This document shows positions 1 to 52,864 of a DNA stretch of 52,864 nt, piece after piece (position 1 is the first letter of the stretch; each line of letters begins with the position of its first letter). Origin of the DNA: Candidatus Moraniibacteriota bacterium (GTDB lineage Bacteria; Patescibacteriota; Minisyncoccia; Moranbacterales; UBA11712). The stretch spans positions 1 through 52,864 of the forward strand of contig JAZDKQ010000031.1 in the NCBI GenBank assembly GCA_043802865.1, read 5' to 3'. The translations under genes were made by a program, and so were the position numbers. The notes beneath the pieces are model-generated. The model had not been told where the DNA came from and ran no database searches. It was given only the letters and a program-made list of their open reading frames with translations.

Positions 1-1
1 C

Positions 2-445
2 TGTCCGCCTGTTCCGGTTGTGAAAATTCCGGAAGCGCCAAGAGTGCCTAAAATCATCACCCCTCCTTCGGCGATCGAAACGCCGCCGGTGAAAATAAAG
101 AAAAAGCGGCTGGCCAAGAAGGGGTTGCGGAACCGGTGTTCGACAGAAAAGCCGGAAGGGCCGATTAAGGTCCCGCAGCCTCCGCCTCCGGAAAGGAAGT
201 TAACTGTCCCAAATCTGGGCGGACCCCCGGTGGAGCAAGTAGCTCCGCCCGCGGTTCCGGCTGAAATTAAACCTCAACCCGAGGCAAAGCCGGCGGAAGC
301 GCCTGCAACGCCTCCTAAAACTCCGGCTAAAGTAGAGCAGGAAGTAGTTCCCGAAAAACCGGCAGAAAAGCCTGAGCAACCTGCCCAGGCCCCGGAAAAA
401 ACTTCCTGCGCCCCAACGGGCCAGGATAAACCCAAAGCGATGTGA
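2..445 (+). CDS. C-terminal part of a proline/lysine/glutamate-rich low-complexity protein (open at left window edge)
   Basis: The frame of ORF 20..445 has no stop back to nt 2 (CPPVPVV...), so the gene probably begins upstream of the window. Low-complexity repeats are present (PPVEQVAPPAVPAEIKPQPEAKPAEAPATPPKTPAK). TGA stop at 443-445. No family recognised. Confidence 0.4.
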   Translation, partial: CPPVPVVKIPEAPRVPKIITPPSAIETPPVKIKKKRLAKKGLRNRCSTEKPEGPIKVPQPPPPERKLTVPNLGGPPVEQVAPPAVPAEIKPQPEAKPAEAPATPPKTPAKVEQEVVPEKPAEKPEQPAQAPEKTSCAPTGQDKPKAM

Positions 446-534
446 ACCCGTTCCGCGCTGAAAGCGAAAGCCGGCGGTGCGGAACACAACTTTCCTGCAT
501 GCGTGGGGAATACATCAAGGAGAGGTGAAACGCT

Positions 535-900
535 ATGAAGACCAAATTATGGAAGCTTATCCCGGTAGTGATGTTATCCATCGCGTTTTTAGCTACTGCG
601 GCCCTGGCGGCCACTTATCTGTCCAACGGCGCCACGATTACGGCGACTGTCTCCGGAGATACCGCCACTATCACCGTTACTGGCATTTCCGGGGCCTCCC
701 TGGAACGGTATTACTGGGAGCGCATTGACCGTGCCCCCGGGATGACCATCGACCTCAAGCAGGGCCGGCGGTTCCAGGTGAAGAGCGGGGGCAGGTATCT
801 GTTCATTACCCCTGAAATGGTTTCGGGCGGTCCCTACAAGCTCGTTGGAGTTGGCATCGACTGCTCCAATGAAAAGGGCTGCTGTCTCATAGTTAAGTAA
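535..900 (+). CDS. small secreted protein (signal peptide, Thr/Gly-rich beta-type domain, C-terminal Cys cluster)
   Basis: Strong SD AAGGAGAGGTGA (517-528) lies 6 nt upstream of the ATG. N-terminal signal-like MKTKLWKLIPVVMLSIAFLATAALAA. No family recognised. Confidence 0.55.
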   Translation: MKTKLWKLIPVVMLSIAFLATAALAATYLSNGATITATVSGDTATITVTGISGASLERYYWERIDRAPGMTIDLKQGRRFQVKSGGRYLFITPEMVSGGPYKLVGVGIDCSNEKGCCLIVK

Positions 901-968
901 ATCTTGGCCGGATCTCGGCCACAAAGTCGCCCCATAAAGGAGGAAAAAGGGGCAAAGAAAAAACTGAG

Positions 969-1021
969 CCGCGTCGGAGCATGACCCAAACGGGTTGTGT
1001 CTCTGACGCGGTTCTTTATTT
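969..1021 (+). terminator. putative rho-independent terminator after the 121-aa ORF
   Basis: CCGCGTC (969-975) pairs with GACGCGG (1005-1011) around an inner ACCC/GGGT hairpin. It is followed by TTCTTTATTTT. The loop is large, so confidence is moderate. Confidence 0.4.
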
Positions 1022-1061
1022 TGGAAAAATTAAAACGGCAAGCTGAAACCATGCTTGCCGT
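1020..1061 (-). terminator. rho-independent terminator of the L,D-transpeptidase gene
   Basis: Perfect 9-bp stem ACGGCAAGC (1035-1043) / GCTTGCCGT (1053-1061) with a 9-nt loop. On the minus strand it is followed by TTTAATTTTTCC, immediately after the stop codon. Confidence 0.55.
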
Positions 1062-1528
1062 TAGTCTTGAGAGCGATCGCCATAAACGACAACCTTTGTT
1101 GTTTTTTCTTCCGCCCAGTCGAACAGCCATTTTGCGTCACCATCTCTCGCGTGTACGCATCCGTGAGTGGCTTTCTGGCGGGTAATGTCCTTTTTTGGCG
1201 GAACGATACCGGCGTGGATTGCCATTCTGGTGCGTTCGTTCCAGATAAAGAACAGTGAAAAAGGCATCCAGGTGCTATACTTATTTGACCAATATTTCGG
1301 ATCCTTGCGCTCTACGCGATAAATTCCTTGCGGAGTTTTGAATATCGCGTCCCCCGTGATGGCGGAAAAGCGGCGCAGTTCTTTTCCGTCCAAATAGGCA
1401 ATTGTCTCTTGGGTGTATTGATTAACAAAAATCACTTTCCCTCTCCAGAATTCTTCCGATGTCTCGGAGTGGAGAGCGGAAGCGGTGGAAAGAACAAGAA
1501 AAAAAACTATAAGATGAATTTTTTTCAT
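1061..1528 (-). CDS. L,D-transpeptidase (YkuD-type catalytic domain), secreted
   Basis: N-terminal signal peptide MKKIHLIVFFLVLSTASA. Catalytic-type motif HAG...ATHGCVHA resembles the YkuD H...(S/T)HGC(I/V)R signature. Confidence 0.72.
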   Translation of the reverse strand: MKKIHLIVFFLVLSTASALHSETSEEFWRGKVIFVNQYTQETIAYLDGKELRRFSAITGDAIFKTPQGIYRVERKDPKYWSNKYSTWMPFSLFFIWNERTRMAIHAGIVPPKKDITRQKATHGCVHARDGDAKWLFDWAEEKTTKVVVYGDRSQD

Positions 1529-1707
1529 CTCCCACCCTCCTTTTTGACCTCGATGTCCCAGTATAGCTGTATATACAGGAAAAGCAAGTCTTCAAAAGGG
1601 GATCGAAATAAACCCTCAAATATACGTTTTTGAGCAACTTTATCGCTGTGTCCAGGAAAATATCAACCAAATAGGAAAGTAATGCTTTATATAAGCCATA
1701 AGAACAC

Positions 1708-1736
1708 TTGACAAAGTTATTGCAAAATGATATTAT
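1708..1736 (+). promoter_or_regulatory. sigma70-type promoter for the glycan locus
   Basis: TTGACA (1708-1713), 17-nt spacer, TATTAT (1731-1736), about 22 nt upstream of the ATG at 1759. Confidence 0.55.
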
Positions 1737-1758
1737 ATGCAGTTAAAGTATTCATTTT

Positions 1759-3225
1759 ATGAAAGCCATATTTAACGATAAATCAAGCAAAAAAGAGATC
1801 TCAGTTGAAACATCCACCGTCATTTTCATAATCGCGGCGGTTTCGCTTTTTGTTCTGTCGAATTTCATCGTTGGATACAGCTTACTAATTTTTCTTTTCG
1901 TGGTCGCGTTTGGATTCGCCCTTTCAATTGTTTTTCCAAGAAGCGGATTTTATGCCATTGTTTTTCTGACCGTTGTCTTTGAAAGATTTTTCACCTTGGT
2001 TCCAATATATTGGAATCGGGCGGAATGCAAGATATATCCTCTCGATATTCTTTTTGTCGGTGTGATATTGGGGATGATTTATCAATTGATAAAAAACGGC
2101 CTGCCGAGAAAACTGAAAACCGCTGATTATCTGGTCGCCATATTCATTCTCGCGAGTGGGGCGTATTTTCTTGTAAGCGCTTTTTTTCTTCACACCGACG
2201 GAGCTATAGCCTTTAGCACATTCAAAAATTATTCTTTTTACGGTCTTTTCTATTTTGCCGTCGTATTTTTATTTGATAGCAAAGAAAAACTTCTCAAGCT
2301 TATCAAATTTTTTCTTGCTGGAGCGGCAGTCGCAGCTATATTCGTTTTCATCGGAATTATCCGCGGCGAGGGCTTGTGGACACAGTTCACTCCGCTTTCC
2401 ACACCGGGAACAAGAATTCTTGCTTTTCCGCACGCTTTCTTTTTTACTATGGCCATTCTGGTTTCGCTTGCTTGGATCGCTTATCGAAAAGACAGCTACT
2501 CGACTTTTTTCAAAATAATGATTCCTATATGGGCTATCGGTGTTGCCGGTTCCCTTATGCGCCATCTTTGGATAAGCCTGTTCGTTTCTGTCTTATTTCT
2601 CTTCTTTCTTCTTCCGAAAGAAAGCAAGAAAGTCCTGAAAAATATCTTTTTTCATGGCGCTCTTGTTGCGGCCATACTGCTTGTCTTGACCGCCTATATA
2701 TCGTTTCTTTTTCCGCAGGCGAGCATTTCCAAAGTTTTCAATGGCGTGCTTGGAGTGGCCGGACAGAGATTTGTGTCCATGGCCAAAGTCAATTCAGACG
2801 AAAGCTTGAACTGGCGGAAAAGTGTTTGGCAGGCGACATGGAAAGATTTCCAGCATTCGCTCGCATTTGGCCTCGGATATGGAAAGAAAATTTCCGTTGA
2901 GATCGGGTTGAAATACAAAGATTTCGTCGAAGTGCGAAATATCCACAATTCCCTCCTCACGATTTTCATCCAGATGGGACTTTGGAGCGTGGCTCTTGTG
3001 GCTGCGATGTTTTGGCTTCTTTTCAAGTCTGCGTATTCTACGCTGAGAAAATCAGGAAAAGAGTCGGGCGACGCCGCATTTTTGCAACTAGTGTTTCTTG
3101 CGCTGTTCGTGAACTATCTGGCCGCGTTTCTGTTTCAGACCTATCTGGAGACCAATCTTCTGGGGATATTTTTCTGGATAATTCTGGGCGGATTGTCGGT
3201 GTTAAATGTGAATTCCGAAATATAA
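1759..3225 (+). CDS. O-antigen ligase/polymerase-like polytopic membrane protein (Wzy_C/O-antigen ligase family)
   Basis: More than 10 predicted TM segments plus a large loop with WRKSVWQATW...GLGYG...NIHNSLLTIFIQMGL, typical of the O-antigen ligase family. Located in a glycan-locus context. Confidence 0.7.
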   Translation: MKAIFNDKSSKKEISVETSTVIFIIAAVSLFVLSNFIVGYSLLIFLFVVAFGFALSIVFPRSGFYAIVFLTVVFERFFTLVPIYWNRAECKIYPLDILFVGVILGMIYQLIKNGLPRKLKTADYLVAIFILASGAYFLVSAFFLHTDGAIAFSTFKNYSFYGLFYFAVVFLFDSKEKLLKLIKFFLAGAAVAAIFVFIGIIRGEGLWTQFTPLSTPGTRILAFPHAFFFTMAILVSLAWIAYRKDSYSTFFKIMIPIWAIGVAGSLMRHLWISLFVSVLFLFFLLPKESKKVLKNIFFHGALVAAILLVLTAYISFLFPQASISKVFNGVLGVAGQRFVSMAKVNSDESLNWRKSVWQATWKDFQHSLAFGLGYGKKISVEIGLKYKDFVEVRNIHNSLLTIFIQMGLWSVALVAAMFWLLFKSAYSTLRKSGKESGDAAFLQLVFLALFVNYLAAFLFQTYLETNLLGIFFWIILGGLSVLNVNSEI

Positions 3226-3239
3226 TCTTAGAAAAAATT

Positions 3240-4412
3240 ATGCGTATTCTCGAAATCAACAAATTCAATCATGTCCGAGGAGGTGCTGATAAGCACTTTC
3301 TGGATCTTGCCGGGTTGCTTCAAAAAAATGGAAATGAAGTGGTTGTTTTCGCCATGGATCATCCGGAAAATTTGCATTCGGATTTCTCGAAATATTTTGT
3401 CAGCCGGGTGGACTATGAAAACGGAAGTACTCTGAATAAATTTAAGGGCGCGCTGAGAATTTTTTGGTCATTTGAAGCCCGTCACAAAATTGGAAAAATG
3501 CTTGATGAATTTCAGCCGGAAATTGTTCATATCCACAATATCTATCATCAAATATCCCCCTCAATTCTTTCGGAAATAAAAAAGCGGAAAATACCGATCG
3601 CTATGACCGTCCATGACTGGAAATTGATTTGCCCGAATTATTTGCTGAACTGCAAAGAACCTTATTGCGAAAAATGCGTCGCCGGAAAATACTGGCATTG
3701 CGTTTTGAAAAAATGCGTGAAAAATTCTTATGTCAAAAGCTTGATCGCTGTTTTGGGTATTTATTTCCATCGCTGGCTCAAGATCTATGAAAAAAATATC
3801 GATTTGTATATCGCACCAAGCCGGTTCGTGAAGAATATCCTTGTTCAAGCGGGCTTTCCGAAAAAGAAGATCAAAGTTTTGGCTCATTTCATAGAAGCCG
3901 AAAACGTGGACAATGCGCAAATCTCAAGTGGAGATGGATACGCCTTATGCTTCGGCCGCATTTCCAAAGAAAAGAACGTCCATGAGCTTGTTGATATTTT
4001 CAAAAATTTGCCGATGAAACTGGTTTTGGCGGGAAATAAAGAAGATAGTTTTGAAATTCCGTGTCATGCGAACATCCAATATATTGGTTTCAAAAATAAT
4101 GTCGAGCTGACAAAGCTCATTAGAAACTCCAGTTTTGTCGTTTCGGCTTCGCGTCTTGCAGAAACATTTGGCCTGGTTGCCCTTGAGGCGATCAGTGCCG
4201 AAAAACCTTTTGTTGGCTATGAAGTCGGAGGATATGGCGAAATAATCGAAAATGGCGCGAATGGGTATCTGGCGAAAAATGAAAAAGAATTCAAAGGCAA
4301 GATATTGGAGTATGTGTCGGGAAAAACGCCCAATTTCAAGTTTCAGGCCGAGAAATTCAGCCCAAAAAGATACTACGGGGAAATAGTTGACATTTTTCAG
4401 TCTGTTTGCTAG
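3240..4412 (+). CDS. glycosyltransferase family 4 (GT-B fold)
   Basis: Within track ORF 2982..4412, the ATG at 3240 (MRILEINKFNHVRGGADKHF...) is the plausible start, since upstream codons overlap the preceding gene. C-terminal motif ETFGLVALEAISAEKPFVGYEVGGYGEII matches the EX7E GT4 signature. Confidence 0.8.
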   Translation: MRILEINKFNHVRGGADKHFLDLAGLLQKNGNEVVVFAMDHPENLHSDFSKYFVSRVDYENGSTLNKFKGALRIFWSFEARHKIGKMLDEFQPEIVHIHNIYHQISPSILSEIKKRKIPIAMTVHDWKLICPNYLLNCKEPYCEKCVAGKYWHCVLKKCVKNSYVKSLIAVLGIYFHRWLKIYEKNIDLYIAPSRFVKNILVQAGFPKKKIKVLAHFIEAENVDNAQISSGDGYALCFGRISKEKNVHELVDIFKNLPMKLVLAGNKEDSFEIPCHANIQYIGFKNNVELTKLIRNSSFVVSASRLAETFGLVALEAISAEKPFVGYEVGGYGEIIENGANGYLAKNEKEFKGKILEYVSGKTPNFKFQAEKFSPKRYYGEIVDIFQSVC

Positions 4413-4447
4413 TCTATAAAATCAATTTTAACCAATAAATCAACCGT

Positions 4448-5047
4448 ATGAAAATCGCAAAAAAAGCCATCTCACTTATTATCGTCAGCGGCATATTGGC
4501 AGCTTCGACTGCGTTTGCCGGAAGTAATCCCCAGCTGTACAGACTTTCAAAGTACAGAGGATTTGTGGGCGAAAAGGTCAAGATCACCGGAATAAATTTC
4601 GGGGGAGAGCAGGGAAAGGTCATGTTTGATGACTGGACAAAAGCTGAAATTGTCAGCTGGAGCAAGAAGAAAATCATCATCCGTGTTCCGGATGTCGCCG
4701 TGACGAAAGCCCATAAGGTCCGCGTCTGCAAGCGATACGACGACTGTGCTAGATCTCAAAAGTTTTTCGTGAAAAGATCGGGGCCAGAGCTTTGGAAGAT
4801 CAAAAATTTGAGCGGTTCCAAGAATTATCAAGGAAAACCGGGAGACACTCTGAAATTGACCGGACAAAATTTCGGCTCAAAAAACATTTCAGTTCTTTTT
4901 GGTGATACTCCGGGAAGAATCACGTCTCGGACAAAAAAATGGATAAAAGTTGTTGTTCCCGAGCTGGAACGCGACAAAACATACGCAGTCAAAGTGACTA
5001 ATGGTTATCCTGATTCCAATACGCAAGATTTCTATATAACTCCATAA
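4448..5047 (+). CDS. secreted protein with two IPT/TIG-like domains
   Basis: Signal peptide MKIAKKAISLIIVSGILAASTAFA. Two repeats of the pattern G..V.ITG.NFG...G.V.F.....A.I.SW....I.V.VP (KITGINFGGEQGKVMF; LKLTGQNFGSKNISVLFGD). Confidence 0.6.
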   Translation: MKIAKKAISLIIVSGILAASTAFAGSNPQLYRLSKYRGFVGEKVKITGINFGGEQGKVMFDDWTKAEIVSWSKKKIIIRVPDVAVTKAHKVRVCKRYDDCARSQKFFVKRSGPELWKIKNLSGSKNYQGKPGDTLKLTGQNFGSKNISVLFGDTPGRITSRTKKWIKVVVPELERDKTYAVKVTNGYPDSNTQDFYITP

Positions 5048-5066
5048 TTAAAGAATTTCATACTTT

Positions 5067-6257
5067 ATGCGTATCGCATATATCGGACAAAAGGGGATTC
5101 CTGCCAAGATTGGCGGCGTGGAAAGATATGTCGACGAGGTGGCGGTTCGGATGGCAAAAAAGGGCCATGACGTTTTTGTCTATGCGAGAAATCATTATAC
5201 TCCGAAAAACTTGAAAAACTATAAAGGAGTAAAGTTGATCCATCTGCCGACGATCAAAACCAAGCATCTTGATGCCATCACGCATACATTCTTCTCGACG
5301 ATCCACGCGTTGTTTCAAAATTACGATGTTATCCATTATCATTCCTTGGGGCCGTCAACGCTTTCTTTTATTCCAAAAATTTTCGCTCGCAAAACGGCCG
5401 TCATATCCACCTATCAGTCCCAGGACTATGAACATTACAAGTGGGGATTTTTTGCGCGAGTCTATTTGCGAATGGGTGAAATGATCACCCTCAAGGTTCC
5501 CGACAGGACAATTTCCGTTACGGATTATTTGAGAAATTATGGCCTCAAAAAATATGGAAAAGATTCGATCGTAATTCCCAATGGCGTGACATTGTTTGAA
5601 AAAGCGGCATCGTTGGAAATTTTCAATAAGTGGTCTCTCAAGAAAAAAGAGTATGTCTTGGCTGTCAGCCGCCTGGTCGCCCACAAAGAAATCCACACGC
5701 TTGTTCAGGCTTTTATCAATCTCAAAGGGCTCGGAAAAGTTGACAAAAAATTCAAGTTGGTAATTGCCGGGGGCGGCAGTTATACGGACAGTTATGTGCG
5801 GGAGCTGAAAGCTATGATTCAAGGCCGAAAGGACATTATCCTTGCTGGAGTGCAAAAGGGAGAAAAATTGGCGTCTCTTTATAAAAACGCGGCTTTTTAT
5901 GTCCAGCCCTCAAGAGCGGAAGGCTTGTCATTGGCGCTCCTCGAATCAATGGGTATGGGCCTGGCTCCGCTTGTCAGCGATATTCCGGAAAATCTTTCGG
6001 CTATCTATGGAAACGGATATGTTTTCCGGATGGGCGACATTTTTGATCTCATAAGCAAGCTTGAATATTTGATAAACCATCCGGCGAAAGTGAAGGCAAT
6101 GGGAGAAAAGGCCCGCCAGATGGCGAAAGAAACATATAATTGGGATAGAATAGTCGATGATATTGAGAGCGTGTACAATGAAACCGTTCTGGAAAAGTTG
6201 AAAAAAACGGATTCAAAGGAAGAAAAACAAATTTTTGTTCATCGTCGGAGAATCTGA
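5067..6257 (+). CDS. glycosyltransferase family 4, DUF1972-like N-terminus (candidate rhamnosyltransferase)
   Basis: MRIAYIGQKGIPAKIGGVERYVDEVAVRMAKKGHDVFVY resembles the DUF1972 N-domain of WchF/RgpA-like enzymes. C-terminal AEGLSLALLESMGMGLAPLVSDIPEN matches EX7E. The specific sugar is an inference from the adjacent rml genes. Confidence 0.78.
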   Translation: MRIAYIGQKGIPAKIGGVERYVDEVAVRMAKKGHDVFVYARNHYTPKNLKNYKGVKLIHLPTIKTKHLDAITHTFFSTIHALFQNYDVIHYHSLGPSTLSFIPKIFARKTAVISTYQSQDYEHYKWGFFARVYLRMGEMITLKVPDRTISVTDYLRNYGLKKYGKDSIVIPNGVTLFEKAASLEIFNKWSLKKKEYVLAVSRLVAHKEIHTLVQAFINLKGLGKVDKKFKLVIAGGGSYTDSYVRELKAMIQGRKDIILAGVQKGEKLASLYKNAAFYVQPSRAEGLSLALLESMGMGLAPLVSDIPENLSAIYGNGYVFRMGDIFDLISKLEYLINHPAKVKAMGEKARQMAKETYNWDRIVDDIESVYNETVLEKLKKTDSKEEKQIFVHRRRI

Positions 6258-6284
6258 CTCTAAAAATTTTATATAAATCGAAAA

Positions 6285-7058
6285 ATGTCTTATCAACAAA
6301 GTCAAGTCAAAGGTTTCCTCACTCATGCGATTTTCACGGGAGCAATCGTGATGCTGGTTGTTTTCATAGTCTCTTTATTTCTTCCTAAAGAGTGGTTGGT
6401 GAGCGGAAAGATTGTTGTTTTTCCTTCGGGCCAGCCGGTGAGCGCTTCGCAAAATCTTTTGGCGGAAACAGGAAACACGGCTGAAATCATCAAAAGTGAA
6501 TCTTTTCAAAAAGCAAATTTCGGCGATCAGGCCGTGAATTTCGCTGGTGCGAAAGCCGTGAAAAATTCTTCAATGGTTTGGGTGAAGTTTCGCAGCAATG
6601 AAACTGACATTCAAATGTATGAAGATTTGATCGTGAAAATTCCGGGCCAAGTCAATGATTATGCCCGCGACCTATACAGCGGTTCGCCTTTTAAATACAA
6701 AATGGCGGGCGATCCGGAAATTTCTGCCAGTCCCGTTCGTCCGAATCTTCTCTTGAATGCCATAATTGGTTTTCTGGGCGGCATTTTGCTTTATGCGATC
6801 TATTGGCTTGGATTTGAATCCATATGGCCGAAGAGCGAAGAAATTGATACGAAAATGGAAGAGGCTGCCGCAATAGTTTCTCCGGAGATCAAACCAGCCG
6901 AAAAATCCGAGAAAAAAATAATTTCTCCAAAAAGCAATTCCGCTGCGCCAGAAAATCTTCCTTTCGTGGATGAATTGATTTCTTCTTCAAATGCTGAAGA
7001 ACCTTCAGACGATGAAGTGAAAGAACGATTGAATCGGCTGATGAGAGGGGAACTATAG
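6285..7058 (+). CDS. Wzz-like polysaccharide chain-length determinant candidate (two TM helices flanking an extracytoplasmic domain)
   Basis: TM1 is AIFTGAIVMLVVFIVSLFL and TM2 is LLLNAIIGFLGGILLYAIYWL, with about 140 aa between them. This PCP-like topology sits in a glycan locus. Sequence similarity was not verified. Confidence 0.4.
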   Translation: MSYQQSQVKGFLTHAIFTGAIVMLVVFIVSLFLPKEWLVSGKIVVFPSGQPVSASQNLLAETGNTAEIIKSESFQKANFGDQAVNFAGAKAVKNSSMVWVKFRSNETDIQMYEDLIVKIPGQVNDYARDLYSGSPFKYKMAGDPEISASPVRPNLLLNAIIGFLGGILLYAIYWLGFESIWPKSEEIDTKMEEAAAIVSPEIKPAEKSEKKIISPKSNSAAPENLPFVDELISSSNAEEPSDDEVKERLNRLMRGEL

Positions 7059-7085
7059 GAATCAAGGTATTTCAATAAAAGGAGG

Positions 7086-7364
7086 ATGTTCTTAAAAATG
7101 GGTGAAAATATTTTCAGTGACAGCAAAGGCCAAATTAATGTTCAAGAAGTCACCGGCTATTTGGACACTGTATTTGCCGGCCTCGGAGATGTGCTGTCCG
7201 CGCTCGTAGCTCATCGCACGAAACTACTCACTGACGAGGAGATTGGAAGGGATGTGAAGGAATTCGATCTGGAGCGCAGCGCGAAAGCTGCCAATCTGAC
7301 CAGCGGAGCGGAAATACAGCTTCATGAATTGAAGAGAATAATTCTGCCCTTTACAAAGTACTAG
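7086..7364 (+). CDS. hypothetical protein (92 aa; start may be ATG 7098)
   Basis: AAGGAGG at 7079-7085 abuts ATG 7086, and a second ATG at 7098 has better spacing. Followed by a strong terminator. No family recognised. Confidence 0.4.
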   Translation: MFLKMGENIFSDSKGQINVQEVTGYLDTVFAGLGDVLSALVAHRTKLLTDEEIGRDVKEFDLERSAKAANLTSGAEIQLHELKRIILPFTKY

Positions 7365-7373
7365 GTATTTTCC

Positions 7374-7437
7374 GTCGAGGTCTCACCTCGACAACCTAAA
7401 GGGCGTTCAAATCCGAGCGCCCTTTTTGATTTTTTTG
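7374..7437 (+). terminator. double-hairpin rho-independent terminator
   Basis: GTCGAGGT (7374-7381) pairs with ACCTCGAC (7385-7392). Then AAGGGCG (7399-7405) pairs with CGCCCTT (7418-7424), followed by TTTGATTTTTTT. Confidence 0.6.
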
Positions 7438-7462
7438 GGAAAATAAGATAACATAAAAACGT

Positions 7463-8014
7463 ATGGAATTTATCGAAACTTCCCTCAAAGGCGCGTATCG
7501 CATCAAACCCAAAGTCTTTCAGGATGAAAGGGGGTTTTTTCTTGAGACATATAGTGAAAAAGTTTTCAAAGAAAATGGGATAGACGCCAAATTTGTTCAA
7601 GACAATCATTCCCTGTCCGTGAAAAAGGGAGTCTTGCGAGGGCTTCATTTTCAAGAGCCGCCAAATGAACAGGCAAAGCTGGTGAGGGTGATGCGCGGGA
7701 AAGTGCTTGACGTCATCGTTGATATCAGAAAAAATTCACCGACATATGGAAAATGGGAGGGCATTGAACTCTCTGGAGATAACTTTAAAATGTTATATGT
7801 GCCAAAAGGATTTGCTCATGCCTTTCTCACACTTGAAGACAACACTGAATTTATGTATAAAGTAGATAACTTCTATGCACCCGAATCTGATTCCGGGATA
7901 ATTTGGAACGATCTGGATTTGAATATAGATTGGCCGATCAATGATCCAACTCTTTCGGAAAAAGATGCCAAATTGCAAAAATTTAAAGATTTTAACTCAC
8001 CATTCAAATTATGA
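7463..8014 (+). CDS. rfbC: dTDP-4-dehydrorhamnose 3,5-epimerase
   Basis: Full-length match to the RmlC pattern: F.DERG.F.E......F, QDN.S.S.KGVLRGLH.Q, QAKLVRV..G.V.DV.VD.R..SPT.GKW, VP.GFAHGF. Confidence 0.92.
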   Translation: MEFIETSLKGAYRIKPKVFQDERGFFLETYSEKVFKENGIDAKFVQDNHSLSVKKGVLRGLHFQEPPNEQAKLVRVMRGKVLDVIVDIRKNSPTYGKWEGIELSGDNFKMLYVPKGFAHAFLTLEDNTEFMYKVDNFYAPESDSGIIWNDLDLNIDWPINDPTLSEKDAKLQKFKDFNSPFKL

Positions 8015-9018
8015 AACTACTCGTCACAGGCGGAGCCGGATTTATCGGTTCTAATTTTATCAGATATATTTTCAAGGAATATCCAGATTACAAAATCGTC
8101 AATCTCGATCTTTTGACATATGCGGGGAATTTGGAAAATTTGAAAGATATTGAGAATAACAAAAACTACAAATTCGTCAAAGGCGATATTGCTGACAAGG
8201 AATTGGTAAATAACCTTGTAAAAGATTGCGACGTGATTGTCAATTTTGCCGCCGAATCGCATGTCGACCGGTCAATTATTGATAGCTCTGATTTCATCAA
8301 GACAAATATCGTCGGGACGCACAATCTTCTCGAAGCGGCGAAAATGAACGGCCTCAAGCGGTTTCATCATATCTCCACGGACGAGGTCTTTGGGCATCTT
8401 GAGCCGAATGATCCTGCCTTTGATGAAAACACGCCCTACGCTCCCAGAAGCCCCTATAGCGCGTCCAAAGCCGCTTCTGACCACTTGGTCCGGGCATATT
8501 TCCACACCTTTGGACTTCCAATCACGATTTCCAACTGCTCGAACAATTATGGTCCTTTTCATTTTCCGGAAAAGTTGATTCCGCTCGCGATTACGAATAT
8601 AATCGAGAACAAGAAAATTCCGGTCTACGGGGATGGGTTGCAAGTCAGGGACTGGCTTTTTGTCGATGATCATTGCGAAGCGATTGATCTGATCATCCAG
8701 AAAGGCAAGATCGGCGAAACATATTGCATTGGTGGAAACGCCGAAAAAACGAACATGGAAATTGTGAAAAAAATTCTGGAGCTTCTCAAGCAAGGCGAAG
8801 AGGTGATAGAATATGTGAAGGATCGTCCTGGCCACGACCGGCGCTATGCTATCGATTTTTCGAAAATAAAGTCGGAACTTGGCTGGCATCCGCGGACAAG
8901 CTTCGAAGATGGAATGAAACAAACGGTTGAATGGTATAAAGCGAACGAGGATTGGTGGCGCGACGTGAAAAGCGGAGAATATCAAAAATATTACGAAAAG
9001 CAGTATGGCAAATCCTAA
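8011..9018 (+). CDS. rfbB: dTDP-glucose 4,6-dehydratase
   Basis: MKLLVTGGAGFIGSNF Rossmann motif; NFAAESHVDRSI; YSASKAASDHLV (YxxxK); RPGHDRRYAID. ATGA overlap with rfbC. Confidence 0.95.
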   Translation: MKLLVTGGAGFIGSNFIRYIFKEYPDYKIVNLDLLTYAGNLENLKDIENNKNYKFVKGDIADKELVNNLVKDCDVIVNFAAESHVDRSIIDSSDFIKTNIVGTHNLLEAAKMNGLKRFHHISTDEVFGHLEPNDPAFDENTPYAPRSPYSASKAASDHLVRAYFHTFGLPITISNCSNNYGPFHFPEKLIPLAITNIIENKKIPVYGDGLQVRDWLFVDDHCEAIDLIIQKGKIGETYCIGGNAEKTNMEIVKKILELLKQGEEVIEYVKDRPGHDRRYAIDFSKIKSELGWHPRTSFEDGMKQTVEWYKANEDWWRDVKSGEYQKYYEKQYGKS

Positions 9019-9042
9019 CATTCGATGTTGAAGTAAAAAAGC

Positions 9043-9912
9043 ATGGCAAAGCGAATATTAATCATCGGTTCTCATGGAATGCTCGGACAGGATCTTGCGC
9101 GCGTTTTTGACGTTGACCAAAGCTGGGAGGTTTTTGCGTATGACCGAGATCAAATCGACATCACTTCGGAAGACAGTTTGCGCCAAAAAATCGAAGAAGT
9201 CGATCCGAATGCGGTGATCAACGCGACCGGATACAATGCCGTGGACAAGTGCGAAGCGGACGAGATTGAATTCGAGTTTGCCAAGAAGATCAACGGGTAT
9301 GGACCCGGAATTTTGGCAAAAATATGCAAAGGAAAAGAAATTCCGCTCGTGCATTATGTGAGTGACTATGTTTTCGACGGGGAAAAGGGGGAATACGCGG
9401 AAAGTGACAAACCGAATCCGATCAGCAATTATGGCCGGTCAAAACTTCTTGGAGAAGAAGAAATCCCAAAAAACACGGACAAATTTTGGATTATTCGCAC
9501 GTCGAAGCTGTTTGGAAAGCCGGGCAGTTCGCCAATGTCTAAGAAAAGTTTCTTTGATACGATGATCGCGCTCGGGAAAGACAATAGCGTTTTGAAGATA
9601 GTCGATGAGGAAAAAAGCTGCTTTACCTATACTCCCGATCTCGCGCTTGAAACAAAAAAAATACTCGAAGAAAAAATTCCATTTGGAATATACCATGTCG
9701 TGAACGAAGGCGCTTGTACGTGGTATGAAGCGGCTTGCGAGCTGTTTAAACTGGCAAAAATGGATGTGGAAGTGATTCCGGTAAGTTCCAGCGAGTTTCC
9801 GCGTCCGGCCAAGCGTCCGCATTCGTCGGTGCTTTTAAACACGAAGCTGAAGCCGCTGCGAGATTATAAAAAGGCGCTCAAAGAATATCTGAAAGAAAAT
9901 TATTCAATATAA
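9043..9912 (+). CDS. rfbD: dTDP-4-dehydrorhamnose reductase
   Basis: ILIIGSHGMLG Rossmann motif; YGRSKLLGE (YxxxK); RPAKRPHSSVL near the C-terminus, typical of RmlD. Confidence 0.9.
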   Translation: MAKRILIIGSHGMLGQDLARVFDVDQSWEVFAYDRDQIDITSEDSLRQKIEEVDPNAVINATGYNAVDKCEADEIEFEFAKKINGYGPGILAKICKGKEIPLVHYVSDYVFDGEKGEYAESDKPNPISNYGRSKLLGEEEIPKNTDKFWIIRTSKLFGKPGSSPMSKKSFFDTMIALGKDNSVLKIVDEEKSCFTYTPDLALETKKILEEKIPFGIYHVVNEGACTWYEAACELFKLAKMDVEVIPVSSSEFPRPAKRPHSSVLLNTKLKPLRDYKKALKEYLKENYSI

Positions 9913-9917
9913 CTCAT

Positions 9918-10724
9918 ATGAGCAAAATGAAAGGCATCGTTCTTGCCGGAGGGACGGCGACAAGGTTGTTTCCGCTCACGGCAACGACCTCGAAACAACT
10001 TTTGCCCGTGTATAACCACCAAATGATTTTTTATCCTCTCAACACGCTCATCAAGGGCGGGATAAAAGAAATTCTGCTGATTATATCTCCGGAGCATAGC
10101 GGTCCCTTCGTGAATCTTCTTGGCCGAATTTTCGAACGGCATGATGTTCGCCTCGATTTCAAAGTGCAAAGTGTTCCGCGGGGCCTTGCTGACGCTTTCA
10201 TTCTCGGCGAGTCATTTATTGACAATGACAATGTGACGATGATTCTCGGAGATAACATTTTCGAAGATGATTTTTCCAGAGCCATCAAGAATTTCCGCTC
10301 CGGCGGCCATATTTTTGCAAAGAAAGTGCCTGATCCAGAAAGATATGGAGTGGTGAAATTCAATGAATCAGGAAAAGCGGTTCAAATTGTCGAAAAGCCG
10401 ACGGAATGGATCAGTGACTATGCTATTCCAGGGCTTTATATTTTTGATAGCCGTGTCTGCCGGGCGGCGCGAAATGCCAAGCCTTCCGAACGCGGCGAGA
10501 TTGAAATAACAGCACTCCACAATTACTATCTCGAGAAAAAAGCGCTTAAGGTGAGTACGTTCGGGGGCGAATGGCTTGACGCTGGAACATTCGATACCCT
10601 TCTTGAAGCCGGAAGAATCGTCAAAGAAAAGGAAATATACAAAAATTTCGACCCGCAGATCGAAAAAGCGATCGAAGAATTCAATGCTGAACTCAAAACA
10701 ATCGCCAAAAAACAGTTGCTGTAA
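9918..10724 (+). CDS. rfbA: glucose-1-phosphate thymidylyltransferase (short form)
   Basis: MKGIVLAGGTATRLFPLT..SKQLLPVYN..MIFYPL nucleotidyltransferase signature. Completes the rmlCBDA set. Confidence 0.82.
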   Translation: MSKMKGIVLAGGTATRLFPLTATTSKQLLPVYNHQMIFYPLNTLIKGGIKEILLIISPEHSGPFVNLLGRIFERHDVRLDFKVQSVPRGLADAFILGESFIDNDNVTMILGDNIFEDDFSRAIKNFRSGGHIFAKKVPDPERYGVVKFNESGKAVQIVEKPTEWISDYAIPGLYIFDSRVCRAARNAKPSERGEIEITALHNYYLEKKALKVSTFGGEWLDAGTFDTLLEAGRIVKEKEIYKNFDPQIEKAIEEFNAELKTIAKKQLL

Positions 10725-10746
10725 TTTTTTATTTTCTTAAAAAAAA

Positions 10747-11607
10747 ATGAAGATCAAAAAAGCCATTATTGCCGTTGCCGGTTCCGGAACCAGATTTTTG
10801 CCGGTGACCAAGGCGATGCCCAAAGAAATGCTCCCAATTGTCGACAAACCGATCATACAATTGGTCGTCGAAGAACTTGTTGAGGCTGGAATCGAAGACA
10901 TCATTCTTGTCACGAAATGGGACAAAAAACCCCTTGAGGATCATTTCGATCATTCATGGGCGCTTGAAAACGAGCTGGAGAAAGCGGGCAAAACGGAAAG
11001 ATTGGAGGCGGTGAAAAGAGTTGCGGATATGGCGAATTTCATTTATGTCCGCCAAAAAGGGCCATATGGAAACGGGACGCCTGTGCTGTCGGCGGCCAGC
11101 CTTGTTGATGATGAGCCGTTTGTGTTTGTCTGGGGAGACGATCTGGTGAAATCGAAAGTTTCTTTCACGAAACAAATGATCGAAGACTACGAAAAAAATG
11201 GCCATCCAATGATCGGAGTGCAAAAAGTCGCGAAAGAAGATGTTGTGCGGTATGGAATCGTGAAATTGCGCGAAGGGACGAACGAAATCGAAGATATTAT
11301 TGAAAAACCGTCAATTGAAGAGGCGCCCTCCCAGCTGGCTGACTTCGGGCGGATGATCTTGAATCAGGATATTATCAATGTTCTCAAAGATACCGCTCTT
11401 GGAAAGGGGAATGAGCTTTGGATCACGGACGCGATCAAAAAATATGTCCAAAACGGCGGAATATTTCTGGCAAAAGAAATCGAGGATGGCGAATGGCTCA
11501 CGACGGGTGATCCCTTGAATTATCTCAAAGCACTTCTTGCCTACGCGGCGGAAAGGGAAGATATCGGAAAAGAATTGAAAGAATATACGCAGAAATTGTT
11601 TCGTTAG
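10747..11607 (+). CDS. galU: UTP--glucose-1-phosphate uridylyltransferase
   Basis: KAIIAVAGSGTRFLPVTKAMPKEMLPIVDKPIIQ, VRQKGPYGNG and VEKP-like IEKP motifs typical of GalU. Confidence 0.9.
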   Translation: MKIKKAIIAVAGSGTRFLPVTKAMPKEMLPIVDKPIIQLVVEELVEAGIEDIILVTKWDKKPLEDHFDHSWALENELEKAGKTERLEAVKRVADMANFIYVRQKGPYGNGTPVLSAASLVDDEPFVFVWGDDLVKSKVSFTKQMIEDYEKNGHPMIGVQKVAKEDVVRYGIVKLREGTNEIEDIIEKPSIEEAPSQLADFGRMILNQDIINVLKDTALGKGNELWITDAIKKYVQNGGIFLAKEIEDGEWLTTGDPLNYLKALLAYAAEREDIGKELKEYTQKLFR

Positions 11608-11616
11608 GATAACTTT

Positions 11617-12729
11617 ATGCGCATCGCCATCAATGCTGCTGATTTGGATCATCCCCGGATCGACGGGACGCGGATATATATTCAGAATCTGCTCAAAAAC
11701 TTCGGCCTTCAGAATCGCGAAGACCGGTTTTTGATTTATCATAAAAAAGATTTCAATCCTCAGCTCAAATTTCCTATTTTTGACAATTATAAAATCATCA
11801 AAAAACCTTTCCCGTTTTGGTGGACGCAGACAAGGTTCGCGTGGGAGATGTTTTGCACGAAACCGGATATTCTCTTCATGCCGATGCACTCGCTTCCGTT
11901 TTTGCACTCCAAAAAAACCAAAACCGTCGTCACAATCCACGATCTCGCCTTCAAATTTTTTCCGGATCACTTTCCCAAAAAAGACTTGAAAAGATTGAAC
12001 TTTTTCACGGATTATGCAGTAAAAAATTCTGATAAAATAATCGCTATCTCAAATTCAACCAAGAATGATCTGCTGAAAATATATCCAAAACTAAAAGAAG
12101 ACAAGATAAAAGTAATTTACCATGGTTATGACGAAAATTTATTTAATCTCGATATATCCGAGCAGGAAATTAAAAGAGTAAATACAAAATACAAAATACA
12201 AAATACCAGATACCTAATTTTCGTCAGCACCATCCAGCCCCGCAAAAATATCGAAATGCTGCTTGAGGCTTTCAAAATATTGCGGCGCAAAGAAGCGCAT
12301 AAAGATTTGAACCTCGTGATTGCGGGCTCCGAAGGCTGGCTGGCGGAAAATATCGTCGAAAAAATAAAAAAAACTTCGGGCGCGATCATGACCGGAAAAT
12401 TTGAGACAGCGAATCTCCCGGCGCTCATCGCGGGCGCGGAAGTTTTTGTTTTGCCGTCACTCTATGAAGGTTTTGGTTTGCCCGTGCTTGAAGCGATGGC
12501 TTGCGGCACTCCCGTGGCCGTGGCGGACAATTCGAGTTTAAGCGAAGTCGCGGGTAACGCCGGAATGCTTTTTGACGCTTGCTCAAGCGACAAGATAGCC
12601 GATGCATTGCTCGAAATTATCGAAAACGAAAAATTGCGAAATAGTTTGCGCGAAAAAGGATTGGAGCGAGTGAAAAGTTTCAGCTGGGAAAAGTGCGTGA
12701 AGGAAACGCTGGAATGGATAAAAAGCTAA
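11617..12729 (+). CDS. glycosyltransferase family 4 (GT-B)
   Basis: MRIAINAADL...RIDGTRIYI N-domain; C-terminal SLYEGFGLPVLEAMACGTPVAVADNSSLSEV (EX7E). Confidence 0.82.
   Translation: MRIAINAADLDHPRIDGTRIYIQNLLKNFGLQNREDRFLIYHKKDFNPQLKFPIFDNYKIIKKPFPFWWTQTRFAWEMFCTKPDILFMPMHSLPFLHSKKTKTVVTIHDLAFKFFPDHFPKKDLKRLNFFTDYAVKNSDKIIAISNSTKNDLLKIYPKLKEDKIKVIYHGYDENLFNLDISEQEIKRVNTKYKIQNTRYLIFVSTIQPRKNIEMLLEAFKILRRKEAHKDLNLVIAGSEGWLAENIVEKIKKTSGAIMTGKFETANLPALIAGAEVFVLPSLYEGFGLPVLEAMACGTPVAVADNSSLSEVAGNAGMLFDACSSDKIADALLEIIENEKLRNSLREKGLERVKSFSWEKCVKETLEWIKS
12182..12206. repeat. in-frame heptanucleotide tandem repeat (ATACAAA)x3.5 inside the GT4 gene
   Basis: atacaaaatacaaaatacaaaatac encodes KYKIQNT. 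Its reverse complement, GTATTTTGTAT..., matches the intergenic heptad motif at 20349 and 48912. Confidence 0.8.
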
Positions 12730-12732
12730 TTG

Positions 12733-12817
12733 TGTCATTGCGAGGGAGCATAGCGACCGCGGCAATCTCGGGATTGCTTCGCGGAGTTTATCCGGCTACG
12801 ACGGGCTCGCAATGACA
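12733..12817. repeat. MITE/REP-like palindromic element with 12-bp perfect terminal inverted repeats
   Basis: TGTCATTGCGAG (12733-12744) / CTCGCAATGACA (12806-12817). Inner hairpin GCAATC-tcgg-GATTGC (12762-12777). It fills the gap between convergent genes and likely also acts as a bidirectional terminator. Confidence 0.7.
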
Positions 12818-12819
12818 TA

Positions 12820-13191
12820 TCATTTTTCCTTTATCAAAATATTCTCCGCTCCAATGAGAAGGGGAATAGAAATGACGACTACAACCGCGATCTGCCAAAT
12901 TTGCATTTTATAAAGGCTCAAAACAAGCATCAGCGCGATCGTGAAAAGGATGATGTTCAGGAGGTTGCGGGAAATGGCTTGAAATTTGGCTTTTTCGACT
13001 GCTCTGAAGGACTTTCCAAATTCAGCGAAAAGAAATCCGACAACAAAAATAATTGCCAAAAGATATTTCGGATCAAAATGAGAGCTTACGATTCCCGGAA
13101 GGACAAGCTCCGGGATGATCAGCAAAAAATAAGTGATCACCAAAGAGACAAGTAGATCTTTTGTCAGTTTGTAGGAATATTTTTGCCACAT
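12820..13191 (-). CDS. small integral membrane protein (4 TM)
   Basis: Hydrophobic throughout (LLIIPELVLPGIV; LLAIIFVVGFLFAEF; ILFTIALMLVLSL; IAVVVVISIPLLIGA). Lies 4 nt downstream of the 330-aa gene on the same strand. Confidence 0.5.
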   Translation of the reverse strand: MWQKYSYKLTKDLLVSLVITYFLLIIPELVLPGIVSSHFDPKYLLAIIFVVGFLFAEFGKSFRAVEKAKFQAISRNLLNIILFTIALMLVLSLYKMQIWQIAVVVVISIPLLIGAENILIKEK

Positions 13192-13195
13192 AGAA

Positions 13196-14188
13196 TTATT
13201 GTTTGAAAAAATATCGATTCAAGGTCGATGCCGCAATGGTCTGAAAGGAGCCTTTGACGGTCTCCACGGACCGTTCGGAAAAAAAGCGAATTCGGGAATC
13301 GTCGGGATGCACGCCGGCAAGAGCGCAATTTTCGGGAAATTTTACCGAAAAATGATAGTATCTTCCAAAACCAGAAAGCATTGCGGAGTCAAAACGGCAA
13401 GAAATGTTGTTTTGTGAACCGGAAACTTTGCATTTTGCGATGTTTTCTTTATTTAAGTCGCCCACAGGAATGGAATAGTTTTCCGGCCAGACTTTTTCAA
13501 GCAACTCCCTGTTCGCGATGGGGTATTTTTTCCCGTCAGAAACTACATAAAGAGTATGGGACGGGAAAGCCTGAAAAATTGTTCCGTCCGGATGAGGTGT
13601 TGTCCACAAAAATGTTTTTTTGTCGGCGTCGGGAAATTGGTCAAGATCTGACTTTTGGATGTCAACCAAATTATCGAAGCTATATCCGAAAGCCTGAAAA
13701 ATTTCCGGACCTGAAAAAAGAATTTTCTGCCCGCGGCTCACGAAAAATACTTCATTGGTGGGATTCAGGTGAAGCAGGGAGCCGTTTGGAAGTTTTGTTT
13801 TATTGGAGTCAAAAAGAATCCCGCGCAGTCGATCTTCGTCTGTTATCGCTTCTCCAGAAGGAAGCAGAAAGGCCTGATAGGTTTTTTGAAGAGTCACTTC
13901 AGCGTTTGAAGCCTGACAGCTCTCTCGTTCATTTTTTTTGAAATTCATCGAAAGCTCGATATAGCGATAGCTACGAAGCGGAAAAACGCCAAAAGAAAGA
14001 TTTTTCGCTTCCGCATCTTTTGTGATCTCAAATTTTGAAAGCCTTTGATTGTCGGGATAGAAGTTGTAGGTATCGACGGGAAACAAAACCAGATACATTC
14101 CGACGATCACAACCAAAACAGGAATGGCAAAAATTGCGATTCGGGCAACTTTATAAATTTTTTCCATTTTTTCTTCTCGTATTGACAT
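13196..14188 (-). CDS. membrane-anchored extracytoplasmic protein, unknown function
   Basis: N-terminal anchor IAIFAIPVLVVIVGMYLVLFP followed by about 290 aa of soluble domain. No family recognised. Confidence 0.55.
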   Translation of the reverse strand: MSIREEKMEKIYKVARIAIFAIPVLVVIVGMYLVLFPVDTYNFYPDNQRLSKFEITKDAEAKNLSFGVFPLRSYRYIELSMNFKKNERESCQASNAEVTLQKTYQAFLLPSGEAITDEDRLRGILFDSNKTKLPNGSLLHLNPTNEVFFVSRGQKILFSGPEIFQAFGYSFDNLVDIQKSDLDQFPDADKKTFLWTTPHPDGTIFQAFPSHTLYVVSDGKKYPIANRELLEKVWPENYSIPVGDLNKENIAKCKVSGSQNNISCRFDSAMLSGFGRYYHFSVKFPENCALAGVHPDDSRIRFFSERSVETVKGSFQTIAASTLNRYFFKQ

Positions 14189-14235
14189 ATGTTTTATATT
14201 AGCTGAACAAACTCAATGAGTCAAAATAGAAAAAA

Positions 14236-14264
14236 TTGTCAAGTTGTATTATTTTAGGTATAAT
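14236..14264 (+). promoter_or_regulatory. sigma70-type promoter of the ftsA-like gene
   Basis: TTGTCA (14236-14241), 17-nt spacer, TATAAT (14259-14264), 11 nt before the ATG at 14276. Confidence 0.5.
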
Positions 14265-14275
14265 TCAATTCAGAT

Positions 14276-15541
14276 ATGGCATTTTTCTCAAAAATATTTC
14301 ACAAGCGAAGCGGGACCGGATACGCGCTGGCTCTTGATATTGGAACGGAAGTGGTGAAAGCGCTTGTTTTCAAAATTGACGTGGAAGCGGAAAAAGGAAT
14401 TGTCGTTGGCGTCGGCCGGGTTCGCCAAAAATTGGGAGATATGCAATCGGGAGCGGTCAGCGACATATCGGGCGTTGTTTCATCCTGCGAACGAGCCATC
14501 GCGGCGGCCGAAGAAATGGCCGGCGTGAAAAGAGTGGAGCAAGCGATTATCGGGATCGCGGGCGAACTTGTGAAGGGATCAACCACCACTGTCCACTATG
14601 AAAGATTGAAACCGGAAGTCCGAATTGATCTGCCGGAACTCAAAAATATCGTCCAAAAAGTTCAGTGGAAAGCGTTTGACCGTATCCGACAGCAACTCGC
14701 TTGGGAAACGGGGCACAACGAGATTGACGTGAAGCTCATCAATGCCGCGATCGTGGATGTCCGTATTGACGGCTATCGCGTGACAAACCCTCTTGGATTT
14801 CAGGGGCGGGATGTTTCGATCGGTATTTTCAACGCCTACGCACCAATGGTGCATTTGGGCGCGCTTCAAACCATCGCCGAAGAGCTTGATCTTAATTTGC
14901 TCAGCATTGCCGCCGAGCCCTATGCGGTCGCTCGTTCGATGGGTCTTGAAAATACTGTTGATTTCAGCACTATTTTCATTGATGTTGGAGGAGGAACGAC
15001 GGATATTGCCGTGGTGAGAAATGGGGGACTCGAGGGAACGAAAATGTTCGCGCTTGGCGGGCGAGCTTTCACGAAAAGACTGGCGCAAGAATTGAATATC
15101 AATTTCGAGGAAGCGGAAATTCTCAAGATCAGATACGGACGATCCGAGCTTGGACGGGAAGTTGCCTTGAGATTGGAAAAAATATTTGAAGAAGACTGCC
15201 ATGTATGGCTTGATGGCGTGGAACTCTCTCTTTCCGAATACGCCGAGAATGACCTTTTGCCTCCAAGAATTCTTCTCTGCGGCGGCGGGTCGGCTCTTCC
15301 GGGCATAAAAAAGGCGCTTTTGAGCCCTGCGTGGCTCAAAAGTCTCGCTTTTGCCAAACCGCCCAATGTCAGTTTTCTTCAGCCCAAGGACGTCGTGAAT
15401 ATATCGGACGCGACCAGCCTCCTTCGCGATCCGCAGGATATCACGCCGATGGGGCTTGCCAATCTGGCAATTGATCTGGTCGGAGAAGAGAAAGCTCTCT
15501 CCGCAATGTTGCGCCGGGCCGTAAAAATGATGCAAAATTGA
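14276..15541 (+). CDS. ftsA: FtsA-like actin-fold ATPase (cell division protein FtsA candidate)
   Basis: Actin/HSP70 phosphate-1 LALDIGTEVVKALVF, phosphate-2 IFIDVGGGTTDIAVV, adenosine motif LLCGGGSALPGI. C-terminal amphipathic tail MLRRAVKMMQN. PilM cannot be excluded by eye. Confidence 0.65.
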   Translation: MAFFSKIFHKRSGTGYALALDIGTEVVKALVFKIDVEAEKGIVVGVGRVRQKLGDMQSGAVSDISGVVSSCERAIAAAEEMAGVKRVEQAIIGIAGELVKGSTTTVHYERLKPEVRIDLPELKNIVQKVQWKAFDRIRQQLAWETGHNEIDVKLINAAIVDVRIDGYRVTNPLGFQGRDVSIGIFNAYAPMVHLGALQTIAEELDLNLLSIAAEPYAVARSMGLENTVDFSTIFIDVGGGTTDIAVVRNGGLEGTKMFALGGRAFTKRLAQELNINFEEAEILKIRYGRSELGREVALRLEKIFEEDCHVWLDGVELSLSEYAENDLLPPRILLCGGGSALPGIKKALLSPAWLKSLAFAKPPNVSFLQPKDVVNISDATSLLRDPQDITPMGLANLAIDLVGEEKALSAMLRRAVKMMQN

Positions 15542-15585
15542 TTCCGCCTCGAGCGGAATCATCCCGAGCATAGCGAGGGATCTCG
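15540..15585. repeat. hairpin plus partial copy of the GAGCATAGCGA element
   Basis: GATTCCGC (15540-15547) / GCGGAATC (15553-15560) overlaps the ftsA stop. It is followed by ATCCCGAGCATAGCGAGGGAT, which shares the 11-mer GAGCATAGCGA with the element at 12744-12756. Confidence 0.5.
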
Positions 15586-15603
15586 TAATAAATAACATTA
15601 AAT

Positions 15604-17520
15604 ATGCACAAAACTCTCCATATCGACATAGACGAAGAAATAACTTCCATAATCGACCGCGTCAGAAAATCCGAGGTGCGGGAAATCATAGTCGTCGCGC
15701 CGAAGAACGCTCTGCTTCTCCAGAGTATCGTTAATTTGAAATTGTTGAAAAAAGAAGCTGATCGCAGAAAAAAGCAGATAATGATCATCACGCAGGACAA
15801 GATTGGAAAAAAACTCATCGAAAAGGCGGGGATTTTAGTGCAAAGCAAAACGCCGAATGACGAATACCTTGAGGACGGACCGGCGGAAGAAGTTTATGAA
15901 TCGAAATATACAAAGGAAGCAGCCGAAATAAAACAGGAGTTGCAGGGAGAAGAAAACAAAAGAGATATAGGATCGGCTGATTTTTTCGCCGAATCTGCAA
16001 AGGAAAAAAAGCCGGAGGACTCCCAAAAAATTGCGAAAGAAGCGGCAAAAAAGCCGGAAATCAAAAAAATCGAGAAAAAAATAGCTTCTGTTCCGGTTCC
16101 GAAAACAAAAAAGATCTCTCGTCCGCGAACAAAGATGTCGGATATTGTGACGGGCCGGCCGGAACCCGAAATAAAAGAGGCTAAAGATCTGATCATACGC
16201 GAAGAAATAGTTGAAAACGAAAATGCCGCCAAGCCCTCGGATTTTTTCGTTGAACCTCCAATCGATTCAAATGTCCAGTCTTCAAAAATGAGCCAGGTTT
16301 CCATGAAAAAGGCGGAGAAGTTTTTCCGCGGATCGAGACGGATGAAAAAAGATATTGAAGTCGCCAGAGTGAACGGAAATGCAAAGAAATATTTCTTTTT
16401 TTTCGCTGGAATTTTCATTTTGTTCGCGGGACTGGCCGGCGCGTATTTTCTTCTTCCCAAAGCGACAATTGCGCTGGAACTCAAAAATCAAGGAAAATCA
16501 GCGGCTTTGGATATCACGGCTGACGCGCAAATCGGCAGTATTGACGCCGGGAAAAAAATCATACCGGCGCATCTGGAGCAAACTGATCAAGAAACAACAG
16601 GCGATTTTGATGCAACCGGCTCAAAATCCGGCGGCGCGAAAGCTTCGGGAAAAGTCGTGATATACAACGAATTCAGCCCGGAAAATCAACCGCTCGTTGC
16701 GACAACGCGCCTTGAAACAGCGGACGGAAAAATTTTTCGGATCACGAAAAATGTGGTTGTCCCGGGTGTGGTCAAAGTTGGAAACGAAACCAAGCCCGGC
16801 GCGATCGAAGTGGATGTTGTCGCGGACAAAGCCGGAGAGGACATGAACATAGACGCGACCGATTTCAGAATTTCCGGATTCAAAAACAATCAGTCGAAAT
16901 ATGAAAAATTCTATGCCAAATCAACGAAGCCGATGACTGGCGGATCTGCGGGAGAAACAAAAGTGATCACGGCGGAAGATATTACAAAAGCCAAAGAAGA
17001 AATCGCTGTTTCCGCCAAAAAAGCGGCTGTGGCAGCGCTGAAAAAAAGCCTTCCCGCCGATCGCAAGATATTTGACAACGCGGTCAATATTGAAGTCTTG
17101 TCCGCTACAACGTCGGATGTTGCCGGCGTGGAAAAAGAAAAATTTTCCGCGACGGCCAAGGTGCGAGCCAGCGTGCTTTCGATTGGGGAGTCGGGTGTGA
17201 AAGAAATTTTGAAAAATGATCTAGCCCACCAGGGAGCGAGTGAAGGCGCGATTTCTTTTGACGAACCGGTCAATTATATCTTGAGTGATTTCGATAATCA
17301 GAAAAAAACTCTGAAATTCTCGGCCAAGGCCGATGCTAATGCGCTTTCCGGCATAGATATCGAAAATTTCAAAAAAGGAATTCTCGGAAAAACCGATGAA
17401 GAAGCGCAAATATACGCCAAAAACTTCCCCGCGATCCAAAAAACAAACATTTCCTTCTGGCCGTTTTTCGTCACCCGCATTCCGATGAATGCGGGAAGAG
17501 TGAATGTCGAGGTGAAGTGA
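15604..17520 (+). CDS. large single-pass membrane protein: cytoplasmic N-domain, K/E-rich linker, TM helix, extracytoplasmic beta-rich domain
   Basis: TM segment YFFFFAGIFILFAGLAGAYFLL at about aa 255-280. The C-terminal part (GSKSGGAKASGKVVIYN...VATTRLETADGKIFRI) faintly resembles baseplate-J-like annotations seen in CPR genomes. Unverified. Confidence 0.6.
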   Translation: MHKTLHIDIDEEITSIIDRVRKSEVREIIVVAPKNALLLQSIVNLKLLKKEADRRKKQIMIITQDKIGKKLIEKAGILVQSKTPNDEYLEDGPAEEVYESKYTKEAAEIKQELQGEENKRDIGSADFFAESAKEKKPEDSQKIAKEAAKKPEIKKIEKKIASVPVPKTKKISRPRTKMSDIVTGRPEPEIKEAKDLIIREEIVENENAAKPSDFFVEPPIDSNVQSSKMSQVSMKKAEKFFRGSRRMKKDIEVARVNGNAKKYFFFFAGIFILFAGLAGAYFLLPKATIALELKNQGKSAALDITADAQIGSIDAGKKIIPAHLEQTDQETTGDFDATGSKSGGAKASGKVVIYNEFSPENQPLVATTRLETADGKIFRITKNVVVPGVVKVGNETKPGAIEVDVVADKAGEDMNIDATDFRISGFKNNQSKYEKFYAKSTKPMTGGSAGETKVITAEDITKAKEEIAVSAKKAAVAALKKSLPADRKIFDNAVNIEVLSATTSDVAGVEKEKFSATAKVRASVLSIGESGVKEILKNDLAHQGASEGAISFDEPVNYILSDFDNQKKTLKFSAKADANALSGIDIENFKKGILGKTDEEAQIYAKNFPAIQKTNISFWPFFVTRIPMNAGRVNVEVK

Positions 17521-17538
17521 GGAGAAAGAAAATAAATG

Positions 17539-17588
17539 GCCAAAACCGTGAAAATAGCACAATTGTCCCTGTTTTTCACGGTTTTGGC
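17539..17588 (+). terminator. 16-bp perfect hairpin downstream of the 638-aa gene (left boundary of the DpnI islet)
   Basis: GCCAAAACCGTGAAAA (17539-17554) pairs with TTTTCACGGTTTTGGC (17573-17588) around an 18-nt loop. There is no clear U-tail, so terminator function is inferred. Confidence 0.5.
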
Positions 17589-17673
17589 GATAAAAGCGTG
17601 AAAAAGAAAGTGAATAGTGGTTGTGAATAGGGATTATAGAAGAAGGTAGGTTATCCACAGGGTAGGCTTGTGC

Positions 17674-17682
17674 TGATATAAT
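17674..17682 (+). promoter_or_regulatory. extended -10 promoter element (TGATATAAT) for the islet genes
   Basis: TGaTATAAT at 17674-17682. The same 9-mer recurs upstream of the clp-like gene (32261-32269) and the response regulator (50328-50336). The -35 region overlaps the TTATCCACA box. Confidence 0.4.
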
Positions 17683-17740
17683 AATAGTGATATAGTGATA
17701 GTGTTGGCAAAAAGAGACATAAGCAAAATAAAATAAAAAA

Positions 17741-17989
17741 ATGGCCAAGGACAAAAAAATATTATCAAACATAAAAGAAAATCCCTTTTTTCAAAAAGAT
17801 AATTTTGTCATATTTAAGTCTGATTGCTTGAAAATACTAGAACAACTTCCGGAAAATTCAATTGATATGATCTTCGCTGATCCGCCATACTTTCTTTCCA
17901 ACGGAGGCTTTACCTGCAAAAGTGGGAAGATGGTTAGTGTGGATAAAGGCAAGTGGGACGCGACCAATACCATAGAAAATAATTTTTAG
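17741..17989 (+). pseudogene. 5' stub (82 codons) of a beta-class N6-adenine/N4-cytosine DNA methyltransferase (DpnIIB/DpnA-like)
   Basis: DCLKILEQLPENSIDMIFADPPYFLSNGG carries motif IV (DPPY). The ORF stops after about 80 aa, and the C-terminal SAM-binding motif I (FxGxG) expected in beta-class enzymes is absent. The DpnI-type gene starts 4 nt later. Confidence 0.75.
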
Positions 17990-17992
17990 TTT

Positions 17993-18763
17993 ATGAATTT
18001 ATTTTTCGATACGAAATTAGCCGATGATTATTCAAGCTTATCGCAAAAAATAAGGGTTTTAACGGAGAATTGGGTTGATAAGCAAGTCTATTGTCCAAAT
18101 TGTGGACATTTAGATATTGATAAATACGGAAACAATAAACCAGTTGCTGATTTTTTCTGTTCAAATTGCAAGGAAGAATACGAGTTAAAAAGTAAAAAAG
18201 TTTCTATCGGGACGAAAATAGTTGACGGTGCCTATAAGACAATGCTTGAGAGATTGCAAAGCACGAATAACCCGAATTTTTTTCTACTCAACTATAATTT
18301 ATCTGATTTTTCCGTATTGAATTTTCTTGTTATCCCAAAGCATTTTTTTGTTCCTGATATTATTGAGAAGCGTAAGGCATTATCGCAAACAGCAAGGCGT
18401 GCCGGTTGGATCGGTTGCAATATTTTATTGCAAAGTATTCCGCAAACTGGAAAAATATTTTTTGTAAAAAATCGAAGAATTGAATCAAAAGAAAACGTTG
18501 TTGCAAATTGGCAAAAAACTCTTTTTCTAAGAGATGAAAAAGAAGTAAGTGTAAAGGGTTGGCTTTTGGATACTATGAGTTGTATTGAAAAACTGGAAAG
18601 AAAAGAATTTACACTTGATGAACTTTATGCGTTTGAAAGTTTTTTAAACAAGAAGCATCCTGAAAACAAACATATAAAAGATAAAATTCGTCAGCAATTG
18701 CAAGTTCTGAGGGATAAAGGATATTTAAAGTTTATAAATCGAGGCAAATATCAATTAATATGA
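17993..18763 (+). CDS. DpnI-type methyl-directed (G6mATC-specific family) type IIM restriction endonuclease
   Basis: End-to-end resemblance, recalled from memory, to S. pneumoniae DpnI: YCPNCG...NKPVADFFCSNCKEEYELKSKK (Zn ribbon plus PD-(D/E)XK), DGAYKTM, NNPNFFLLNY, ARRAGWIGCNI, EFTLDELYAFES, NKHIKDKIRQQLQVLRDKGYL..RGKY (winged-helix half). Confidence 0.88.
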   Translation: MNLFFDTKLADDYSSLSQKIRVLTENWVDKQVYCPNCGHLDIDKYGNNKPVADFFCSNCKEEYELKSKKVSIGTKIVDGAYKTMLERLQSTNNPNFFLLNYNLSDFSVLNFLVIPKHFFVPDIIEKRKALSQTARRAGWIGCNILLQSIPQTGKIFFVKNRRIESKENVVANWQKTLFLRDEKEVSVKGWLLDTMSCIEKLERKEFTLDELYAFESFLNKKHPENKHIKDKIRQQLQVLRDKGYLKFINRGKYQLI

Positions 18764-18936
18764 AACTGAAAAACTTTATAGAAAAACTCGAGGAAATTTC
18801 AAGGGAGCATGGCGAGGAATCGGAAGTTATTATGGCCGATGATATTGCAGTTATTGAGCCAGTTTTTTCAGATCAGTATGGTGGCAAAAAAGTTGTAATA
18901 ACTGATCAAAAATTAAATACAAAAAGGCTTATTTAG
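18760..18936 (+). CDS. 58-aa acidic small protein, translationally coupled to the DpnI-type gene (below the ORF-track cutoff)
   Basis: ATG at 18760 overlaps the DpnI TGA (ATGA). Translation: MKLKNFIEKLEEISREHGEESEVIMADDIAVIEPVFSDQYGGKKVVITDQKLNTKRLI. Resembles small phage/plasmid-borne proteins in pattern only. Confidence 0.42.
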   Translation: MKLKNFIEKLEEISREHGEESEVIMADDIAVIEPVFSDQYGGKKVVITDQKLNTKRLI

Positions 18937-19133
18937 TACTTTGCGGCGGCGGCTGGTCTTTAAGAAAATTTTATACTTCCGGGGAATTGGAGAAATACCT
19001 CGAATATAGAGATGTGGTATATATAATGGCTCTTGAAAATTTTATTGCAAAAGCAAATAAGGGGGAATTATAATTAAACTTATTTCAAAATGACCAATGA
19101 AGCAAAACCAAAAATGAAAGGAGGTGAAAAATA

Positions 19134-19343
19134 ATGGCTAGATACAATAGAAATAGGGGAAAACCGATAACCCAAAAGGATATTCAGGCTGTTAGAATAC
19201 TCGCAAAGAAAAATACTCCAACGGGAATCATTAGTTTGGATATCGGCAGGACTGAAGATTCGGTCAGAAAAATTGCTTCGAATAATAATATTAGTCTGAA
19301 GCCCACAAATCAGAAGCCCTACAACCGCAGAAAAAGCTCGTAA
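19134..19343 (+). CDS. 69-aa basic protein with HTH-like core
   Basis: Strong SD AAAGGAGGTGA 6 nt upstream. The core ITQKDIQAVRILAKKNTPTGIISLDIGRTEDSVRKIA has a helix-turn-helix-like pattern reminiscent of the GcrA N-terminal fold. Basic tail. Confidence 0.5.
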   Translation: MARYNRNRGKPITQKDIQAVRILAKKNTPTGIISLDIGRTEDSVRKIASNNNISLKPTNQKPYNRRKSS

Positions 19344-19438
19344 GTAATATAAAAAACAATGCGTGATTGTTACAGCTTTTTCGCCCAAATAGGCAGGTGG
19401 AGACGCGGATGAAAAACAGTAAAACAGCGCGAAGTTTC

Positions 19439-19465
19439 CCAGCTCGAAAGGGCTGGTTTTTGTTT
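19439..19465 (+). terminator. putative terminator closing the islet
   Basis: CCAGC (19439-19443) / GCTGG (19452-19456) followed by TTTTTGTTT. Confidence 0.4.
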
Positions 19466-19480
19466 CTATATTTCAACCTA

Positions 19481-19508
19481 TTGACAAAAAATCCTGAAAG
19501 CTTATAAT
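19481..19508 (+). promoter_or_regulatory. sigma70-type promoter of the infA-rpoA operon
   Basis: TTGACA (19481-19486), 16-nt spacer, TATAAT (19503-19508). Confidence 0.55.
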
Positions 19509-19616
19509 AACGCTAGAGTTAAAAAACTTAAAAAGAACGATATTCAAGCCCTTGGATTGATCCGCAGACAGTGAAAAGAAGATCTTCTAATGGGGCAAAG
19601 GCCTTTGTTTTTATTT

Positions 19617-19835
19617 ATGTCAAATGACAAGGAAATAATTAAGCTGGACGGGGTGATAAGAGAAACCCTCCCAAGCACCACGTTCAAGGTGGAACTTGAA
19701 AATGGCCATGAAATTTTGGCGCATATTTCCGGCCGGATGAGAGTGAATTATATCCGCCTTCTGCCGGGAGACAGGGTTACCGTCGAAATGAGTCCTTATG
19801 ATCTCACTAAAGGGCGTATAGTAAAACGACTATGA
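19617..19835 (+). CDS. infA: translation initiation factor IF-1
   Basis: [72 protein letters not shown] is full-length IF-1. The track ORF starts at 19590, but the ATG at 19617 fits homologues. Confidence 0.9.
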
Positions 19836-19945
19836 AAGTACGAGCTTCAGTCAAAAAAATTTGTATTAAGTGCAAGATCGTTCGGCGGAAAGGCAAACTT
19901 TTTGTTATCTGCACAAACCCAAAACATAAGCAAAGACAAGGATAA
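19832..19945 (+). CDS. rpmJ: 50S ribosomal protein L36 (37 aa; below the ORF-track cutoff)
   Basis: [41 protein letters not shown] overlap with infA. CxxC...C...H zinc motif. Confidence 0.92.
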
Positions 19946-19948
19946 AAT

Positions 19949-20338
19949 ATGGCCAGAATTGCCGGGGTAAGCATTCCCGATGACAAAAGAATAGTAATCG
20001 CTCTCACCTATATCTATGGCGTAGGTCTTTCAAGAAGCAAAGAAACGCTGGAAGCTTTGAATTTGAGCGCGGACACGCGAACCAAGGATCTCGCTGAAGC
20101 GGATGTGAATAAGCTCAAAGACTATATTGAAAAAAATTTCACAATTGAGGGTGAATTGAAGCATCAAAAGCAGATGAATATCCGGAGACTCAAAGATATT
20201 GGCTGTTATCGGGGCATTCGCCACACGAAGGGACTCACTGTCCGAGGCCAAAGGACACGGACAAATACGCGAACTGTTCGTGGAAATGTGAGAAAAACGG
20301 CCGGAAGCGGAAGGCGCAAAGCAGCGGAAAAGACATAG
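19949..20338 (+). CDS. rpsM: 30S ribosomal protein S13
   Basis: MARIAGVSIPDDKRIVIALTYIYGVG...RGIRH..GL.VRGQRTRTN. Confidence 0.95.
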   Translation: MARIAGVSIPDDKRIVIALTYIYGVGLSRSKETLEALNLSADTRTKDLAEADVNKLKDYIEKNFTIEGELKHQKQMNIRRLKDIGCYRGIRHTKGLTVRGQRTRTNTRTVRGNVRKTAGSGRRKAAEKT

Positions 20339-20348
20339 TTTAGTAGCC

Positions 20349-20375
20349 AGTATTTTGTATATAGTATTTAGTATT
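20349..20375. repeat. heptad-periodic AT-rich motif (AGTATTT TGTATAT AGTATTT AGTATT)
   Basis: Near-identical copy at 48912-48945, which carries a 7-nt insertion CTTGTAT. Related to the (ATACAAA)n repeat at 12182-12206 on the other strand. Confidence 0.7.
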
Positions 20376-20379
20376 CTGT

Positions 20380-20913
20380 ATGGCAAAGGAAACTATTAAA
20401 AAAGAGGATATAAAAGCTCAAAAAACTGACGAAAAATCAGAAGTTGTTGTTGTTGATAAAGTTGATAAAAAAGAAGAAAAAGGCGAATCTGTGACCGAAA
20501 AAAAAGCTGAATCAGCGGACAAAGAAAGGGCAGTCGAAGTAAAGAAGAAAAAGAAGATTCGCCGGCAAATTCTCAAGGGACAAGCGCATATTCAATGCAC
20601 ATACAATAATACCCTGGTTACTTTTTCCGATATGAGCGGGAAGGTTCTTGCCTGGTCAAGCGCCGGATCTTTGGGCTTCAAGGGAGCGAAAAAGGCTACT
20701 CCATATGCCGCGACTCAAATTGTGAATGCCGCCTCAGAAAAAGTGTCCAAATACGGCTTGAGAGAGATAGATGTTTTCGTCAAGGGAGTCGGAAGCGGTC
20801 GTGAAGCGTCGATACGGGCTTTGGTGAACAATGATTTTGACATACAGCTAATCAAGGACATTACGCCGGTTCCGCACAACGGATGCCGACCGAAAAAACC
20901 GCGAAGAGTATAA
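20380..20913 (+). CDS. rpsK: 30S ribosomal protein S11 with an approximately 45-aa K/E-rich N-terminal extension
   Basis: The core GQAHIQCTYNNTLVTFSD..G.VLAWSSAG..GFKG.KK.TPYAA...DITPVPHNGCRPKKPRRV is canonical S11. The N-terminus MAKETIKKEDIKAQKTDEKSEVVVVDKVDKKEEKGES... is extra. Confidence 0.93.
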   Translation: MAKETIKKEDIKAQKTDEKSEVVVVDKVDKKEEKGESVTEKKAESADKERAVEVKKKKKIRRQILKGQAHIQCTYNNTLVTFSDMSGKVLAWSSAGSLGFKGAKKATPYAATQIVNAASEKVSKYGLREIDVFVKGVGSGREASIRALVNNDFDIQLIKDITPVPHNGCRPKKPRRV

Positions 20914-20917
20914 ACAT

Positions 20918-21556
20918 ATGACCAAAATATCCGCCAAATGCAAATTGTGCCGCCGTGCCGGTGAAAAACTCTTCCTAAAGGGCGATCGTTGTGGTACGCC
21001 CAAATGCGCGATGATCCGAAAACCGACGCCTCCGGGAATGCACACGCCCAAAGGACGAAGAGTCAACAAGAGCGAATACGGCCAGCAGCTTGCGATGAAA
21101 CAGCGCATAAAGAGAATTTATGCTGTGATGGAGCGGCAATTGAGAAAATATTTTCAGGAAGTGCAAAACAAGCAAGGTACAGTTGGCGATCTTCTCATGC
21201 AAAAGCTTGAAATGCGGCTTGACAACGTGATATACAGGGCAGGACTCGCTTCCAGCCGGCGCCAAGCCCGCCAATTGGCCAGGCACGGCTCTTTTGCGAT
21301 AAATGGAAAGAATGTGAATATACCCTCTCTTGAACTGAAAATAGGCGACAAGGTGAATATCCGCGAAAACAAGCAAAGTAATGAACATTTCAAGCAGATT
21401 CTGCCTATTATAAAAGAAAAAAAAGGAATCGGACAGCCGAATTGGATTGAAATCGATCCCAAGGATATAATTTTGGAAATAAAAGGAAAGCCGACCGTAT
21501 CCGATCTGGGCAGCGGCATAGATGTTCAAATGGTGATCGAATTTTATTCGCGCTAA
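20918..21556 (+). CDS. rpsD: 30S ribosomal protein S4
   Basis: CKLCRRAGEKLFLKGDRC...YG.QL..KQ..K..Y...E.Q; RLDNVIYRAGLASSRRQARQLARHG (S4 domain). Confidence 0.95.
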   Translation: MTKISAKCKLCRRAGEKLFLKGDRCGTPKCAMIRKPTPPGMHTPKGRRVNKSEYGQQLAMKQRIKRIYAVMERQLRKYFQEVQNKQGTVGDLLMQKLEMRLDNVIYRAGLASSRRQARQLARHGSFAINGKNVNIPSLELKIGDKVNIRENKQSNEHFKQILPIIKEKKGIGQPNWIEIDPKDIILEIKGKPTVSDLGSGIDVQMVIEFYSR

Positions 21557-21578
21557 ATAAATTTTTAATTTAAAAAAA

Positions 21579-22568
21579 ATGCAAAAAATAACGCTGTCTT
21601 CGCATCCCAAATACACTCAAATCGAAAAAAACATCGGAAAGATCGAAATTGACGGATGCTATCCCGGATATGGCACGACTCTCGGCAACACTCTTCGTCG
21701 GGTACTTCTTTCTTCGCTTCCGGGTACGGCGGCGACTTCAGTGAAAGTCAAGGGCATTTCGCATGAATACTCGACTATTCCCGGCGTGTTGGAAGACGCG
21801 ATCCAAATAATTCTCAATCTCAAAAAAATAAGATTCCATTCGCATAAAGACGAACCGGTGAAATTGACCCTCAAAGAAAAGGGGCTGAAAAAGATAACTG
21901 CCGGTGACATACAATGCCCTTCTGATGTGGAAGTGATCAACAAAGACGCGCTGATTGCCACCATAACGGACAAAAAAGGCGAAGTTGAGATGGAAATCGA
22001 AGTCCAAAACGGGCTCGGCTATGTTCCCGTGGAGCAGCAGATAAGAGAAACGAAAGAAATCGGCCTTATTGCGATTGACGCCGTGTTTACTCCTGTGCGA
22101 AGAGTGAATTATTCCGTTGAAAACACCCGCGTCGGAAAAAGAACTGATTTTGACAAAATTACTCTCGAGATCGAAACAGACGGTTCGATTGATCCCAGGG
22201 AAGCCTACGAAAAAGCGGTCAAGCTTATTGTTGAACAATTCGAAAATATCAAGGATTTTGAAATCGAACAAAAAGAGAAAGTTCAGCCGGAAGTTGGGAC
22301 AGCCGTGGAAGACAAGAAAAAAGCGGACGAAGCCATCGAAGAAAAAAGAGAATTTGCCAAAGAAGAGTCATTGAATACGGGCATTGAAGCTCTTTCTCTC
22401 TCAACAAGAACCATGAATGTGCTTGAAAAAGGAAAATTGAAAACAGTTTCGGATTTGATCGCTCTTAGCGAAGAACAAATAATGGATCTTGAGGGAATGG
22501 GTGGAAAAGGAATCAAGGAGATCAAAAAAGCGATCGGTAATTTCGGCCTGACTCTGAAGGCTCAATAA
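21579..22568 (+). CDS. rpoA: DNA-directed RNA polymerase subunit alpha
   Basis: PGYGTTLGNTLRRVLLSSLPG.A; C-terminal domain LSLSTRTMNVLEKGKLKTVSDL. Operon position between rpsD and rplQ. Confidence 0.95.
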   Translation: MQKITLSSHPKYTQIEKNIGKIEIDGCYPGYGTTLGNTLRRVLLSSLPGTAATSVKVKGISHEYSTIPGVLEDAIQIILNLKKIRFHSHKDEPVKLTLKEKGLKKITAGDIQCPSDVEVINKDALIATITDKKGEVEMEIEVQNGLGYVPVEQQIRETKEIGLIAIDAVFTPVRRVNYSVENTRVGKRTDFDKITLEIETDGSIDPREAYEKAVKLIVEQFENIKDFEIEQKEKVQPEVGTAVEDKKKADEAIEEKREFAKEESLNTGIEALSLSTRTMNVLEKGKLKTVSDLIALSEEQIMDLEGMGGKGIKEIKKAIGNFGLTLKAQ

Positions 22569-22572
22569 ACAC

Positions 22573-22959
22573 ATGAAGCACAAAAAAAGCGGTCGAAAAT
22601 TTAGCCGGGAAAAAAATCAAAGGGAAGCCATGCTCAAGATCATGCTTGGTGATTTGCTTTTGAAAAAAAGAATTACAACCACGCTAGCCAAGGCAAAAGA
22701 GCTGAAAATGATCGCGGAAAAAATCATCGGCCGGACAAAAAAACCCGAATCTTTGCGGTTTTTGAAATCAAAACTTCCGCAAAACATTGATTTGAAGACC
22801 CTTCGTGGCATTGCTTTGATCGCGGCTCCGAAGGAAAGCGGATACTTGAGAGTCATCAAAAAAGGACGACGCCTCTCTGACAGCGCGCCAATGGCCATTC
22901 TTGAGATTATTGACGAAGGCAAAAAAACTGATAAAGAATCCAATAAAGAAAAAGCATGA
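22573..22959 (+). CDS. rplQ: 50S ribosomal protein L17
   Basis: MKHKKSGRKFSREKNQREAMLKIMLGDLL...ITTTLAKAKELK...AEKII. Confidence 0.92.
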   Translation: MKHKKSGRKFSREKNQREAMLKIMLGDLLLKKRITTTLAKAKELKMIAEKIIGRTKKPESLRFLKSKLPQNIDLKTLRGIALIAAPKESGYLRVIKKGRRLSDSAPMAILEIIDEGKKTDKESNKEKA

Positions 22960-23399
22960 ACAAGAAACCAACATCAGTGGAAAAATATTATCTCTTCAAT
23001 TGTGAGGACTTCATTTTGGGGCGTATGGCGGCCAAGATCGCTTTTGTTTTGCAAGGAAAAGACAGGCCGGATTTCGCTCCGAACGTCGAGAGCGCCATCG
23101 GGATCATCGCGACAAACTCAGATAAATTAAGAGTGAGCGGCCGCAAAAAAGACGAAAAAACATACCATACATATTCAGGTTATCCCGGGGGTATAACTTC
23201 CCGAAAACTCAAAGATGTCATTGAGAGAGACTCTCGCCAAGCTGTTTGGAATGCTGTTTATGGAATGTTGCCCAAAAACAAATTAAGAGACAGGTTGATG
23301 AAAAAAATGCTTATTTGCAAGGATGAGACCCACGGCGTGGTCAATGGTGAAATCGAAAAGGTTTTTCCCGCTCCAACTGTTGATAAACAAAATAACTAG
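22956..23399 (+). CDS. rplM: 50S ribosomal protein L13
   Basis: LGRMAAKIAFVLQGKDRPDF.P; KTYHTYSGYPGG; MLPKNKL. ATGA overlap with rplQ. Confidence 0.93.
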   Translation: MNKKPTSVEKYYLFNCEDFILGRMAAKIAFVLQGKDRPDFAPNVESAIGIIATNSDKLRVSGRKKDEKTYHTYSGYPGGITSRKLKDVIERDSRQAVWNAVYGMLPKNKLRDRLMKKMLICKDETHGVVNGEIEKVFPAPTVDKQNN

Positions 23400-23411
23400 A
23401 TATTTTATCTT

Positions 23412-23873
23412 ATGCCCGTCAAAAAATCATTAAAAAAAGAAGAAAAGAAAGCGCCGGAAAAAATCAAACCGGCCGAAAAGTATTTTCGAGGCATAGGCCG
23501 GCGAAAGCTTTCTATTGCAGGGGCAAAACTATTTCTTGCTTCGGCAAATGAGACGAATCAGGAATTTTTGATCAACAAGAAGCATTACAAAGAATATTTT
23601 CCTCTGGCCGAGCTTCAGGATATCGTTTCCTCGCCCCTCAAGGCCGTTGCAGTGAAGATATCAAGAATAACCATTGCGGTGAGGGGCGGAGGCATGAGAG
23701 GGCAAGCTGAGGCTTCCAGATTGGGTATTGCCAGAGCTTTGGTGCTGATTGACGAAACATTCAAGAAGCCTTTGCGGGATCTTGGATATCTCACTCGCGA
23801 TGCTCGGATCGTGGAAAGAAAAAAAGCCGGACTCAAAAAGGCCCGCCGAGCGCCTCAATTCTCGAAACGATAA
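23412..23873 (+). CDS. rpsI: 30S ribosomal protein S9
   Basis: [10 protein letters not shown]; [20 protein letters not shown]; [26 protein letters not shown]. Confidence 0.93.
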
Positions 23874-23878
23874 AAAAT

Positions 23879-23906
23879 TTGACATAGCCAAAACAATTGA
23901 TATTAT
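23879..23906 (+). promoter_or_regulatory. sigma70-type promoter
   Basis: TTGACA (23879-23884), 16-nt spacer, TATTAT (23901-23906), upstream of ORF 23953. Confidence 0.45.
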
Positions 23907-23952
23907 AGTTTAAAGAACATTAATAACTTAACTAGAAAGGAAGGTGTATTAA

Positions 23953-24606
23953 GTGGAAAAAGATCCCGTTGCTTCTGAAGATCAAGAAGAGACTTCAGAA
24001 GATGGGAGGGAAAACATGAAGGCATGGTTCACAGAGAACATGCGAATGATTGTGAGTGTTGTCATCGTTGTCGTTATTGCCGCGGGGATATATACGTATT
24101 CGAAAAGAGCGCAAGCTCCGAATGCCCCAAGCAAAATTGCTTCTACCGAGCAAAACGCTGAAGGAAAAATCAGTGTGATCGGCGGAGACAATGAAAGCGC
24201 CGATACGGAAAACGCAGCAACTGATCAAGCACAAGTTTCGGAAGAGGTGCAACCACAAGCGCAACCGGCTGAAAAATCTCCGATTGTAGCGCCTCAAACA
24301 AGCCAGGAAACAGAAGCTTCTTTTGTGGAAACTGCCGCGAAGGGAGATGGAAGCACAAATCTCGCACGCAGAGCTTTGGCGAACTACCTGGAAAAAAATG
24401 CGGATTCGAGCCTTTCGGCGGAACAAAAGATCTATATCGAAGACTCTCTCCGTCGCCAAGTGAAGAACGGACGTTTGAAAGTAGGCGATACAAGGGAATT
24501 CAGCAAAAACACGATTGCCAAGGCGATTGAAAAATCCAAAGGACTCAATGAAAAACAACTCCAAAATCTGCAGAAATACGCGCAGAGAGTTCCCGGACTG
24601 AAATAG
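23953..24606 (+). CDS. single-pass membrane protein, unknown function (GTG start)
   Basis: Acidic N-terminus, TM helix MRMIVSVVIVVVIAAGIYTY, Q/E/A-rich linker, conserved-looking C-terminal domain. No family recognised. Confidence 0.5.
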   Translation: MEKDPVASEDQEETSEDGRENMKAWFTENMRMIVSVVIVVVIAAGIYTYSKRAQAPNAPSKIASTEQNAEGKISVIGGDNESADTENAATDQAQVSEEVQPQAQPAEKSPIVAPQTSQETEASFVETAAKGDGSTNLARRALANYLEKNADSSLSAEQKIYIEDSLRRQVKNGRLKVGDTREFSKNTIAKAIEKSKGLNEKQLQNLQKYAQRVPGLK

Positions 24607-24648
24607 AATTTGAAATAAAGACTGTTCCTTTTGAATAATATTAACCAG

Positions 24649-24672
24649 AAAATCGGCAACCGCCGGTTTTTT
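24649..24672 (+). terminator. rho-independent terminator
   Basis: AAAATCGGC-aacc-GCCGGTTTTTT: a short GC stem extended by A/T pairs, followed by a T-run. Confidence 0.45.
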
Positions 24673-24756
24673 GGTATAAAGATATGAATATGGGTGTACA
24701 AACAAAGAAAGATATTCTACTATAAAACTGGTAAGTCCAATATAATTTTTCAAATT

Positions 24757-26217
24757 ATGGCCTCTTTTTATCGCCGTGTGTTTTTTTGGGTATTTGCCAT
24801 TCTTTTTCTGCTTACGACTCCGGTGGTGATCCTATATTCGCAGGGCTATCGTTTCAATCAGTATCAGGGAATTTTTATCCACAGCGGATCAATCACCGTG
24901 AAGTCCACCCCATCAAGCGTGAATGTTTTTCTCAATGGCCAATTACAACCATCTGGGAGACTGGATATGATAAACAGCTCTATAACCTTGAATGGATTGC
25001 GTCCGGGAACCTATGATCTCAAAGTTACCGCTGACGGATATGGAGACTGGGAAAAGAATGTTGAGGTCCACAGCGGAGTTTCCACAGAATTTTGGAATAT
25101 TTTTTTGCCGCAAAAAAATTATTTGCCCAAAGAACTGAGTGCCGAAGGAACGCAGAGATATTTTCCCTCTCCTTTCGGAAAAAAAGTTGCTTATTCCAAA
25201 AAAAATGCTGATAATCTTGAAATTTGGTCGCTGGATATGAAAAAAAACGAACCGACGCTGATTTTCTCAAAACCGGGACTGGAATTTTCAACTGATTTGT
25301 TGGAAAACGCCGAATGGGAATCCAATGAACAAATGCTGATTGCCCCTATTCACTCAAACGGCCAAAAGGAGTTTCTTGTTTTGGACTCCGAAAATGTCCA
25401 AGTACCTGCCCTTCTTTCTGAATTATCTTCTCTTCCCGATCTCGACAAGACCCGCTGGAGTCCCGACAACCAGGAGGCTATTTTTTTCACGGCAGCGTCA
25501 AAAGATGGCTTGATGCAAAATCTCTATCGAATTGATTTGGGGACAAAAAATACGGAAATCATTTCCGGGAATGTCAAAGCATATGATCTTTCTGGAAAGA
25601 CCATATATTCGTTGAAGCAAAATAATATTATATACAAGACAGATCTTAATGGAAAAGGCGAAAAACAAATAACTTTTGAGGCTATTCCTTTTTTCGGGGA
25701 AAACCAGCAATCGCGCCTTATTGTGTATGATGAAGACCGCCAGGCTGTCATTTCCGAAGACGGACAGCTCTTTGTTCACAACAACGGAGTAACCGAAACA
25801 CTGAAAAAAATAGGGGATGATGTTTTGGGCGCGCAGTTTTCGGATGACGGAAAAAAACTTTTGTACTGGAACAACCATGAAATCGAAGTTTTGTATCTCA
25901 GGACATGGGATGTCCAACCGCGCCGGAGTGAGAATGAAACGCAGCAAATCATTCGTTTCTCGACTCCGATCAAAAATGTCTTTTGGTATCGAGACTATGA
26001 ACATGTTTTTTTCAGTACTCAAAACAAATTGAAGATCGCCGAGCTTGATCCGCGCGATCATCGGAGTGTTTTTGATATCTGGGAATACACTTCTGAAAAT
26101 TTCACAAGTTCATATGATTCGGCGAATGGAATTTTTTATTTTCTTGATGAGATCAGTGGAAAAAGAAAATTTTTCTATTTAAATATTCCTCTACAGGCAG
26201 GATTTTTCGGAGGATAG
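24757..26217 (+). CDS. PEGA-domain protein with N-terminal anchor and C-terminal beta-propeller-like (TolB/WD40-like) region
   Basis: Likely start MASFYRRVFFWVFAILFLLTTPVVILYSQGYRFN at 24757; the track ORF starts at 24694. PEGA-type ITVKSTPSSVNVFLNG...LRPGTYDLKVTADGYGDWEKNVEV. Confidence 0.7.
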   Translation: MASFYRRVFFWVFAILFLLTTPVVILYSQGYRFNQYQGIFIHSGSITVKSTPSSVNVFLNGQLQPSGRLDMINSSITLNGLRPGTYDLKVTADGYGDWEKNVEVHSGVSTEFWNIFLPQKNYLPKELSAEGTQRYFPSPFGKKVAYSKKNADNLEIWSLDMKKNEPTLIFSKPGLEFSTDLLENAEWESNEQMLIAPIHSNGQKEFLVLDSENVQVPALLSELSSLPDLDKTRWSPDNQEAIFFTAASKDGLMQNLYRIDLGTKNTEIISGNVKAYDLSGKTIYSLKQNNIIYKTDLNGKGEKQITFEAIPFFGENQQSRLIVYDEDRQAVISEDGQLFVHNNGVTETLKKIGDDVLGAQFSDDGKKLLYWNNHEIEVLYLRTWDVQPRRSENETQQIIRFSTPIKNVFWYRDYEHVFFSTQNKLKIAELDPRDHRSVFDIWEYTSENFTSSYDSANGIFYFLDEISGKRKFFYLNIPLQAGFFGG

Positions 26218-26345
26218 ACCCTGTGGATAACTTTCTTGACTTGCATTTAAAAAAAAATGATATATAATAAAATAAATTCTACAAAGTTATCGCAAATAAT
26301 TTTTTAGAAAAAATAAAAAATAAAATTGAAGGGAGGTGAAACACA

Positions 26346-26417
26346 ATGGCAAAGAAAAAAGCAAAGAAGAAAGTTGTGAAGAAGAAAAAAGCAGCAAAGA
26401 AAAAAAAGAAAAGATAG
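26346..26417 (+). CDS. 23-aa lysine-rich micropeptide candidate (MAKKKAKKKVVKKKKAAKKKKKR)
   Basis: Strong SD GGGAGGTGA (26331-26339) lies 6 nt upstream of the ATG. TTGACT at 26236 is upstream and a hairpin terminator is downstream. Too short for the ORF track. The coding status of low-complexity A-rich DNA is uncertain. Confidence 0.35.
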   Translation: MAKKKAKKKVVKKKKAAKKKKKR

Positions 26418-26449
26418 TCTGAATCAATTTTCTTTTTGCAATAAGAAAA

Positions 26450-26470
26450 AGGCGCTCATGCTGGGCGCCT
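26450..26470. terminator. bidirectional hairpin between the micropeptide ORF and prmC
   Basis: AGGCGC (26450-26455) / GCGCCT (26465-26470) with a 9-nt loop. Flanked by an A-run upstream and T-rich sequence downstream. Confidence 0.5.
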
Positions 26471-27367
26471 TTATGTTTTTACCTCTGTCATGCGCCATTT
26501 TCCTGCCAGATCTTTGAAGAATTTCGTCTTGGCTTTTGGCAAGCATTTCTTGATAATTCGGCCTATTTCCGGTTTTTGCTCAGGGCTGAATTCAATAAAC
26601 AAAGAACAGTGAGCAGTGATCAATATTTTTTTTATCTCTGCAAACAAATCTTTGTAGTGCTGAAGTCCTCTGCGTCCGCTTAGCAGGGCTTTTTTTGGTT
26701 CGTATTTTAAATTTTTATAATTTTGCTTATAAATATTTTCAGAAACATAGGGAAGATTGGCGACGATAAGAATATTTTCAAGTTTTATTTTTCTTTTCAC
26801 GAAATATTCTAGCATATCAGATTGAACAAGTTTTATTTTTTTGTCGACTTTGTGCTTCTTTGTATTCGCTTTCGCAACCCGCAAAGATTCTTTTGAAATA
26901 TCAATTGCATAAAAATTTGTTTTCTTTTGAAATATTTGCGGAATATTTTTCGCGATTGAAATAATTATGTTTCCAGATCCGGTGCCAACGTCGATGACAG
27001 TCAATTTGTCATTCTCGTGCAGAGACGCGATTAATCGCGTCTCTGCGAAGAATTTGTTTATTTTTTTGATAGTTTCTTCAACCAACAGCTCCGTTTCCGG
27101 ACGGGGAATCAAAACATCTTTGTTCACCAGAAATTCCAATCCGAAAAATTCTTTCTTTCCCGCTATATAGGCAACCGGTTCGCCACTTGCCCTTCTTGCG
27201 CAGAAAGAATCGAATTTTTTCGTCTGCATCGCGGACAATTTCTTTTCCGGATGCGCCAAAATATGTTCTTTCGAAAAATTTCCCGCCAAAGACAAAAGAA
27301 TCCCCATGTCGATTGGGGATAGTTTGTATTTTGAATACATTTTTTGCGTAATTTCTCGTATTGTCAT
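26471..27367 (-). CDS. prmC: release-factor glutamine N5-methyltransferase (PrmC/HemK)
   Basis: SAM motif [11 protein letters not shown]. Motif IV reads NLPY ([10 protein letters not shown]) instead of the usual NPPY. ATGA-coupled downstream of prfA. Confidence 0.85.
27019..27046. repeat. 28-bp perfect palindrome embedded in-frame in prmC
   Basis: GCAGAGACGCGATT|AATCGCGTCTCTGC encodes AETRLIASL(H), just upstream of the SAM-binding motif. Confidence 0.9.
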
Positions 27368-28425
27368 GCCGATATCTTTCTCTTCACGTCTTCTTCTTCA
27401 AGCATGTCAATGATTTTTCCCAAATCACCATCCAGAATCGATGAAATATTGCTCCAGCTTTCTTTGATGCGATGGTCGGTGATCCGGTCTTGCGGGAAAT
27501 TGTATGTTCGGATCTTTTCCGACCGGTCGCCGGTTCCGATCTGGCTTTTTCTCTCTACGCCAAGTTCTTTCGCTCTTTTTTCTTCCCGGGTCGCCAAGAT
27601 CCGCGAACGCAGAACCTTCAGGGCTTTTTCCTTGTTTTTGATCTGCGACTTCTCGTCCTGGCAAGATACGATCATTCCTGTTGGGATATGCAGGATGCGG
27701 ACAGCGCTGTGAGTCGTATTGACGCTCTGTCCGCCTGGTCCGGAAGAACAAAAAGTGTCGATGCGCAAATCATTGAGGTTGATTTCAATATCCATCTCTT
27801 CCGCCTCAGGAAGAACAGCGACAGTGGCAGTTGAAGTGTGGACTCTGCCCATCTTCTCTGTTTCCGGAACTCTTTGCACGCGATGCACGCCCGACTCGTA
27901 TTTCATCTTTCCGAATACGTTTTTTCCTTCAATACTGGTGATCACTTCTTTGAAACCGCCGATGGAATTGGGACTCGAGCTCAAGATCCCGGCTTGCCAA
28001 TTGTTTTTTTCCGCGTAGCGCAAATACATTTTCAAAAGCTGGGCCGCAAAAAGCGCCGATTCATCTCCGCCCGCCCCCGCCCGGATTTCAATGATCACAT
28101 TTCGGCTGTCGTGCGGATCTTTTGGGACAATCATTTTTTTAAGTTCTTCTTCAGCTTCTTCCTTCTTTTTTGACAGTTTCATATTTTCCTCCATTGCCAT
28201 TTCTTTGATTTCCGCTTCAGTCTCGCTGTTCACGATCTCGGCGTTTTCCCGCATGTTTTTTTCGATGTTTTCGAGTTCTTGAATTTTCGCAATTGTCTCT
28301 TCTAATTCCGCCATTCTTTTCCCGATCACTTTCATTTTTTGAGAATCAGAAACAATCCCGGGCTTTTCCAGCTCGTTTTTCAGTTCGACATATTCATTCT
28401 TAATCGCATCAAGTTGATTTTTCAT
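27364..28425 (-). CDS. prfA: peptide chain release factor 1
   Basis: GGQ motif [11 protein letters not shown]; RF1-type tripeptide PET ([14 protein letters not shown]). The likely start is [12 protein letters not shown] at 28425; the track ORF extends to 28467. Confidence 0.93.
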
Positions 28426-28511
28426 ATAGCTAATCCTAATCTTCTCAAAGAAGGGGATATTTGTCAAAAAAGACCGCTCGAGCGCAGCCTTTTGTCGAAT
28501 ATATGCAATAA

Positions 28512-28844
28512 TTATTTTGCAGCCTTGGTTGTCTTCTTCTTGGCAACTTTCTTTTTCGCTACCGGTTTTGCCGGTTTGGCTACTTTTTCAGCAGGCTCGG
28601 CTTTCTTTTTTGCTTTCTCCATTTTGTCCGCGAGTATTTTTTCGCTTTTTTCCATTCGCTTCTTGAAGCGGTCGACGCGGCCGGTTGAGTCAACGAGGCG
28701 CTTTTTGCCCGTATAAAAAGGATGGCAAGCGCTACAAACCTCGATCTTCATTTCCGGTTTCATGGAGCCGGTTGTGATCACATTCCCGCAAGCACAGGTG
28801 ATCGTGGCTTCAGAGTTGTATTTTGGGTGGATGTCTTTTTTCAT
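28512..28844 (-). CDS. rpmE: 50S ribosomal protein L31 with an approximately 40-aa K/A-rich C-terminal extension
   Basis: MKKDIHPKY...CACG...[27 protein letters not shown] is canonical L31. It is followed by [35 protein letters not shown]. Confidence 0.9.
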
Positions 28845-28894
28845 AATTGAATAGCGTTAAATTTACTTATAAATACTAGCATAACATTCAATAA

Positions 28895-28923
28895 TTGACA
28901 AGCCCCGGCGCTCTTGCTACAAT
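28895..28923 (+). promoter_or_regulatory. sigma70-type promoter of rpsB-tsf
   Basis: TTGACA (28895-28900), 17-nt spacer, TACAAT (28918-28923). Leaves an approximately 100-nt leader. Confidence 0.55.
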
Positions 28924-28941
28924 ATAAAGCGTCATAAAACA

Positions 28942-28996
28942 TATCTCTCAAGAGAAAATCCTTGTCCCCGCCGCGGCGGGGTAAATTCGAGAGATA
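28942..28996 (+). promoter_or_regulatory. structured rpsB leader (nested stem-loops)
   Basis: Outer stem TATCTCTC (28942-28949) / GAGAGATA (28989-28996) encloses the 16-nt GC palindrome CCCCGCCGCGGCGGGG (28966-28981). Its function, possibly S2 autoregulation, is inferred only. Confidence 0.35.
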
Positions 28997-29022
28997 GAAG
29001 TAAATAATTAAAGGAAAAAACA

Positions 29023-29823
29023 ATGAAAAACGACAAAGAAACCCCCAGGGAAGGGGAAAAAGCGGCGAGCCGTGAGGAATCAGCCGATTTTTCATATGAG
29101 GGCCTTGAACTGAATATCCCGGATATGTTCAAGGCTGGAGTCCATTTTGGACACAAGAGTTCCCGCTGGAATCCGAAAATGCGCGAATTTGTATTCGGCG
29201 TGAAAAATGATATTCATATCATTGACCTCGAAAAAACTCTGCCCCTTTTCCAAAAAGCACTTGAGTTTTTGCGCGGCGTCGTTGAAAACGGCGGGAAAAT
29301 ACTTTTCGTCGGCACCAAGCCTCAGGCACGGCAGCTGACTGAAATAACGGCGAAGGAAACGGAAATGCCGTATGTCATGAATCGCTGGCTTGGCGGAACC
29401 TTCACAAATTTTTCCGAGATCAAGGGCCGGATCAAATATCTCAATGATCAGGAGAGCTTGAGTGAAAGCAAAGAGGTTAAAAAGTACACCAAGTACGAAC
29501 AAGGCCGGATCAGAAAGGAAATTGCAAGAATGAACGAAAAAATGGGCGGTATAAAGAAAATAGACAAACTTCCGCAAGCTGTTTTTGTCGTTGATATAAA
29601 AGAAAATTCTTTGGCGATCAAAGAAGCCCGCGCCGCCGGAATTCCGACAGTGGCGATGGTTGACACCAACACGGATCCGACGCTCGTTGATTTTCCGATC
29701 CCCGGCAATGATGACGCGCTTTCTTCGCTCAAATATATGCTGGGAATCGTTGTAAAAAATATAATGGAAGCGAAAGCAAAAATGAAAGTCGAGAAAGCTG
29801 AAGTCACAAAAGATAATAAATAG
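29023..29823 (+). CDS. rpsB: 30S ribosomal protein S2 (approximately 30-aa acidic N-terminal extension)
   Basis: FKAGVHFGHKSSRWNPKM; VFVVD...AIKEARAAGIPTVAMVDTN.DP. Followed by tsf. Confidence 0.92.
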   Translation: MKNDKETPREGEKAASREESADFSYEGLELNIPDMFKAGVHFGHKSSRWNPKMREFVFGVKNDIHIIDLEKTLPLFQKALEFLRGVVENGGKILFVGTKPQARQLTEITAKETEMPYVMNRWLGGTFTNFSEIKGRIKYLNDQESLSESKEVKKYTKYEQGRIRKEIARMNEKMGGIKKIDKLPQAVFVVDIKENSLAIKEARAAGIPTVAMVDTNTDPTLVDFPIPGNDDALSSLKYMLGIVVKNIMEAKAKMKVEKAEVTKDNK

Positions 29824-29856
29824 ACCTCAGATATCATCAACTAAGGCAAAGATATC

Positions 29857-30468
29857 ATGACTGAAATAAAAATTTCTGCCCAGCTTGTCAAAGATCTGCG
29901 TGGCAGAACCGGCGCAAGTATAATGGAATGTCGCAACGCGCTATCTGAATCAGGCGGCAATCTTGAAAAAGCGATCGAATATTTGCGAAGGAGTGGAAAA
30001 GAGCGGGCAGCCAAAAAGGCCGACCGGACAACTGCCGAAGGAGTCATCGCCTCATATGTTCACAGCAACCGGAAAATAGCAGCAATGGTCGAAGTATTTT
30101 GCGAAACTGACTTTGTGGCGAAAAACGCTGAATTTCAAGAATTGGCGCATGACCTGGCGATGCACATTGCCGCCGCAAACCCGAAATATTTCTCGTTGGA
30201 AAAAATAGACCCGAAAGACAAAGAAGATTTTGAAAAGTTTGTGCGAGAGGATCTGGCAAGCGAGAAATCCGCCTCGGGCGGAAAGCCGGCCGATATCATT
30301 GAAAAAATAGTCGAGGGCAAAGTGAAAAAACATTTTGAAGAGATTTCGTTTCTCGCCCAGCCGTTTGTGAAAAACCCTGATATGACGGTCGAAGACCTGA
30401 TCAAAGAAAAAATTGTGAAAATCGGAGAAAATATCCAGGTTGGAAATTTTGCGAGATTTGAAATTTGA
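29857..30468 (+). CDS. tsf: elongation factor Ts (short form)
   Basis: LVKDLRGRTGASIMECRNALSESGGNLEKAIEYLR; YVHSNRKIAAMVEVFCETDFVAKN. Confidence 0.9.
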   Translation: MTEIKISAQLVKDLRGRTGASIMECRNALSESGGNLEKAIEYLRRSGKERAAKKADRTTAEGVIASYVHSNRKIAAMVEVFCETDFVAKNAEFQELAHDLAMHIAAANPKYFSLEKIDPKDKEDFEKFVREDLASEKSASGGKPADIIEKIVEGKVKKHFEEISFLAQPFVKNPDMTVEDLIKEKIVKIGENIQVGNFARFEI

Positions 30469-30472
30469 AATC

Positions 30473-31276
30473 ATGACAAGAACCATTTTTCTCAAAATTC
30501 GCCGCTGGGAAAGTTCTCAGCCGATTGAATCCGCCCAATCTTTCCAAAAAGGAGATTTGCTGATTGTGGAAACAAACGATGGTCTTGAATCGGCGATCGT
30601 GGAAGATATCCGGGAAAACAGCGAAGGGAAATTGCCGGGATTGCAAAAAAGAGAAGCGCCCTTGGCAAAGATCGTGCGAAAGGCAAGTCTGCGGGATATA
30701 AACACGATCAAAGAACATCGAGAAAAGGAAAAAGAGGCGCTCGAAAAATGCCGCAAGGAAGTGAAAAAAAACGGAATGCCGATGAAGATAGTTGAAGCAG
30801 CTTATTCCTTTGACGGCGGAAACATTGCGTTTGCTTTCGTGGCCGACGGGAGAGTGGATTTTCGGGAACTGGTGAAAACTCTTTCAAAAATTTTCCAGAG
30901 ATCGATTCGCCTCCATCAGATTGGAGCTCGCGATGAAGCGCGAGAGAGCGGAGGATATGGAATTTGTGGAAGAGGACTGTGCTGTGAGAGGTTCAAGGAA
31001 GATATGCCGAGCATCAACTCCGAAATGGCCAAGGCTCAGCAAATTGTCCGCCGCGGATCAGAAAGAATTTCCGGTCTTTGTGGACGATTGATGTGTTGTC
31101 TCGCCTATGAAGCCGATCAATACCGGGAAATACTCGAAGAAATGCCCAAAACTGGCGAAGAGATCAAGACGAAAGAGGGAAAGGGGATTGTAAAAGAAGT
31201 GAATGCTCTTTCCGGAGAAATAAAAGTGGAGCTTGAAAACAAAAAATATATCCGTATCGCGTCCAAGGATATCTAA
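30473..31276 (+). CDS. PSP1 C-terminal domain protein (RicT/YaaT-like)
   Basis: AYSFDGGNIAFAFVADGRVDFRELVKTLSKIFQRSIRLHQIGARDEA plus the Cys cluster GICGRGLCC...CGRLMCCL. The ATG at 30473 avoids overlap with tsf. Confidence 0.75.
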   Translation: MTRTIFLKIRRWESSQPIESAQSFQKGDLLIVETNDGLESAIVEDIRENSEGKLPGLQKREAPLAKIVRKASLRDINTIKEHREKEKEALEKCRKEVKKNGMPMKIVEAAYSFDGGNIAFAFVADGRVDFRELVKTLSKIFQRSIRLHQIGARDEARESGGYGICGRGLCCERFKEDMPSINSEMAKAQQIVRRGSERISGLCGRLMCCLAYEADQYREILEEMPKTGEEIKTKEGKGIVKEVNALSGEIKVELENKKYIRIASKDI

Positions 31277-31300
31277 TATCTTATAATTCATTGCCGCACT

Positions 31301-32023
31301 ATGTTTTGGATCTACTTATCTCCCATCATATTGGTCGCCGCTCTTGCCGGCCTCGTCATAATCATCGGAAATAAATCAGCCGTTCTCAAAAAAACAGACT
31401 CTTTTCAAGTGAAATCCGCTTTTTCGGATGACAAGAAACGCGATTGGAAAGACCGCCTGAAATCAATCGGGAAAACAATTCTCCATTTGACGGAAAAACT
31501 TCTTGTTCTGGCAAGGATTTCATTTAAGAAGATTGAACAGATTGTCTCAAGCTGGGCAATTCGTCTCAAAGCAAAAAGAAGCGGCCGGAAAATGGAAGAT
31601 ATTTCGCTCGAAAAGACATCGTTTGAAGAAAAATTGGACGCGCCGGAAGCCAACGTGAAAATCGTCCAGGAAATAACGGAAAGCAATGATATTTATGCGG
31701 GGCTAGATCAAGGTGGAGAAAAAATAACCTATGTCAACAGCGAAGTGATTTCCCGCCGGAAAATTCAGGATGAACCCGTTGTTATTTTGAAAAAAGAGCC
31801 CCTTCCGGAAAATAAAGTTCAAGAAGCGGCGCTCATCTATCGCATTGCGGAAAACCCGAAAGACCTTGAGGCTTATCGCGAAATCGGGGACTATTATATG
31901 GGAATCGGCAATATCAAAGACGCCAAAGAGTCATTCAAGATGGTTTTGAAGCTTCGTCCCCGCGATCTCAAAGCCAAAAGCAGCCTTCGGGAAATTGAAA
32001 TGAAAATGAGACTCGGAAGCTAG
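31301..32023 (+). CDS. membrane-anchored protein with C-terminal TPR-like repeat
   Basis: N-terminal TM helix FWIYLSPIILVAALAGLVIIIG. C-terminal EAYREIGDYYMGIGNIKDAKESFKMVLKLRPRD is TPR-like. Confidence 0.5.
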   Translation: MFWIYLSPIILVAALAGLVIIIGNKSAVLKKTDSFQVKSAFSDDKKRDWKDRLKSIGKTILHLTEKLLVLARISFKKIEQIVSSWAIRLKAKRSGRKMEDISLEKTSFEEKLDAPEANVKIVQEITESNDIYAGLDQGGEKITYVNSEVISRRKIQDEPVVILKKEPLPENKVQEAALIYRIAENPKDLEAYREIGDYYMGIGNIKDAKESFKMVLKLRPRDLKAKSSLREIEMKMRLGS

Positions 32024-32040
32024 CGCCGGGCTCTCAAATT

Positions 32041-32112
32041 GCCGGCTTAGCTCAGTGGCAGAGCAACTGTTTTGTAAACAGTAGGTCGTCGGTCCGAATC
32101 CGACAGCCGGCT
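32041..32112 (+). tRNA. tRNA-Thr (anticodon TGT), no encoded CCA
   Basis: Hand-folded cloverleaf: acceptor GCCGGCT/AGCCGGC, D arm GCTC/GAGC, anticodon arm ACTGT-TTTGTAA-ACAGT, T arm GTCGG-TCCGAAT-CCGAC. The T-loop has C where the near-universal T55 is expected. Confidence 0.85.
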
Positions 32113-32125
32113 CAAAATTGAATAT

Positions 32126-32208
32126 GGGCAGGTGACAGAGCGGTCAATTGTACCAGACTGTAAATCTGGCGCCTTCGGGCTACGGGGGTTCGAATCCCTC
32201 CCTGCCCA
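32126..32208 (+). tRNA. tRNA-Tyr (anticodon GTA), long variable arm, no encoded CCA
   Basis: Acceptor GGGCAGG/CCTGCCC, anticodon arm CCAGA-CTGTAAA-TCTGG, variable arm GCC-TTCG-GGC, T arm GGGGG-TTCGAAT-CCCTC. Confidence 0.9.
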
Positions 32209-32213
32209 CATTG

Positions 32214-32244
32214 AAAAAAATCCTTCCTTTAGTGGGATTTTTTT
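32214..32244 (+). terminator. terminator after the tRNA pair
   Basis: AAAAAAATCC (32214-32223) / GGATTTTTTT (32235-32244) with an 11-nt loop. Confidence 0.5.
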
Positions 32245-32290
32245 GTTTTTGGAGGATTTGTGATATAATCAAAACGAAAATACAAACAAA

Positions 32291-34765
32291 ATGAATTTTC
32301 TCACTTGGCATTATACTGAAGGAACTCGCAAACTGCTTGAAATTTGGCGGAATTATGCAGAGTTTTTTTGGTGGTACTTCGGGATCGGACGGCACTTCCG
32401 CACTCTTTTTTCATCTTGGAAAAGGGATATTTCTCGGGTTGGCAGGCCGGGCTTTCATCCTGTTCTCCTGATACAGTCCGCGCTGGAAAACATCGTCACT
32501 CGGTTTTTTGGCTCCCTCGTTAGGGCCTTTGTGATCTTGTTTGGCCTGATTTCTGAAATGGCCGTACTTTTACTCCTCCCTCTGATTCTTCTTATTTGGC
32601 TGCTTTGGCCGTTGTTTTTGCTTACGGGGATCGGCATCTTTTTTTCTCTGGATGCCGGATCGCCCGCTCCACTTTTTCTTGAAAGTTTGAGTTTTATTTT
32701 GGCTCTGGGCTTGATCCTCATTTCCTTCCGTGCGTATCTGGCTGGCAAAAAAAATCTTTTTGTCACAAGTTGGCCTCAGGTCATGGATCAGGAATGGTTT
32801 GCGCGGGTCTGGGAAAGGATCGGAAAGGAACCATCGACTATTGATCAACGACTGCTGGCGGATCCGAACGCTCTCAATAATTTTCTCCGAAGTTGCGATA
32901 TGACGCCCGAAGAGTTTGAGAAATTGATCGCCTTCGAAGCGGAGCGTCAGGCGGAAAAAGAAGAAAAGAGAAAATTTTGGGATAGGAAGAATTTATACGA
33001 CAGACCGGCAATTGGAGAAAGCTGGACTTATGCTTACACAGTCAATCTTGACCGATACTCGACGGACTTGTCCGAAGGTGATCCGACGGATTATAGGAAT
33101 TCAAAATTGGTCGGGCGATCCGAAGAATTGGATATGCTCGAACTGATTTTGACCCGCCCCAGCCAAAATAGCGCCCTCATTATCGGCGAAGCGGGAGTGG
33201 GGAAGCGGACCGTGGTACATTCTTTGGCGGAAAAAATTCGAAAGAGAAAAGCTGTTCCATATCTTCTTGGAAAAAGAGTCCTTGAGATCAGCCTCGGAGA
33301 GATTTTTTCGGGGATGACGCAAAAAGGACAGGTGGAAGATGTCCTGCGGTCGATGTTTTTTGAAGCCGCCTATGCTGGAAATATCATCTTGGTGATTGAT
33401 AGTATCGGCCATTTTCTCAGCTCCAACCCGCAAAATCCGGGAGAAAATATTTCAGCTGTGCTGGAAGAGTTTCTGGCCGCTCCGACTTTTCAAGTTATCG
33501 GTCTTGCAGATACAGCCGAATTTCACGAAAATATCGAAAAAAAGGAGGCTCTTACCAAATATTTCGAGAAGGTTCAACTCGAAGAGATGAATAGTGAACA
33601 GACTCTTGCGGTTCTCCTTGATGAACTTGAGAAAGTTGAGGGTGGAAAAATTATCTTTACATATCAGGGGCTTCGGGAAATCGTGAAGCTTTCAGAACGA
33701 TACATCACCGACTCACCCTTTCCGGAAAAAGCTCTTGATCTTCTCGAGGAAACACTTCTATTTTGGTCGCAATCTTCAGTAGAGCCATTCATATCGCCGC
33801 AAACGGTCGACGAAGTCGTTTCAAAAAAGATAAAAGTTCCTCTCGGAGAAATGCAGTCAGTAGAACAGGAAAAGATGATCAATCTTGAAGAAATTCTTCA
33901 TCAGCGGGTGATTGGCCAGAAATTTGCTATCAAACAAATCGCTGAAACGATGCGGCGAGCGAGAGTCGGAATGGCCAGTGCTACCAAGCCGATCGGCTCG
34001 TTTCTTTTTCTCGGTCCGACTGGAGTTGGAAAAACCGAATCCGCAAAATCACTGGCTGCCGCCTATTTCGGGGATGAAAAGAGAATGATCCGACTCGATA
34101 TGAGCGAATATCAGGGAGTTGAATCGCTTGATCGGCTACTCGGTTCCGTTGAAATAAACATGACAGGCCAGCTAACCAACAAGGTTAAAGAAAATCCCTA
34201 TGCCCTCCTCCTTTTGGACGAAATTGAGAAGGCTCATCCCAGCATATTGGATTTGTTCCTTCAGATTCTCGACGAAGGCTGGGTGACAGATGCTTTCGGG
34301 AAAAAAATAAACTTTCGCAATCTGATCATCATTGCTACATCCAACGCCGGATCCACATTCATCAAGGAAGCCGTTGAGTCCGGAATGGAGGCCGAGGTTA
34401 TCCAAGGCAAGCTGGTTGATTATGTGATTCGGGAGAATATTTTCCGGCCTGAATTTTTGAACCGTTTTGAAGGAGTGATCTTTTTTCATCCTTTGAACCG
34501 GGAGGAAATTCTCAAGATTGCCCAGCTTCAGCTACTGAGATATTCCGCCCAACTGAAGCGAGTGGAAAACATCGACATTCAATTTGATCCGGAAATAACC
34601 AATTTTATTGTTGAAAAGGGATATGAGCGCAAATTCGGCGCCAGATCGATTGATCGGTTCATACAAGACAAGATCGGAGACAAAGTCGTCAAAAAGATGA
34701 TCAGCCAGGAGATCAGAAAAGGAGATCAATTTATGTTCAAACTTTCGGATATATTAGAAGAATGA
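32291..34765 (+). CDS. membrane-anchored Clp/Hsp100-family AAA+ ATPase (two AAA modules, N-terminal TM domain instead of Clp_N)
   Basis: N-terminal TM helices (LISEMAVLLLLPLILLIWLLWPLFLLTGIGIFF; LSFILALGLILISF). D1 module is LIIGEAGVGKRTVVHSLAEKI ... ILVIDSIGHF. D2 module has canonical FLFLGPTGVGKTESAKSLA ... LLLLDEIEKAH ... ATSNAG. Confidence 0.8.
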   Translation: MNFLTWHYTEGTRKLLEIWRNYAEFFWWYFGIGRHFRTLFSSWKRDISRVGRPGFHPVLLIQSALENIVTRFFGSLVRAFVILFGLISEMAVLLLLPLILLIWLLWPLFLLTGIGIFFSLDAGSPAPLFLESLSFILALGLILISFRAYLAGKKNLFVTSWPQVMDQEWFARVWERIGKEPSTIDQRLLADPNALNNFLRSCDMTPEEFEKLIAFEAERQAEKEEKRKFWDRKNLYDRPAIGESWTYAYTVNLDRYSTDLSEGDPTDYRNSKLVGRSEELDMLELILTRPSQNSALIIGEAGVGKRTVVHSLAEKIRKRKAVPYLLGKRVLEISLGEIFSGMTQKGQVEDVLRSMFFEAAYAGNIILVIDSIGHFLSSNPQNPGENISAVLEEFLAAPTFQVIGLADTAEFHENIEKKEALTKYFEKVQLEEMNSEQTLAVLLDELEKVEGGKIIFTYQGLREIVKLSERYITDSPFPEKALDLLEETLLFWSQSSVEPFISPQTVDEVVSKKIKVPLGEMQSVEQEKMINLEEILHQRVIGQKFAIKQIAETMRRARVGMASATKPIGSFLFLGPTGVGKTESAKSLAAAYFGDEKRMIRLDMSEYQGVESLDRLLGSVEINMTGQLTNKVKENPYALLLLDEIEKAHPSILDLFLQILDEGWVTDAFGKKINFRNLIIIATSNAGSTFIKEAVESGMEAEVIQGKLVDYVIRENIFRPEFLNRFEGVIFFHPLNREEILKIAQLQLLRYSAQLKRVENIDIQFDPEITNFIVEKGYERKFGARSIDRFIQDKIGDKVVKKMISQEIRKGDQFMFKLSDILEE

Positions 34766-34842
34766 TCCGGGCTGCTACATCTATATCTCGCAGGCTGGTC
34801 CGTTATGGACTTTTTTTGATATTTATCATATATTGATAGTGT

Positions 34843-35865
34843 ATGCTGCAGAAAAAAATCAAAGATTTGAAAGTAAAAGCCACTTCTGAAATCAAGAAGA
34901 CCGCTGATGAACGGGTGCTTTTTGATGTCAAGGTGAAATACTTGGGAAGAAAAGGAATATTGATAGATATCTTGAAAAGCCTCAAAGGCTTGAACGAAAG
35001 CGAAAGAAAAACCATTGGACCGTTGGCCAACGAGGCGAGGCAGGCTATTGAAAAAGAAATTGCCAATCGCAAAAAAGAAATTTCAGAAAAAATTGACTGG
35101 GAGAAAGAAAAGATTGACGTGACGTTGCCGGGAGAAAAGAATGAAATTGGAAGTTTGCACCCGATCACGATTGTGCGACGTGAAATCGAAGAAATCTTTG
35201 CTTCCATGGGTTTTGAAATCACCGATGGTCCCGAATTGGAGTTTGAAAAATATAATTTTGATGCATTGAATTTCCCGAAAGATCATCCGGCACGTGATAT
35301 GCAAGACACTTTTTGGATCAAGTCACAGAAAGAAAAACTCCTATTGAGAACTCATACTTCTCCTGTCCAAATAAGGTATATGGAAAAACACAAGCCGCCA
35401 TTCCAAGTGATCGTTCCGGGGCGGGTTTTTCGAAACGAAGCGACGGATGCGAAACACGAACACACATTGCATCAATTCGAAGCTTTGGTGGTGGGAGACA
35501 ATATTAATGTCGGGCACTTCAAATACCTGGCCAAACAATTTTTCAGCGCTTTTTTCGGAATAAAAACGGACATACGGCTTCGACCCAGCTTTTTTCCTTT
35601 TACCGAACCGAGTTTTGAATTTGATATAACCTGTGCAATTTGTTCCGGAAAAGGTTGTTCAACCTGCAAAAACGCCGGATGGATCGAAATCGGTGGTGCG
35701 GGAGTGGTCAATCAGAACGTGTTTGTCGCTTCGGGCTATCCTCGAAACAAGTATCAGGGTTTTGCCTGGGGATTTGGATTGGAACGCTTGGCTATGATGA
35801 AATATAAAATAGATGATATTCGGCTTTTTCAAAGCGGAGACTTGAGATTTATTAAGCAGTTTTAG
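34843..35865 (+). CDS. pheS: phenylalanine--tRNA ligase alpha subunit
   Basis: HPARDMQDTFW; RTHTSPVQIR; RPSFFPFTEPSFEFDI; GFAWGFGLERLAMMKY. Confidence 0.95.
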   Translation: MLQKKIKDLKVKATSEIKKTADERVLFDVKVKYLGRKGILIDILKSLKGLNESERKTIGPLANEARQAIEKEIANRKKEISEKIDWEKEKIDVTLPGEKNEIGSLHPITIVRREIEEIFASMGFEITDGPELEFEKYNFDALNFPKDHPARDMQDTFWIKSQKEKLLLRTHTSPVQIRYMEKHKPPFQVIVPGRVFRNEATDAKHEHTLHQFEALVVGDNINVGHFKYLAKQFFSAFFGIKTDIRLRPSFFPFTEPSFEFDITCAICSGKGCSTCKNAGWIEIGGAGVVNQNVFVASGYPRNKYQGFAWGFGLERLAMMKYKIDDIRLFQSGDLRFIKQF

Positions 35866-35866
35866 T

Positions 35867-37903
35867 ATGAAATATTCATATAATTGGCTAAAAGAGTTGT
35901 CCGGGACGAAATTGTCGCCTGAAAAACTGGCAGATCTTTTGATGATGCGGTCGTTTGAGTTCGAAGAAATGAAAAAAGAGGGGAAAGAAACACAGCTTGA
36001 ATTCGCGATTCTTCCCAATCGCGCTCATGATATGTTGTCGCACATTGGTATGGCGCGGGAAATTTGCGCGGTGGAAGGGCGGAAGCTGAAATCCCCCTCA
36101 ATCCCCCTTTATAAAAGGGGGAGCGGAGCGGAATCGACTCTAAATATTGAAATAAAAGACAAAAAGCTTTGTTCCCGATATATTGGAGCGATTCTTGAAA
36201 ACATAAAAGTTGCGTCTTCGCCGAAATGGATGCAGGAAAGATTATTAGTATCTGGAGTGAAGCCGATTAATAATATTGTCGATATCACGAACTATGTGAT
36301 GCTTGAAACGGGACAACCGCTTCATGCGTTTGACGCAGAGAAGACAACCGTGAATATAATCGTGCGCAAAGCCAAAAAAGGAGAAGAAATAAAGCTATTG
36401 GATGAAAAAATATATAAACTCCATGAAAATAATCTCGTGATTGCTGACAGCGAAAAAGCTTTGGCACTGGCTGGGGTGATGGGCGGAGTTGAATCAAGCG
36501 TGACGGCGAAGACCAAAAACATAATCCTTGAATCGGCCAATTTCAATTTGACCAATATCCGAAAATCAAGGACGCGCTACAATATCATCACGGAATCTTC
36601 GTACCGTTTTGAACGGGACATCGACCCAAATTTGGCGGAAGAAGGTATTTCGCGGGCAATCGAACTTCTTCAAAAATTTGGAGGAAATAATGTGAAAATG
36701 ACTGCATATGCTGATATATATCAGAAAAAAGTGAAGCCGTGGCAGATAAAATTAAACACTGATTATGTGAATAGTCTTTTGGGCGAAAAGATTCCGGTTT
36801 CCAAAATGAAAAGCATTCTTGAAAATCTCGGCCTTGGCGTAAAAATTTCGAAAAATATATTAAATTGCGAGATTCCAACTCGGCGGATCGATCTCAAAAC
36901 GCAGGAAGACCTCATCGAAGAAATCGGCCGGATATATGGATACGAAAATATTTCCGCCAAAGCTCCGGTGGTTGAATTATCGACGCCGGCAGTCAATGAA
37001 AAAATAATTTTTGAAGACAAGCTCCGGGATATTTTGATCGGAAGCGGTTTTTCGGAAGTGATGAGCTATTCTTTCTATGGCGCGGATGACATCGAGAAGT
37101 GCGGACTTAGGATTGAGGGACATTATGAAGTATCCAATCCGATGAATCCGGATCAGCAATATATGCGGACAAGTTTGATCCCCGGAATTTTGAAAAACGT
37201 TGAACTAAATCTCAAGAACTTTGAAGAATTTTCTATTTTTGAGATTGGACGCAAATATCACGATGAAAAGAAGAATATGCCTGTGGAAAAAACTGTTTTG
37301 GTTGGAGCTTTTGTTTGTTCATCAAAGTGGGTTATTGACACAACAAATCCGAGTAATGCTTATTTCGAATTGAAAGGAAAAATTGAAGCGCTTTTCGAAG
37401 CTTTATCGATGAAAGTTGAATTTGCCGAGCCGAAAATCGCAGGCAGCATCTGTCATCCAAAACGCAGTGCCGTTATTAAGCTAAAAGATAAAATCGTTGG
37501 ATATATTTGTGAAATCAATCCAAAAGTTTTGAGCGAGTATAAAATAAAAACTCGCGTGGCGGCATTTGAGTTGAATATCGCAGATATTCTGGAACTAACC
37601 CCATTTCAAAAAGAATACAAATCCATCAGCAAATTTCCTTCCGTCAAGCGTGATGTTTCAATGTTCGTCGGAAAAGACACAAAATACAACGAAATAGCGA
37701 CGAAAATCAACGAAGCGGACAAGAAATTGATCCTAGGAGTTGAATTGTTCGACATTTTCGAAAAAGAAGGCGAAAAAAGCATGGCCTTGCACGTTGAAAT
37801 CGGCTCCCGCGAGAAAACTTTGACATCTGCTGAAATTGACGGCGTGATGAAAAAGATTATTTCGAAATTGGAAAAAGATTTGAAAGTGAAAGTGAGAAAA
37901 TAA
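35867..37903 (+). CDS. pheT: phenylalanine--tRNA ligase beta subunit (shortened, 678 aa)
   Basis: MKYSYNWLKEL... start; B3/4 region CSRYIGAILENIKVASSPKWMQERL; B5 domain; C-terminal FDIFEKEGEKSMALHV. The gene pair sits with pheS, 1 nt apart. Confidence 0.9.
   Translation: MKYSYNWLKELSGTKLSPEKLADLLMMRSFEFEEMKKEGKETQLEFAILPNRAHDMLSHIGMAREICAVEGRKLKSPSIPLYKRGSGAESTLNIEIKDKKLCSRYIGAILENIKVASSPKWMQERLLVSGVKPINNIVDITNYVMLETGQPLHAFDAEKTTVNIIVRKAKKGEEIKLLDEKIYKLHENNLVIADSEKALALAGVMGGVESSVTAKTKNIILESANFNLTNIRKSRTRYNIITESSYRFERDIDPNLAEEGISRAIELLQKFGGNNVKMTAYADIYQKKVKPWQIKLNTDYVNSLLGEKIPVSKMKSILENLGLGVKISKNILNCEIPTRRIDLKTQEDLIEEIGRIYGYENISAKAPVVELSTPAVNEKIIFEDKLRDILIGSGFSEVMSYSFYGADDIEKCGLRIEGHYEVSNPMNPDQQYMRTSLIPGILKNVELNLKNFEEFSIFEIGRKYHDEKKNMPVEKTVLVGAFVCSSKWVIDTTNPSNAYFELKGKIEALFEALSMKVEFAEPKIAGSICHPKRSAVIKLKDKIVGYICEINPKVLSEYKIKTRVAAFELNIADILELTPFQKEYKSISKFPSVKRDVSMFVGKDTKYNEIATKINEADKKLILGVELFDIFEKEGEKSMALHVEIGSREKTLTSAEIDGVMKKIISKLEKDLKVKVRK
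36102..36122. repeat. 9-bp stem / 3-nt loop hairpin embedded in-frame in pheT
   Basis: TCCCCCTTT-ATA-AAAGGGGGA encodes ...SIPLYKRGS.... It is preceded by a direct repeat ATCCCCCT x2 (36091-36108). Confidence 0.75.
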
Positions 37904-38377
37904 ATGAATCATCCCAAACCAACAAAAATAACAACCCTTTGTTTTGTACGCAAACATCCAAAGATACTACTAGGTATGAAAAAGCGGGGATTTGGTGAAG
38001 GGCGCTGGAACGGATACGGCGGGAAAGTGAAAAATGGCGAAACATTGGAAGAAAATATCATCAGGGAAATGCAAGAAGAATGCGGGCTCACGCCGACAAA
38101 ATTCGAAAAACGAGGCGTATTATACTTTGAATTTGAGGAAATTCCCAAACAAATCATCGAAGTGAACTTATTTTCCATAGACGAGTATGACGGAGAGCCG
38201 GTCGAAACCGAAGAAATGAGGCCGCAATGGTTCGATGTCGATGAGCTTCCTTGGAATGAAATGTGGTCGGATGATATTCATTGGTATCCCTTGTTTTTGG
38301 AAGGAAAGAAATTCAAAGGCAATTTTCTTTTCGACGGGCAGGAAAAAGTTATCAGACATGAACTTGAAGAAATATAA
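37904..38377 (+). CDS. NUDIX hydrolase (MutT-like)
   Basis: Nudix box GGKVKNGETLEENIIREMQEECGL (GX5EX7REUXEEXGU). Starts immediately after the pheT stop. Confidence 0.85.
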   Translation: MNHPKPTKITTLCFVRKHPKILLGMKKRGFGEGRWNGYGGKVKNGETLEENIIREMQEECGLTPTKFEKRGVLYFEFEEIPKQIIEVNLFSIDEYDGEPVETEEMRPQWFDVDELPWNEMWSDDIHWYPLFLEGKKFKGNFLFDGQEKVIRHELEEI

Positions 38378-38383
38378 TTTTCA

Positions 38384-39187
38384 ATGAAAGAAATTTCCAA
38401 ACATTACAACCCTTCCGAAGTTGAGCCGAAGTGGCGGGAATTTTGGGAGAAGAATAATATTTATAAATTCAATCCCAAGGCCAAAGGGGAGATTTTTTCC
38501 GTGGACACGCCGCCGCCGACAGTGAGCGGAAAAATGCATATTGGTCACGCTTATTCATACACGCACGAAGATTTCATTGTTCGATATCGCCGAATGAAAG
38601 GCGAAAATGTATTTTTTCCTTTCGGAACGGACAATAATGGCCTTGCAACGGAAAGATTGATCGAAAAAATGAAAAATGTCCGGGCCGGCAAAATGGATCG
38701 CAATGAATTCATCAAATTATGCAATCAAACAGTCAAAGAAATTACGCCTGATTTCATATTGGATTGGCAAAAAATTGGCATGTCTTGCGATTTTTCAAAG
38801 ATCTACTCGACAATTGACGACAACAGCCGCTGCGCGAGCCAAAAATATTTCATTGATTTATATCAAAAAGGCCACGCCTATCGCCAGGAAGCGCCGGTGG
38901 TTTGGTGCCCGCATTGTCAAACGGCCATTGCCCAAGCGGAACTCGAAGACAAAGAAGTCGAAACTCTTTTCAATGATATCGTTTTCAAGCTGAAAGATAA
39001 AAAAAATCTGATCATTGCCACGACCCGCCCGGAACTGCTTTCGAGTTGCGTCGCGGTTTTCGTGCATCCGCGCGATTTGAGATACAAAAAATTAATCGGG
39101 CAAAAAGCGCAAGTGCCGATTTTCGGCAACAAAGTTGAAATATTGGCAGACAAAAAAGTGGATCCCGAGAGGGGACGGGCGCGGTGA
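38384..39187 (+). CDS. valS: valine--tRNA ligase, N-terminal fragment (frame interrupted near 39167-39175)
   Basis: YNPSEVEPKWREFWEKNNIY; DTPPPTVSGKMHIGHAYSY (HIGH); FGTDNNGLATE. Ends ...KKVDPERGRAR*, where homologues read VDPE.GTGAVM. Confidence 0.85.
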   Translation: MKEISKHYNPSEVEPKWREFWEKNNIYKFNPKAKGEIFSVDTPPPTVSGKMHIGHAYSYTHEDFIVRYRRMKGENVFFPFGTDNNGLATERLIEKMKNVRAGKMDRNEFIKLCNQTVKEITPDFILDWQKIGMSCDFSKIYSTIDDNSRCASQKYFIDLYQKGHAYRQEAPVVWCPHCQTAIAQAELEDKEVETLFNDIVFKLKDKKNLIIATTRPELLSSCVAVFVHPRDLRYKKLIGQKAQVPIFGNKVEILADKKVDPERGRAR

Positions 39188-40737
39188 TGTGCTGTACGTT
39201 CGGCGACAAAACCGATGTGGAGTGGTTCAAAGAATACAAACTGCCACTTGTTATTTCGCTCGAAAAGTATGGAAAAATGTCGGAACGGGCGAAAAAATAC
39301 GCGGGACTTTCAGTCAAAGATGCGCGCCAAAATGTCATTGAAGATCTGCAAAAGAAAAAACTGCTAATTGGCCAGAAAAAAATCACGCACTCAGTTAATA
39401 TTCACGAAAGATGCAAAAATGAGGTTGAAATCCTGAATTCCAAACAATGGTACATCAAAATTCTCGACAAAAAGAAAAAATTCATCGAACTTGGAAAAAA
39501 AATCAAGTGGCATCCGCCCTTCATGCGGGCGCGCTATGAAAACTGGATCAACAATCTCGGCTGGGATTGGGCAATCTCGCGCCAAAGATTTTTCGGCATT
39601 CCGTTTCCAGTTTGGTATTGCGAGAAATGTGGAGAAGTGAAACTGGCCGATGTTGAAGATCTGCCGGTTGATCCGCTCACCGACAAACCAAAAGGAAAAT
39701 GCGCGAAGTGCGGAGGAACAAAATTCATACCCGAAAAAGATGTGCTCGACACTTGGGCGACCAGTTCCATTTCTCCGCAGCTTGCTTTGCAATTATTTTT
39801 TTCCGAAAAAGATGCGCAAAAAATTATCCCGATGAATCTTCGTCCGCAAGCTCATGACATAATTTCAACTTGGCTTTTCTATACAGTTGTTCGCTCAAAC
39901 TATCATTTTGACAAAATTCCGTGGAAAAATGTCATGATTTCGGGACATGTCCTTGATTCAAAAGGGGGGAAAATGTCAAAAAGTCTTGGCAACGCGGTTG
40001 CGCCGCAAGAAATATTTGAACGATATGGTTCGGACGCTTTGCGCTATTGGTCAGCCGAAAGCAGTTTGGGACAGGATATAAACTATTCTGAAGATGAAAT
40101 AAAAATAGGCAAAAAAACCACGACCAAACTCTGGAATGCCGCCAGGTTCATGGCGATGAACGTGAAAAAAACGGAATTGCTCAAATCTATAGATATAATT
40201 GAGCCGGCAGATGCGTGGATCGTTGACGAGCTGAACAAAACAATTGTGAAAACGACCAAAGCTTTCGAAAACTACGCCTACGCGAAAGCCAAAGAAGAAA
40301 TCGACAGTTTTTTCTGGTCAAAATTCGCGGACTATTATGTCGAGTTTGTAAAATATAGATTCTTCGGAGATGACGCAAAATCGAAAAAAACGGGCGAAAA
40401 AACGATCGCGACCGTATTTTTCAATATCGTGAAACTCTATGCGCCGATCATGCCATTTGTCACAGAAGAAATTTTCCAAACCTATTTTAAACATCTTGAA
40501 AAAGTGAAGAGTATCCACATTTCTAACTGGCCGGAAGAAATAAAATTGAAAAAATCACCTGAAATTTCGGATTTTGAAAACGCGATCAAGGCGGTTGATG
40601 AGATCAGAAAGCACAAAACAAAGCAAAATATTTCTCTTGGAGCGGAAATTGATTCAATTAAACTAAAAACCAAAGTAAATTTGAAGAAATACGGCGAGTT
40701 TTTGAGAAAAGTAGGAAGAGTGGGAAAAATAAATTAA
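39184..40737 (+). CDS. valS: valine--tRNA ligase, C-terminal fragment (frame -1 relative to the N-fragment)
   Basis: This frame reads (E)GTGAVMCCTFGDKTDVEWF from 39169 onward and continues the N-fragment homology seamlessly. KMSKS motif GGKMSKSLGN. The anticodon-binding domain follows. Confidence 0.85.
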   Translation: MMCCTFGDKTDVEWFKEYKLPLVISLEKYGKMSERAKKYAGLSVKDARQNVIEDLQKKKLLIGQKKITHSVNIHERCKNEVEILNSKQWYIKILDKKKKFIELGKKIKWHPPFMRARYENWINNLGWDWAISRQRFFGIPFPVWYCEKCGEVKLADVEDLPVDPLTDKPKGKCAKCGGTKFIPEKDVLDTWATSSISPQLALQLFFSEKDAQKIIPMNLRPQAHDIISTWLFYTVVRSNYHFDKIPWKNVMISGHVLDSKGGKMSKSLGNAVAPQEIFERYGSDALRYWSAESSLGQDINYSEDEIKIGKKTTTKLWNAARFMAMNVKKTELLKSIDIIEPADAWIVDELNKTIVKTTKAFENYAYAKAKEEIDSFFWSKFADYYVEFVKYRFFGDDAKSKKTGEKTIATVFFNIVKLYAPIMPFVTEEIFQTYFKHLEKVKSIHISNWPEEIKLKKSPEISDFENAIKAVDEIRKHKTKQNISLGAEIDSIKLKTKVNLKKYGEFLRKVGRVGKIN

Positions 40738-40739
40738 CT

Positions 40740-40840
40740 TGTCATCCTGATGTTTCGACATTTTGTCGGAACGAAGGATCTCGTCAAAATTTGCACGGGA
40801 TTCTTCCCCCGCCGCCTTTAGCGGCGGAGTCAGAATGACA
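40740..40840. repeat. MITE/REP-like element with 11-bp terminal inverted repeats (1 mismatch) and two internal hairpins
   Basis: TGTCATCCTGA (40740-40750) / TCAGAATGACA (40830-40840). Internal hairpins: GTTTCGAC/GTCGGAAC (40752-40772) and CCGCCGC-cttta-GCGGCGG (40809-40827). It fills the valS-ispH spacer. Confidence 0.7.
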
Positions 40841-40847
40841 GCATTAT

Positions 40848-41687
40848 ATGAAAATAACCATCGGCAAGCATTCTGGTTTTTGTTTCGGCGTGAGGCGCGC
40901 CTATGATTTGACATGCGTCAATTCAAAAGATTGCGATGATGTTTTCATCCTTGGCAAGCTTGTTCACAACAATGACGTTTGCCAAGATTTGTATAAGCGC
41001 GGGATCAAGGAAATCAAAGCCTTGTCTGATATCAAAGATGGGACAGTGATCTTTACCGCGCATGGTGTCGGACCGGGTTTCTATGAAAAAGCGAGCGCGA
41101 GAGGGCTCAAGATCATCGACACGACCTGTCCAAAGGTGATGAAGGCACAAAGACTGGCCAAAAATTATACTGAAAAAGAATATGTCGTTCTGGTTTTCGG
41201 CGATAAAAACCACAAAGAAGTGAAAAGTATTTTTGAATGGTCGGGAAGAAAAGCAAGAGTAATCGGCAGTTTTGAGGAAATAAAAAAAATAAATCTCAAT
41301 AAGACCAAAAAATACTGTCTCATTTCGCAGACAACCCAAAATGTCGAAGAGTTCAAAAAAATCATCGCCTATCTCAAAAAAAATCTCAAAAATTTTGTTT
41401 TTTTCAATACAATCTGCCCATCGACGAACGATCGCCAAAAAGAAGTGCGTGCTCTCGCCAAAAACAATGACGTCGTGGTCGTGATTGGTGGAAAAGACAG
41501 CGCCAACTCGAGAATGCTGTATGAAATCTCAAGAGCGATAAATAAAAAAACATATTTCATTGAAAATGCCAGGCAATTGAAGAAAAACTGGTTTAATGGT
41601 ATAAAAAGAACAGCTATATCAGCAGGAGCATCCACACCCGAGTGGATAATTGAAGAAGTTATCAATAAAATAAATTCACTTGCATGA
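40848..41687 (+). CDS. ispH: 4-hydroxy-3-methylbut-2-enyl diphosphate reductase (IspH/LytB)
   Basis: GFCFGVRRA; LVHNNDV; TAHGVGP; DTTCPKV; SQTTQ; NTICPSTNDRQ; GGKDSANS; SAGASTPEW. Confidence 0.9.
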   Translation: MKITIGKHSGFCFGVRRAYDLTCVNSKDCDDVFILGKLVHNNDVCQDLYKRGIKEIKALSDIKDGTVIFTAHGVGPGFYEKASARGLKIIDTTCPKVMKAQRLAKNYTEKEYVVLVFGDKNHKEVKSIFEWSGRKARVIGSFEEIKKINLNKTKKYCLISQTTQNVEEFKKIIAYLKKNLKNFVFFNTICPSTNDRQKEVRALAKNNDVVVVIGGKDSANSRMLYEISRAINKKTYFIENARQLKKNWFNGIKRTAISAGASTPEWIIEEVINKINSLA

Positions 41688-42916
41688 AACAATCTCAACT
41701 TTTCACCAAAACTCAAAAAAACGCGCCCAAGAATGAGACGAGTCTCAACGCCCAGCTTTTGATTCGGGGAGGATTTGTCGACAAACTGATGGCGGGTGCC
41801 TATACGATCCTTCCGCTTGGATTTCGCGTGCTGAAAAAGATCGAGCAGATCATCCGCGAAGAGATGAACGCTATCGGCGGGCAGGAAATTTTCATGCCGT
41901 CGCTTCAGCCCAAAGAAAACTGGGAAAAAACAGGAAGATGGAGCACAATGGATGATCTCTATAAAGTGAAAGACGCGAGCGACCGTGAATTTGCCCTTGG
42001 GCCGACGCACGAGGAAATCATTTCGCCTCTCATGAAAAAATTCGTGAATTCATACAAAGATTTGCCTTTCGCCGCCTATCAATTCCAAAACAAATTCCGG
42101 ATGGAGCTCCGAGCCAAATCGGGCATTTTGCGCGGGCGCGAGTTTGTCATGAAAGACCTGTATTCATTTCACATCAGCCAGGAAAACCTGGATGAATATT
42201 ATGAAAAAGCCAAAATAGCCTACAGAAATATTTTTGACCGCGCTGGCATCGGCGAAAAAACATTCCTGACTTTCGCGTCCGGCGGATCATTTTCGAAATA
42301 TTCGCATGAATTTCAAACGCTCACTTCGGCCGGAGAAGATACTATACACATCTGCAACAAATGCGGCATGGCAATCAACAAAGAGATAAAAGAAGAAACT
42401 CCCGAGTGTCCTGAATGCAAAAGCAAGGATTTTCGCGAGGAAAAAGCCGTTGAAGTGGGAAATATTTTTAAACTGGGGACGAAATACAGCGCCCCGTTTG
42501 ATCTCATAGTCACAACCGAAAAAGGCGAAAAGGTGCCGATCATTATGGGATGCTATGGAATTGGCCTCCAACGCCTTATGGGAACAATTGTCGAGCTCTG
42601 CAGCGATGAAAACGGCATCAGCTGGCCGGAATTTGTCGCGCCTTTTCAGGTTCATCTGATCAGCCTCGGAAAAAACGAAGAAGCCGAAAAAATATACAGT
42701 GATCTTGAGAAAAACAATATCGAAGTTTTGTATGACGACCGCGAAGACACAAGCGCCGGGGGAAAATTCGCCGACGCGGATCTCATCGGCATCCCGTGGC
42801 GCATGGTGGTCAGTCAAAAATCCCTCGCCGGCGGGGGAGTGGAAGTGAAAAAAAGAAACGAAAAAGAAAGCGAGATCGTTGAAATTGACAAATTAAGCAG
42901 TTTGATAAAAAAATAA
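41684..42916 (+). CDS. proS: proline--tRNA ligase, minimal bacterial-type form lacking the INS editing domain
   Basis: MKQSQLF.KT.K..P..E.S.NAQLLIRGGF; class II motif 2 FRMELRAKSGILRGREFVMKDLYSF; motif 3 region GCYGIGLQRL; C-terminal anticodon-binding domain. ATGA overlap with ispH. Confidence 0.9.
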   Translation: MKQSQLFTKTQKNAPKNETSLNAQLLIRGGFVDKLMAGAYTILPLGFRVLKKIEQIIREEMNAIGGQEIFMPSLQPKENWEKTGRWSTMDDLYKVKDASDREFALGPTHEEIISPLMKKFVNSYKDLPFAAYQFQNKFRMELRAKSGILRGREFVMKDLYSFHISQENLDEYYEKAKIAYRNIFDRAGIGEKTFLTFASGGSFSKYSHEFQTLTSAGEDTIHICNKCGMAINKEIKEETPECPECKSKDFREEKAVEVGNIFKLGTKYSAPFDLIVTTEKGEKVPIIMGCYGIGLQRLMGTIVELCSDENGISWPEFVAPFQVHLISLGKNEEAEKIYSDLEKNNIEVLYDDREDTSAGGKFADADLIGIPWRMVVSQKSLAGGGVEVKKRNEKESEIVEIDKLSSLIKK

Positions 42917-42926
42917 AATAATTTCA

Positions 42927-43661
42927 ATGGACACCCAAAAAACACCAAAAGAAAATCAAAACATCACTCTCGACAAAAAATCCAAGATACTTTTTGCGGT
43001 CATCGGAATTTTGATCATTGGCTCGGTCGCTGTGACTTTTTGGCGCTATATGATCAAGCGCGATTATATCGTCCAAGCCCAAACCGATTGCGATCCGGAA
43101 TCGGAAGCCTGTTTTGTTTGGGAGTGCGACCCGGCCTCGGATGAAGAAGGCTATGCTTGCACCGGCGATCCGGAAAGTGATATCTGGTATTATAAAATAG
43201 TCCATCGCAACGCCAAAAATATTCCCGACTGCGATCCGAACAACGAAGATTGCACGGCTCTCGTCTGCGATCCGGGAGAAAAAGACTGCTCTGAAGAGTT
43301 GTGTACCCCGGAAAATGTCCCCGAAGACGAATCCTGCAATGATCCGGAGCAATATCTCATAGACAATCCTCCGGAAGAAGAATGCGCAGAGGATGATGAG
43401 GAGTGTCTGGCTGAAGAAGAATGCGCTGAAGACGATGATGAGTGTTTGGCGGAGCAGGAAGCAATTGAATGCGAAGAGGGCGATGAGGAATGCTTGTCAG
43501 AAGAAGCTACCGACGAAGCTTGCGCGCTCGATGATCAAGAGTGTCTCGATGCCCAGGATTCGGAGGATACGGAAGAAACATGCGCGCCCGATGATCCGAC
43601 TTGTGGTCAAACGCAAGATTCAGACACAAGTCCCGATAGTTCGGTCATCTTGACCCCATAG
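42927..43661 (+). CDS. membrane-anchored, extremely acidic Cys-rich repeat protein
   Basis: TM helix ILFAVIGILIIGSVAVTFW. This is followed by Cys-paired segments and tandem EECAEDDEECLAE-type repeats, matched by approximately 36-39-nt DNA repeats from about 43375. Confidence 0.55.
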   Translation: MDTQKTPKENQNITLDKKSKILFAVIGILIIGSVAVTFWRYMIKRDYIVQAQTDCDPESEACFVWECDPASDEEGYACTGDPESDIWYYKIVHRNAKNIPDCDPNNEDCTALVCDPGEKDCSEELCTPENVPEDESCNDPEQYLIDNPPEEECAEDDEECLAEEECAEDDDECLAEQEAIECEEGDEECLSEEATDEACALDDQECLDAQDSEDTEETCAPDDPTCGQTQDSDTSPDSSVILTP

Positions 43662-43807
43662 TTTGCGTCAAAAGCGACGTAAAAATATTTTATCTGTGTT
43701 TATGCAAACTCGTTTACCGGGCTTGTTTTTTCGCTTTCTGTTTGCTATATTTGAATTACTATCTGCTAAAATAAAGTCTAGCAATCATAATTTCTTAGTG
43801 AAACACA

Positions 43808-45073
43808 ATGGACGCGAACAAAAATTGGGAAATCCTGAAGCAAAATGATCCGGAGGTGTATGACGCTTTGATCGGTGAAGAAAAAAGGGAGCAAAAGGGA
43901 GTGGAGCTCATTCCTTCAGAAAATTATACCTACCCCGAAGTTTTTGCCGCCAATGGCTCGATTCTCACCAACAAATACGCCGAAGGGTATCCGGGCAAAC
44001 GATATTATGGCGGGCAAGAATACACGGACATTATTGAAAACCTCGCCAGGGATCGCGCCAAAGAGCTGTTTCGTTGCGAACACGCCAACGTCCAGCCCCT
44101 TTCCGGATCTCCCATGAACCAGGCCGTGTATTTTGCATTTCTCAATCCCGGCGACACGGTTCTCGCAATGGATCTTTCCCATGGAGGTCATTTGACCCAC
44201 GGCGCGCCTGTTTCGCATATGGGGAAAGTCTTCAATTTTGTCCGCTACAAGACCCATCCGGAGGAAAAGGGAAGAATTGATTTTGAAGAATTGTTGAGAG
44301 TGGCAAAGGAATGCAAACCGAAAATAGTCATGTGCGGATATACTTCCTATCCTCGGGACTATGACTATGCCGATTTCAAGGAGGTGGCCGACGAAGTGGG
44401 AGCGATGACGTTCGCGGACGTCGCGCATATCGGCGGGTTGATCGCGGCGGGAGTGATGAGAAATCCTTTTGATTTTGGTTTTGACGTGGTTTCGACAACG
44501 ACCCACAAATCACTGCGCGGTCCCAGAGCCGGCATGATAATGTGCAAACAGCAATACGCCGCCCAGATCGACAAGTCCGTTTTTCCCGGTCTCCAGGGCG
44601 GTCCGCATATGCAAACGGTCGCATCAATAGCCGTCACGCTGGGCAAAGCGCTTGAACCGGAATTCAAGGAATACGGAAAGCAAATTCTGGCCAACTCAAA
44701 AACTTTGGCTCAAGAACTTATGGATAACGGCGTGAAACTTGTCACGGATGGAACGGACAATCATATGATGGTGGCGAACACGATGCAGAGCTTCGGCATC
44801 GACGGCAAGCTGGCGGAACAAACTTTGGACAAAATTTCCATCACCGTCAACAAGCAGATCATCCCGGATGACCCCAATCCGCCATTGAAACCCAGTGGAA
44901 TCCGACTTGGCACTCCGGCGGCGACAACACGCGGAATGAAAGAAGATGATATGAAAAAATTGGCAGCCTGGATCATCGAAGCATTGAAGAATAATCAGGA
45001 CGAAAGCAATCTGGAGGAAATCAAAAAAGAAGTAGGAAAGTTCTGCGTCAAATTCCCGGTGCCGGGGATATAA
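43808..45073 (+). CDS. glyA: serine hydroxymethyltransferase
   Basis: ELIPSENY; NKYAEGYPGKRYYGG; VQPLSGSPMN; VVSTTTHKSLRGPR (PLP lysine). Confidence 0.95.
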   Translation: MDANKNWEILKQNDPEVYDALIGEEKREQKGVELIPSENYTYPEVFAANGSILTNKYAEGYPGKRYYGGQEYTDIIENLARDRAKELFRCEHANVQPLSGSPMNQAVYFAFLNPGDTVLAMDLSHGGHLTHGAPVSHMGKVFNFVRYKTHPEEKGRIDFEELLRVAKECKPKIVMCGYTSYPRDYDYADFKEVADEVGAMTFADVAHIGGLIAAGVMRNPFDFGFDVVSTTTHKSLRGPRAGMIMCKQQYAAQIDKSVFPGLQGGPHMQTVASIAVTLGKALEPEFKEYGKQILANSKTLAQELMDNGVKLVTDGTDNHMMVANTMQSFGIDGKLAEQTLDKISITVNKQIIPDDPNPPLKPSGIRLGTPAATTRGMKEDDMKKLAAWIIEALKNNQDESNLEEIKKEVGKFCVKFPVPGI

Positions 45074-45235
45074 AATATAGCTGATTTTATTTTGCCCAAA
45101 CCCCAATCCATGGCCAATGAAACCTTCCATTTCGGCGCGCATCTCACGGCAATTTTCCCCAAAATCGACGCTTCACGCAAAAAGGCTTATACAAGACCCT
45201 TTTTTTGCTTTGTGAAACATCGGGAGATCAACTGC

Positions 45236-45264
45236 TTGACTTGCGCCATTTTTTGGAGTATAAT
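45236..45264 (+). promoter_or_regulatory. sigma70-type promoter
   Basis: TTGACT (45236-45241), 17-nt spacer, TATAAT (45259-45264). The downstream SD AAGGAGGTG precedes the ATG at 45332. Confidence 0.55.
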
Positions 45265-45331
45265 TGAAAGTTAGGTGAAAATAGGGGAATTTTTGCCGAG
45301 TCCCTTGAAAATTTGATAAGGAGGTGTCGCG

Positions 45332-45934
45332 ATGAGCGGTTGGCTGAAAAAAGTCGCCGCGAAATGCGCGGCGCAAAAGGGAAGAATCGCAACTTTAGCA
45401 CTCGGCCACACGGTCTTTCATACCACCGAGCAGATTTTCAATTACGGTATCTATATTCCCGTAATTGGATTTTTGGGCGTAATTTACGGCGGTTGTCTAA
45501 TGACCATGCTTTCCTTTCTGACCTGTTATGGCATCCTTAAATTCTACGACTGGTCCAAAAAAGACTGGCTCGGAATAGAAGTTGTCAAGGATGTGAGGGA
45601 TTTCGGTCCGGAGTGGATCAAGAAGCTTCAAGTGAAGTCTATCCTTGGAAAAATTCTTTGGTGGCCTTTTTCAAAAATCATCTTTTTTGTCCTTTGGTCA
45701 CTTAAAAGGGGTGGAGCCATTGCCTTCTTTGCTCTTAGCATTTACACTGATCCTTTCACTACAACAGTGTATTTTCGCAAAGGATCATTCAATGGCCTGT
45801 TAAAAAAAGACTGGTTTATTTTTGTGGCGAGTGTTCTGCTTGGAAATATCTACTGGATCGGCAGAACTTATCTGATCATCCTCGTTGCAAAATTTGGATT
45901 TAACTACTGGTGGAAAATATTTTTCACCAACTAA
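45332..45934 (+). CDS. integral membrane protein, unknown function (4-5 TM)
   Basis: Strong SD; hydrophobic segments (IYIPVIGFLGVIYGGCLMTMLSFLTCYGIL; IIFFVLWSL; FIFVASVLLGNIYWI). A terminator follows. Confidence 0.55.
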   Translation: MSGWLKKVAAKCAAQKGRIATLALGHTVFHTTEQIFNYGIYIPVIGFLGVIYGGCLMTMLSFLTCYGILKFYDWSKKDWLGIEVVKDVRDFGPEWIKKLQVKSILGKILWWPFSKIIFFVLWSLKRGGAIAFFALSIYTDPFTTTVYFRKGSFNGLLKKDWFIFVASVLLGNIYWIGRTYLIILVAKFGFNYWWKIFFTN

Positions 45935-45961
45935 AGCGCGTCTCATTGAGCCGCGCTTTTT
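45933..45961 (+). terminator. rho-independent terminator
   Basis: AAAGCGCG (45933-45940) / CGCGCTTT (45952-45959) with an 11-nt loop and a T-run. Confidence 0.6.
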
Positions 45962-46415
45962 CAATTTCATTTAACTAATCTCACTCCCGCTTCAAGCAAT
46001 TTTTCAAAATTTCTGTTTTTTCTCCAAACTTCCTGAAGTTTTTTGCGTGGATAATCAAATTTTTATATTTAGTCATCGGATTTTCTCGGATGTATTTTTT
46101 TACAATTTTTTGAGCTTGATAATTTTTTGCAAATTATCTGTCATATGCTTTCTGATAATTCAACCCTCAGTTCCTCTAGAAAATCATTTTAAAAGACAAC
46201 TCTTTTTTTGCTATTTTTTTGCTGTTCCTCTATAATTATGATGAAAAAAAATTATAGTTGGTGGGTTACTCCCTATCCTATCAACATTTTTCATGAAACA
46301 ATACGGCCATATGGATGAGCCAAAAATAGGTTACAGCCTGTTGCTTCCCCCTATTTTATGCTACAATAAAAACGGAGAGGGAATTAGTAGTTATAATAAC
46401 TAGCTGTTTTGATTT

Positions 46416-47210
46416 ATGCCTGAAGCAAACATTGTAAGGGGGAAAGATGGCAAACTGCGACTTGAAAATTTTTACACGCCGCTTGCGGAGGCGAAAAAAG
46501 AAATCCGAAAAAGATGGAAGGATAAGAAGTTAAAAAAAGAAATACTGAAATTTCTAGAAAACGACATACCACCTGTTTTCACAAAAAAGCCAAGAGCAGT
46601 GTTTGCAAGGCATGTAGCGACACCGAATCTCGAGCATCAGTATTTTCAGAGGAAGGCTTGTGCTGCTGAGTTGAATCCACTTTTCTTAGAATATCCAGAG
46701 GATAAATTTGCGCCAGAAAATGCACCGAAATATTATCTAGGAAAAATATTTTTTCTTTACAAAAGGGGGAAAAATGAAGGGTATGTTAGTTCCTGCAAAA
46801 AAATAATAGATTTTGATAAATGCTCCGGTAAGTCAATAAGTAAAATATTTTTAAATCAAGTTAAATTGAAAAAATTAGTTGATTTTCATCATACTATTCT
46901 CGATAAAGCCTTACCCAATTTAGATAGATACGACATTTCAAACTGGTATATGAAAAAAGGAGGAAAACCTGAAAAATACTATAAGTATCTGTTTTCTCTA
47001 TTCATTAGAAATGGCATATTGTTTGAAAATTATTTACTCAATAAAGAAGAAATTGATTTTACAAAAAAAATTATTATACCGTCATTTTCAAAAGTTGAAA
47101 AATGTTTTAATATTAAACCATTGATTGTCAGACTTCTTCCGCAAAAAAATGAAGCTGAACCATTCTGGTATTGGTATTCAGGATCTGTTGAAAAATACTT
47201 TACCCAATAA
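46416..47210 (+). CDS. hypothetical 264-aa soluble protein, no recognisable family
   Basis: A long ORF in a very AT-rich stretch. No SD. K-rich with scattered aromatic motifs (LEYPEDKF, FWYWYSGS). Coding is inferred from ORF length only. Confidence 0.45.
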   Translation: MPEANIVRGKDGKLRLENFYTPLAEAKKEIRKRWKDKKLKKEILKFLENDIPPVFTKKPRAVFARHVATPNLEHQYFQRKACAAELNPLFLEYPEDKFAPENAPKYYLGKIFFLYKRGKNEGYVSSCKKIIDFDKCSGKSISKIFLNQVKLKKLVDFHHTILDKALPNLDRYDISNWYMKKGGKPEKYYKYLFSLFIRNGILFENYLLNKEEIDFTKKIIIPSFSKVEKCFNIKPLIVRLLPQKNEAEPFWYWYSGSVEKYFTQ

Positions 47211-47221
47211 ATAAAAAATAA

Positions 47222-48913
47222 ATGAATTTTGACCTAGTTAGTACAGTTGAAACGTGCTACACATACGTCAAAGATAATCCTCCTCTTCTATTCTATTCCC
47301 ATATTCCTACAGCGATAGTTTCTCTACTAATCGGTCTTTTTGTCTTCCTAAAAAATAGGAAGTTACTGATTGGTAAAATACTAATCGCCATTTCTCTCGC
47401 ATTTTCATTGTGGTCTTTTTTGGATCTGATAATATGGACTAGTTATGATAGCGGCAAAATCATGTTCTCATGGGCTATATTAGGAATACTTAGTGATTCC
47501 TTCTTTATACTTAGTCTGTATTTTCTTTATACATTTATTGAAAAAAGAGATGCGCCATTATGGCCTAAAACAATTTTGTCTGCTCTTTTATTACCCGTTA
47601 TTATCTTATCTTTTACAAAATTAAATCTGCTATATTTCGATATTCCAAACTGTGAATCGACTGAAGCAAATTTTATTATAAATTATAATCATTTACTTCA
47701 GCTTTTCGTTGCTTTATGGATTCTTGTCTTGTTTATATCAAAGTATAGGAAATCGGAAAAAGTGGAAAGAAAGCAAATGACAATTGCAACTATTGGAATT
47801 TATTTGTTTTTGCTTTCATTTTTCATAACTGATTTTATATCTGTCAAACTTGACGGAGTTGTTGATTATAATTATGAAATTGGCATGTATGGTCTCTTTG
47901 GTATGGTTTTCTTTGTAGCTTTTCTTGCCTATCTCATCGTCAAATACAAGGCTTTCAATATCAAGCTCATTGCCACGCAGGCTCTCATTACTGCGTTGAT
48001 CATCGGAATTGGTTCGCAATTCTTTTTCATTCAAAATACGACCAATGTTATTCTCAACGCGATAACTTTGGCGTTGGTTCTCGGATTTGGATATATGCTT
48101 GTGAAATCGGTGAAACTTGAAGTCCAACGAAAAGAGGAGCTGCAAAAACTTTCGGATGAGCTCGCGCTTGCCAATGAGAAACTCCGCCAGCTGGACAAGG
48201 CCAAGTCGGAATTCATATCCATTGCGTCGCATCAGTTGCGCACGCCCCTCACTTCGATCAAGGGCTTCGGGTCCTTGCTTCTTGAGGGGACATACGGCGA
48301 GATTCCACAGGCGCAAAAAGGAGTGCTGGAGAAGATATATATTTCCAATGAACGGCTCATTCAATTGGTTGAAGATCTGCTCAATATATCCAGAATCGAA
48401 GCGGGAAGAATGGAATTTGATTTCCAGGAAGCGCAAATTGAGGATCTCGTCCAGGAAGCCGTGACAACCCTCGAACTGGCCGCCAAAGCCAAGAATCTCT
48501 ATCTCCATTGGGAAAAGCCGGCGGTTGCGATGCCGAAACTCAAGATCGACATCACAAAGATCAAAGAAGTGATCTCGAATATGCTGGACAATTCGATCAA
48601 ATATACCCAAAAAGGCGGAATCACGGTTAAGCTTGAAACAAATACTGTCTGGAGCACGGATCATAAAGAACATCAAAGCACTGTCCGCGTCATTGTTTCC
48701 GACACGGGAATCGGAATGGATGAGGAAGAAATCAATATGATCTTCGAGAAATTCCAGCGCGGAAAGCAAGTTTCGCACTATCACACCGACGGTATGGGAC
48801 TGGGAATGTATATCGGCAAGAAAATCGTCGCCGAACACAAAGGCAAGATTTGGGCGGAATCGGAAGGAAAGGGCAAGGGGAGCCGGTTCGTGTTGGAATT
48901 GCCGGTGAACTAG
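47222..48913 (+). CDS. sensor histidine kinase with polytopic (about 7-8 TM) N-terminal sensor domain
   Basis: H-box EFISIASHQLRTPLTSIKG; N-box ISNMLDNSIKYT; G1 box SDTGIGM; G2 box GMGLGMYI. Confidence 0.88.
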   Translation: MNFDLVSTVETCYTYVKDNPPLLFYSHIPTAIVSLLIGLFVFLKNRKLLIGKILIAISLAFSLWSFLDLIIWTSYDSGKIMFSWAILGILSDSFFILSLYFLYTFIEKRDAPLWPKTILSALLLPVIILSFTKLNLLYFDIPNCESTEANFIINYNHLLQLFVALWILVLFISKYRKSEKVERKQMTIATIGIYLFLLSFFITDFISVKLDGVVDYNYEIGMYGLFGMVFFVAFLAYLIVKYKAFNIKLIATQALITALIIGIGSQFFFIQNTTNVILNAITLALVLGFGYMLVKSVKLEVQRKEELQKLSDELALANEKLRQLDKAKSEFISIASHQLRTPLTSIKGFGSLLLEGTYGEIPQAQKGVLEKIYISNERLIQLVEDLLNISRIEAGRMEFDFQEAQIEDLVQEAVTTLELAAKAKNLYLHWEKPAVAMPKLKIDITKIKEVISNMLDNSIKYTQKGGITVKLETNTVWSTDHKEHQSTVRVIVSDTGIGMDEEEINMIFEKFQRGKQVSHYHTDGMGLGMYIGKKIVAEHKGKIWAESEGKGKGSRFVLELPVN

Positions 48914-48945
48914 TATTTTGTATCTTGTATATAGTATTTAGTATT
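48912..48945. repeat. second copy of the heptad-periodic motif (AGTATTTTGTAT CTTGTAT ATAGTATTTAGTATT)
   Basis: Matches 20349-20375 apart from a 7-nt insertion. It starts inside the kinase stop codon. Confidence 0.7.
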
Positions 48946-48966
48946 TTTTTGAATGCCAGATAATTC

Positions 48967-48995
48967 TTGTAATTTCGTGCCAGATATGGTACGAT
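48967..48995 (+). promoter_or_regulatory. candidate promoter with flanking/overlapping direct repeats TGCCAGATA
   Basis: TTGTAA (48967-48972), 17-nt spacer, TACGAT (48990-48995). The 9-mer TGCCAGATA occurs at 48954-48962 and 48978-48986, 24 nt apart. Confidence 0.35.
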
Positions 48996-49023
48996 TTTTT
49001 AGTAATTATTGATCTGTTTTACT

Positions 49024-50304
49024 ATGCAAAAGAAAAAGGGGAAAGTCTGCGTGATCGGGCTTGGATATGTCGGATTTCCGCTGGCGGTTCAGTGCGCGGT
49101 GAAAGGATATGGGGTTTTTGGATATGACAAGGATGAGAAAAAGCTCTCTCGCATCGAAAAAGGCGAGAATATTGTTGATGAAAAATATCTTGATGAACTC
49201 TTGCCAAAAACAAAGATAAATATTGTCCGTGATGAGAAAAAAATAAGCCAATGCGATATATTCATCATTGCAGTTCCCACTCCTGTCGATGAAAAATATT
49301 ATCCCGATTTAAGTTTTGTGGAAGCGGCCTCTCGAACGGTCGCGGAAAATATGAAGAGCGGCGCGCTCGTCGTTGTCGAATCGACGATCAATCCGGGGGT
49401 TTGCGAGGAAGTTGTCCGACCGATATTTGAAAAAGCAGGCTGGGAGATTGGAAAAAGCGTTTTTATTTCCCATTGCCCGGAAAGAATCAATCCCGGAGAC
49501 AAAAAATGGAATGTGACGAATATTCCCCGAGTCGTCGGTTCTTTTGACGAAATTGGTTTGAATAAATCCGTGAAATTCTATGAAAGCATTATTGATGCCG
49601 AAATTATGCCAATGAAAACCATCCGCGAAGCTGAAGCTGCCAAAATTATCGAGAATTCATTCAGAGACGTGAATATCGCTTTTGTGAACGAACTCGCAAA
49701 GTCTTTTGACCTCATGGGGATCGATATTGTGAATGTCATCAAGGGCGCCGCGACCAAACCTTTTGCCTTCATGCCCCATTGGCCGTCATGCGGAGTTGGA
49801 GGCCATTGTATTCCAGTCGATCCGTATTATCTCATCGAAAAAGCCAAAGAAAACGATTTTGACCACAAATTTTTGAGAACTGCGCGCGCGATAAATAATA
49901 GCATGCCGCTTTATACGGTTGAATTGACGCAGGATGCCTTGAACGAGGTCGAAAAGCCGTTCAAGAACACAAATATAGGCATACTGGGTATTTCATATAA
50001 GGCAAATGTAGGCGATTTGCGAGAAAGTCCTGCATTGAAAATTATTGAGCTGCTGAAAGGACACGGGGCAAATGTTCATATCTTCGATCCATATGTGCCG
50101 GCCAAATCAACGGCAGCCAGCTTGAGCGAACTGCTTGATAGTGTCGACGCGATCATAATCACGGCAGATCATAAAGAATTCAAAGATTTGCAGCCTGAAA
50201 TATTGAAAAAAAAGAACATCACAGTCGTGATAGACGGAAAAAATTGTCTTAACAAGGACAACATCCAAAAGTTGGGTATTATTTACAAAGGTATAGGGCG
50301 ATAG
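49024..50304 (+). CDS. nucleotide-sugar dehydrogenase (UDP-glucose/UDP-ManNAc/GDP-mannose dehydrogenase family)
   Basis: KVCVIGLGYVGFPLAV Rossmann motif; catalytic GVGGHCIPVDP; C-terminal GISYKANVGDLRESPA. The ATG at 49024 is preferred over the track start at 49009. Confidence 0.88.
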   Translation: MQKKKGKVCVIGLGYVGFPLAVQCAVKGYGVFGYDKDEKKLSRIEKGENIVDEKYLDELLPKTKINIVRDEKKISQCDIFIIAVPTPVDEKYYPDLSFVEAASRTVAENMKSGALVVVESTINPGVCEEVVRPIFEKAGWEIGKSVFISHCPERINPGDKKWNVTNIPRVVGSFDEIGLNKSVKFYESIIDAEIMPMKTIREAEAAKIIENSFRDVNIAFVNELAKSFDLMGIDIVNVIKGAATKPFAFMPHWPSCGVGGHCIPVDPYYLIEKAKENDFDHKFLRTARAINNSMPLYTVELTQDALNEVEKPFKNTNIGILGISYKANVGDLRESPALKIIELLKGHGANVHIFDPYVPAKSTAASLSELLDSVDAIIITADHKEFKDLQPEILKKKNITVVIDGKNCLNKDNIQKLGIIYKGIGR

Positions 50305-50308
50305 AAAG

Positions 50309-50336
50309 TTGTTTTTGTCTGAAAATCTGATATAAT
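50309..50336 (+). promoter_or_regulatory. promoter with extended -10
   Basis: TTGTTT (50309-50314), 16-nt spacer, TATAAT (50331-50336), preceded by TGa. Confidence 0.45.
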
Positions 50337-50363
50337 ACGGACATAAGCCTTAACTTCAAATTT

Positions 50364-51188
50364 ATGCCTAAAATAATTGTCGTCGAGGATGATCCGATGC
50401 TCGGGGAAATATATGAGAAAAAATTCAGCGATGCCGGATTTGAAATGAAGCTAGTAACCAGTGGAAAGGCAGTCGAAGGCGATGTGGCCGCCTATCAGCC
50501 CGAAATGGTGCTTCTAGACATCGTTCTTCCTGATATGGATGGGTATGAAATTTTGGAAGCTTTGTCGAAAAATGACGCCACTCGCTCTGTTCCGGTCTAT
50601 GTTTTCAGCAACTTGAGCGCGAAAGAAGATATCGAAAGGGCGACAACTCTCGGAGCGAAAGGATTCATCACAAAATCAAGTTTCACTCCGTCTCAATTGG
50701 TTGAGGAGGTGAAAAAAATTCTTGGGAGTGCTCCGGCTGTGGAAGATACAACTGCTGCAACAAGCGTTCCAACCTCAAGCGGCGCCGAAAAATCTATTTC
50801 GAACCAAAAAGAAAAAAACAGTCACAAAGTTCTGATCATTGAAGATGAGGATGTTTTCATTGAAATGTTCGGTGATAAATTGAAACAGGAAGGATTTGAA
50901 GTTGTTTCAGCCAAAAACGGAAAATGGGGACTCAAAGAGGCCGAAGAGGGCGGATTCAGTTGTATCTTGCTTGATATGATGATGCCGGCGATGAATGGAT
51001 ATGAAGCTGTCAAAGAACTGCGCGCAAACGAAAAAACGAAAGATACGCCGATCATCATCCTTTCCAATTCAGCGCTTGACAGCGAAGTGCAAAAGGCGAT
51101 GGAACTCGGAGCAAACGAATATTATATCAAAACCCAAGTGACCCCCGGCGAAGTGGCGGATCGGGTGAAGGAATTGATCAAGAAATAA
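50364..51188 (+). CDS. response regulator with two tandem receiver (REC) domains and no output domain
   Basis: REC1: IIVVEDDP...MVLLDIVLPDMDGYEIL...FSNL...KGFITKS. REC2: VLIIEDED...CILLDMMMPAMNGYEAV...LSNS...EYYIKT. The two are joined by an approximately 35-aa linker. Confidence 0.85.
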   Translation: MPKIIVVEDDPMLGEIYEKKFSDAGFEMKLVTSGKAVEGDVAAYQPEMVLLDIVLPDMDGYEILEALSKNDATRSVPVYVFSNLSAKEDIERATTLGAKGFITKSSFTPSQLVEEVKKILGSAPAVEDTTAATSVPTSSGAEKSISNQKEKNSHKVLIIEDEDVFIEMFGDKLKQEGFEVVSAKNGKWGLKEAEEGGFSCILLDMMMPAMNGYEAVKELRANEKTKDTPIIILSNSALDSEVQKAMELGANEYYIKTQVTPGEVADRVKELIKK

Positions 51189-51201
51189 GTAGCAGCCGTT
51201 T

Positions 51202-51243
51202 CCTAACATTCAATGTTAGGAGCGCCTAACATTGAATGTTAGG
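51202..51243. repeat. two tandem 19-nt palindromes that are reverse complements of each other
   Basis: CCTAACATTCAATGTTAGG (51202-51220), then agcg, then CCTAACATTGAATGTTAGG (51225-51243). They can fold as two hairpins or as one 19-bp hairpin. The 3' arm contains the AGGA of the aspS SD. Confidence 0.9.
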
Positions 51244-51250
51244 AAAATTT

Positions 51251-51676
51251 ATGCAGCGAACTCTGATTGCAGATACAACAAGCAATATTGATCAAACCGT
51301 GAAAATTTCCGGCTGGGTGAAAACCCGCCGCGACCACGGAAAGATCATTTTCATCGACCTCCGCGACCGGTCGGGTGTTTTGCAATGCGTGATCACACCG
51401 GATAAAAAAGAAACTTATGATTCAGCTCAGCATATCAGAAGTGAATTTGTGTTGGAGCTTGAAGGTTTGGTTAAAAAACGCCCTGAAAACGCTGTTAATC
51501 CTGAAATTGAAACTGGCACCGTCGAAATGGAAGTGACAAATATCAATATCCTAAATGAATCCAAAACGCCTCCTTTTGAAATTGAAAAAGATACGAGCGA
51601 AGTGAGTGAGAAAGTAAGACTGAAATATCGCTATCTTGATCTTCGGACTGACCGAATGAAAAAAAAATATTATTGA
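51251..51676 (+). CDS. aspS: aspartate--tRNA ligase, N-terminal (OB-fold anticodon-binding) fragment; frame broken in an A9 run
   Basis: MQRTLIADT...[31 protein letters not shown]...[10 protein letters not shown]. Ends MKKKYY* just after the A9 run at 51659-51667. The ATG at 51251 is preferred over the track start at 51236. Confidence 0.85.
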
Positions 51677-51728
51677 AAGAGCAAGAATAATCAAATTCAT
51701 TCGTGATTTCTATACGGAAAAAAATTTC

Positions 51729-52637
51729 GTGGAAATTGAAACTCCGATTCTGACAAAGGGAACGCCCGAAGGAGCCCGAGAATTTATTGTTCCCTCGCGC
51801 CTGCATCAAGGAAAATTCTATGTTCTTCCCCAGTCGCCCCAGCAGTTCAAACAGCTTTTGATGGTCGCGGGAATTGAAAGATATTTTCAAATTGCCAAAT
51901 GTTTCCGGGATGAAGATCAAAGAGGGGATCGCCAGCCTGAGTTCACCCAGCTTGATGTTGAGATGAGTTTTTCCGACGAAAAAGAAATCCAAGACATTTA
52001 CGAGGAATGCTTAATTGAACTTATTAAAAAATATTATCCGGAAAAGAAGATTACGCAAATTCCTTTTCCAATAATGACCCACGCCGAGGCCATGGGAAAA
52101 TATAACTCGGACAAACCTGATTTACGCAGTGATAAGAATGACCCGAACGAAATGGCCTTTTGCTGGGTAGTGGATTTCCCGCTGTTTACGCGGGACGATA
52201 AGGGAAATCTGAACGCCGAACACCATCCGTTCACCGCGCCCAAGCCTGAGGACATGCATCTGCTTGACTCAAATCCGGACGCAGTTAGAGCGCAGGCCTA
52301 CGATATTGCTTTAAACGGCAATGAAATAGGTGGAGGCAGTATCAGAATCCACAAAAAAGAGCTCCAGCATAAAATTTTTGAAATCTTAGGCTTGGACGAA
52401 AAAACTATTCAAGAAAGATTCGGTCATATACTTGAAGCTTTTGAATTTGGCGCTCCGCCCCACGGCGGAATTGCCCCGGGTATTGACCGTCTCGTCATGC
52501 TTTTGATGGACGAGCCTAATATTCGCGAAGTAATGGCTTTCCCAAAAACCGGAGAGGCAGAGGACTTGATGATGAGCGCGCCGAGTGAAATAGATGAAAA
52601 ACATCTAAAAGAGGTCAAAATAAAAAGAATCTCTTAG
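51729..52637 (+). CDS. aspS: aspartate--tRNA ligase, catalytic fragment (+1 frame; this frame is open from 51660)
   Basis: From 51660 this frame reads [47 protein letters not shown], continuing the N-fragment homology. Motif 2 is [20 protein letters not shown] and motif 3 is [13 protein letters not shown]. There is no GAD insertion domain. Confidence 0.85.
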
Positions 52638-52643
52638 TTTTTG

Positions 52644-52864
52644 ATGACCCCAAAACACAAAGAAAAATTGAATAAGATTTTGCTCAAATATATTTATTTT
52701 TGTACATTCCTCCTGGGCGTTTCATCGGCCTTTGTTTTGTATATTGAGTCCGATTATTTCAAAATCGGATTTGGCAGCGAAAATATAACTGTTTTCTTTT
52801 TAGTCGCATACGGCTTGGCGCTAATTCTGATGCTCAACTGGCATCATCTCATCCGAAAATACGG
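52644..52864 (+). CDS. 5' part of a membrane protein gene (runs off the right edge)
   Basis: The ATG at 52644 opens MTPKHKEKLNKILLKYIYFCTFLLGVSSAFVLYIESDYFKIGFGSENITVFFLVAYGLALILML..., with no stop before the window end. Hydrophobic and transporter-like. Confidence 0.4.
   Translation, partial: MTPKHKEKLNKILLKYIYFCTFLLGVSSAFVLYIESDYFKIGFGSENITVFFLVAYGLALILMLNWHHLIRKY

What the first reader, a model, noticed from the sequence alone, without database searches (positions are those of the whole stretch)
17521..19480. DpnI-type methyl-directed restriction cassette in an AT-rich islet wedged directly upstream of the infA-rpoA ribosomal operon
ORF 17993..18763 matches S. pneumoniae DpnI from end to end, as I recall that sequence. 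Shared strings include:
- the Zn-ribbon CPNCG...CSNCK
- the PD-(D/E)XK core PVADF...EYELKSKK
- ARRAGWIGCNI
- the winged-helix half HIKDKIRQQLQVLRDKGYL..RGKY

It is packaged with a dead methyltransferase stub, an ATGA-coupled 58-aa acidic ORF and a 69-aa basic HTH-like ORF with its own strong SD. The segment is visibly more AT-rich than its flanks. It is bounded on the left by a 16-bp perfect hairpin (17539-17588) and on the right by a terminator plus the infA promoter.

Modification-dependent defence in ultra-small CPR-type genomes is poorly explored. The two small partner ORFs have no assigned role, so the four-gene unit could be a variant modification-dependent defence module rather than a lone enzyme.
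Basis: partly seen in the sequence, partly recalled or inferred. Interest (0 to 1): 0.75.

Follow-up and report, generated by a model that had tools for sequence, protein, structure and literature searches.

The report
Acquired DpnI methyl-directed restriction islet
A 1,950-base foreign segment upstream of infA in a Moranbacteria-type ultra-small bacterium carries an intact DpnI-family enzyme, predicted to cut only adenine-methylated GATC; this enzyme kind is common and already annotated in the group, but the flanking remnants show that DpnI replaced an older GATC methylase-nuclease pair.

Summary
ORF 17993-18763 is a full-length DpnI-family type IIM endonuclease. It matches Pfam DpnI (1e-82) and DpnI_C (1e-32) and PDB 4ESJ (1e-84). 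All 16 experimentally characterised residues are conserved.

It lies in a 1,950-nt, low-GC insertion (17528-19477). The closest sibling genome lacks this insertion: there the 638-aa gene's stop is about 11 nt from the infA -35 box.

The 82-aa stub is the 5' end of a DpnA/LlaDCHIB-type GATC adenine methylase. The same stub|DpnI junction recurs in 13 of 55 DpnI lineages, often with 3' remnants of a MutH-like nuclease. DpnI therefore replaced the interior of a GATC methylase-nuclease operon in an ancestral donor, which is "Dam replacement" as known from Neisseria and pneumococcus.

orf58 belongs to a real ~52-aa family coupled to DpnI in 10 of 64 lineages. Most of the others carry a different small ORF family.

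orf69 is a Myb-like three-helix HTH found in defence islands. Its closest homologs co-occur with GTGATA repeats at the cassette promoter, so it may be a controller.

DpnI homologs at 75-87% identity are abundant and already annotated in Patescibacteria. Verdict: a new member of a known kind, of moderate interest.

The parts
17528..19477 (.). The inserted islet (1,950 nt, GC 0.34)
   Evidence: blastn homology to sibling L005 stops at 17527 and resumes at 19478. GC is 0.339 against the window's 0.425, sd 0.031.
17536..17591 (+). Strong stem-loop at the left end of the insert (19-bp stem, 16 bp perfect, 18-nt loop). Its role is unknown and no U-tract follows it on the + strand.
   Evidence: dG -27.6, z -4.0. 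It is absent from L005. No Rfam match.
17650..17682 (+). Predicted promoter of the stub-DpnI-orf58 operon. The GTTATCCACAG motif supplies the -35 (TCCACA); a 17-nt spacer and an extended -10 (TGATATAAT) follow.
   Evidence: The motif occurs 3 times in the window against 0.25 expected. It also lies 65-100 nt upstream of island genes in L097, L031 and L103.
17685..17700 (+). Two direct TAGTGATA repeats just downstream of the -10; a putative operator.
   Evidence: GTGATATAGTGATA is found only here, in L099/L100 and in L103 within 682 kb. All of these loci carry orf69 homologs. Related GTGATA-N3-TATCAC palindromes lie at the promoters of L011, L097 and L099.
17741..17989 (+). 82-aa 5' stub of a beta-class (DpnA/LlaDCHIB-type) N6-adenine DNA methyltransferase. 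It keeps motif IV (DPPY) and lacks everything from about residue 86 on, including the AdoMet-binding motif.
   Evidence: PADLOC MTase_II 1.8e-21, positions 4-68/260. It is 72-75% identical to the N-terminus of the intact 273-aa MTase in L011 and 51% to the pSRQ700 beta MTase. The junction with DpnI is conserved in other loci.
17993..18763 (+). Intact DpnI-family type IIM (Gm6ATC-dependent) restriction endonuclease, 256 aa
   Evidence: All 16 characterised residues are conserved (residues taken from PMC3424567 and PMC4117772).
18760..18936 (+). orf58: a small acidic protein (helix + 3 strands) of an unannotated ~52-aa family, ATGA-coupled to DpnI
   Evidence: 37 representative clusters; alignment; model pLDDT 76. 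It lies downstream of DpnI in 10 of 64 lineages, and also in L097 and in the orf58-seeded locus L104.
19134..19343 (+). orf69: a basic three-helix (Myb-like) HTH protein with an invariant SLKPTNQxPY tail and its own strong SD. It is a candidate regulator.
   Evidence: 38 homologs; alignment; model pLDDT 84 with helices at 14-25, 30-37 and 41-50. The top fold matches are HTH DNA binders, none of them significant. There is weak Myb signal. Homologs sit in defence-island contexts in all 7 independent homolog loci.
19439..19467 (+). Intrinsic terminator belonging to the orf69 unit; it forms the right end of the insert
   Evidence: It is conserved at DNA level downstream of the orf69 homologs in L099 and L103.
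19481..19508 (+). Host infA promoter (TTGACA-16-TATAAT). It is not part of the insert.
   Evidence: It is conserved in L005 and L006.
15604..17520 (+). Host 638-aa gene forming the left flank (no known domains)

Best explanation
The segment 17528-19477 is a horizontally acquired, compact restriction cassette. Its working part is a solitary DpnI-family type IIM endonuclease.

Shown here:
- The closest sibling has an empty site.
- The enzyme is intact, with every catalytic (E25/D53/E64/K66), zinc (4 Cys), m6A-pocket (L129/R135/W138/G140), guanine-readout (N48/R126) and winged-helix (K229/R231) residue conserved.
- The 82-aa stub is the 5' end of a DpnA/LlaDCHIB-type GATC adenine methylase.
- The identical stub|DpnI junction recurs in other Patescibacteria. 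In the commonest form the MTase frame ends ...DFEFHL* and its TGA overlaps the DpnI ATG.
- Those other loci often carry 3' remnants of a MutH-like nuclease downstream.

Inferred from the biochemistry of R.DpnI: the enzyme binds fully methylated Gm6ATC with both domains and cuts it bluntly. The host's own GATC sites are plentiful (321 in the window) and presumably unmethylated, so they are spared. The enzyme therefore destroys phage, plasmid or transforming DNA that comes from GATC-methylating cells.

Inferred history: in an ancestral donor, DpnI plus a small downstream ORF replaced the interior of a methylase + nuclease operon. This is 'Dam replacement', and it is forced because DpnI and GATC methylation cannot coexist. 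The composite later landed, already formed, in the 11-nt spacer between the 638-aa gene and the infA promoter of this lineage.

Inferred expression: the stub keeps the old promoter and start region and acts as a leader ORF that ends 3 nt before the DpnI ATG. DpnI would then be made by translational coupling.

orf58 (ATGA-coupled) and orf69 (HTH with its own SD and terminator) are accessory genes. orf58 has no known function. orf69 is probably a DNA-binding regulator.
For: DpnI membership and residues; residue roles from PMC3424567 and PMC4117772.

Insertion and empty site.

Low GC.

Stub as an MTase 5' end:
- Family matches and the DNA alignment to L011.
- An intact homolog sits beside a MutH-family nuclease in L011.
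- The closest annotated relatives are the second methylase of Dam-MTase-REase operons, including pSRQ700/LlaDCHI. LlaDCHI recognises GATC (PMC4190342).

Conserved junction and remnants.

Independent second case: DpnI sits behind a truncated alpha-class Dam in L097.

Selection: DpnI family dN/dS is about 0.05-0.1.

GATC and methylases in the window:
- GATC is not avoided (321 sites, O/E 1.17).
- No other DNA methylase homolog is detected in the window.

Precedents: Neisseria drg (PMC516771; PMC4269198) and the pneumococcal DpnI/DpnII cassettes (PMC3812788).
Against: - No activity, methylation or expression data exist for this organism. The host's GATC methylation state is unknown, and the window covers only part of the genome.
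- The insertion mechanism is unexplained: there is no integrase, transposase, tRNA, target-site duplication or terminal inverted repeat.
- The GATC specificity of the ancestral MTase is inferred from homology (about 50% identity to LlaDCHIB/DpnA-type enzymes) and from its MutH-family partner. Its best PDB match is CcrM, which recognises GANTC.
- Where dS is measurable the stub shows dN/dS of 0.06-0.34. This could mean it is more than a relic.
- The window's junction has drifted: a TAG stop lies 3 nt before the ATG instead of the ATGA overlap. Translational coupling is therefore plausible but not assured.
Confidence: 0.8

Rival explanations
1. The four genes form one regulated module. orf69 would be a controller-type regulator that binds the TAGTGATA repeats at the stub-DpnI promoter, and orf58 would be a coupled modulator of DpnI. 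The promoter/operator at the left and orf69 + terminator at the right would form a portable frame in which different restriction cargo is exchanged.
For: - GTGATATAGTGATA occurs only in loci that carry orf69 homologs, and always at a promoter.
- GTGATA-N3-TATCAC palindromes centred on a -10-like box lie upstream of the R-M operons in L011, L097 and L099.
- All four loci with orf69 homologs of at least 76% identity have the repeats; the four with 73% or less do not.
- L097 holds DpnI, an orf58 homolog and an orf69 homolog in one island.
- L099 has the same operator and the same orf69 + terminator, but a different MTase + DpnII-family REase between them.
- orf69 is modelled as an HTH.
Against: - The co-occurrence could simply reflect shared ancestry of one cassette backbone.
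- L011 has the palindrome but no orf69 homolog in the 9.8 kb held.
- 69 other DpnI lineages have no orf69 within 4 kb.
- S. pneumoniae DpnI works alone in vitro (PMC3424567).
- orf69 relatives also sit among prophage tail genes, with no restriction genes nearby.
- No binding data exist.
Confidence: 0.35
2. The stub is itself a functional small protein, for example a DNA- or DpnI-binding factor derived from the methylase N-terminus, rather than a relic or leader ORF.
For: - An intact 75-86-aa reading frame with DPPY is retained in many diverged loci.
- dN/dS is 0.06-0.34 where it can be measured.
Against: - The stub is absent from 42 of 55 assessable DpnI lineages.
- Several copies are decayed: no start codon in L024, L025 and L027; an internal deletion in L066; premature stops in L023, L050 and L082.
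- It lacks the AdoMet-binding half of the enzyme.
- Low dN/dS could be inherited from functional methylases through repeated recombination. dS is mostly saturated.
Confidence: 0.1
3. The cassette is a decaying, non-functional hitch-hiker. Alternatively, DpnI here serves mainly as a barrier to gene flow or has physiological effects, as proposed for Neisseria drg, rather than acting in anti-phage defence.
For: - The junction has drifted from the ancestral ATGA overlap.
- Neither the nuclease remnant nor the commoner partner ORF is retained.
- Neisseria drg affects viability and biofilm formation, and is proposed to act as a barrier to genetic exchange (PMC4269198; PMC516771).
Against: - The DpnI frame is full-length with every key residue conserved.
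- A promoter, SD sequences and a terminator are all present.
- The family is under strong purifying selection.
Confidence: 0.1

Closest known systems
S. pneumoniae DpnI cassette (dpnC-dpnD), alternative to the DpnII cassette (dpnM-dpnA-dpnB)
   Same: - The enzyme family is the same: 51% identity from end to end, with all functional residues conserved.
- A small ORF is coupled downstream of the endonuclease.
- DpnI is an evolutionary alternative to a GATC-methylating R-M system.
- The window's stub is homologous to the dpnA-type second methylase of DpnII-like systems (PMC3812788).
   Different: - In this window and its relatives the replaced system's remnants are physically attached to DpnI: an MTase 5' stub, and in relatives a MutH-like nuclease 3' stub.
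- The replaced nuclease is MutH-family, not DpnII-family.
- The downstream ORF (orf58) has no Pfam hit at all at E <= 1, so none to DpnD/PcfM.
- An extra HTH gene is present.
- The cassette sits at a site that is empty in siblings, not at a shared polymorphic locus.
Neisseria drg ('dam-replacing gene', NmeBII), the name-giver of Pfam PF06044
   Same: A low-GC DpnI-family gene inserted in place of a GATC adenine methylase, with dam+ and drg+ genotypes mutually exclusive (PMC516771, PMC4269198).
   Different: - In Neisseria the replaced gene is the chromosomal alpha-class dam at the leuS/dam locus.
- Here the replaced gene is a beta-class R-M methylase.
- Here the replacement predates arrival in this genome.
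- An alpha-class Dam stub in front of DpnI is seen in L097.
Controller (C) protein-regulated type II R-M systems
   Same: A small HTH protein encoded in the cassette, and repeated or palindromic sites overlapping the cassette promoter's -10 region.
   Different: - orf69 is a ~68-aa Myb-like three-helix protein, not an Xre-type C protein.
- It lies at the 3' end with its own SD and terminator, not upstream of the nuclease.
- Binding is untested.
LlaDCHI (pSRQ700) / DpnII-type GATC systems
   Same: The intact relative of the stub (L011 MTase) is 50% identical to the second, beta-class methylase of the Dam-MTase-REase operon on pSRQ700. The stub itself is 51% identical to it.
   Different: In the CPR relatives the methylase is paired with a MutH-family nuclease and no Dam-type first methylase. 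In the window only 82 codons survive.

Membership tests
DpnI family (Pfam PF06044 + PF17726; type IIM Gm6ATC-dependent endonuclease) | Full-length match to both the catalytic and the C-terminal winged-helix domain models | tested here: met
   PF06044 1.4e-82 (profile 1-182/183) and PF17726 1.2e-32 (3-69/70). 4ESJ 1e-84 over residues 1-254.
DpnI family (Pfam PF06044 + PF17726; type IIM Gm6ATC-dependent endonuclease) | PD-(D/E)XK catalytic residues E25, D53, E64 and K66, and the four-Cys zinc site | tested here: met
   All are conserved at identical positions. Their roles come from PMC3424567.
DpnI family (Pfam PF06044 + PF17726; type IIM Gm6ATC-dependent endonuclease) | m6A methyl-binding cleft (L129, R135, W138, G140), guanine readout (N48, R126) and wH DNA-binding residues (K229, R231) | tested here: met
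   All are conserved. Their roles come from PMC4117772 and PMC3424567.
DpnI family (Pfam PF06044 + PF17726; type IIM Gm6ATC-dependent endonuclease) | Cleavage requires N6-methyladenine in GATC | not testable with these tools
   Needs an enzyme assay on Dam+ versus Dam- DNA.
DpnI family (Pfam PF06044 + PF17726; type IIM Gm6ATC-dependent endonuclease) | The host lacks GATC adenine methylation | tested here: inconclusive
   No DNA methylase homolog other than the stub is found in the 52.8-kb window. GATC is abundant, O/E 1.17. The rest of the genome and its methylome are unseen.
Beta-class N6-adenine DNA methyltransferase (PF01555), for the 82-aa ORF | Motif IV (DPPY) near the N-terminus | tested here: met
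   DPPYFLSNGG is present. It aligns to the N-termini of the MTase models.
Beta-class N6-adenine DNA methyltransferase (PF01555), for the 82-aa ORF | Target-recognition region and C-terminal AdoMet-binding motif I | tested here: not met
   The ORF stops at residue 82 of about 270. Homology to the intact L011 enzyme ends at 17986. No downstream remnant exists in the window. It is therefore not a functional methylase.
'Dam-replacing' DpnI cassette | The DpnI-family gene occupies the place of a GATC adenine methylase gene | tested here: met
   The stub|DpnI junction is shared with 13 of 55 lineages. MutH-like 3' remnants occur in 7 of 64. A Dam-type stub lies in front of DpnI in L097.
'Dam-replacing' DpnI cassette | The replacement happened at this chromosomal locus in this lineage | tested here: not met
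   Siblings L005, L006, L007 and L013-L015 have no methylase at this site, only the 638-aa gene followed by infA. The composite arrived ready-made.
Controller (C) proteins of R-M systems, for orf69 | Xre-type HTH encoded upstream of, and co-transcribed with, the nuclease | tested here: not met
   The window's orf69 has no Pfam, NCBIfam or PADLOC hit. Across the family there is only weak Myb-like signal. The gene is downstream and has its own SD.
Controller (C) proteins of R-M systems, for orf69 | Binds repeats overlapping the cassette promoter | tested here: inconclusive
   GTGATA repeats co-occur with close orf69 homologs at cassette promoters. There is no binding evidence.
DpnD/PcfM family (the pneumococcal DpnI partner; the Pfam accession is recalled from memory), for orf58 | Match to the family profile | tested here: not met
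   orf58 has no Pfam family at E <= 1. The alternative downstream ORFs have none at E <= 0.01.

The most novel reading that the evidence does not exclude
The islet would be an instance of a portable, regulated restriction frame that has not been described. Its parts would be:
- a promoter carrying GTGATA repeats or palindromes over the -10 box;
- a small Myb-like HTH protein (the orf69 family, with an invariant SLKPTNQxPY tail) that binds those repeats as a new class of R-M controller;
- interchangeable cargo between them: GATC methylase + MutH-like nuclease, MTase + DpnII-family nuclease, or stub-DpnI.

DpnI would additionally need one of two unrelated small coupled proteins (the orf58 family or the 'FQLW' family) to modulate its activity.
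Probability: 0.3. Interest if true: 0.55.

Novelty: new member of a known kind. Interest (0 to 1): 0.35.

Why it matters
The core finding is ordinary: one more solitary DpnI-type enzyme in a phylum where thousands are already predicted.

Three by-products have some value.
1. The conserved methylase-stub|DpnI junction and the nuclease remnants are physical footprints of the switch from GATC-methylating to methyl-GATC-cutting restriction. They show that 'Dam replacement' is widespread in Patescibacteria and spreads as a ready-made composite.
2. About 77% of DpnI lineages carry one of two unrelated small ORFs tightly coupled downstream. This hints at an unrecognised partner function, which is also unresolved for pneumococcal dpnD.
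3. The orf69 family and its GTGATA repeats give a concrete, cheaply testable candidate for a new type of restriction-cassette regulator.

GATC methylation state may also partition gene flow and phage host range among co-occurring ultra-small bacteria.

Tried and rejected
- **Nuclease or methylase remnant downstream of DpnI in the window:** none found (tblastn).
- **Integration hot spot at the 638-aa|infA junction:** rejected. Siblings without an adjacent infA (L009-L012, L016) simply have a different synteny (KH protein, trmD, ftsW, murG), not insertions.
- **Mobility signatures:** no tRNA, no Rfam family, no target-site duplication or terminal inverted repeats, and no recombinase gene.
- **Small ORFs against PADLOC, PHROGs, Pfam and NCBIfam:** nothing significant. 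The only hit for orf69 was phrog_323 at 5e-4.
- **Fold searches:** orf58 has no PDB analogue and only weak similarity to uncharacterised ~55-aa phage proteins. orf69 gives a generic HTH with no significant specific match.
- **GcrA-like idea for orf69 (from memory):** only 1 of 37 family members gives a GcrA hit, at E = 0.09. Dropped.
- **dN/dS of the stub:** dS is saturated for most pairs, so the test is only indicative.
- **Scan of viral contigs for the palindrome TAGTGATA-N3-TATCACTA:** 19 hits, judged not clearly above chance for a collection of that size (no expectation was computed). Only L121 places it directly upstream of a methylase.
- **GATC avoidance as a footprint of past GATC restriction:** not seen (O/E 1.17).
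- **Exact-sequence lookup of the window's DpnI:** not on record.
Full report
**1. Observation**

- an 82-aa ORF (17741-17989) containing DPPY;
- a 256-aa ORF (17993-18763);
- a 58-aa ORF (18760-18936) whose ATG overlaps the preceding TGA;
- a 69-aa ORF (19134-19343) behind AAAGGAGGTG.

The 256-aa protein is a DpnI-family enzyme:
- It matches Pfam DpnI (1.4e-82, the full profile) and DpnI_C (1.2e-32).
- It matches PADLOC 'type II methyl-directed restriction enzyme' (3.8e-118).
- It matches S. pneumoniae R.DpnI (PDB 4ESJ) at 1e-84 over residues 1-254.

GC falls to 0.29-0.35 across the segment against 0.42-0.53 outside it. The segment is one of the two lowest-GC stretches in the window. The left hairpin is real: a 16-bp perfect core within a 19-bp stem, dG -27.6 kcal/mol, z -4.0. 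A terminator (19439-19456) and a perfect sigma-70-type promoter (19481-19508) close the right side.

**2. The enzyme**

I aligned the protein to R.DpnI (129/252 identical) and checked the residues whose roles were shown experimentally. The sources were PMC3424567 and PMC4117772. All of the following are conserved:
- catalytic E25, D53, E64, K66;
- zinc ligands C34, C37, C56, C59;
- guanine readout N48, R126;
- the m6A cleft L129, R135, W138, G140;
- winged-helix K229, R231.

Among homologs dN/dS is about 0.05-0.1. The protein meets every sequence-level criterion of the family. Activity and host methylation state cannot be tested with these tools.

**3. It is an insertion**

Searching one genome per species with the flanking 638-aa protein found relatives in Moranbacteria/Parcubacteria MAGs. 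The closest is L005, with FtsA-like 96%, 638-aa protein 83% and InfA 96% identity. In L005 the 638-aa gene's stop is followed about 11 nt later by the infA -35 box. L006, L007 and L013-L015 show the same adjacency.

Nucleotide homology to L005 ends at 17527 and resumes at 19478, so 1,950 nt are foreign. The infA promoter is host DNA. The hairpin and the terminator belong to the insert. I found no tRNA, recombinase, target duplication or terminal inverted repeat, so the insertion mechanism is unknown.

**4. The stub**

- The 82-aa ORF matches the first quarter of type II beta-class N6-adenine methylase models.
- L011 carries an intact 273-aa homolog: 72-75% identical to the stub, with DNA homology from about 20 nt upstream of the ATG to the stub's stop.
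- In L011 this methylase is followed by a 214-aa MutH-family nuclease (PF02976 3.5e-9; PDB MutH 2e-6).
- The intact methylase is about 50% identical to the second methylase of Dam-MTase-REase operons on plasmids, including pSRQ700. pSRQ700 encodes LlaDCHI, a DpnII-like GATC system (PMC6458302; PMC4190342).
- A DpnA sequence that I recalled from memory is also 50% identical. Treat that as a lead only.
- The best PDB match is CcrM, so GATC specificity is likely but not proven.

**5. The stub-DpnI pairing is recurrent**

Homologs of the stub in the protein database are overwhelmingly other 80-90-aa ORFs on long contigs. I fetched 80 metagenomic DpnI loci and added 4 earlier ones. After de-duplication these make 69 lineages.
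- 13 of 55 assessable lineages carry the stub directly upstream of DpnI.
- The junction is the same in nearly all of them. The methylase frame ends ...DFEFHL*, and its TGA overlaps the DpnI ATG.
- 7 of 64 lineages also carry 3' remnants of the MutH-like nuclease downstream.

The ancestral composite was therefore: methylase 5' stub | DpnI + small ORF | nuclease 3' stub.

In L097 a DpnI gene is preceded instead by the first ~35 profile positions of an alpha-class Dam (PF02086). That is an independent replacement. This is what the Pfam name 'Dam-replacing family' describes for Neisseria drg (PMC516771; PMC4269198). It also parallels the pneumococcal DpnI/DpnII alternative cassettes (PMC3812788).

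Because the sibling site is empty, the window received the composite ready-made. Its junction has drifted slightly (TAG, 3 nt, then ATG).

The stub's dN/dS is 0.06-0.34 where measurable. However, the stub is missing from most lineages and is visibly decayed in several. I read it as a relic that may still serve as a leader ORF.

**6. orf58**

- orf58 belongs to a genuine family of ~52-aa proteins: 37 representative clusters, with the consensus MKLK.FI.KL..I....G...EVVMAD.I.VV.PVF.........VVITD.
- The model is one helix plus three strands, pLDDT 76.
- It has no PDB analogue and only weak resemblance to uncharacterised phage mini-proteins.
- It lies within about 11 nt downstream of DpnI in most of the loci that carry it and 180-300 nt downstream in the rest, in 10 of 64 lineages overall. 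It also follows DpnI in L097 and in L104, which was reached by an orf58-seeded lookup.
- 40 of 64 lineages instead carry a different small acidic family. This family has 63-aa and 142-aa forms, shown to be homologous by hhalign (91%, 1e-6), and it is unrelated to orf58.
- In total 49 of 64 lineages have one or the other.
- None of these ORFs gave any Pfam family hit, so none matches DpnD/PcfM.

A coupled small partner is thus the rule, but its function is unknown.

**7. orf69**

- It has 38 homologs of 67-69 aa with invariant NTPT, R and SLKPTNQxPY.
- The model is a confident three-helix bundle, pLDDT 84.
- Its best fold matches are all HTH DNA binders, none significant. There is weak Myb-like sequence signal.
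- It is absent within 4 kb of all 69 other DpnI lineages.
- In all seven independent homolog loci, its homologs lie in defence islands, as does the window's own copy:
  - the DpnI + Zeta-toxin island;
  - an MTase + DpnII-family REase;
  - Vsr + a C5 methylase;
  - two C5 methylases + HNH;
  - a type I S subunit;
  - a FokI-type R-M + CBASS + integrase;
  - AIPR.
- A further 66 relatives occur in viral or prophage contigs. Some are next to HsdM, and many are in a moron-like position by tail genes.

**8. A shared promoter/operator**

- The predicted promoter of the stub operon (17654-17682, extended -10) is followed by TAGTGATA-TAGTGATA (17685-17700).
- GTGATATAGTGATA occurs only four times in 682 kb of collected sequence: here; upstream of the M-R-52aa-orf69 operon in L099 and its near-identical copy L100; and upstream of the orf69 homolog in L103.
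- The palindrome GTGATA-N3-TATCAC is centred on a -10-like box. It occurs only upstream of the intact methylase-nuclease operon of L011, of the Dam-stub-DpnI operon and a Fic gene in L097, and of the L099 operon.
- All four loci whose orf69 homolog is at least 76% identical to the window's carry these repeats. The four with 73% or less do not.
- The orf69 gene and its terminator are also conserved at DNA level in L099 and L103.

This is consistent with orf69 being a controller that binds these repeats. It is equally consistent with a shared cassette backbone. I give the regulatory reading about 0.3-0.35.

**9. Host compatibility**

GATC is frequent in the window (321 sites, O/E 1.17). No DNA methylase homolog other than the stub is detected there. 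Both are as expected for a DpnI carrier, but the rest of the genome is unseen.

**10. Novelty**

- DpnI homologs at 75-87% identity are abundant, and many are named as such in Patescibacteria MAG records.
- The one paper in the library that mentions both DpnI and Patescibacteria is on an unrelated topic.
- The window's element is a new member of the known DpnI / Dam-replacing kind.
- Three side-results are modestly new and testable: the conserved replacement scars, the near-universal small coupled ORF, and the orf69/GTGATA pairing.

Noticed in passing
window 45300-47250: A second low-GC stretch (GC about 0.31, the lowest in the window). It carries a 200-aa membrane-like ORF (45332-45934) and a 264-aa ORF of unknown function (46416-47210). 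It may be another acquired islet.
   Followed up: no
window 26221-26231 (- strand) and 24874-24884; L097 1324, 4889, 7015; L031 263; L103 878: GTTATCCACAG(GG) contains what I recall as the DnaA-box consensus TTATCCACA. It is over-represented (3 against 0.25 expected in the window) and sits 65-160 nt upstream of several island genes, where TCCACA serves as a -35. It may be a promoter element typical of these islands or of this lineage.
   Followed up: partly
L001-L004 and about 40 of 64 DpnI lineages, for example L002 6776-6967 and L042 4806-5234: A small acidic ORF family lies 4-40 nt downstream of DpnI. The 63-aa form ends ...Y.EDY.NFTELVWEDDK.LDF.D.ETYP.FQLW; a 142-aa form is homologous. It is the commonest DpnI neighbour and has no Pfam match.
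   Followed up: partly
L097 1399-7969: A defence/toxin island with the order: alpha-class Dam 93-aa stub, DpnI, 142-aa partner, orf58 homolog, DUF6814-like ORF, Zeta toxin, orf69 homolog, RNase T-like exonuclease, Fic/RhuM. The GTGATA palindrome appears at two of its promoters.
   Followed up: partly
L064 220-576: Here the methylase remnant in front of DpnI is longer (118 aa, reaching ...HGTLWVSGTV*) and has a different breakpoint. This suggests either a separate replacement event or recombination with an intact methylase.
   Followed up: no
L121 4887-4905: In a viral contig the palindrome TAGTGATA-N3-TATCACTA lies about 30 nt upstream of a beta-class methylase gene (4935-5718).
   Followed up: no
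L131-L196 (viral contigs): orf69-family genes are common in high-GC prophages. In 21 of them the gene sits on the strand opposite to genes that look, by eye, like lambda tail genes K and L (a moron-like position). In a few loci it lies beside a gene that looks like a type I HsdM methylase.
   Followed up: partly
window 15604-17520: The 638-aa host protein between the FtsA-like gene and infA is conserved across Parcubacteria-type genomes, with a conserved N-terminus (HIDIDEEITSIIDR) and C-terminal half. It has no Pfam, NCBIfam, PADLOC or PHROG match.
   Followed up: no
L110 558-8906; the P0246 context: FtsK_gamma-domain proteins occur near orf69 homologs in two unrelated defence islands. One of these islands also has CBASS (SMODS) and a tyrosine integrase.
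   Followed up: no

Follow-up and report, generated by a model that had tools for sequence, protein, structure and literature searches.

The valine-tRNA ligase gene valS (38384–40737, plus strand) occupies two reading frames in the window, that is, in the whole stretch of 52,864 nucleotides analysed here. In the organism itself the gene is probably intact, and the A missing at the junction of the two frames would then reflect a mistake in sequencing, assembly or consensus calling, or else a variant that is not representative. Judged by the aligned sequences, the break is one A lost from a Lys codon of valS. An initial annotation, made from the letters alone, had pointed to an extra base restoring a single open reading frame as the mark of an assembly error. 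Such a base was found at the level of public contigs: all four contigs covering the junction, from three runs and three studies, carry a net gain of one base there, which in one contig is the sole difference from the window.

The two pieces of valS as assembled

The window is a housekeeping region. It contains the rml sugar-nucleotide cluster, genes for the ribosomal proteins S13, S11, S4, L17, L13, S9 and S2, rpoA, an RF-1-type release factor gene, tsf, a gene for a Clp-type ATPase, pheS, pheT, a NUDIX gene, valS, ispH, proS, glyA and aspS. The features discussed below are listed in Table 1.

Table 1. Location and content of the valS and aspS pieces, the frame-change site and the class I paralogues of valS
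Feature	Location	Strand	Description
valS piece 1	38384–39187	+	267 aa; NF009687 positions 4–266, 387.6 bits; Pfam tRNA-synt_1 positions 2–185; first half of the Rossmann fold with HIGH (38537–38548) and beginning of the inserted editing domain
Frame-change site	39167–39175	+	GAG A-G GGG; one A absent between 39169 and 39171
valS piece 2	39169–40737	+	-1 frame, 522 aa from EGTGAVMCCTFGD; NF009687 positions 266–782 of 801, 647.4 bits; Pfam tRNA-synt_1 positions 182–413 and Anticodon_1, 113.3 bits; remaining editing domain, second half of the catalytic core with KMSKS (39970–39984), anticodon-binding domain
aspS piece 1	51236–51676		OB anticodon-binding domain
aspS piece 2	to 52637		next frame; NF001750 covered from position 142
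Class I paralogue	contig C25		1,026-aa frame, 32% identity to valS
Class I paralogue	contig C40		791-aa frame, 38–41% identity to valS
Class I paralogue	contig C25		490-aa frame, 38% identity to valS

The initial annotation had reported that valS is split by a single-base frame change. The sequence at 39161–39190 and both frames are exactly as given there. At the junction the frame of the first piece is GAT CCC GAG AGG GGA CGG GCG CGG TGA (D P E R G R A R stop). The piece ends in VDPERGRAR, that is, in ADKKVDPERGRAR followed by the TGA stop at 39185–39187, and its final five residues, RGRAR, are out-of-frame read-through. In the -1 frame the codons from 39169 are GAG GGG ACG GGC GCG GTG ATG TGC TGT (E G T G A V M C C). 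This frame begins with EGTGAVMCCTFGDKTDVEW and stays open until the stop at 40735–40737.

Both halves had been described as otherwise intact, with HIGH and KMSKS present, and this proved to be the case: HIGH corresponds to residues 52–55 of the first piece and KMSKS to residues 268–272 of the second, and the profile is covered continuously. The top NCBIfam family for each piece is the ValRS family NF009687 (PRK13208). The curated cut-off of this family is 738 bits and each piece alone scores lower; the scores of the two pieces add up to 1,035 bits, and intact relatives score 949–1,094 bits. The pieces adjoin exactly at profile position 266, so that no coding content is lost. In its coverage of the profile, its HIGH and KMSKS motifs, its editing G-T-G motif and its anticodon-binding domain the valS product resembles the short PRK13208-type enzymes; it differs from them in being spread over two frames, neither of which reaches the cut-off.

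The solved structure closest by sequence to the valS product is the ValRS of T. thermophilus (1gax_A). The stretch GTGAVMCCTFGD of valS was aligned to GTGALKVTPAHD of this enzyme, beginning at residue 265. The region around residue 265, which is matched by the motif following the break, we take to be the inserted editing domain.

The junction in related genomes

Searching 41 genomes, including the genome under study, gave a valS match in all 41 at E <= 1e-50, and the best 20 loci were examined. In each of these 20 relatives valS is one open reading frame across the junction, coding for 785–848 aa, and a frame change at the site was found in none of them. A single continuous reading frame is likewise present in the four junction contigs, whereas it is absent for valS in the window.

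At the junction the relatives read V/I/T, D/E/N, P/L/M/R/E, E/K/Q and K/Y in one frame, with G[TS]G coming next. At the position broken in the window, 16 of the 20 relatives have Lys and the other four have Tyr. Codons were compared for 10 relatives, among them the six closest by nucleotide identity, and all of these use AAG or AAA here, as in GAA AAG GGG ACx. The counterpart of the frame-change site is GAA AAG/AAA GGx in close relatives and GAG AAG GGG in the public contigs; the assembled form of the junction is GAGAGGGG and the form with the extra A is GAGAAGGGG.

The string following the break had been called a conserved ValRS string in the initial annotation. It is real: G[TS]GAVMCC[TI]FGD stands directly past the junction in 13 of the 20 relatives, and the other seven have a more diverged G[TS]G in the same column. 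A further proposal, that re-reading the GAG would give DPEEGTG, is not supported. Glu never occurs at this position in the 20 relatives, the otherwise identical contig has AAG there, the site offers no slippery heptamer and none of the relatives shows a shift.

The junction in public contigs

A search of sequencing runs returned 13 runs that contain part of the stretch, the best with 0.33 of the sampled words. Logan contigs, which are contigs and not raw reads, were taken from four runs (X1–X4) and compared with the window at 85% likeness. Record 3 of X1 (38950–39238, 289 bases, depth 2.9) shows a single gap and no other difference from the window. The gap corresponds to an A behind 39169, and the contig reads GAG AAG GGG ACG (E K G T), giving VDPEKGTG in one frame. 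The same A behind 39169 is found in record 11 of X2 and record 20 of X3, which differ from the window in 29 and 19 other letters, respectively. In record 4 of X1 (17 other letters) one base is missing at 39163 and AA is added behind 39167.

Depth was only 2.2–3.6 in these contigs, and a difference seen in a single contig at a depth under 5 may be an error. X4 has no cover at the valS junction and several bins of X1 are uncovered as well; such holes carry no information. Records 1, 3, 5, 7 and 8 of X1 show no mismatch to the window over a total of 1,019 bases, and X1 therefore contains the same population as the window. As far as can be read from the contig sequence, the valS of X1 differs from that of the window by that A only. 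X1 may or may not be related to the sample from which the window was derived; we infer that the source reads would likewise carry the A. Among JGI metagenome contigs the exact junction pattern, with or without one extra base, gave no match; records of this genome or of near genomes were possibly left out of that collection, and the empty result weighs on neither side.

Copy number and maintenance of valS

The initial annotation had assumed valS to be single copy, and had named a second intact copy as a pointer to a genuine pseudogene. No second valS was found in the assembly of 682,656 bases in 43 contigs, which is 89.7% complete, so that a further copy may have escaped the search. The next hits were the three class I paralogues on C25 and C40 (Table 1), with 32–41% identity; from their lengths we took them to be IleRS-, LeuRS- and MetRS-like. 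The assembly contains three tRNA-Val genes with the anticodons GAC, CAC and TAC, so that a ValRS is needed.

That a true pseudogene is unlikely, as had been argued, holds for a long-standing one. Ka/Ks against four relatives is 0.04–0.08 in both halves of the gene (0.041–0.082 in the first half, 0.048–0.061 in the second). These low values rule out a long-standing decay of valS, but a very recent event would still fit them.

Explanations for the frame change

Four explanations had been put forward initially, namely a 1-nt assembly indel, a recent inactivation, expression in two pieces and -1 recoding. The first is favoured by the data described above, and recoding is unsupported.

According to the favoured explanation, the organism would have an ordinary valS in a single frame. 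Its product, about 784 aa long, would be a class Ia valine-tRNA ligase of the short PRK13208 type, which contains an editing domain as an insertion and also an anticodon-binding domain. One A would have been dropped from the Lys codon in GTG GAT CCC GAG AAG GGG ACG, and as a consequence the frame would seem to break in the editing domain, within its conserved G-T-G motif. This loss would have arisen by an error in sequencing, assembly or consensus calling of the metagenome-assembled genome, or at most from a non-representative variant that was followed by the assembler.

Cooley and Wright (2024, BMC Genomics, PMC11017572) report that many of the 'pseudogenes' attributed to frameshifts in assemblies are artefacts, and that these vary with the assembler, the platform and the coverage. 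The present case resembles such spurious frameshifts in three respects: an essential single-copy gene that is otherwise perfectly conserved is split by an indel of one base, the indel is absent from another data set with the same sequence, and the assembly has further breaks of this type, including some in homopolymers. It differs from them in that the lost base sits in an AA dinucleotide and that the comparison was made with public contigs instead of source reads. The AA dinucleotide, not being a long homopolymer, is a less typical context for a sequencing indel, which counts against an artefact.

The second explanation is a real and recent deletion in the sampled lineage, either a new mutation that inactivates or cripples the gene, or an allele of low frequency in the population that was followed by the assembler. 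We consider this unlikely. Carrier cells would be without normal ValRS, and with a single-copy valS and three tRNA-Val genes in the genome a cell lacking ValRS is unlikely to reach the abundance from which a 52.8-kb contig can be assembled. The base is indeed absent from the deposited assembly at a site that is not a long homopolymer, and the low Ka/Ks suits an artefact and a very recent event equally well; nevertheless, the A is present in otherwise identical contig sequence. The further single-base frame breaks in the genome could be true population variation. However, as aspS is also broken in the window, a technical error is easier to accept than two lethal mutations.

A real deletion could in principle be tolerated if the sole ValRS were made either as two polypeptides, from the GTGATG at 39184–39189, or in full length by a -1 shift of an unconventional kind at GAG AGG GGA. 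For aspS, slippage along the 9 A might possibly have a similar effect. The chance of such a rescued deletion appears very small to us, and neither expression in two pieces nor recoding has positive support.

For two separate polypeptides, translation would stop at the TGA at 39185–39187 and restart at the GTG at 39184 or the ATG at 39187, and the products would assemble non-covalently across the editing insertion. The stop and the candidate starts overlap in the GTGATG, a layout compatible with termination–reinitiation, and the break falls outside the catalytic core, in what we take to be the inserted editing domain, with the G-T-G motif at residue 265 of 1gax_A. However, the conserved G-T-G-A-V residues would be missing from both products. 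Gene starts in the window follow A/T-rich leaders, with an SD-like motif in 4 of 34; the candidate restart follows G+C-rich coding sequence, and compared with these 34 starts no typical start context was found for the second piece at 39184 or 39187.

Class I synthetases split in nature are exemplified by the two-subunit LeuRS of Aquifex aeolicus, and IleRS has reportedly been cleaved experimentally. In the split synthetases that are known, the split itself is conserved and the pieces have starts of their own. Although valS shares with them a class Ia enzyme laid out in two adjacent pieces, it is split in none of the 20 relatives and its second piece lacks a typical start context, and otherwise identical contig sequence holds the intact form. 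We therefore regard two-piece expression as highly improbable.

Finally, programmed -1 ribosomal frameshifting or transcriptional slippage at GAGAGGGG could be proposed to give a full-length ValRS. A -1 shift after AGG would yield VDPERGTGAVM, which has the length found in the relatives with Arg replacing Lys. Known bacterial frameshift sites have SD-like stimulators, to which the AGGGG of the junction is similar. A slippery heptamer of the type X XXY YYZ is absent from the zero-frame codons CCC GAG AGG GGA CGG, however, and the 110 nt from 39161 (39161–39270) fold with a minimum free energy of -33.5 kcal/mol and a z-score of -1.59, 9 of 200 shuffled sequences folding at least as well. Efficient polymerase slippage needs longer runs than the 4 G and 1 A that are present. 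A review (PMC5009743) mentions translational 'correction' of indels. As in programmed -1 frameshifting and slippage-based rescue, two overlapping frames jointly encode one protein; unlike such cases, valS is without a heptamer, a clearly significant structure, conservation and a long homopolymer. Recoding was rejected as scarcely credible, given the missing heptamer, the lack of clear support from the downstream fold, a shift conserved in 0 of 20 relatives and contigs that are intact, carrying the base in the DNA.

For annotation, valS (38384–40737) is best entered as a single gene in which the assembly probably has a gap of 1 base. Should the deletion be true after all, it would be a rare tolerated or rescued frameshift in one or more essential synthetases of a reduced genome, but the evidence points the other way. 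In general, when an essential single-copy synthetase looks broken in a metagenome-assembled genome, reads or other assemblies should be checked before it is called a pseudogene, a split gene or a case of recoding.

Frame breaks elsewhere in the assembly

The second broken synthetase gene of the window, aspS, is interrupted at a run of 9 A (51659–51667). An orthologue (genome G007) reads ATG AAA AAG AAC (M K K N) at this place in one frame. Probably aspS (51236–52637) is likewise one gene with a 1-base assembly error.

Frame changes in the whole assembly were searched for by tblastn of 655 open reading frames, derived from 710,583 fetched bases of the relative G002, against this genome, and in reverse with 629 open reading frames. 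Seven candidate frame changes were found in this genome, including that of valS, and six in G002, which indicates that the assembly is not exceptionally rich in frame breaks. A few such breaks are thus present in each of the two genomes, which is common in draft assemblies from metagenomes. The aspS break was missed by the scan because G002 gave no match to the second aspS piece at E <= 1e-40. An apparent break of rpsD was discarded: this gene is intact at 20918–21556, and a 213-aa open reading frame on the minus strand had out-competed it in the crude gene picking. A run of 11 T on contig C22 (2341–2351) is the site of one of the seven candidates in this genome. At about 21,435–21,450 of contig C25 at least one candidate pair was flagged in both directions of the comparison and may represent real divergence.

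Frame change in aspS

The aspS gene of the window is split by a single-base frame change located in a run of nine A, the sequence there being ATG AAAAAAAAA TAT TAT TGA. With eight A instead of nine the gene would be read in a single frame as M K K N I I E R A. This reading resembles the orthologue in genome G007, which is read in one frame and has M K K N M E at this place. The aspS orthologues are open frames of 464-477 aa, and the product is an AspRS of the short bacterial type without the large insertion. A second copy of aspS was not found in the genome. When the second aspS piece was used as query protein, no match was obtained in the four genomes of the same genus (E <= 1e-40).

Comparison of the genome with the ORFs of the relative G002 yielded six more candidate frame changes, whose contexts were inspected. 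The candidate on contig C25 turned up in the opposite direction of the comparison as well, and it may represent real divergence.

Features of the window and candidate frame changes on other contigs (C numbers) of the same assembly
Feature	Position	Strand	Remarks
aspS, split gene	51236-52637	+	frame change at 51659-51667
Candidate frame change	C22 2341-2351		vs G002; run of 11 T
Candidate frame change	C18 about 27,002-27,051		vs G002
Candidate frame change	C18 about 28,138-28,151		vs G002
Candidate frame change	C35 about 7,793-7,798		vs G002
Candidate frame change	C42 about 22,263-22,324		vs G002
Candidate frame change	C25 about 21,435-21,450		vs G002
DpnI-like gene	17993-18763	+	Pfam 'Dam-replacing family' and its HTH domain
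ORF without Pfam family	13196-14188		E <= 1e-4
ORF without Pfam family	15604-17520		E <= 1e-4; 638 aa
ORF without Pfam family	42927-43661		E <= 1e-4
ORF without Pfam family	45332-45934		E <= 1e-4
ORF without Pfam family	46416-47210		E <= 1e-4
Histidine kinase/response regulator pair	47222-48913 and 50364-51188

Other features of the window

Five aminoacyl-tRNA synthetase genes (pheS, pheT, valS, proS, and aspS) lie on one strand within about 18 kb (34843-52637), with NUDIX, ispH (LytB), and glyA genes scattered among them; proS is of the short form (410 aa).

An SD-like motif was found within 20 nt ahead of the start in only 4 of the 34 gene starts listed, and A/T-rich leaders precede the starts. 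It therefore seems that translation is initiated largely independently of SD motifs in this genome.

The DpnI-like gene, scoring 276 bits for the family and 112 bits for the HTH domain, probably encodes a methyl-directed restriction endonuclease. It is set in a stretch of low G+C content (18001-20000, GC 0.355), and lies just upstream of the cluster of ribosomal protein genes and rpoA.

Several sizeable ORFs could not be assigned to a Pfam family. One group of these is situated in a stretch of markedly low G+C content (46001-48000, GC 0.314) and is adjoined by the histidine kinase/response regulator pair.

Follow-up and report, generated by a model that had tools for sequence, protein, structure and literature searches.

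A run of nine A residues (A9) interrupts aspS, the gene for AspRS, in the DNA of a Candidatus Moraniibacteriota bacterium, and removal of a single A restores the whole enzyme. In all likelihood the assembly miscounted a base here; at most the break is a mutation of very recent origin, and it does not look like the signature of a gene that has evolved to depend on slippage. From comparison with related genomes, it is probable that the split is an assembly or sequencing artefact and that the true site is A8.

The stretch of DNA that was analysed, hereafter the window, comprises positions 1-52,864 of contig JAZDKQ010000031.1 (assembly GCA_043802865.1), about 52.9 kb of the genome. Its genome relatives are Candidatus Moranbacteria, Parcubacteria and Patescibacteria MAGs, and similar sequence is present in public runs from groundwater, subsurface, sediment and other environmental metagenomes. 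GC content is 42-44% over most of the length (2-kb bins span 0.31-0.49 and lie mostly at 0.40-0.47). The window carries genes for ribosomal proteins S13, S11, S4, L17, L13, S9, S2 and L31, together with rpoA, EF-Ts, RF1, PrmC, pheS, pheT, SHMT, a ClpB-like ATPase, rhamnose-pathway and glycosyltransferase genes and a two-component system; further Pfam annotation of its ORFs yielded ordinary, intact housekeeping genes. Five adjacent or overlapping ORF pairs in the window were checked with Pfam as possible further split genes (Wzy_C/GT4, RmlD/NTP transferase, S11/S4, EF-Ts/PSP1 and RF1/L31), and all five are pairs of separate genes. A DpnI-like methyl-directed restriction endonuclease gene (17993-18763; PF06044 and DpnI_C, E=1.4e-82) lies in or beside the region's lowest-GC stretch (0.355, 18-20 kb), followed by ~1.2 kb without long ORFs and then by rpsM; the region at 18-20 kb may be an acquired island.

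Positions 51656-51676 read ATG AAA AAA AAA TAT TAT TGA, with CGA immediately before them (51653-51676). The 5' frame, which starts at ATG 51251 and encodes 141 aa with an OB fold (Pfam tRNA_anti-codon), terminates at TGA 51674-51676, just as an earlier reading made from the sequence alone (the sequence-only reading) had described in stating that A9 splits aspS and that the OB-fold fragment ends there. This 5' part matches residues 1-137 of intact relatives. The remainder of the gene is in the +1 frame, which was correctly said to be open from 51660: TGA 51657-51659 closes it just upstream, the stop lies at 52635-52637, and the product between them matches tRNA-synt_2 (Table 1). The productive shift window is 51660-51673, over or adjoining the A-run, and the 0-frame TGA sits 6 nt past the run, not adjacent to it.

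Table 1. Coordinates of the interrupted aspS and valS genes in the window (X1 is a public metagenome run described in the text).
Feature	Position	Strand	Description
valS 5' part	38384..39187	+	ends at TGA 39185-39187; PF00133 profile positions 2-185
valS indel site	39167..39175	+	window GAGAGGGGA; relatives/X1 contig GAGAAGGGGA / GAAAAGGGGA (E K G T)
valS 3' part	39184..40737	+	PF00133 profile positions 182-413 and Anticodon_1
aspS 5' part	51251..51676	+	OB-fold anticodon-binding domain and hinge; frame 0; PF01336, E=7.7e-18
aspS A9 homopolymer	51659..51667	+	in-frame A8 (ATG AAA AAA AAT, 38 other genomes) plus one A
aspS 3' part	51660..52637	+	class II catalytic core, motifs 1-3, without GAD insertion domain; +1 frame; PF00152, E=1.7e-109

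The claim that skipping one A restores AspRS also held: the corrected ORF encodes 461 aa and aligns without a gap across the junction, both with relatives and with the solved bacterial AspRS 4wj3 of P. aeruginosa (E=7.6e-144). The match to 4wj3 falls into two segments (query 14-332 to chain 24-341 and query 299-458 to chain 433-591) that skip the insertion domain, because the GAD insertion domain is absent from the restored protein. With its colinearity to ~460-aa relatives through the junction, the restored product can be classed by homology as a bacterial-type (class IIb) AspRS of the GAD-less form. This form is the norm for the clade; the best 120 of 7999 database matches are all 445-493 aa long and consist of the OB fold and core. 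Bacterial AspRS with the GAD insertion domain has ~590 aa, and the missing domain is the rule among thousands of Patescibacteria AspRS relatives.

The 62-nt spacer between the stop of the response-regulator gene (51188) and the aspS ATG (51251) contains a perfect 22-bp hairpin at 51199-51246, built from two copies of the palindrome CCTAACATT[C/G]AATGTTAGG. The RNA fold has a predicted energy of -36.8 kcal/mol (z=-8.6), and an AGGA 7 nt before the aspS ATG lies inside the 3' arm. The hairpin is not conserved: one close relative (L024) lacks the spacer, and two others (L022 and L003) differ in sequence. Its role could be that of a terminator, of an operator or of an element that sequesters the SD.

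Comparison of the site across relatives indicates that the ninth A is peculiar to this assembly. aspS is uninterrupted in 21 of 21 genome relatives and in all of the best 120 of 7999 database AspRS proteins, and relatives keep it in the same order (response regulator, aspS, MFS transporter). The nearest relatives (L022, L023 and L024; 93% aa and 87.5% nt) read ATG-AAG-AAA-AAT-ATT-ATT-GAA, and the more distant L007 and L009 read ATG AAA AAA AAT, an in-frame A8. Relatives ~90% identical, representing another species-level lineage in runs X2, X5 and X6, are likewise without the extra base. We also searched 185,579 species-representative genomes for the aspS motif D-L-R-x-(D/E)-R-M with an A-run and T directly behind it. 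A8-T occurred in 38 of these genomes, almost all Patescibacteria and all encoding DLRxxRMKKN, nearly all with long open frames on either side as far as the fetched locus allows; A9-T occurred in none of the 185,579. Thus the comparison of the A-run in related genomes that the sequence-only reading had proposed returned an in-frame A8 in 38 genomes and A9 in none. Two scans of JGI metagenome contigs for exact patterns flanking the A-run gave no match, and exact-protein look-ups in the contig collection with the aspS 3' ORF, the aspS 5' ORF and the response regulator also gave none. Across the genomes compared, A8 is a recurrent, tolerated state of the aspS site and A9 a state unique to the window, absent from close and distant relatives alike, and this singleton status (in-frame A8 in 38 genomes, A9 in none) argues for an artefact.

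The rest of the gene points the same way. When 1380 nt of DNA are aligned with the closest relatives, no gap breaks the frame except the extra A. Compared with the nearest relatives, the 5' part has a dN/dS of 0.056-0.082 and the 3' part one of 0.026-0.04 (dS ~0.7-1.1). Strong purifying selection has thus acted on aspS beyond the break essentially since divergence, the gene was functional almost to the present, and the lesion is therefore either extremely recent or not real. The absence of any further lesion in 1380 nt, with dN/dS of 0.03-0.08 on either side of the break, also contradicts the idea of a copy that is accumulating other lesions, and it favours an artefact, as does the essential nature of aspS.

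By the same evidence, it is very unlikely that aspS is a true, decaying pseudogene whose role now falls to a second aspS or to some other route encoded elsewhere in the genome. Relatives carry an intact aspS in the same neighbourhood, and the intact second copy that had been raised as a refutation did not appear, as no second class IIb synthetase was found among the scanned ORFs of the window.

The run itself stands out within the window. Three A9 runs are present, of which the aspS run is the sole 9-run in coding sequence, and there is no longer coding run. The other two (10739-10747 and 26249-26257) are intergenic, each directly upstream of an ATG, and the final A of the first doubles as the start-codon A of the NTP-transferase gene at 10747. 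Unbroken ORFs in the window contain 18 A8/T8 runs and 72 A7/T7 runs, and no intact gene has a 9-run; the only coding 9-run is the tolerated A8 plus one base. The earlier observation that neighbouring genes with long A-runs are intact holds for these coding 7- and 8-runs, and the only coding 9-run is the one that breaks a frame. That A9 is the longest coding homopolymer of the window, and so lies where length miscalls concentrate, is a further argument for an artefact, although replication slippage is by nature frequent at A8 tracts as well.

A second interrupted gene, valS, bears on whether the assembly can be trusted at single bases. The break corresponds to one A missing behind 39169, in GAG-A-GGGG-ACG where relatives have GAA AAG GGG ACx, and it is the sole gap in 2354 nt against six relatives (78-86% nt identity). 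The break lies outside any long homopolymer, and valS is not rescuable by slippage because there is no long run at the break. We compared the window with Logan contigs from a subsurface metagenome run (X1), the only run in which searches located this organism, at a depth of ~2-3. A 290-nt X1 contig covering 38950-39238 matches the window at 289 of 289 bases and has one A inserted behind 39169, giving GAG AAG GGG ACG, which encodes E-K-G-T as in relatives and leaves valS intact. Relative to a near-identical population, the assembly thus has at least one 1-nt indel of its own in an essential gene. This indel is best read as an assembly error; it could instead be a true polymorphism, since X1 is a population ~99.9% identical to the window. 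The sequence-only reading had counted a second interrupted aaRS as supporting context for aspS. The valS split is indeed present in the window, but it does not serve as such support: X1 has valS intact, which points away from a biological theme and towards indels or errors that are private to this assembly. For aspS, a second 1-nt indel in an essential single-copy gene that is contradicted by an independent contig argues for an artefact, tempered by the possibility of polymorphism at valS. aaRS genes make up ~15% of the coding sequence in the window, and the chance that two random hits both fall in aaRS genes is ~2%, with the category chosen post hoc; that both breaks lie in aaRS genes is notable, but being post hoc it was given little weight.

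In the window, the valS TGA (39185-39187) overlaps an in-frame GTG at 39184 and an ATG at 39187 (together GTGATG), with the purine-rich GAGAGGGGA 9-12 nt upstream. Termination-reinitiation could in principle give a two-piece ValRS, but these motifs are no more than conserved coding sequence (E-K-G-T-G-A-V-M), and X1 shows valS intact. The ValRS is of the archaeal type, and its nearest genomic relatives outside Moranbacteria (~50% aa) are in the DPANN archaea Woesearchaeota, Nanoarchaeota and Pacearchaeota (loci L037-L048), which suggests an old inter-domain transfer. Moranbacteria-like genes also occur in a MAG labelled 'Bathyarchaeia' (L029, 84% aa) and in several others assigned to Bdellovibrionales or Gammaproteobacteria; these look like mis-binned or mislabelled contigs.

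The wider comparison with X1 defines how far the assembly agrees with an independent source. Eighty-seven X1 contig pieces were placed on the window, for an estimated coverage of ~30% (from depth bins), and over that portion there were 13 substitutions and two indels, namely the valS base and 2 nt at 6309. The X1 population is thus very close to the window, though not identical. In the cross-checked third of the window, no long A/T run disagreed with the X1 contigs, and the assembly is therefore not generally poor at homopolymers up to 8. These counts weigh against an artefact at aspS, as neither indel lies at a long A/T run. The X1 contigs leave 51408-51704 uncovered, so the X1 comparison excludes the aspS A-run, and for this strain A8 is not among the observed sequences. 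A search of public runs, DNA or RNA, limited to the surroundings of the A-run likewise gave no match. At 6309-6310, the X1 contig is without 2 nt (AAGTCAAGTC[AA]AGG), 24 nt past the ATG (6285) of a hypothetical ORF (6285-7058) that has no Pfam match. This difference is probably a real strain polymorphism, which would place the true start of the ORF downstream, at GTG 6349 or ATG 6352, and an indel that looks genuinely polymorphic is a second point against the artefact. An X1 contig also has a joint at 12733-12767 (back 35, with 14 other letters between), in the spacer that follows the glycosyltransferase gene (11617-12729), so that the two populations differ slightly in structure there. X1 contigs also break at 51199 and 51246, the ends of the hairpin upstream of aspS.

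Sequencing error, which the sequence-only reading had listed as an alternative, is now the explanation we favour, with reasonable though far from complete confidence. According to this explanation, the organism's aspS would be an ordinary intact single ORF encoding the 461-aa GAD-less bacterial-type AspRS, and the true site would read ATG AAA AAA AAT (A8). The ninth A would be a homopolymer-length miscall from the sequencing, assembly or polishing step, or else a variant present in a minority of reads that entered the consensus, and aspS would be transcribed and translated normally, with recoding not needed. We infer that the extra A is absent from the DNA of the cells by reference to an A8 that is known only in other genomes. 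If the artefact reading is correct, annotation should treat aspS and valS as intact genes or mark them as sequence of low quality, and neither gene should count as a pseudogene or as evidence for aaRS loss or recoding in CPR bacteria.

A possible but clearly less probable reading is that A9 is real and reflects a very recent A8-to-A9 replication slippage in this strain or population, with leaky, adventitious rescue. The route would be short: the nearest relatives have AAG AAA AAT, from which the window differs by G-to-A and one extra A, and a synonymous AAG-to-AAA change would make A8, a common and tolerated state at this site, before one A was added. Rescue could occur in two ways. Slippage of RNA polymerase (RNAP) on A9 would produce a fraction of transcripts with A8 (or A11); alternatively, tRNA-Lys might re-pair within the run, with a +1 shift after the second AAA giving MKKNIIE and a -2 shift after the third giving MKKKNIIE. 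The position of the productive shift window, over or next to the A-run, is consistent with either route, and the apparently genuine small indel polymorphisms between the genome and the X1 population are consistent with a real difference. Slippage of bacterial RNAP occurs on runs of 9 A or T (PMC5009743), and An runs with n>7 serve programmed transcriptional realignment (PMC3711429), so the aspS run has the tract length at which RNAP slippage occurs (about 9 or more; PMC5009743, PMC3711429). E. coli RNAP, on the other hand, is described in one report as having relatively low indel-bypass ability on poly(A), for which it needs >7 A residues (PMC6260861); if that description applies, the yield of corrected transcripts may be small. 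In a free-living population, an aaRS gene that is essential and apparently single-copy should lose a frameshift quickly to selection, and it is improbable that one genome would carry two of them, in aspS and in valS. Moreover, valS is beyond rescue by slippage and is intact in the 99.9%-identical X1 population. The site also lacks a stimulatory context: by reading of the local sequence, there is no SD-like motif directly upstream of the A9 run and no adjacent stop. If A9 is real, aspS would be a case from outside insect endosymbionts of an essential gene sustained by polymerase or ribosome slippage, and it would bear on the tolerance of homopolymer mutations in reduced-genome bacteria. Even so, it would be a known kind of phenomenon in a single strain.

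A stronger version of the real-A9 reading, which we regard as unlikely, is that in this groundwater CPR (Moranbacteria-like) bacterium the only AspRS would be made solely by slipping transcripts or ribosomes, and that ValRS might come in two pieces by way of GTGATG 39184-39189. Rescue of the endosymbiont kind, through polymerase infidelity, would then reach a lineage with a reduced genome and moderate GC that is free-living or episymbiotic. Least credible of all is programmed recoding, in which regulated transcriptional realignment or +1 ribosomal frameshifting at A9 would set the level of AspRS: its one attraction is a slippery A9 like those of Thermus dnaX and the Shigella mxiE/spa genes (PMC3711429, PMC5009743), whereas the frameshift is unconserved (0 of 38 A-run genomes and 0 of >140 orthologues examined), the shift site has no stop or rare codon and no prfB-like Shine-Dalgarno element 3 nt upstream, and nothing in relatives corresponds to the truncated 0-frame product (OB fold plus KKKYY).

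Two further accounts of the split were rejected. If UGA were read as a sense codon, readthrough of the 0-frame TGA would lead into sequence that has no homology, and it is the +1 frame that holds the whole catalytic core. A split enzyme made by reinitiation is also unlikely, as the first start in the 3' frame (GTG 51729) has no convincing SD in front of it and would lose 23 conserved residues before motif 1.

The genomes of the endosymbionts from which the slippage model derives are reportedly very AT-rich and shaped by strong drift, with many long tracts (often 10 or more) and many affected genes. The window does not share this setting, being neither AT-rich nor populated by many long tracts and several tract-broken genes. 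In Buchnera and Blochmannia, frameshifts in poly(A) tracts are rescued by RNAP slippage (Tamas et al. 2008, as related in PMC5009743). aspS resembles these cases in being a housekeeping gene with a +1 length change in poly(A), readable if RNAP transcripts vary in length. Unlike in the endosymbionts, GC content is 42-44%, no other coding run exceeds 8, aspS is the only gene affected at a homopolymer (the valS break is not at a tract) and the frameshift is unique to one assembly. The proposal that aspS expression depends on slippage after the endosymbiont model found no support: the A9 is a singleton, present in 0 of 38 A-run genomes, in a window of moderate GC with no other coding run longer than A8.

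Programmed transcriptional realignment sites include the A9 of Thermus thermophilus dnaX, those of Shigella mxiE and spa13 (PMC3711429, PMC5009743), and sites in IS630-family transposases. The aspS site shares with them nine A residues on the sense strand. Their sites persist across orthologues and give either two products that are both of use or products in a fixed ratio, whereas at aspS neither the frameshift nor the slippery motif is conserved among orthologues and the 0-frame product is a truncated OB fold. Phase-variable contingency loci are similar in that the gain or loss of one base in a coding homopolymer switches a gene on or off. Such loci are typically surface, restriction-modification or secretion genes (PMC3711429), in contrast to aspS, an essential aaRS gene that cannot be switched off.

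The closest likeness is to the homopolymer indels of assemblies, which are a typical residual error of long-read assemblies and fragment gene calls (PMC9262707), and for a singleton frameshift that BLAST validates in a prokaryotic genome, sequencing error is the expected cause (PMC3711429). One difference is that the long A/T runs of the window that could be checked agree with independent contigs. In other respects aspS corresponds to this class: it has a single-base excess in a long homopolymer, one base off which restores a full-length orthologue; the change is a singleton in a gene that is otherwise perfectly conserved; and the same assembly has a second 1-nt indel, in valS, that independent data contradict, although it may be a polymorphism.
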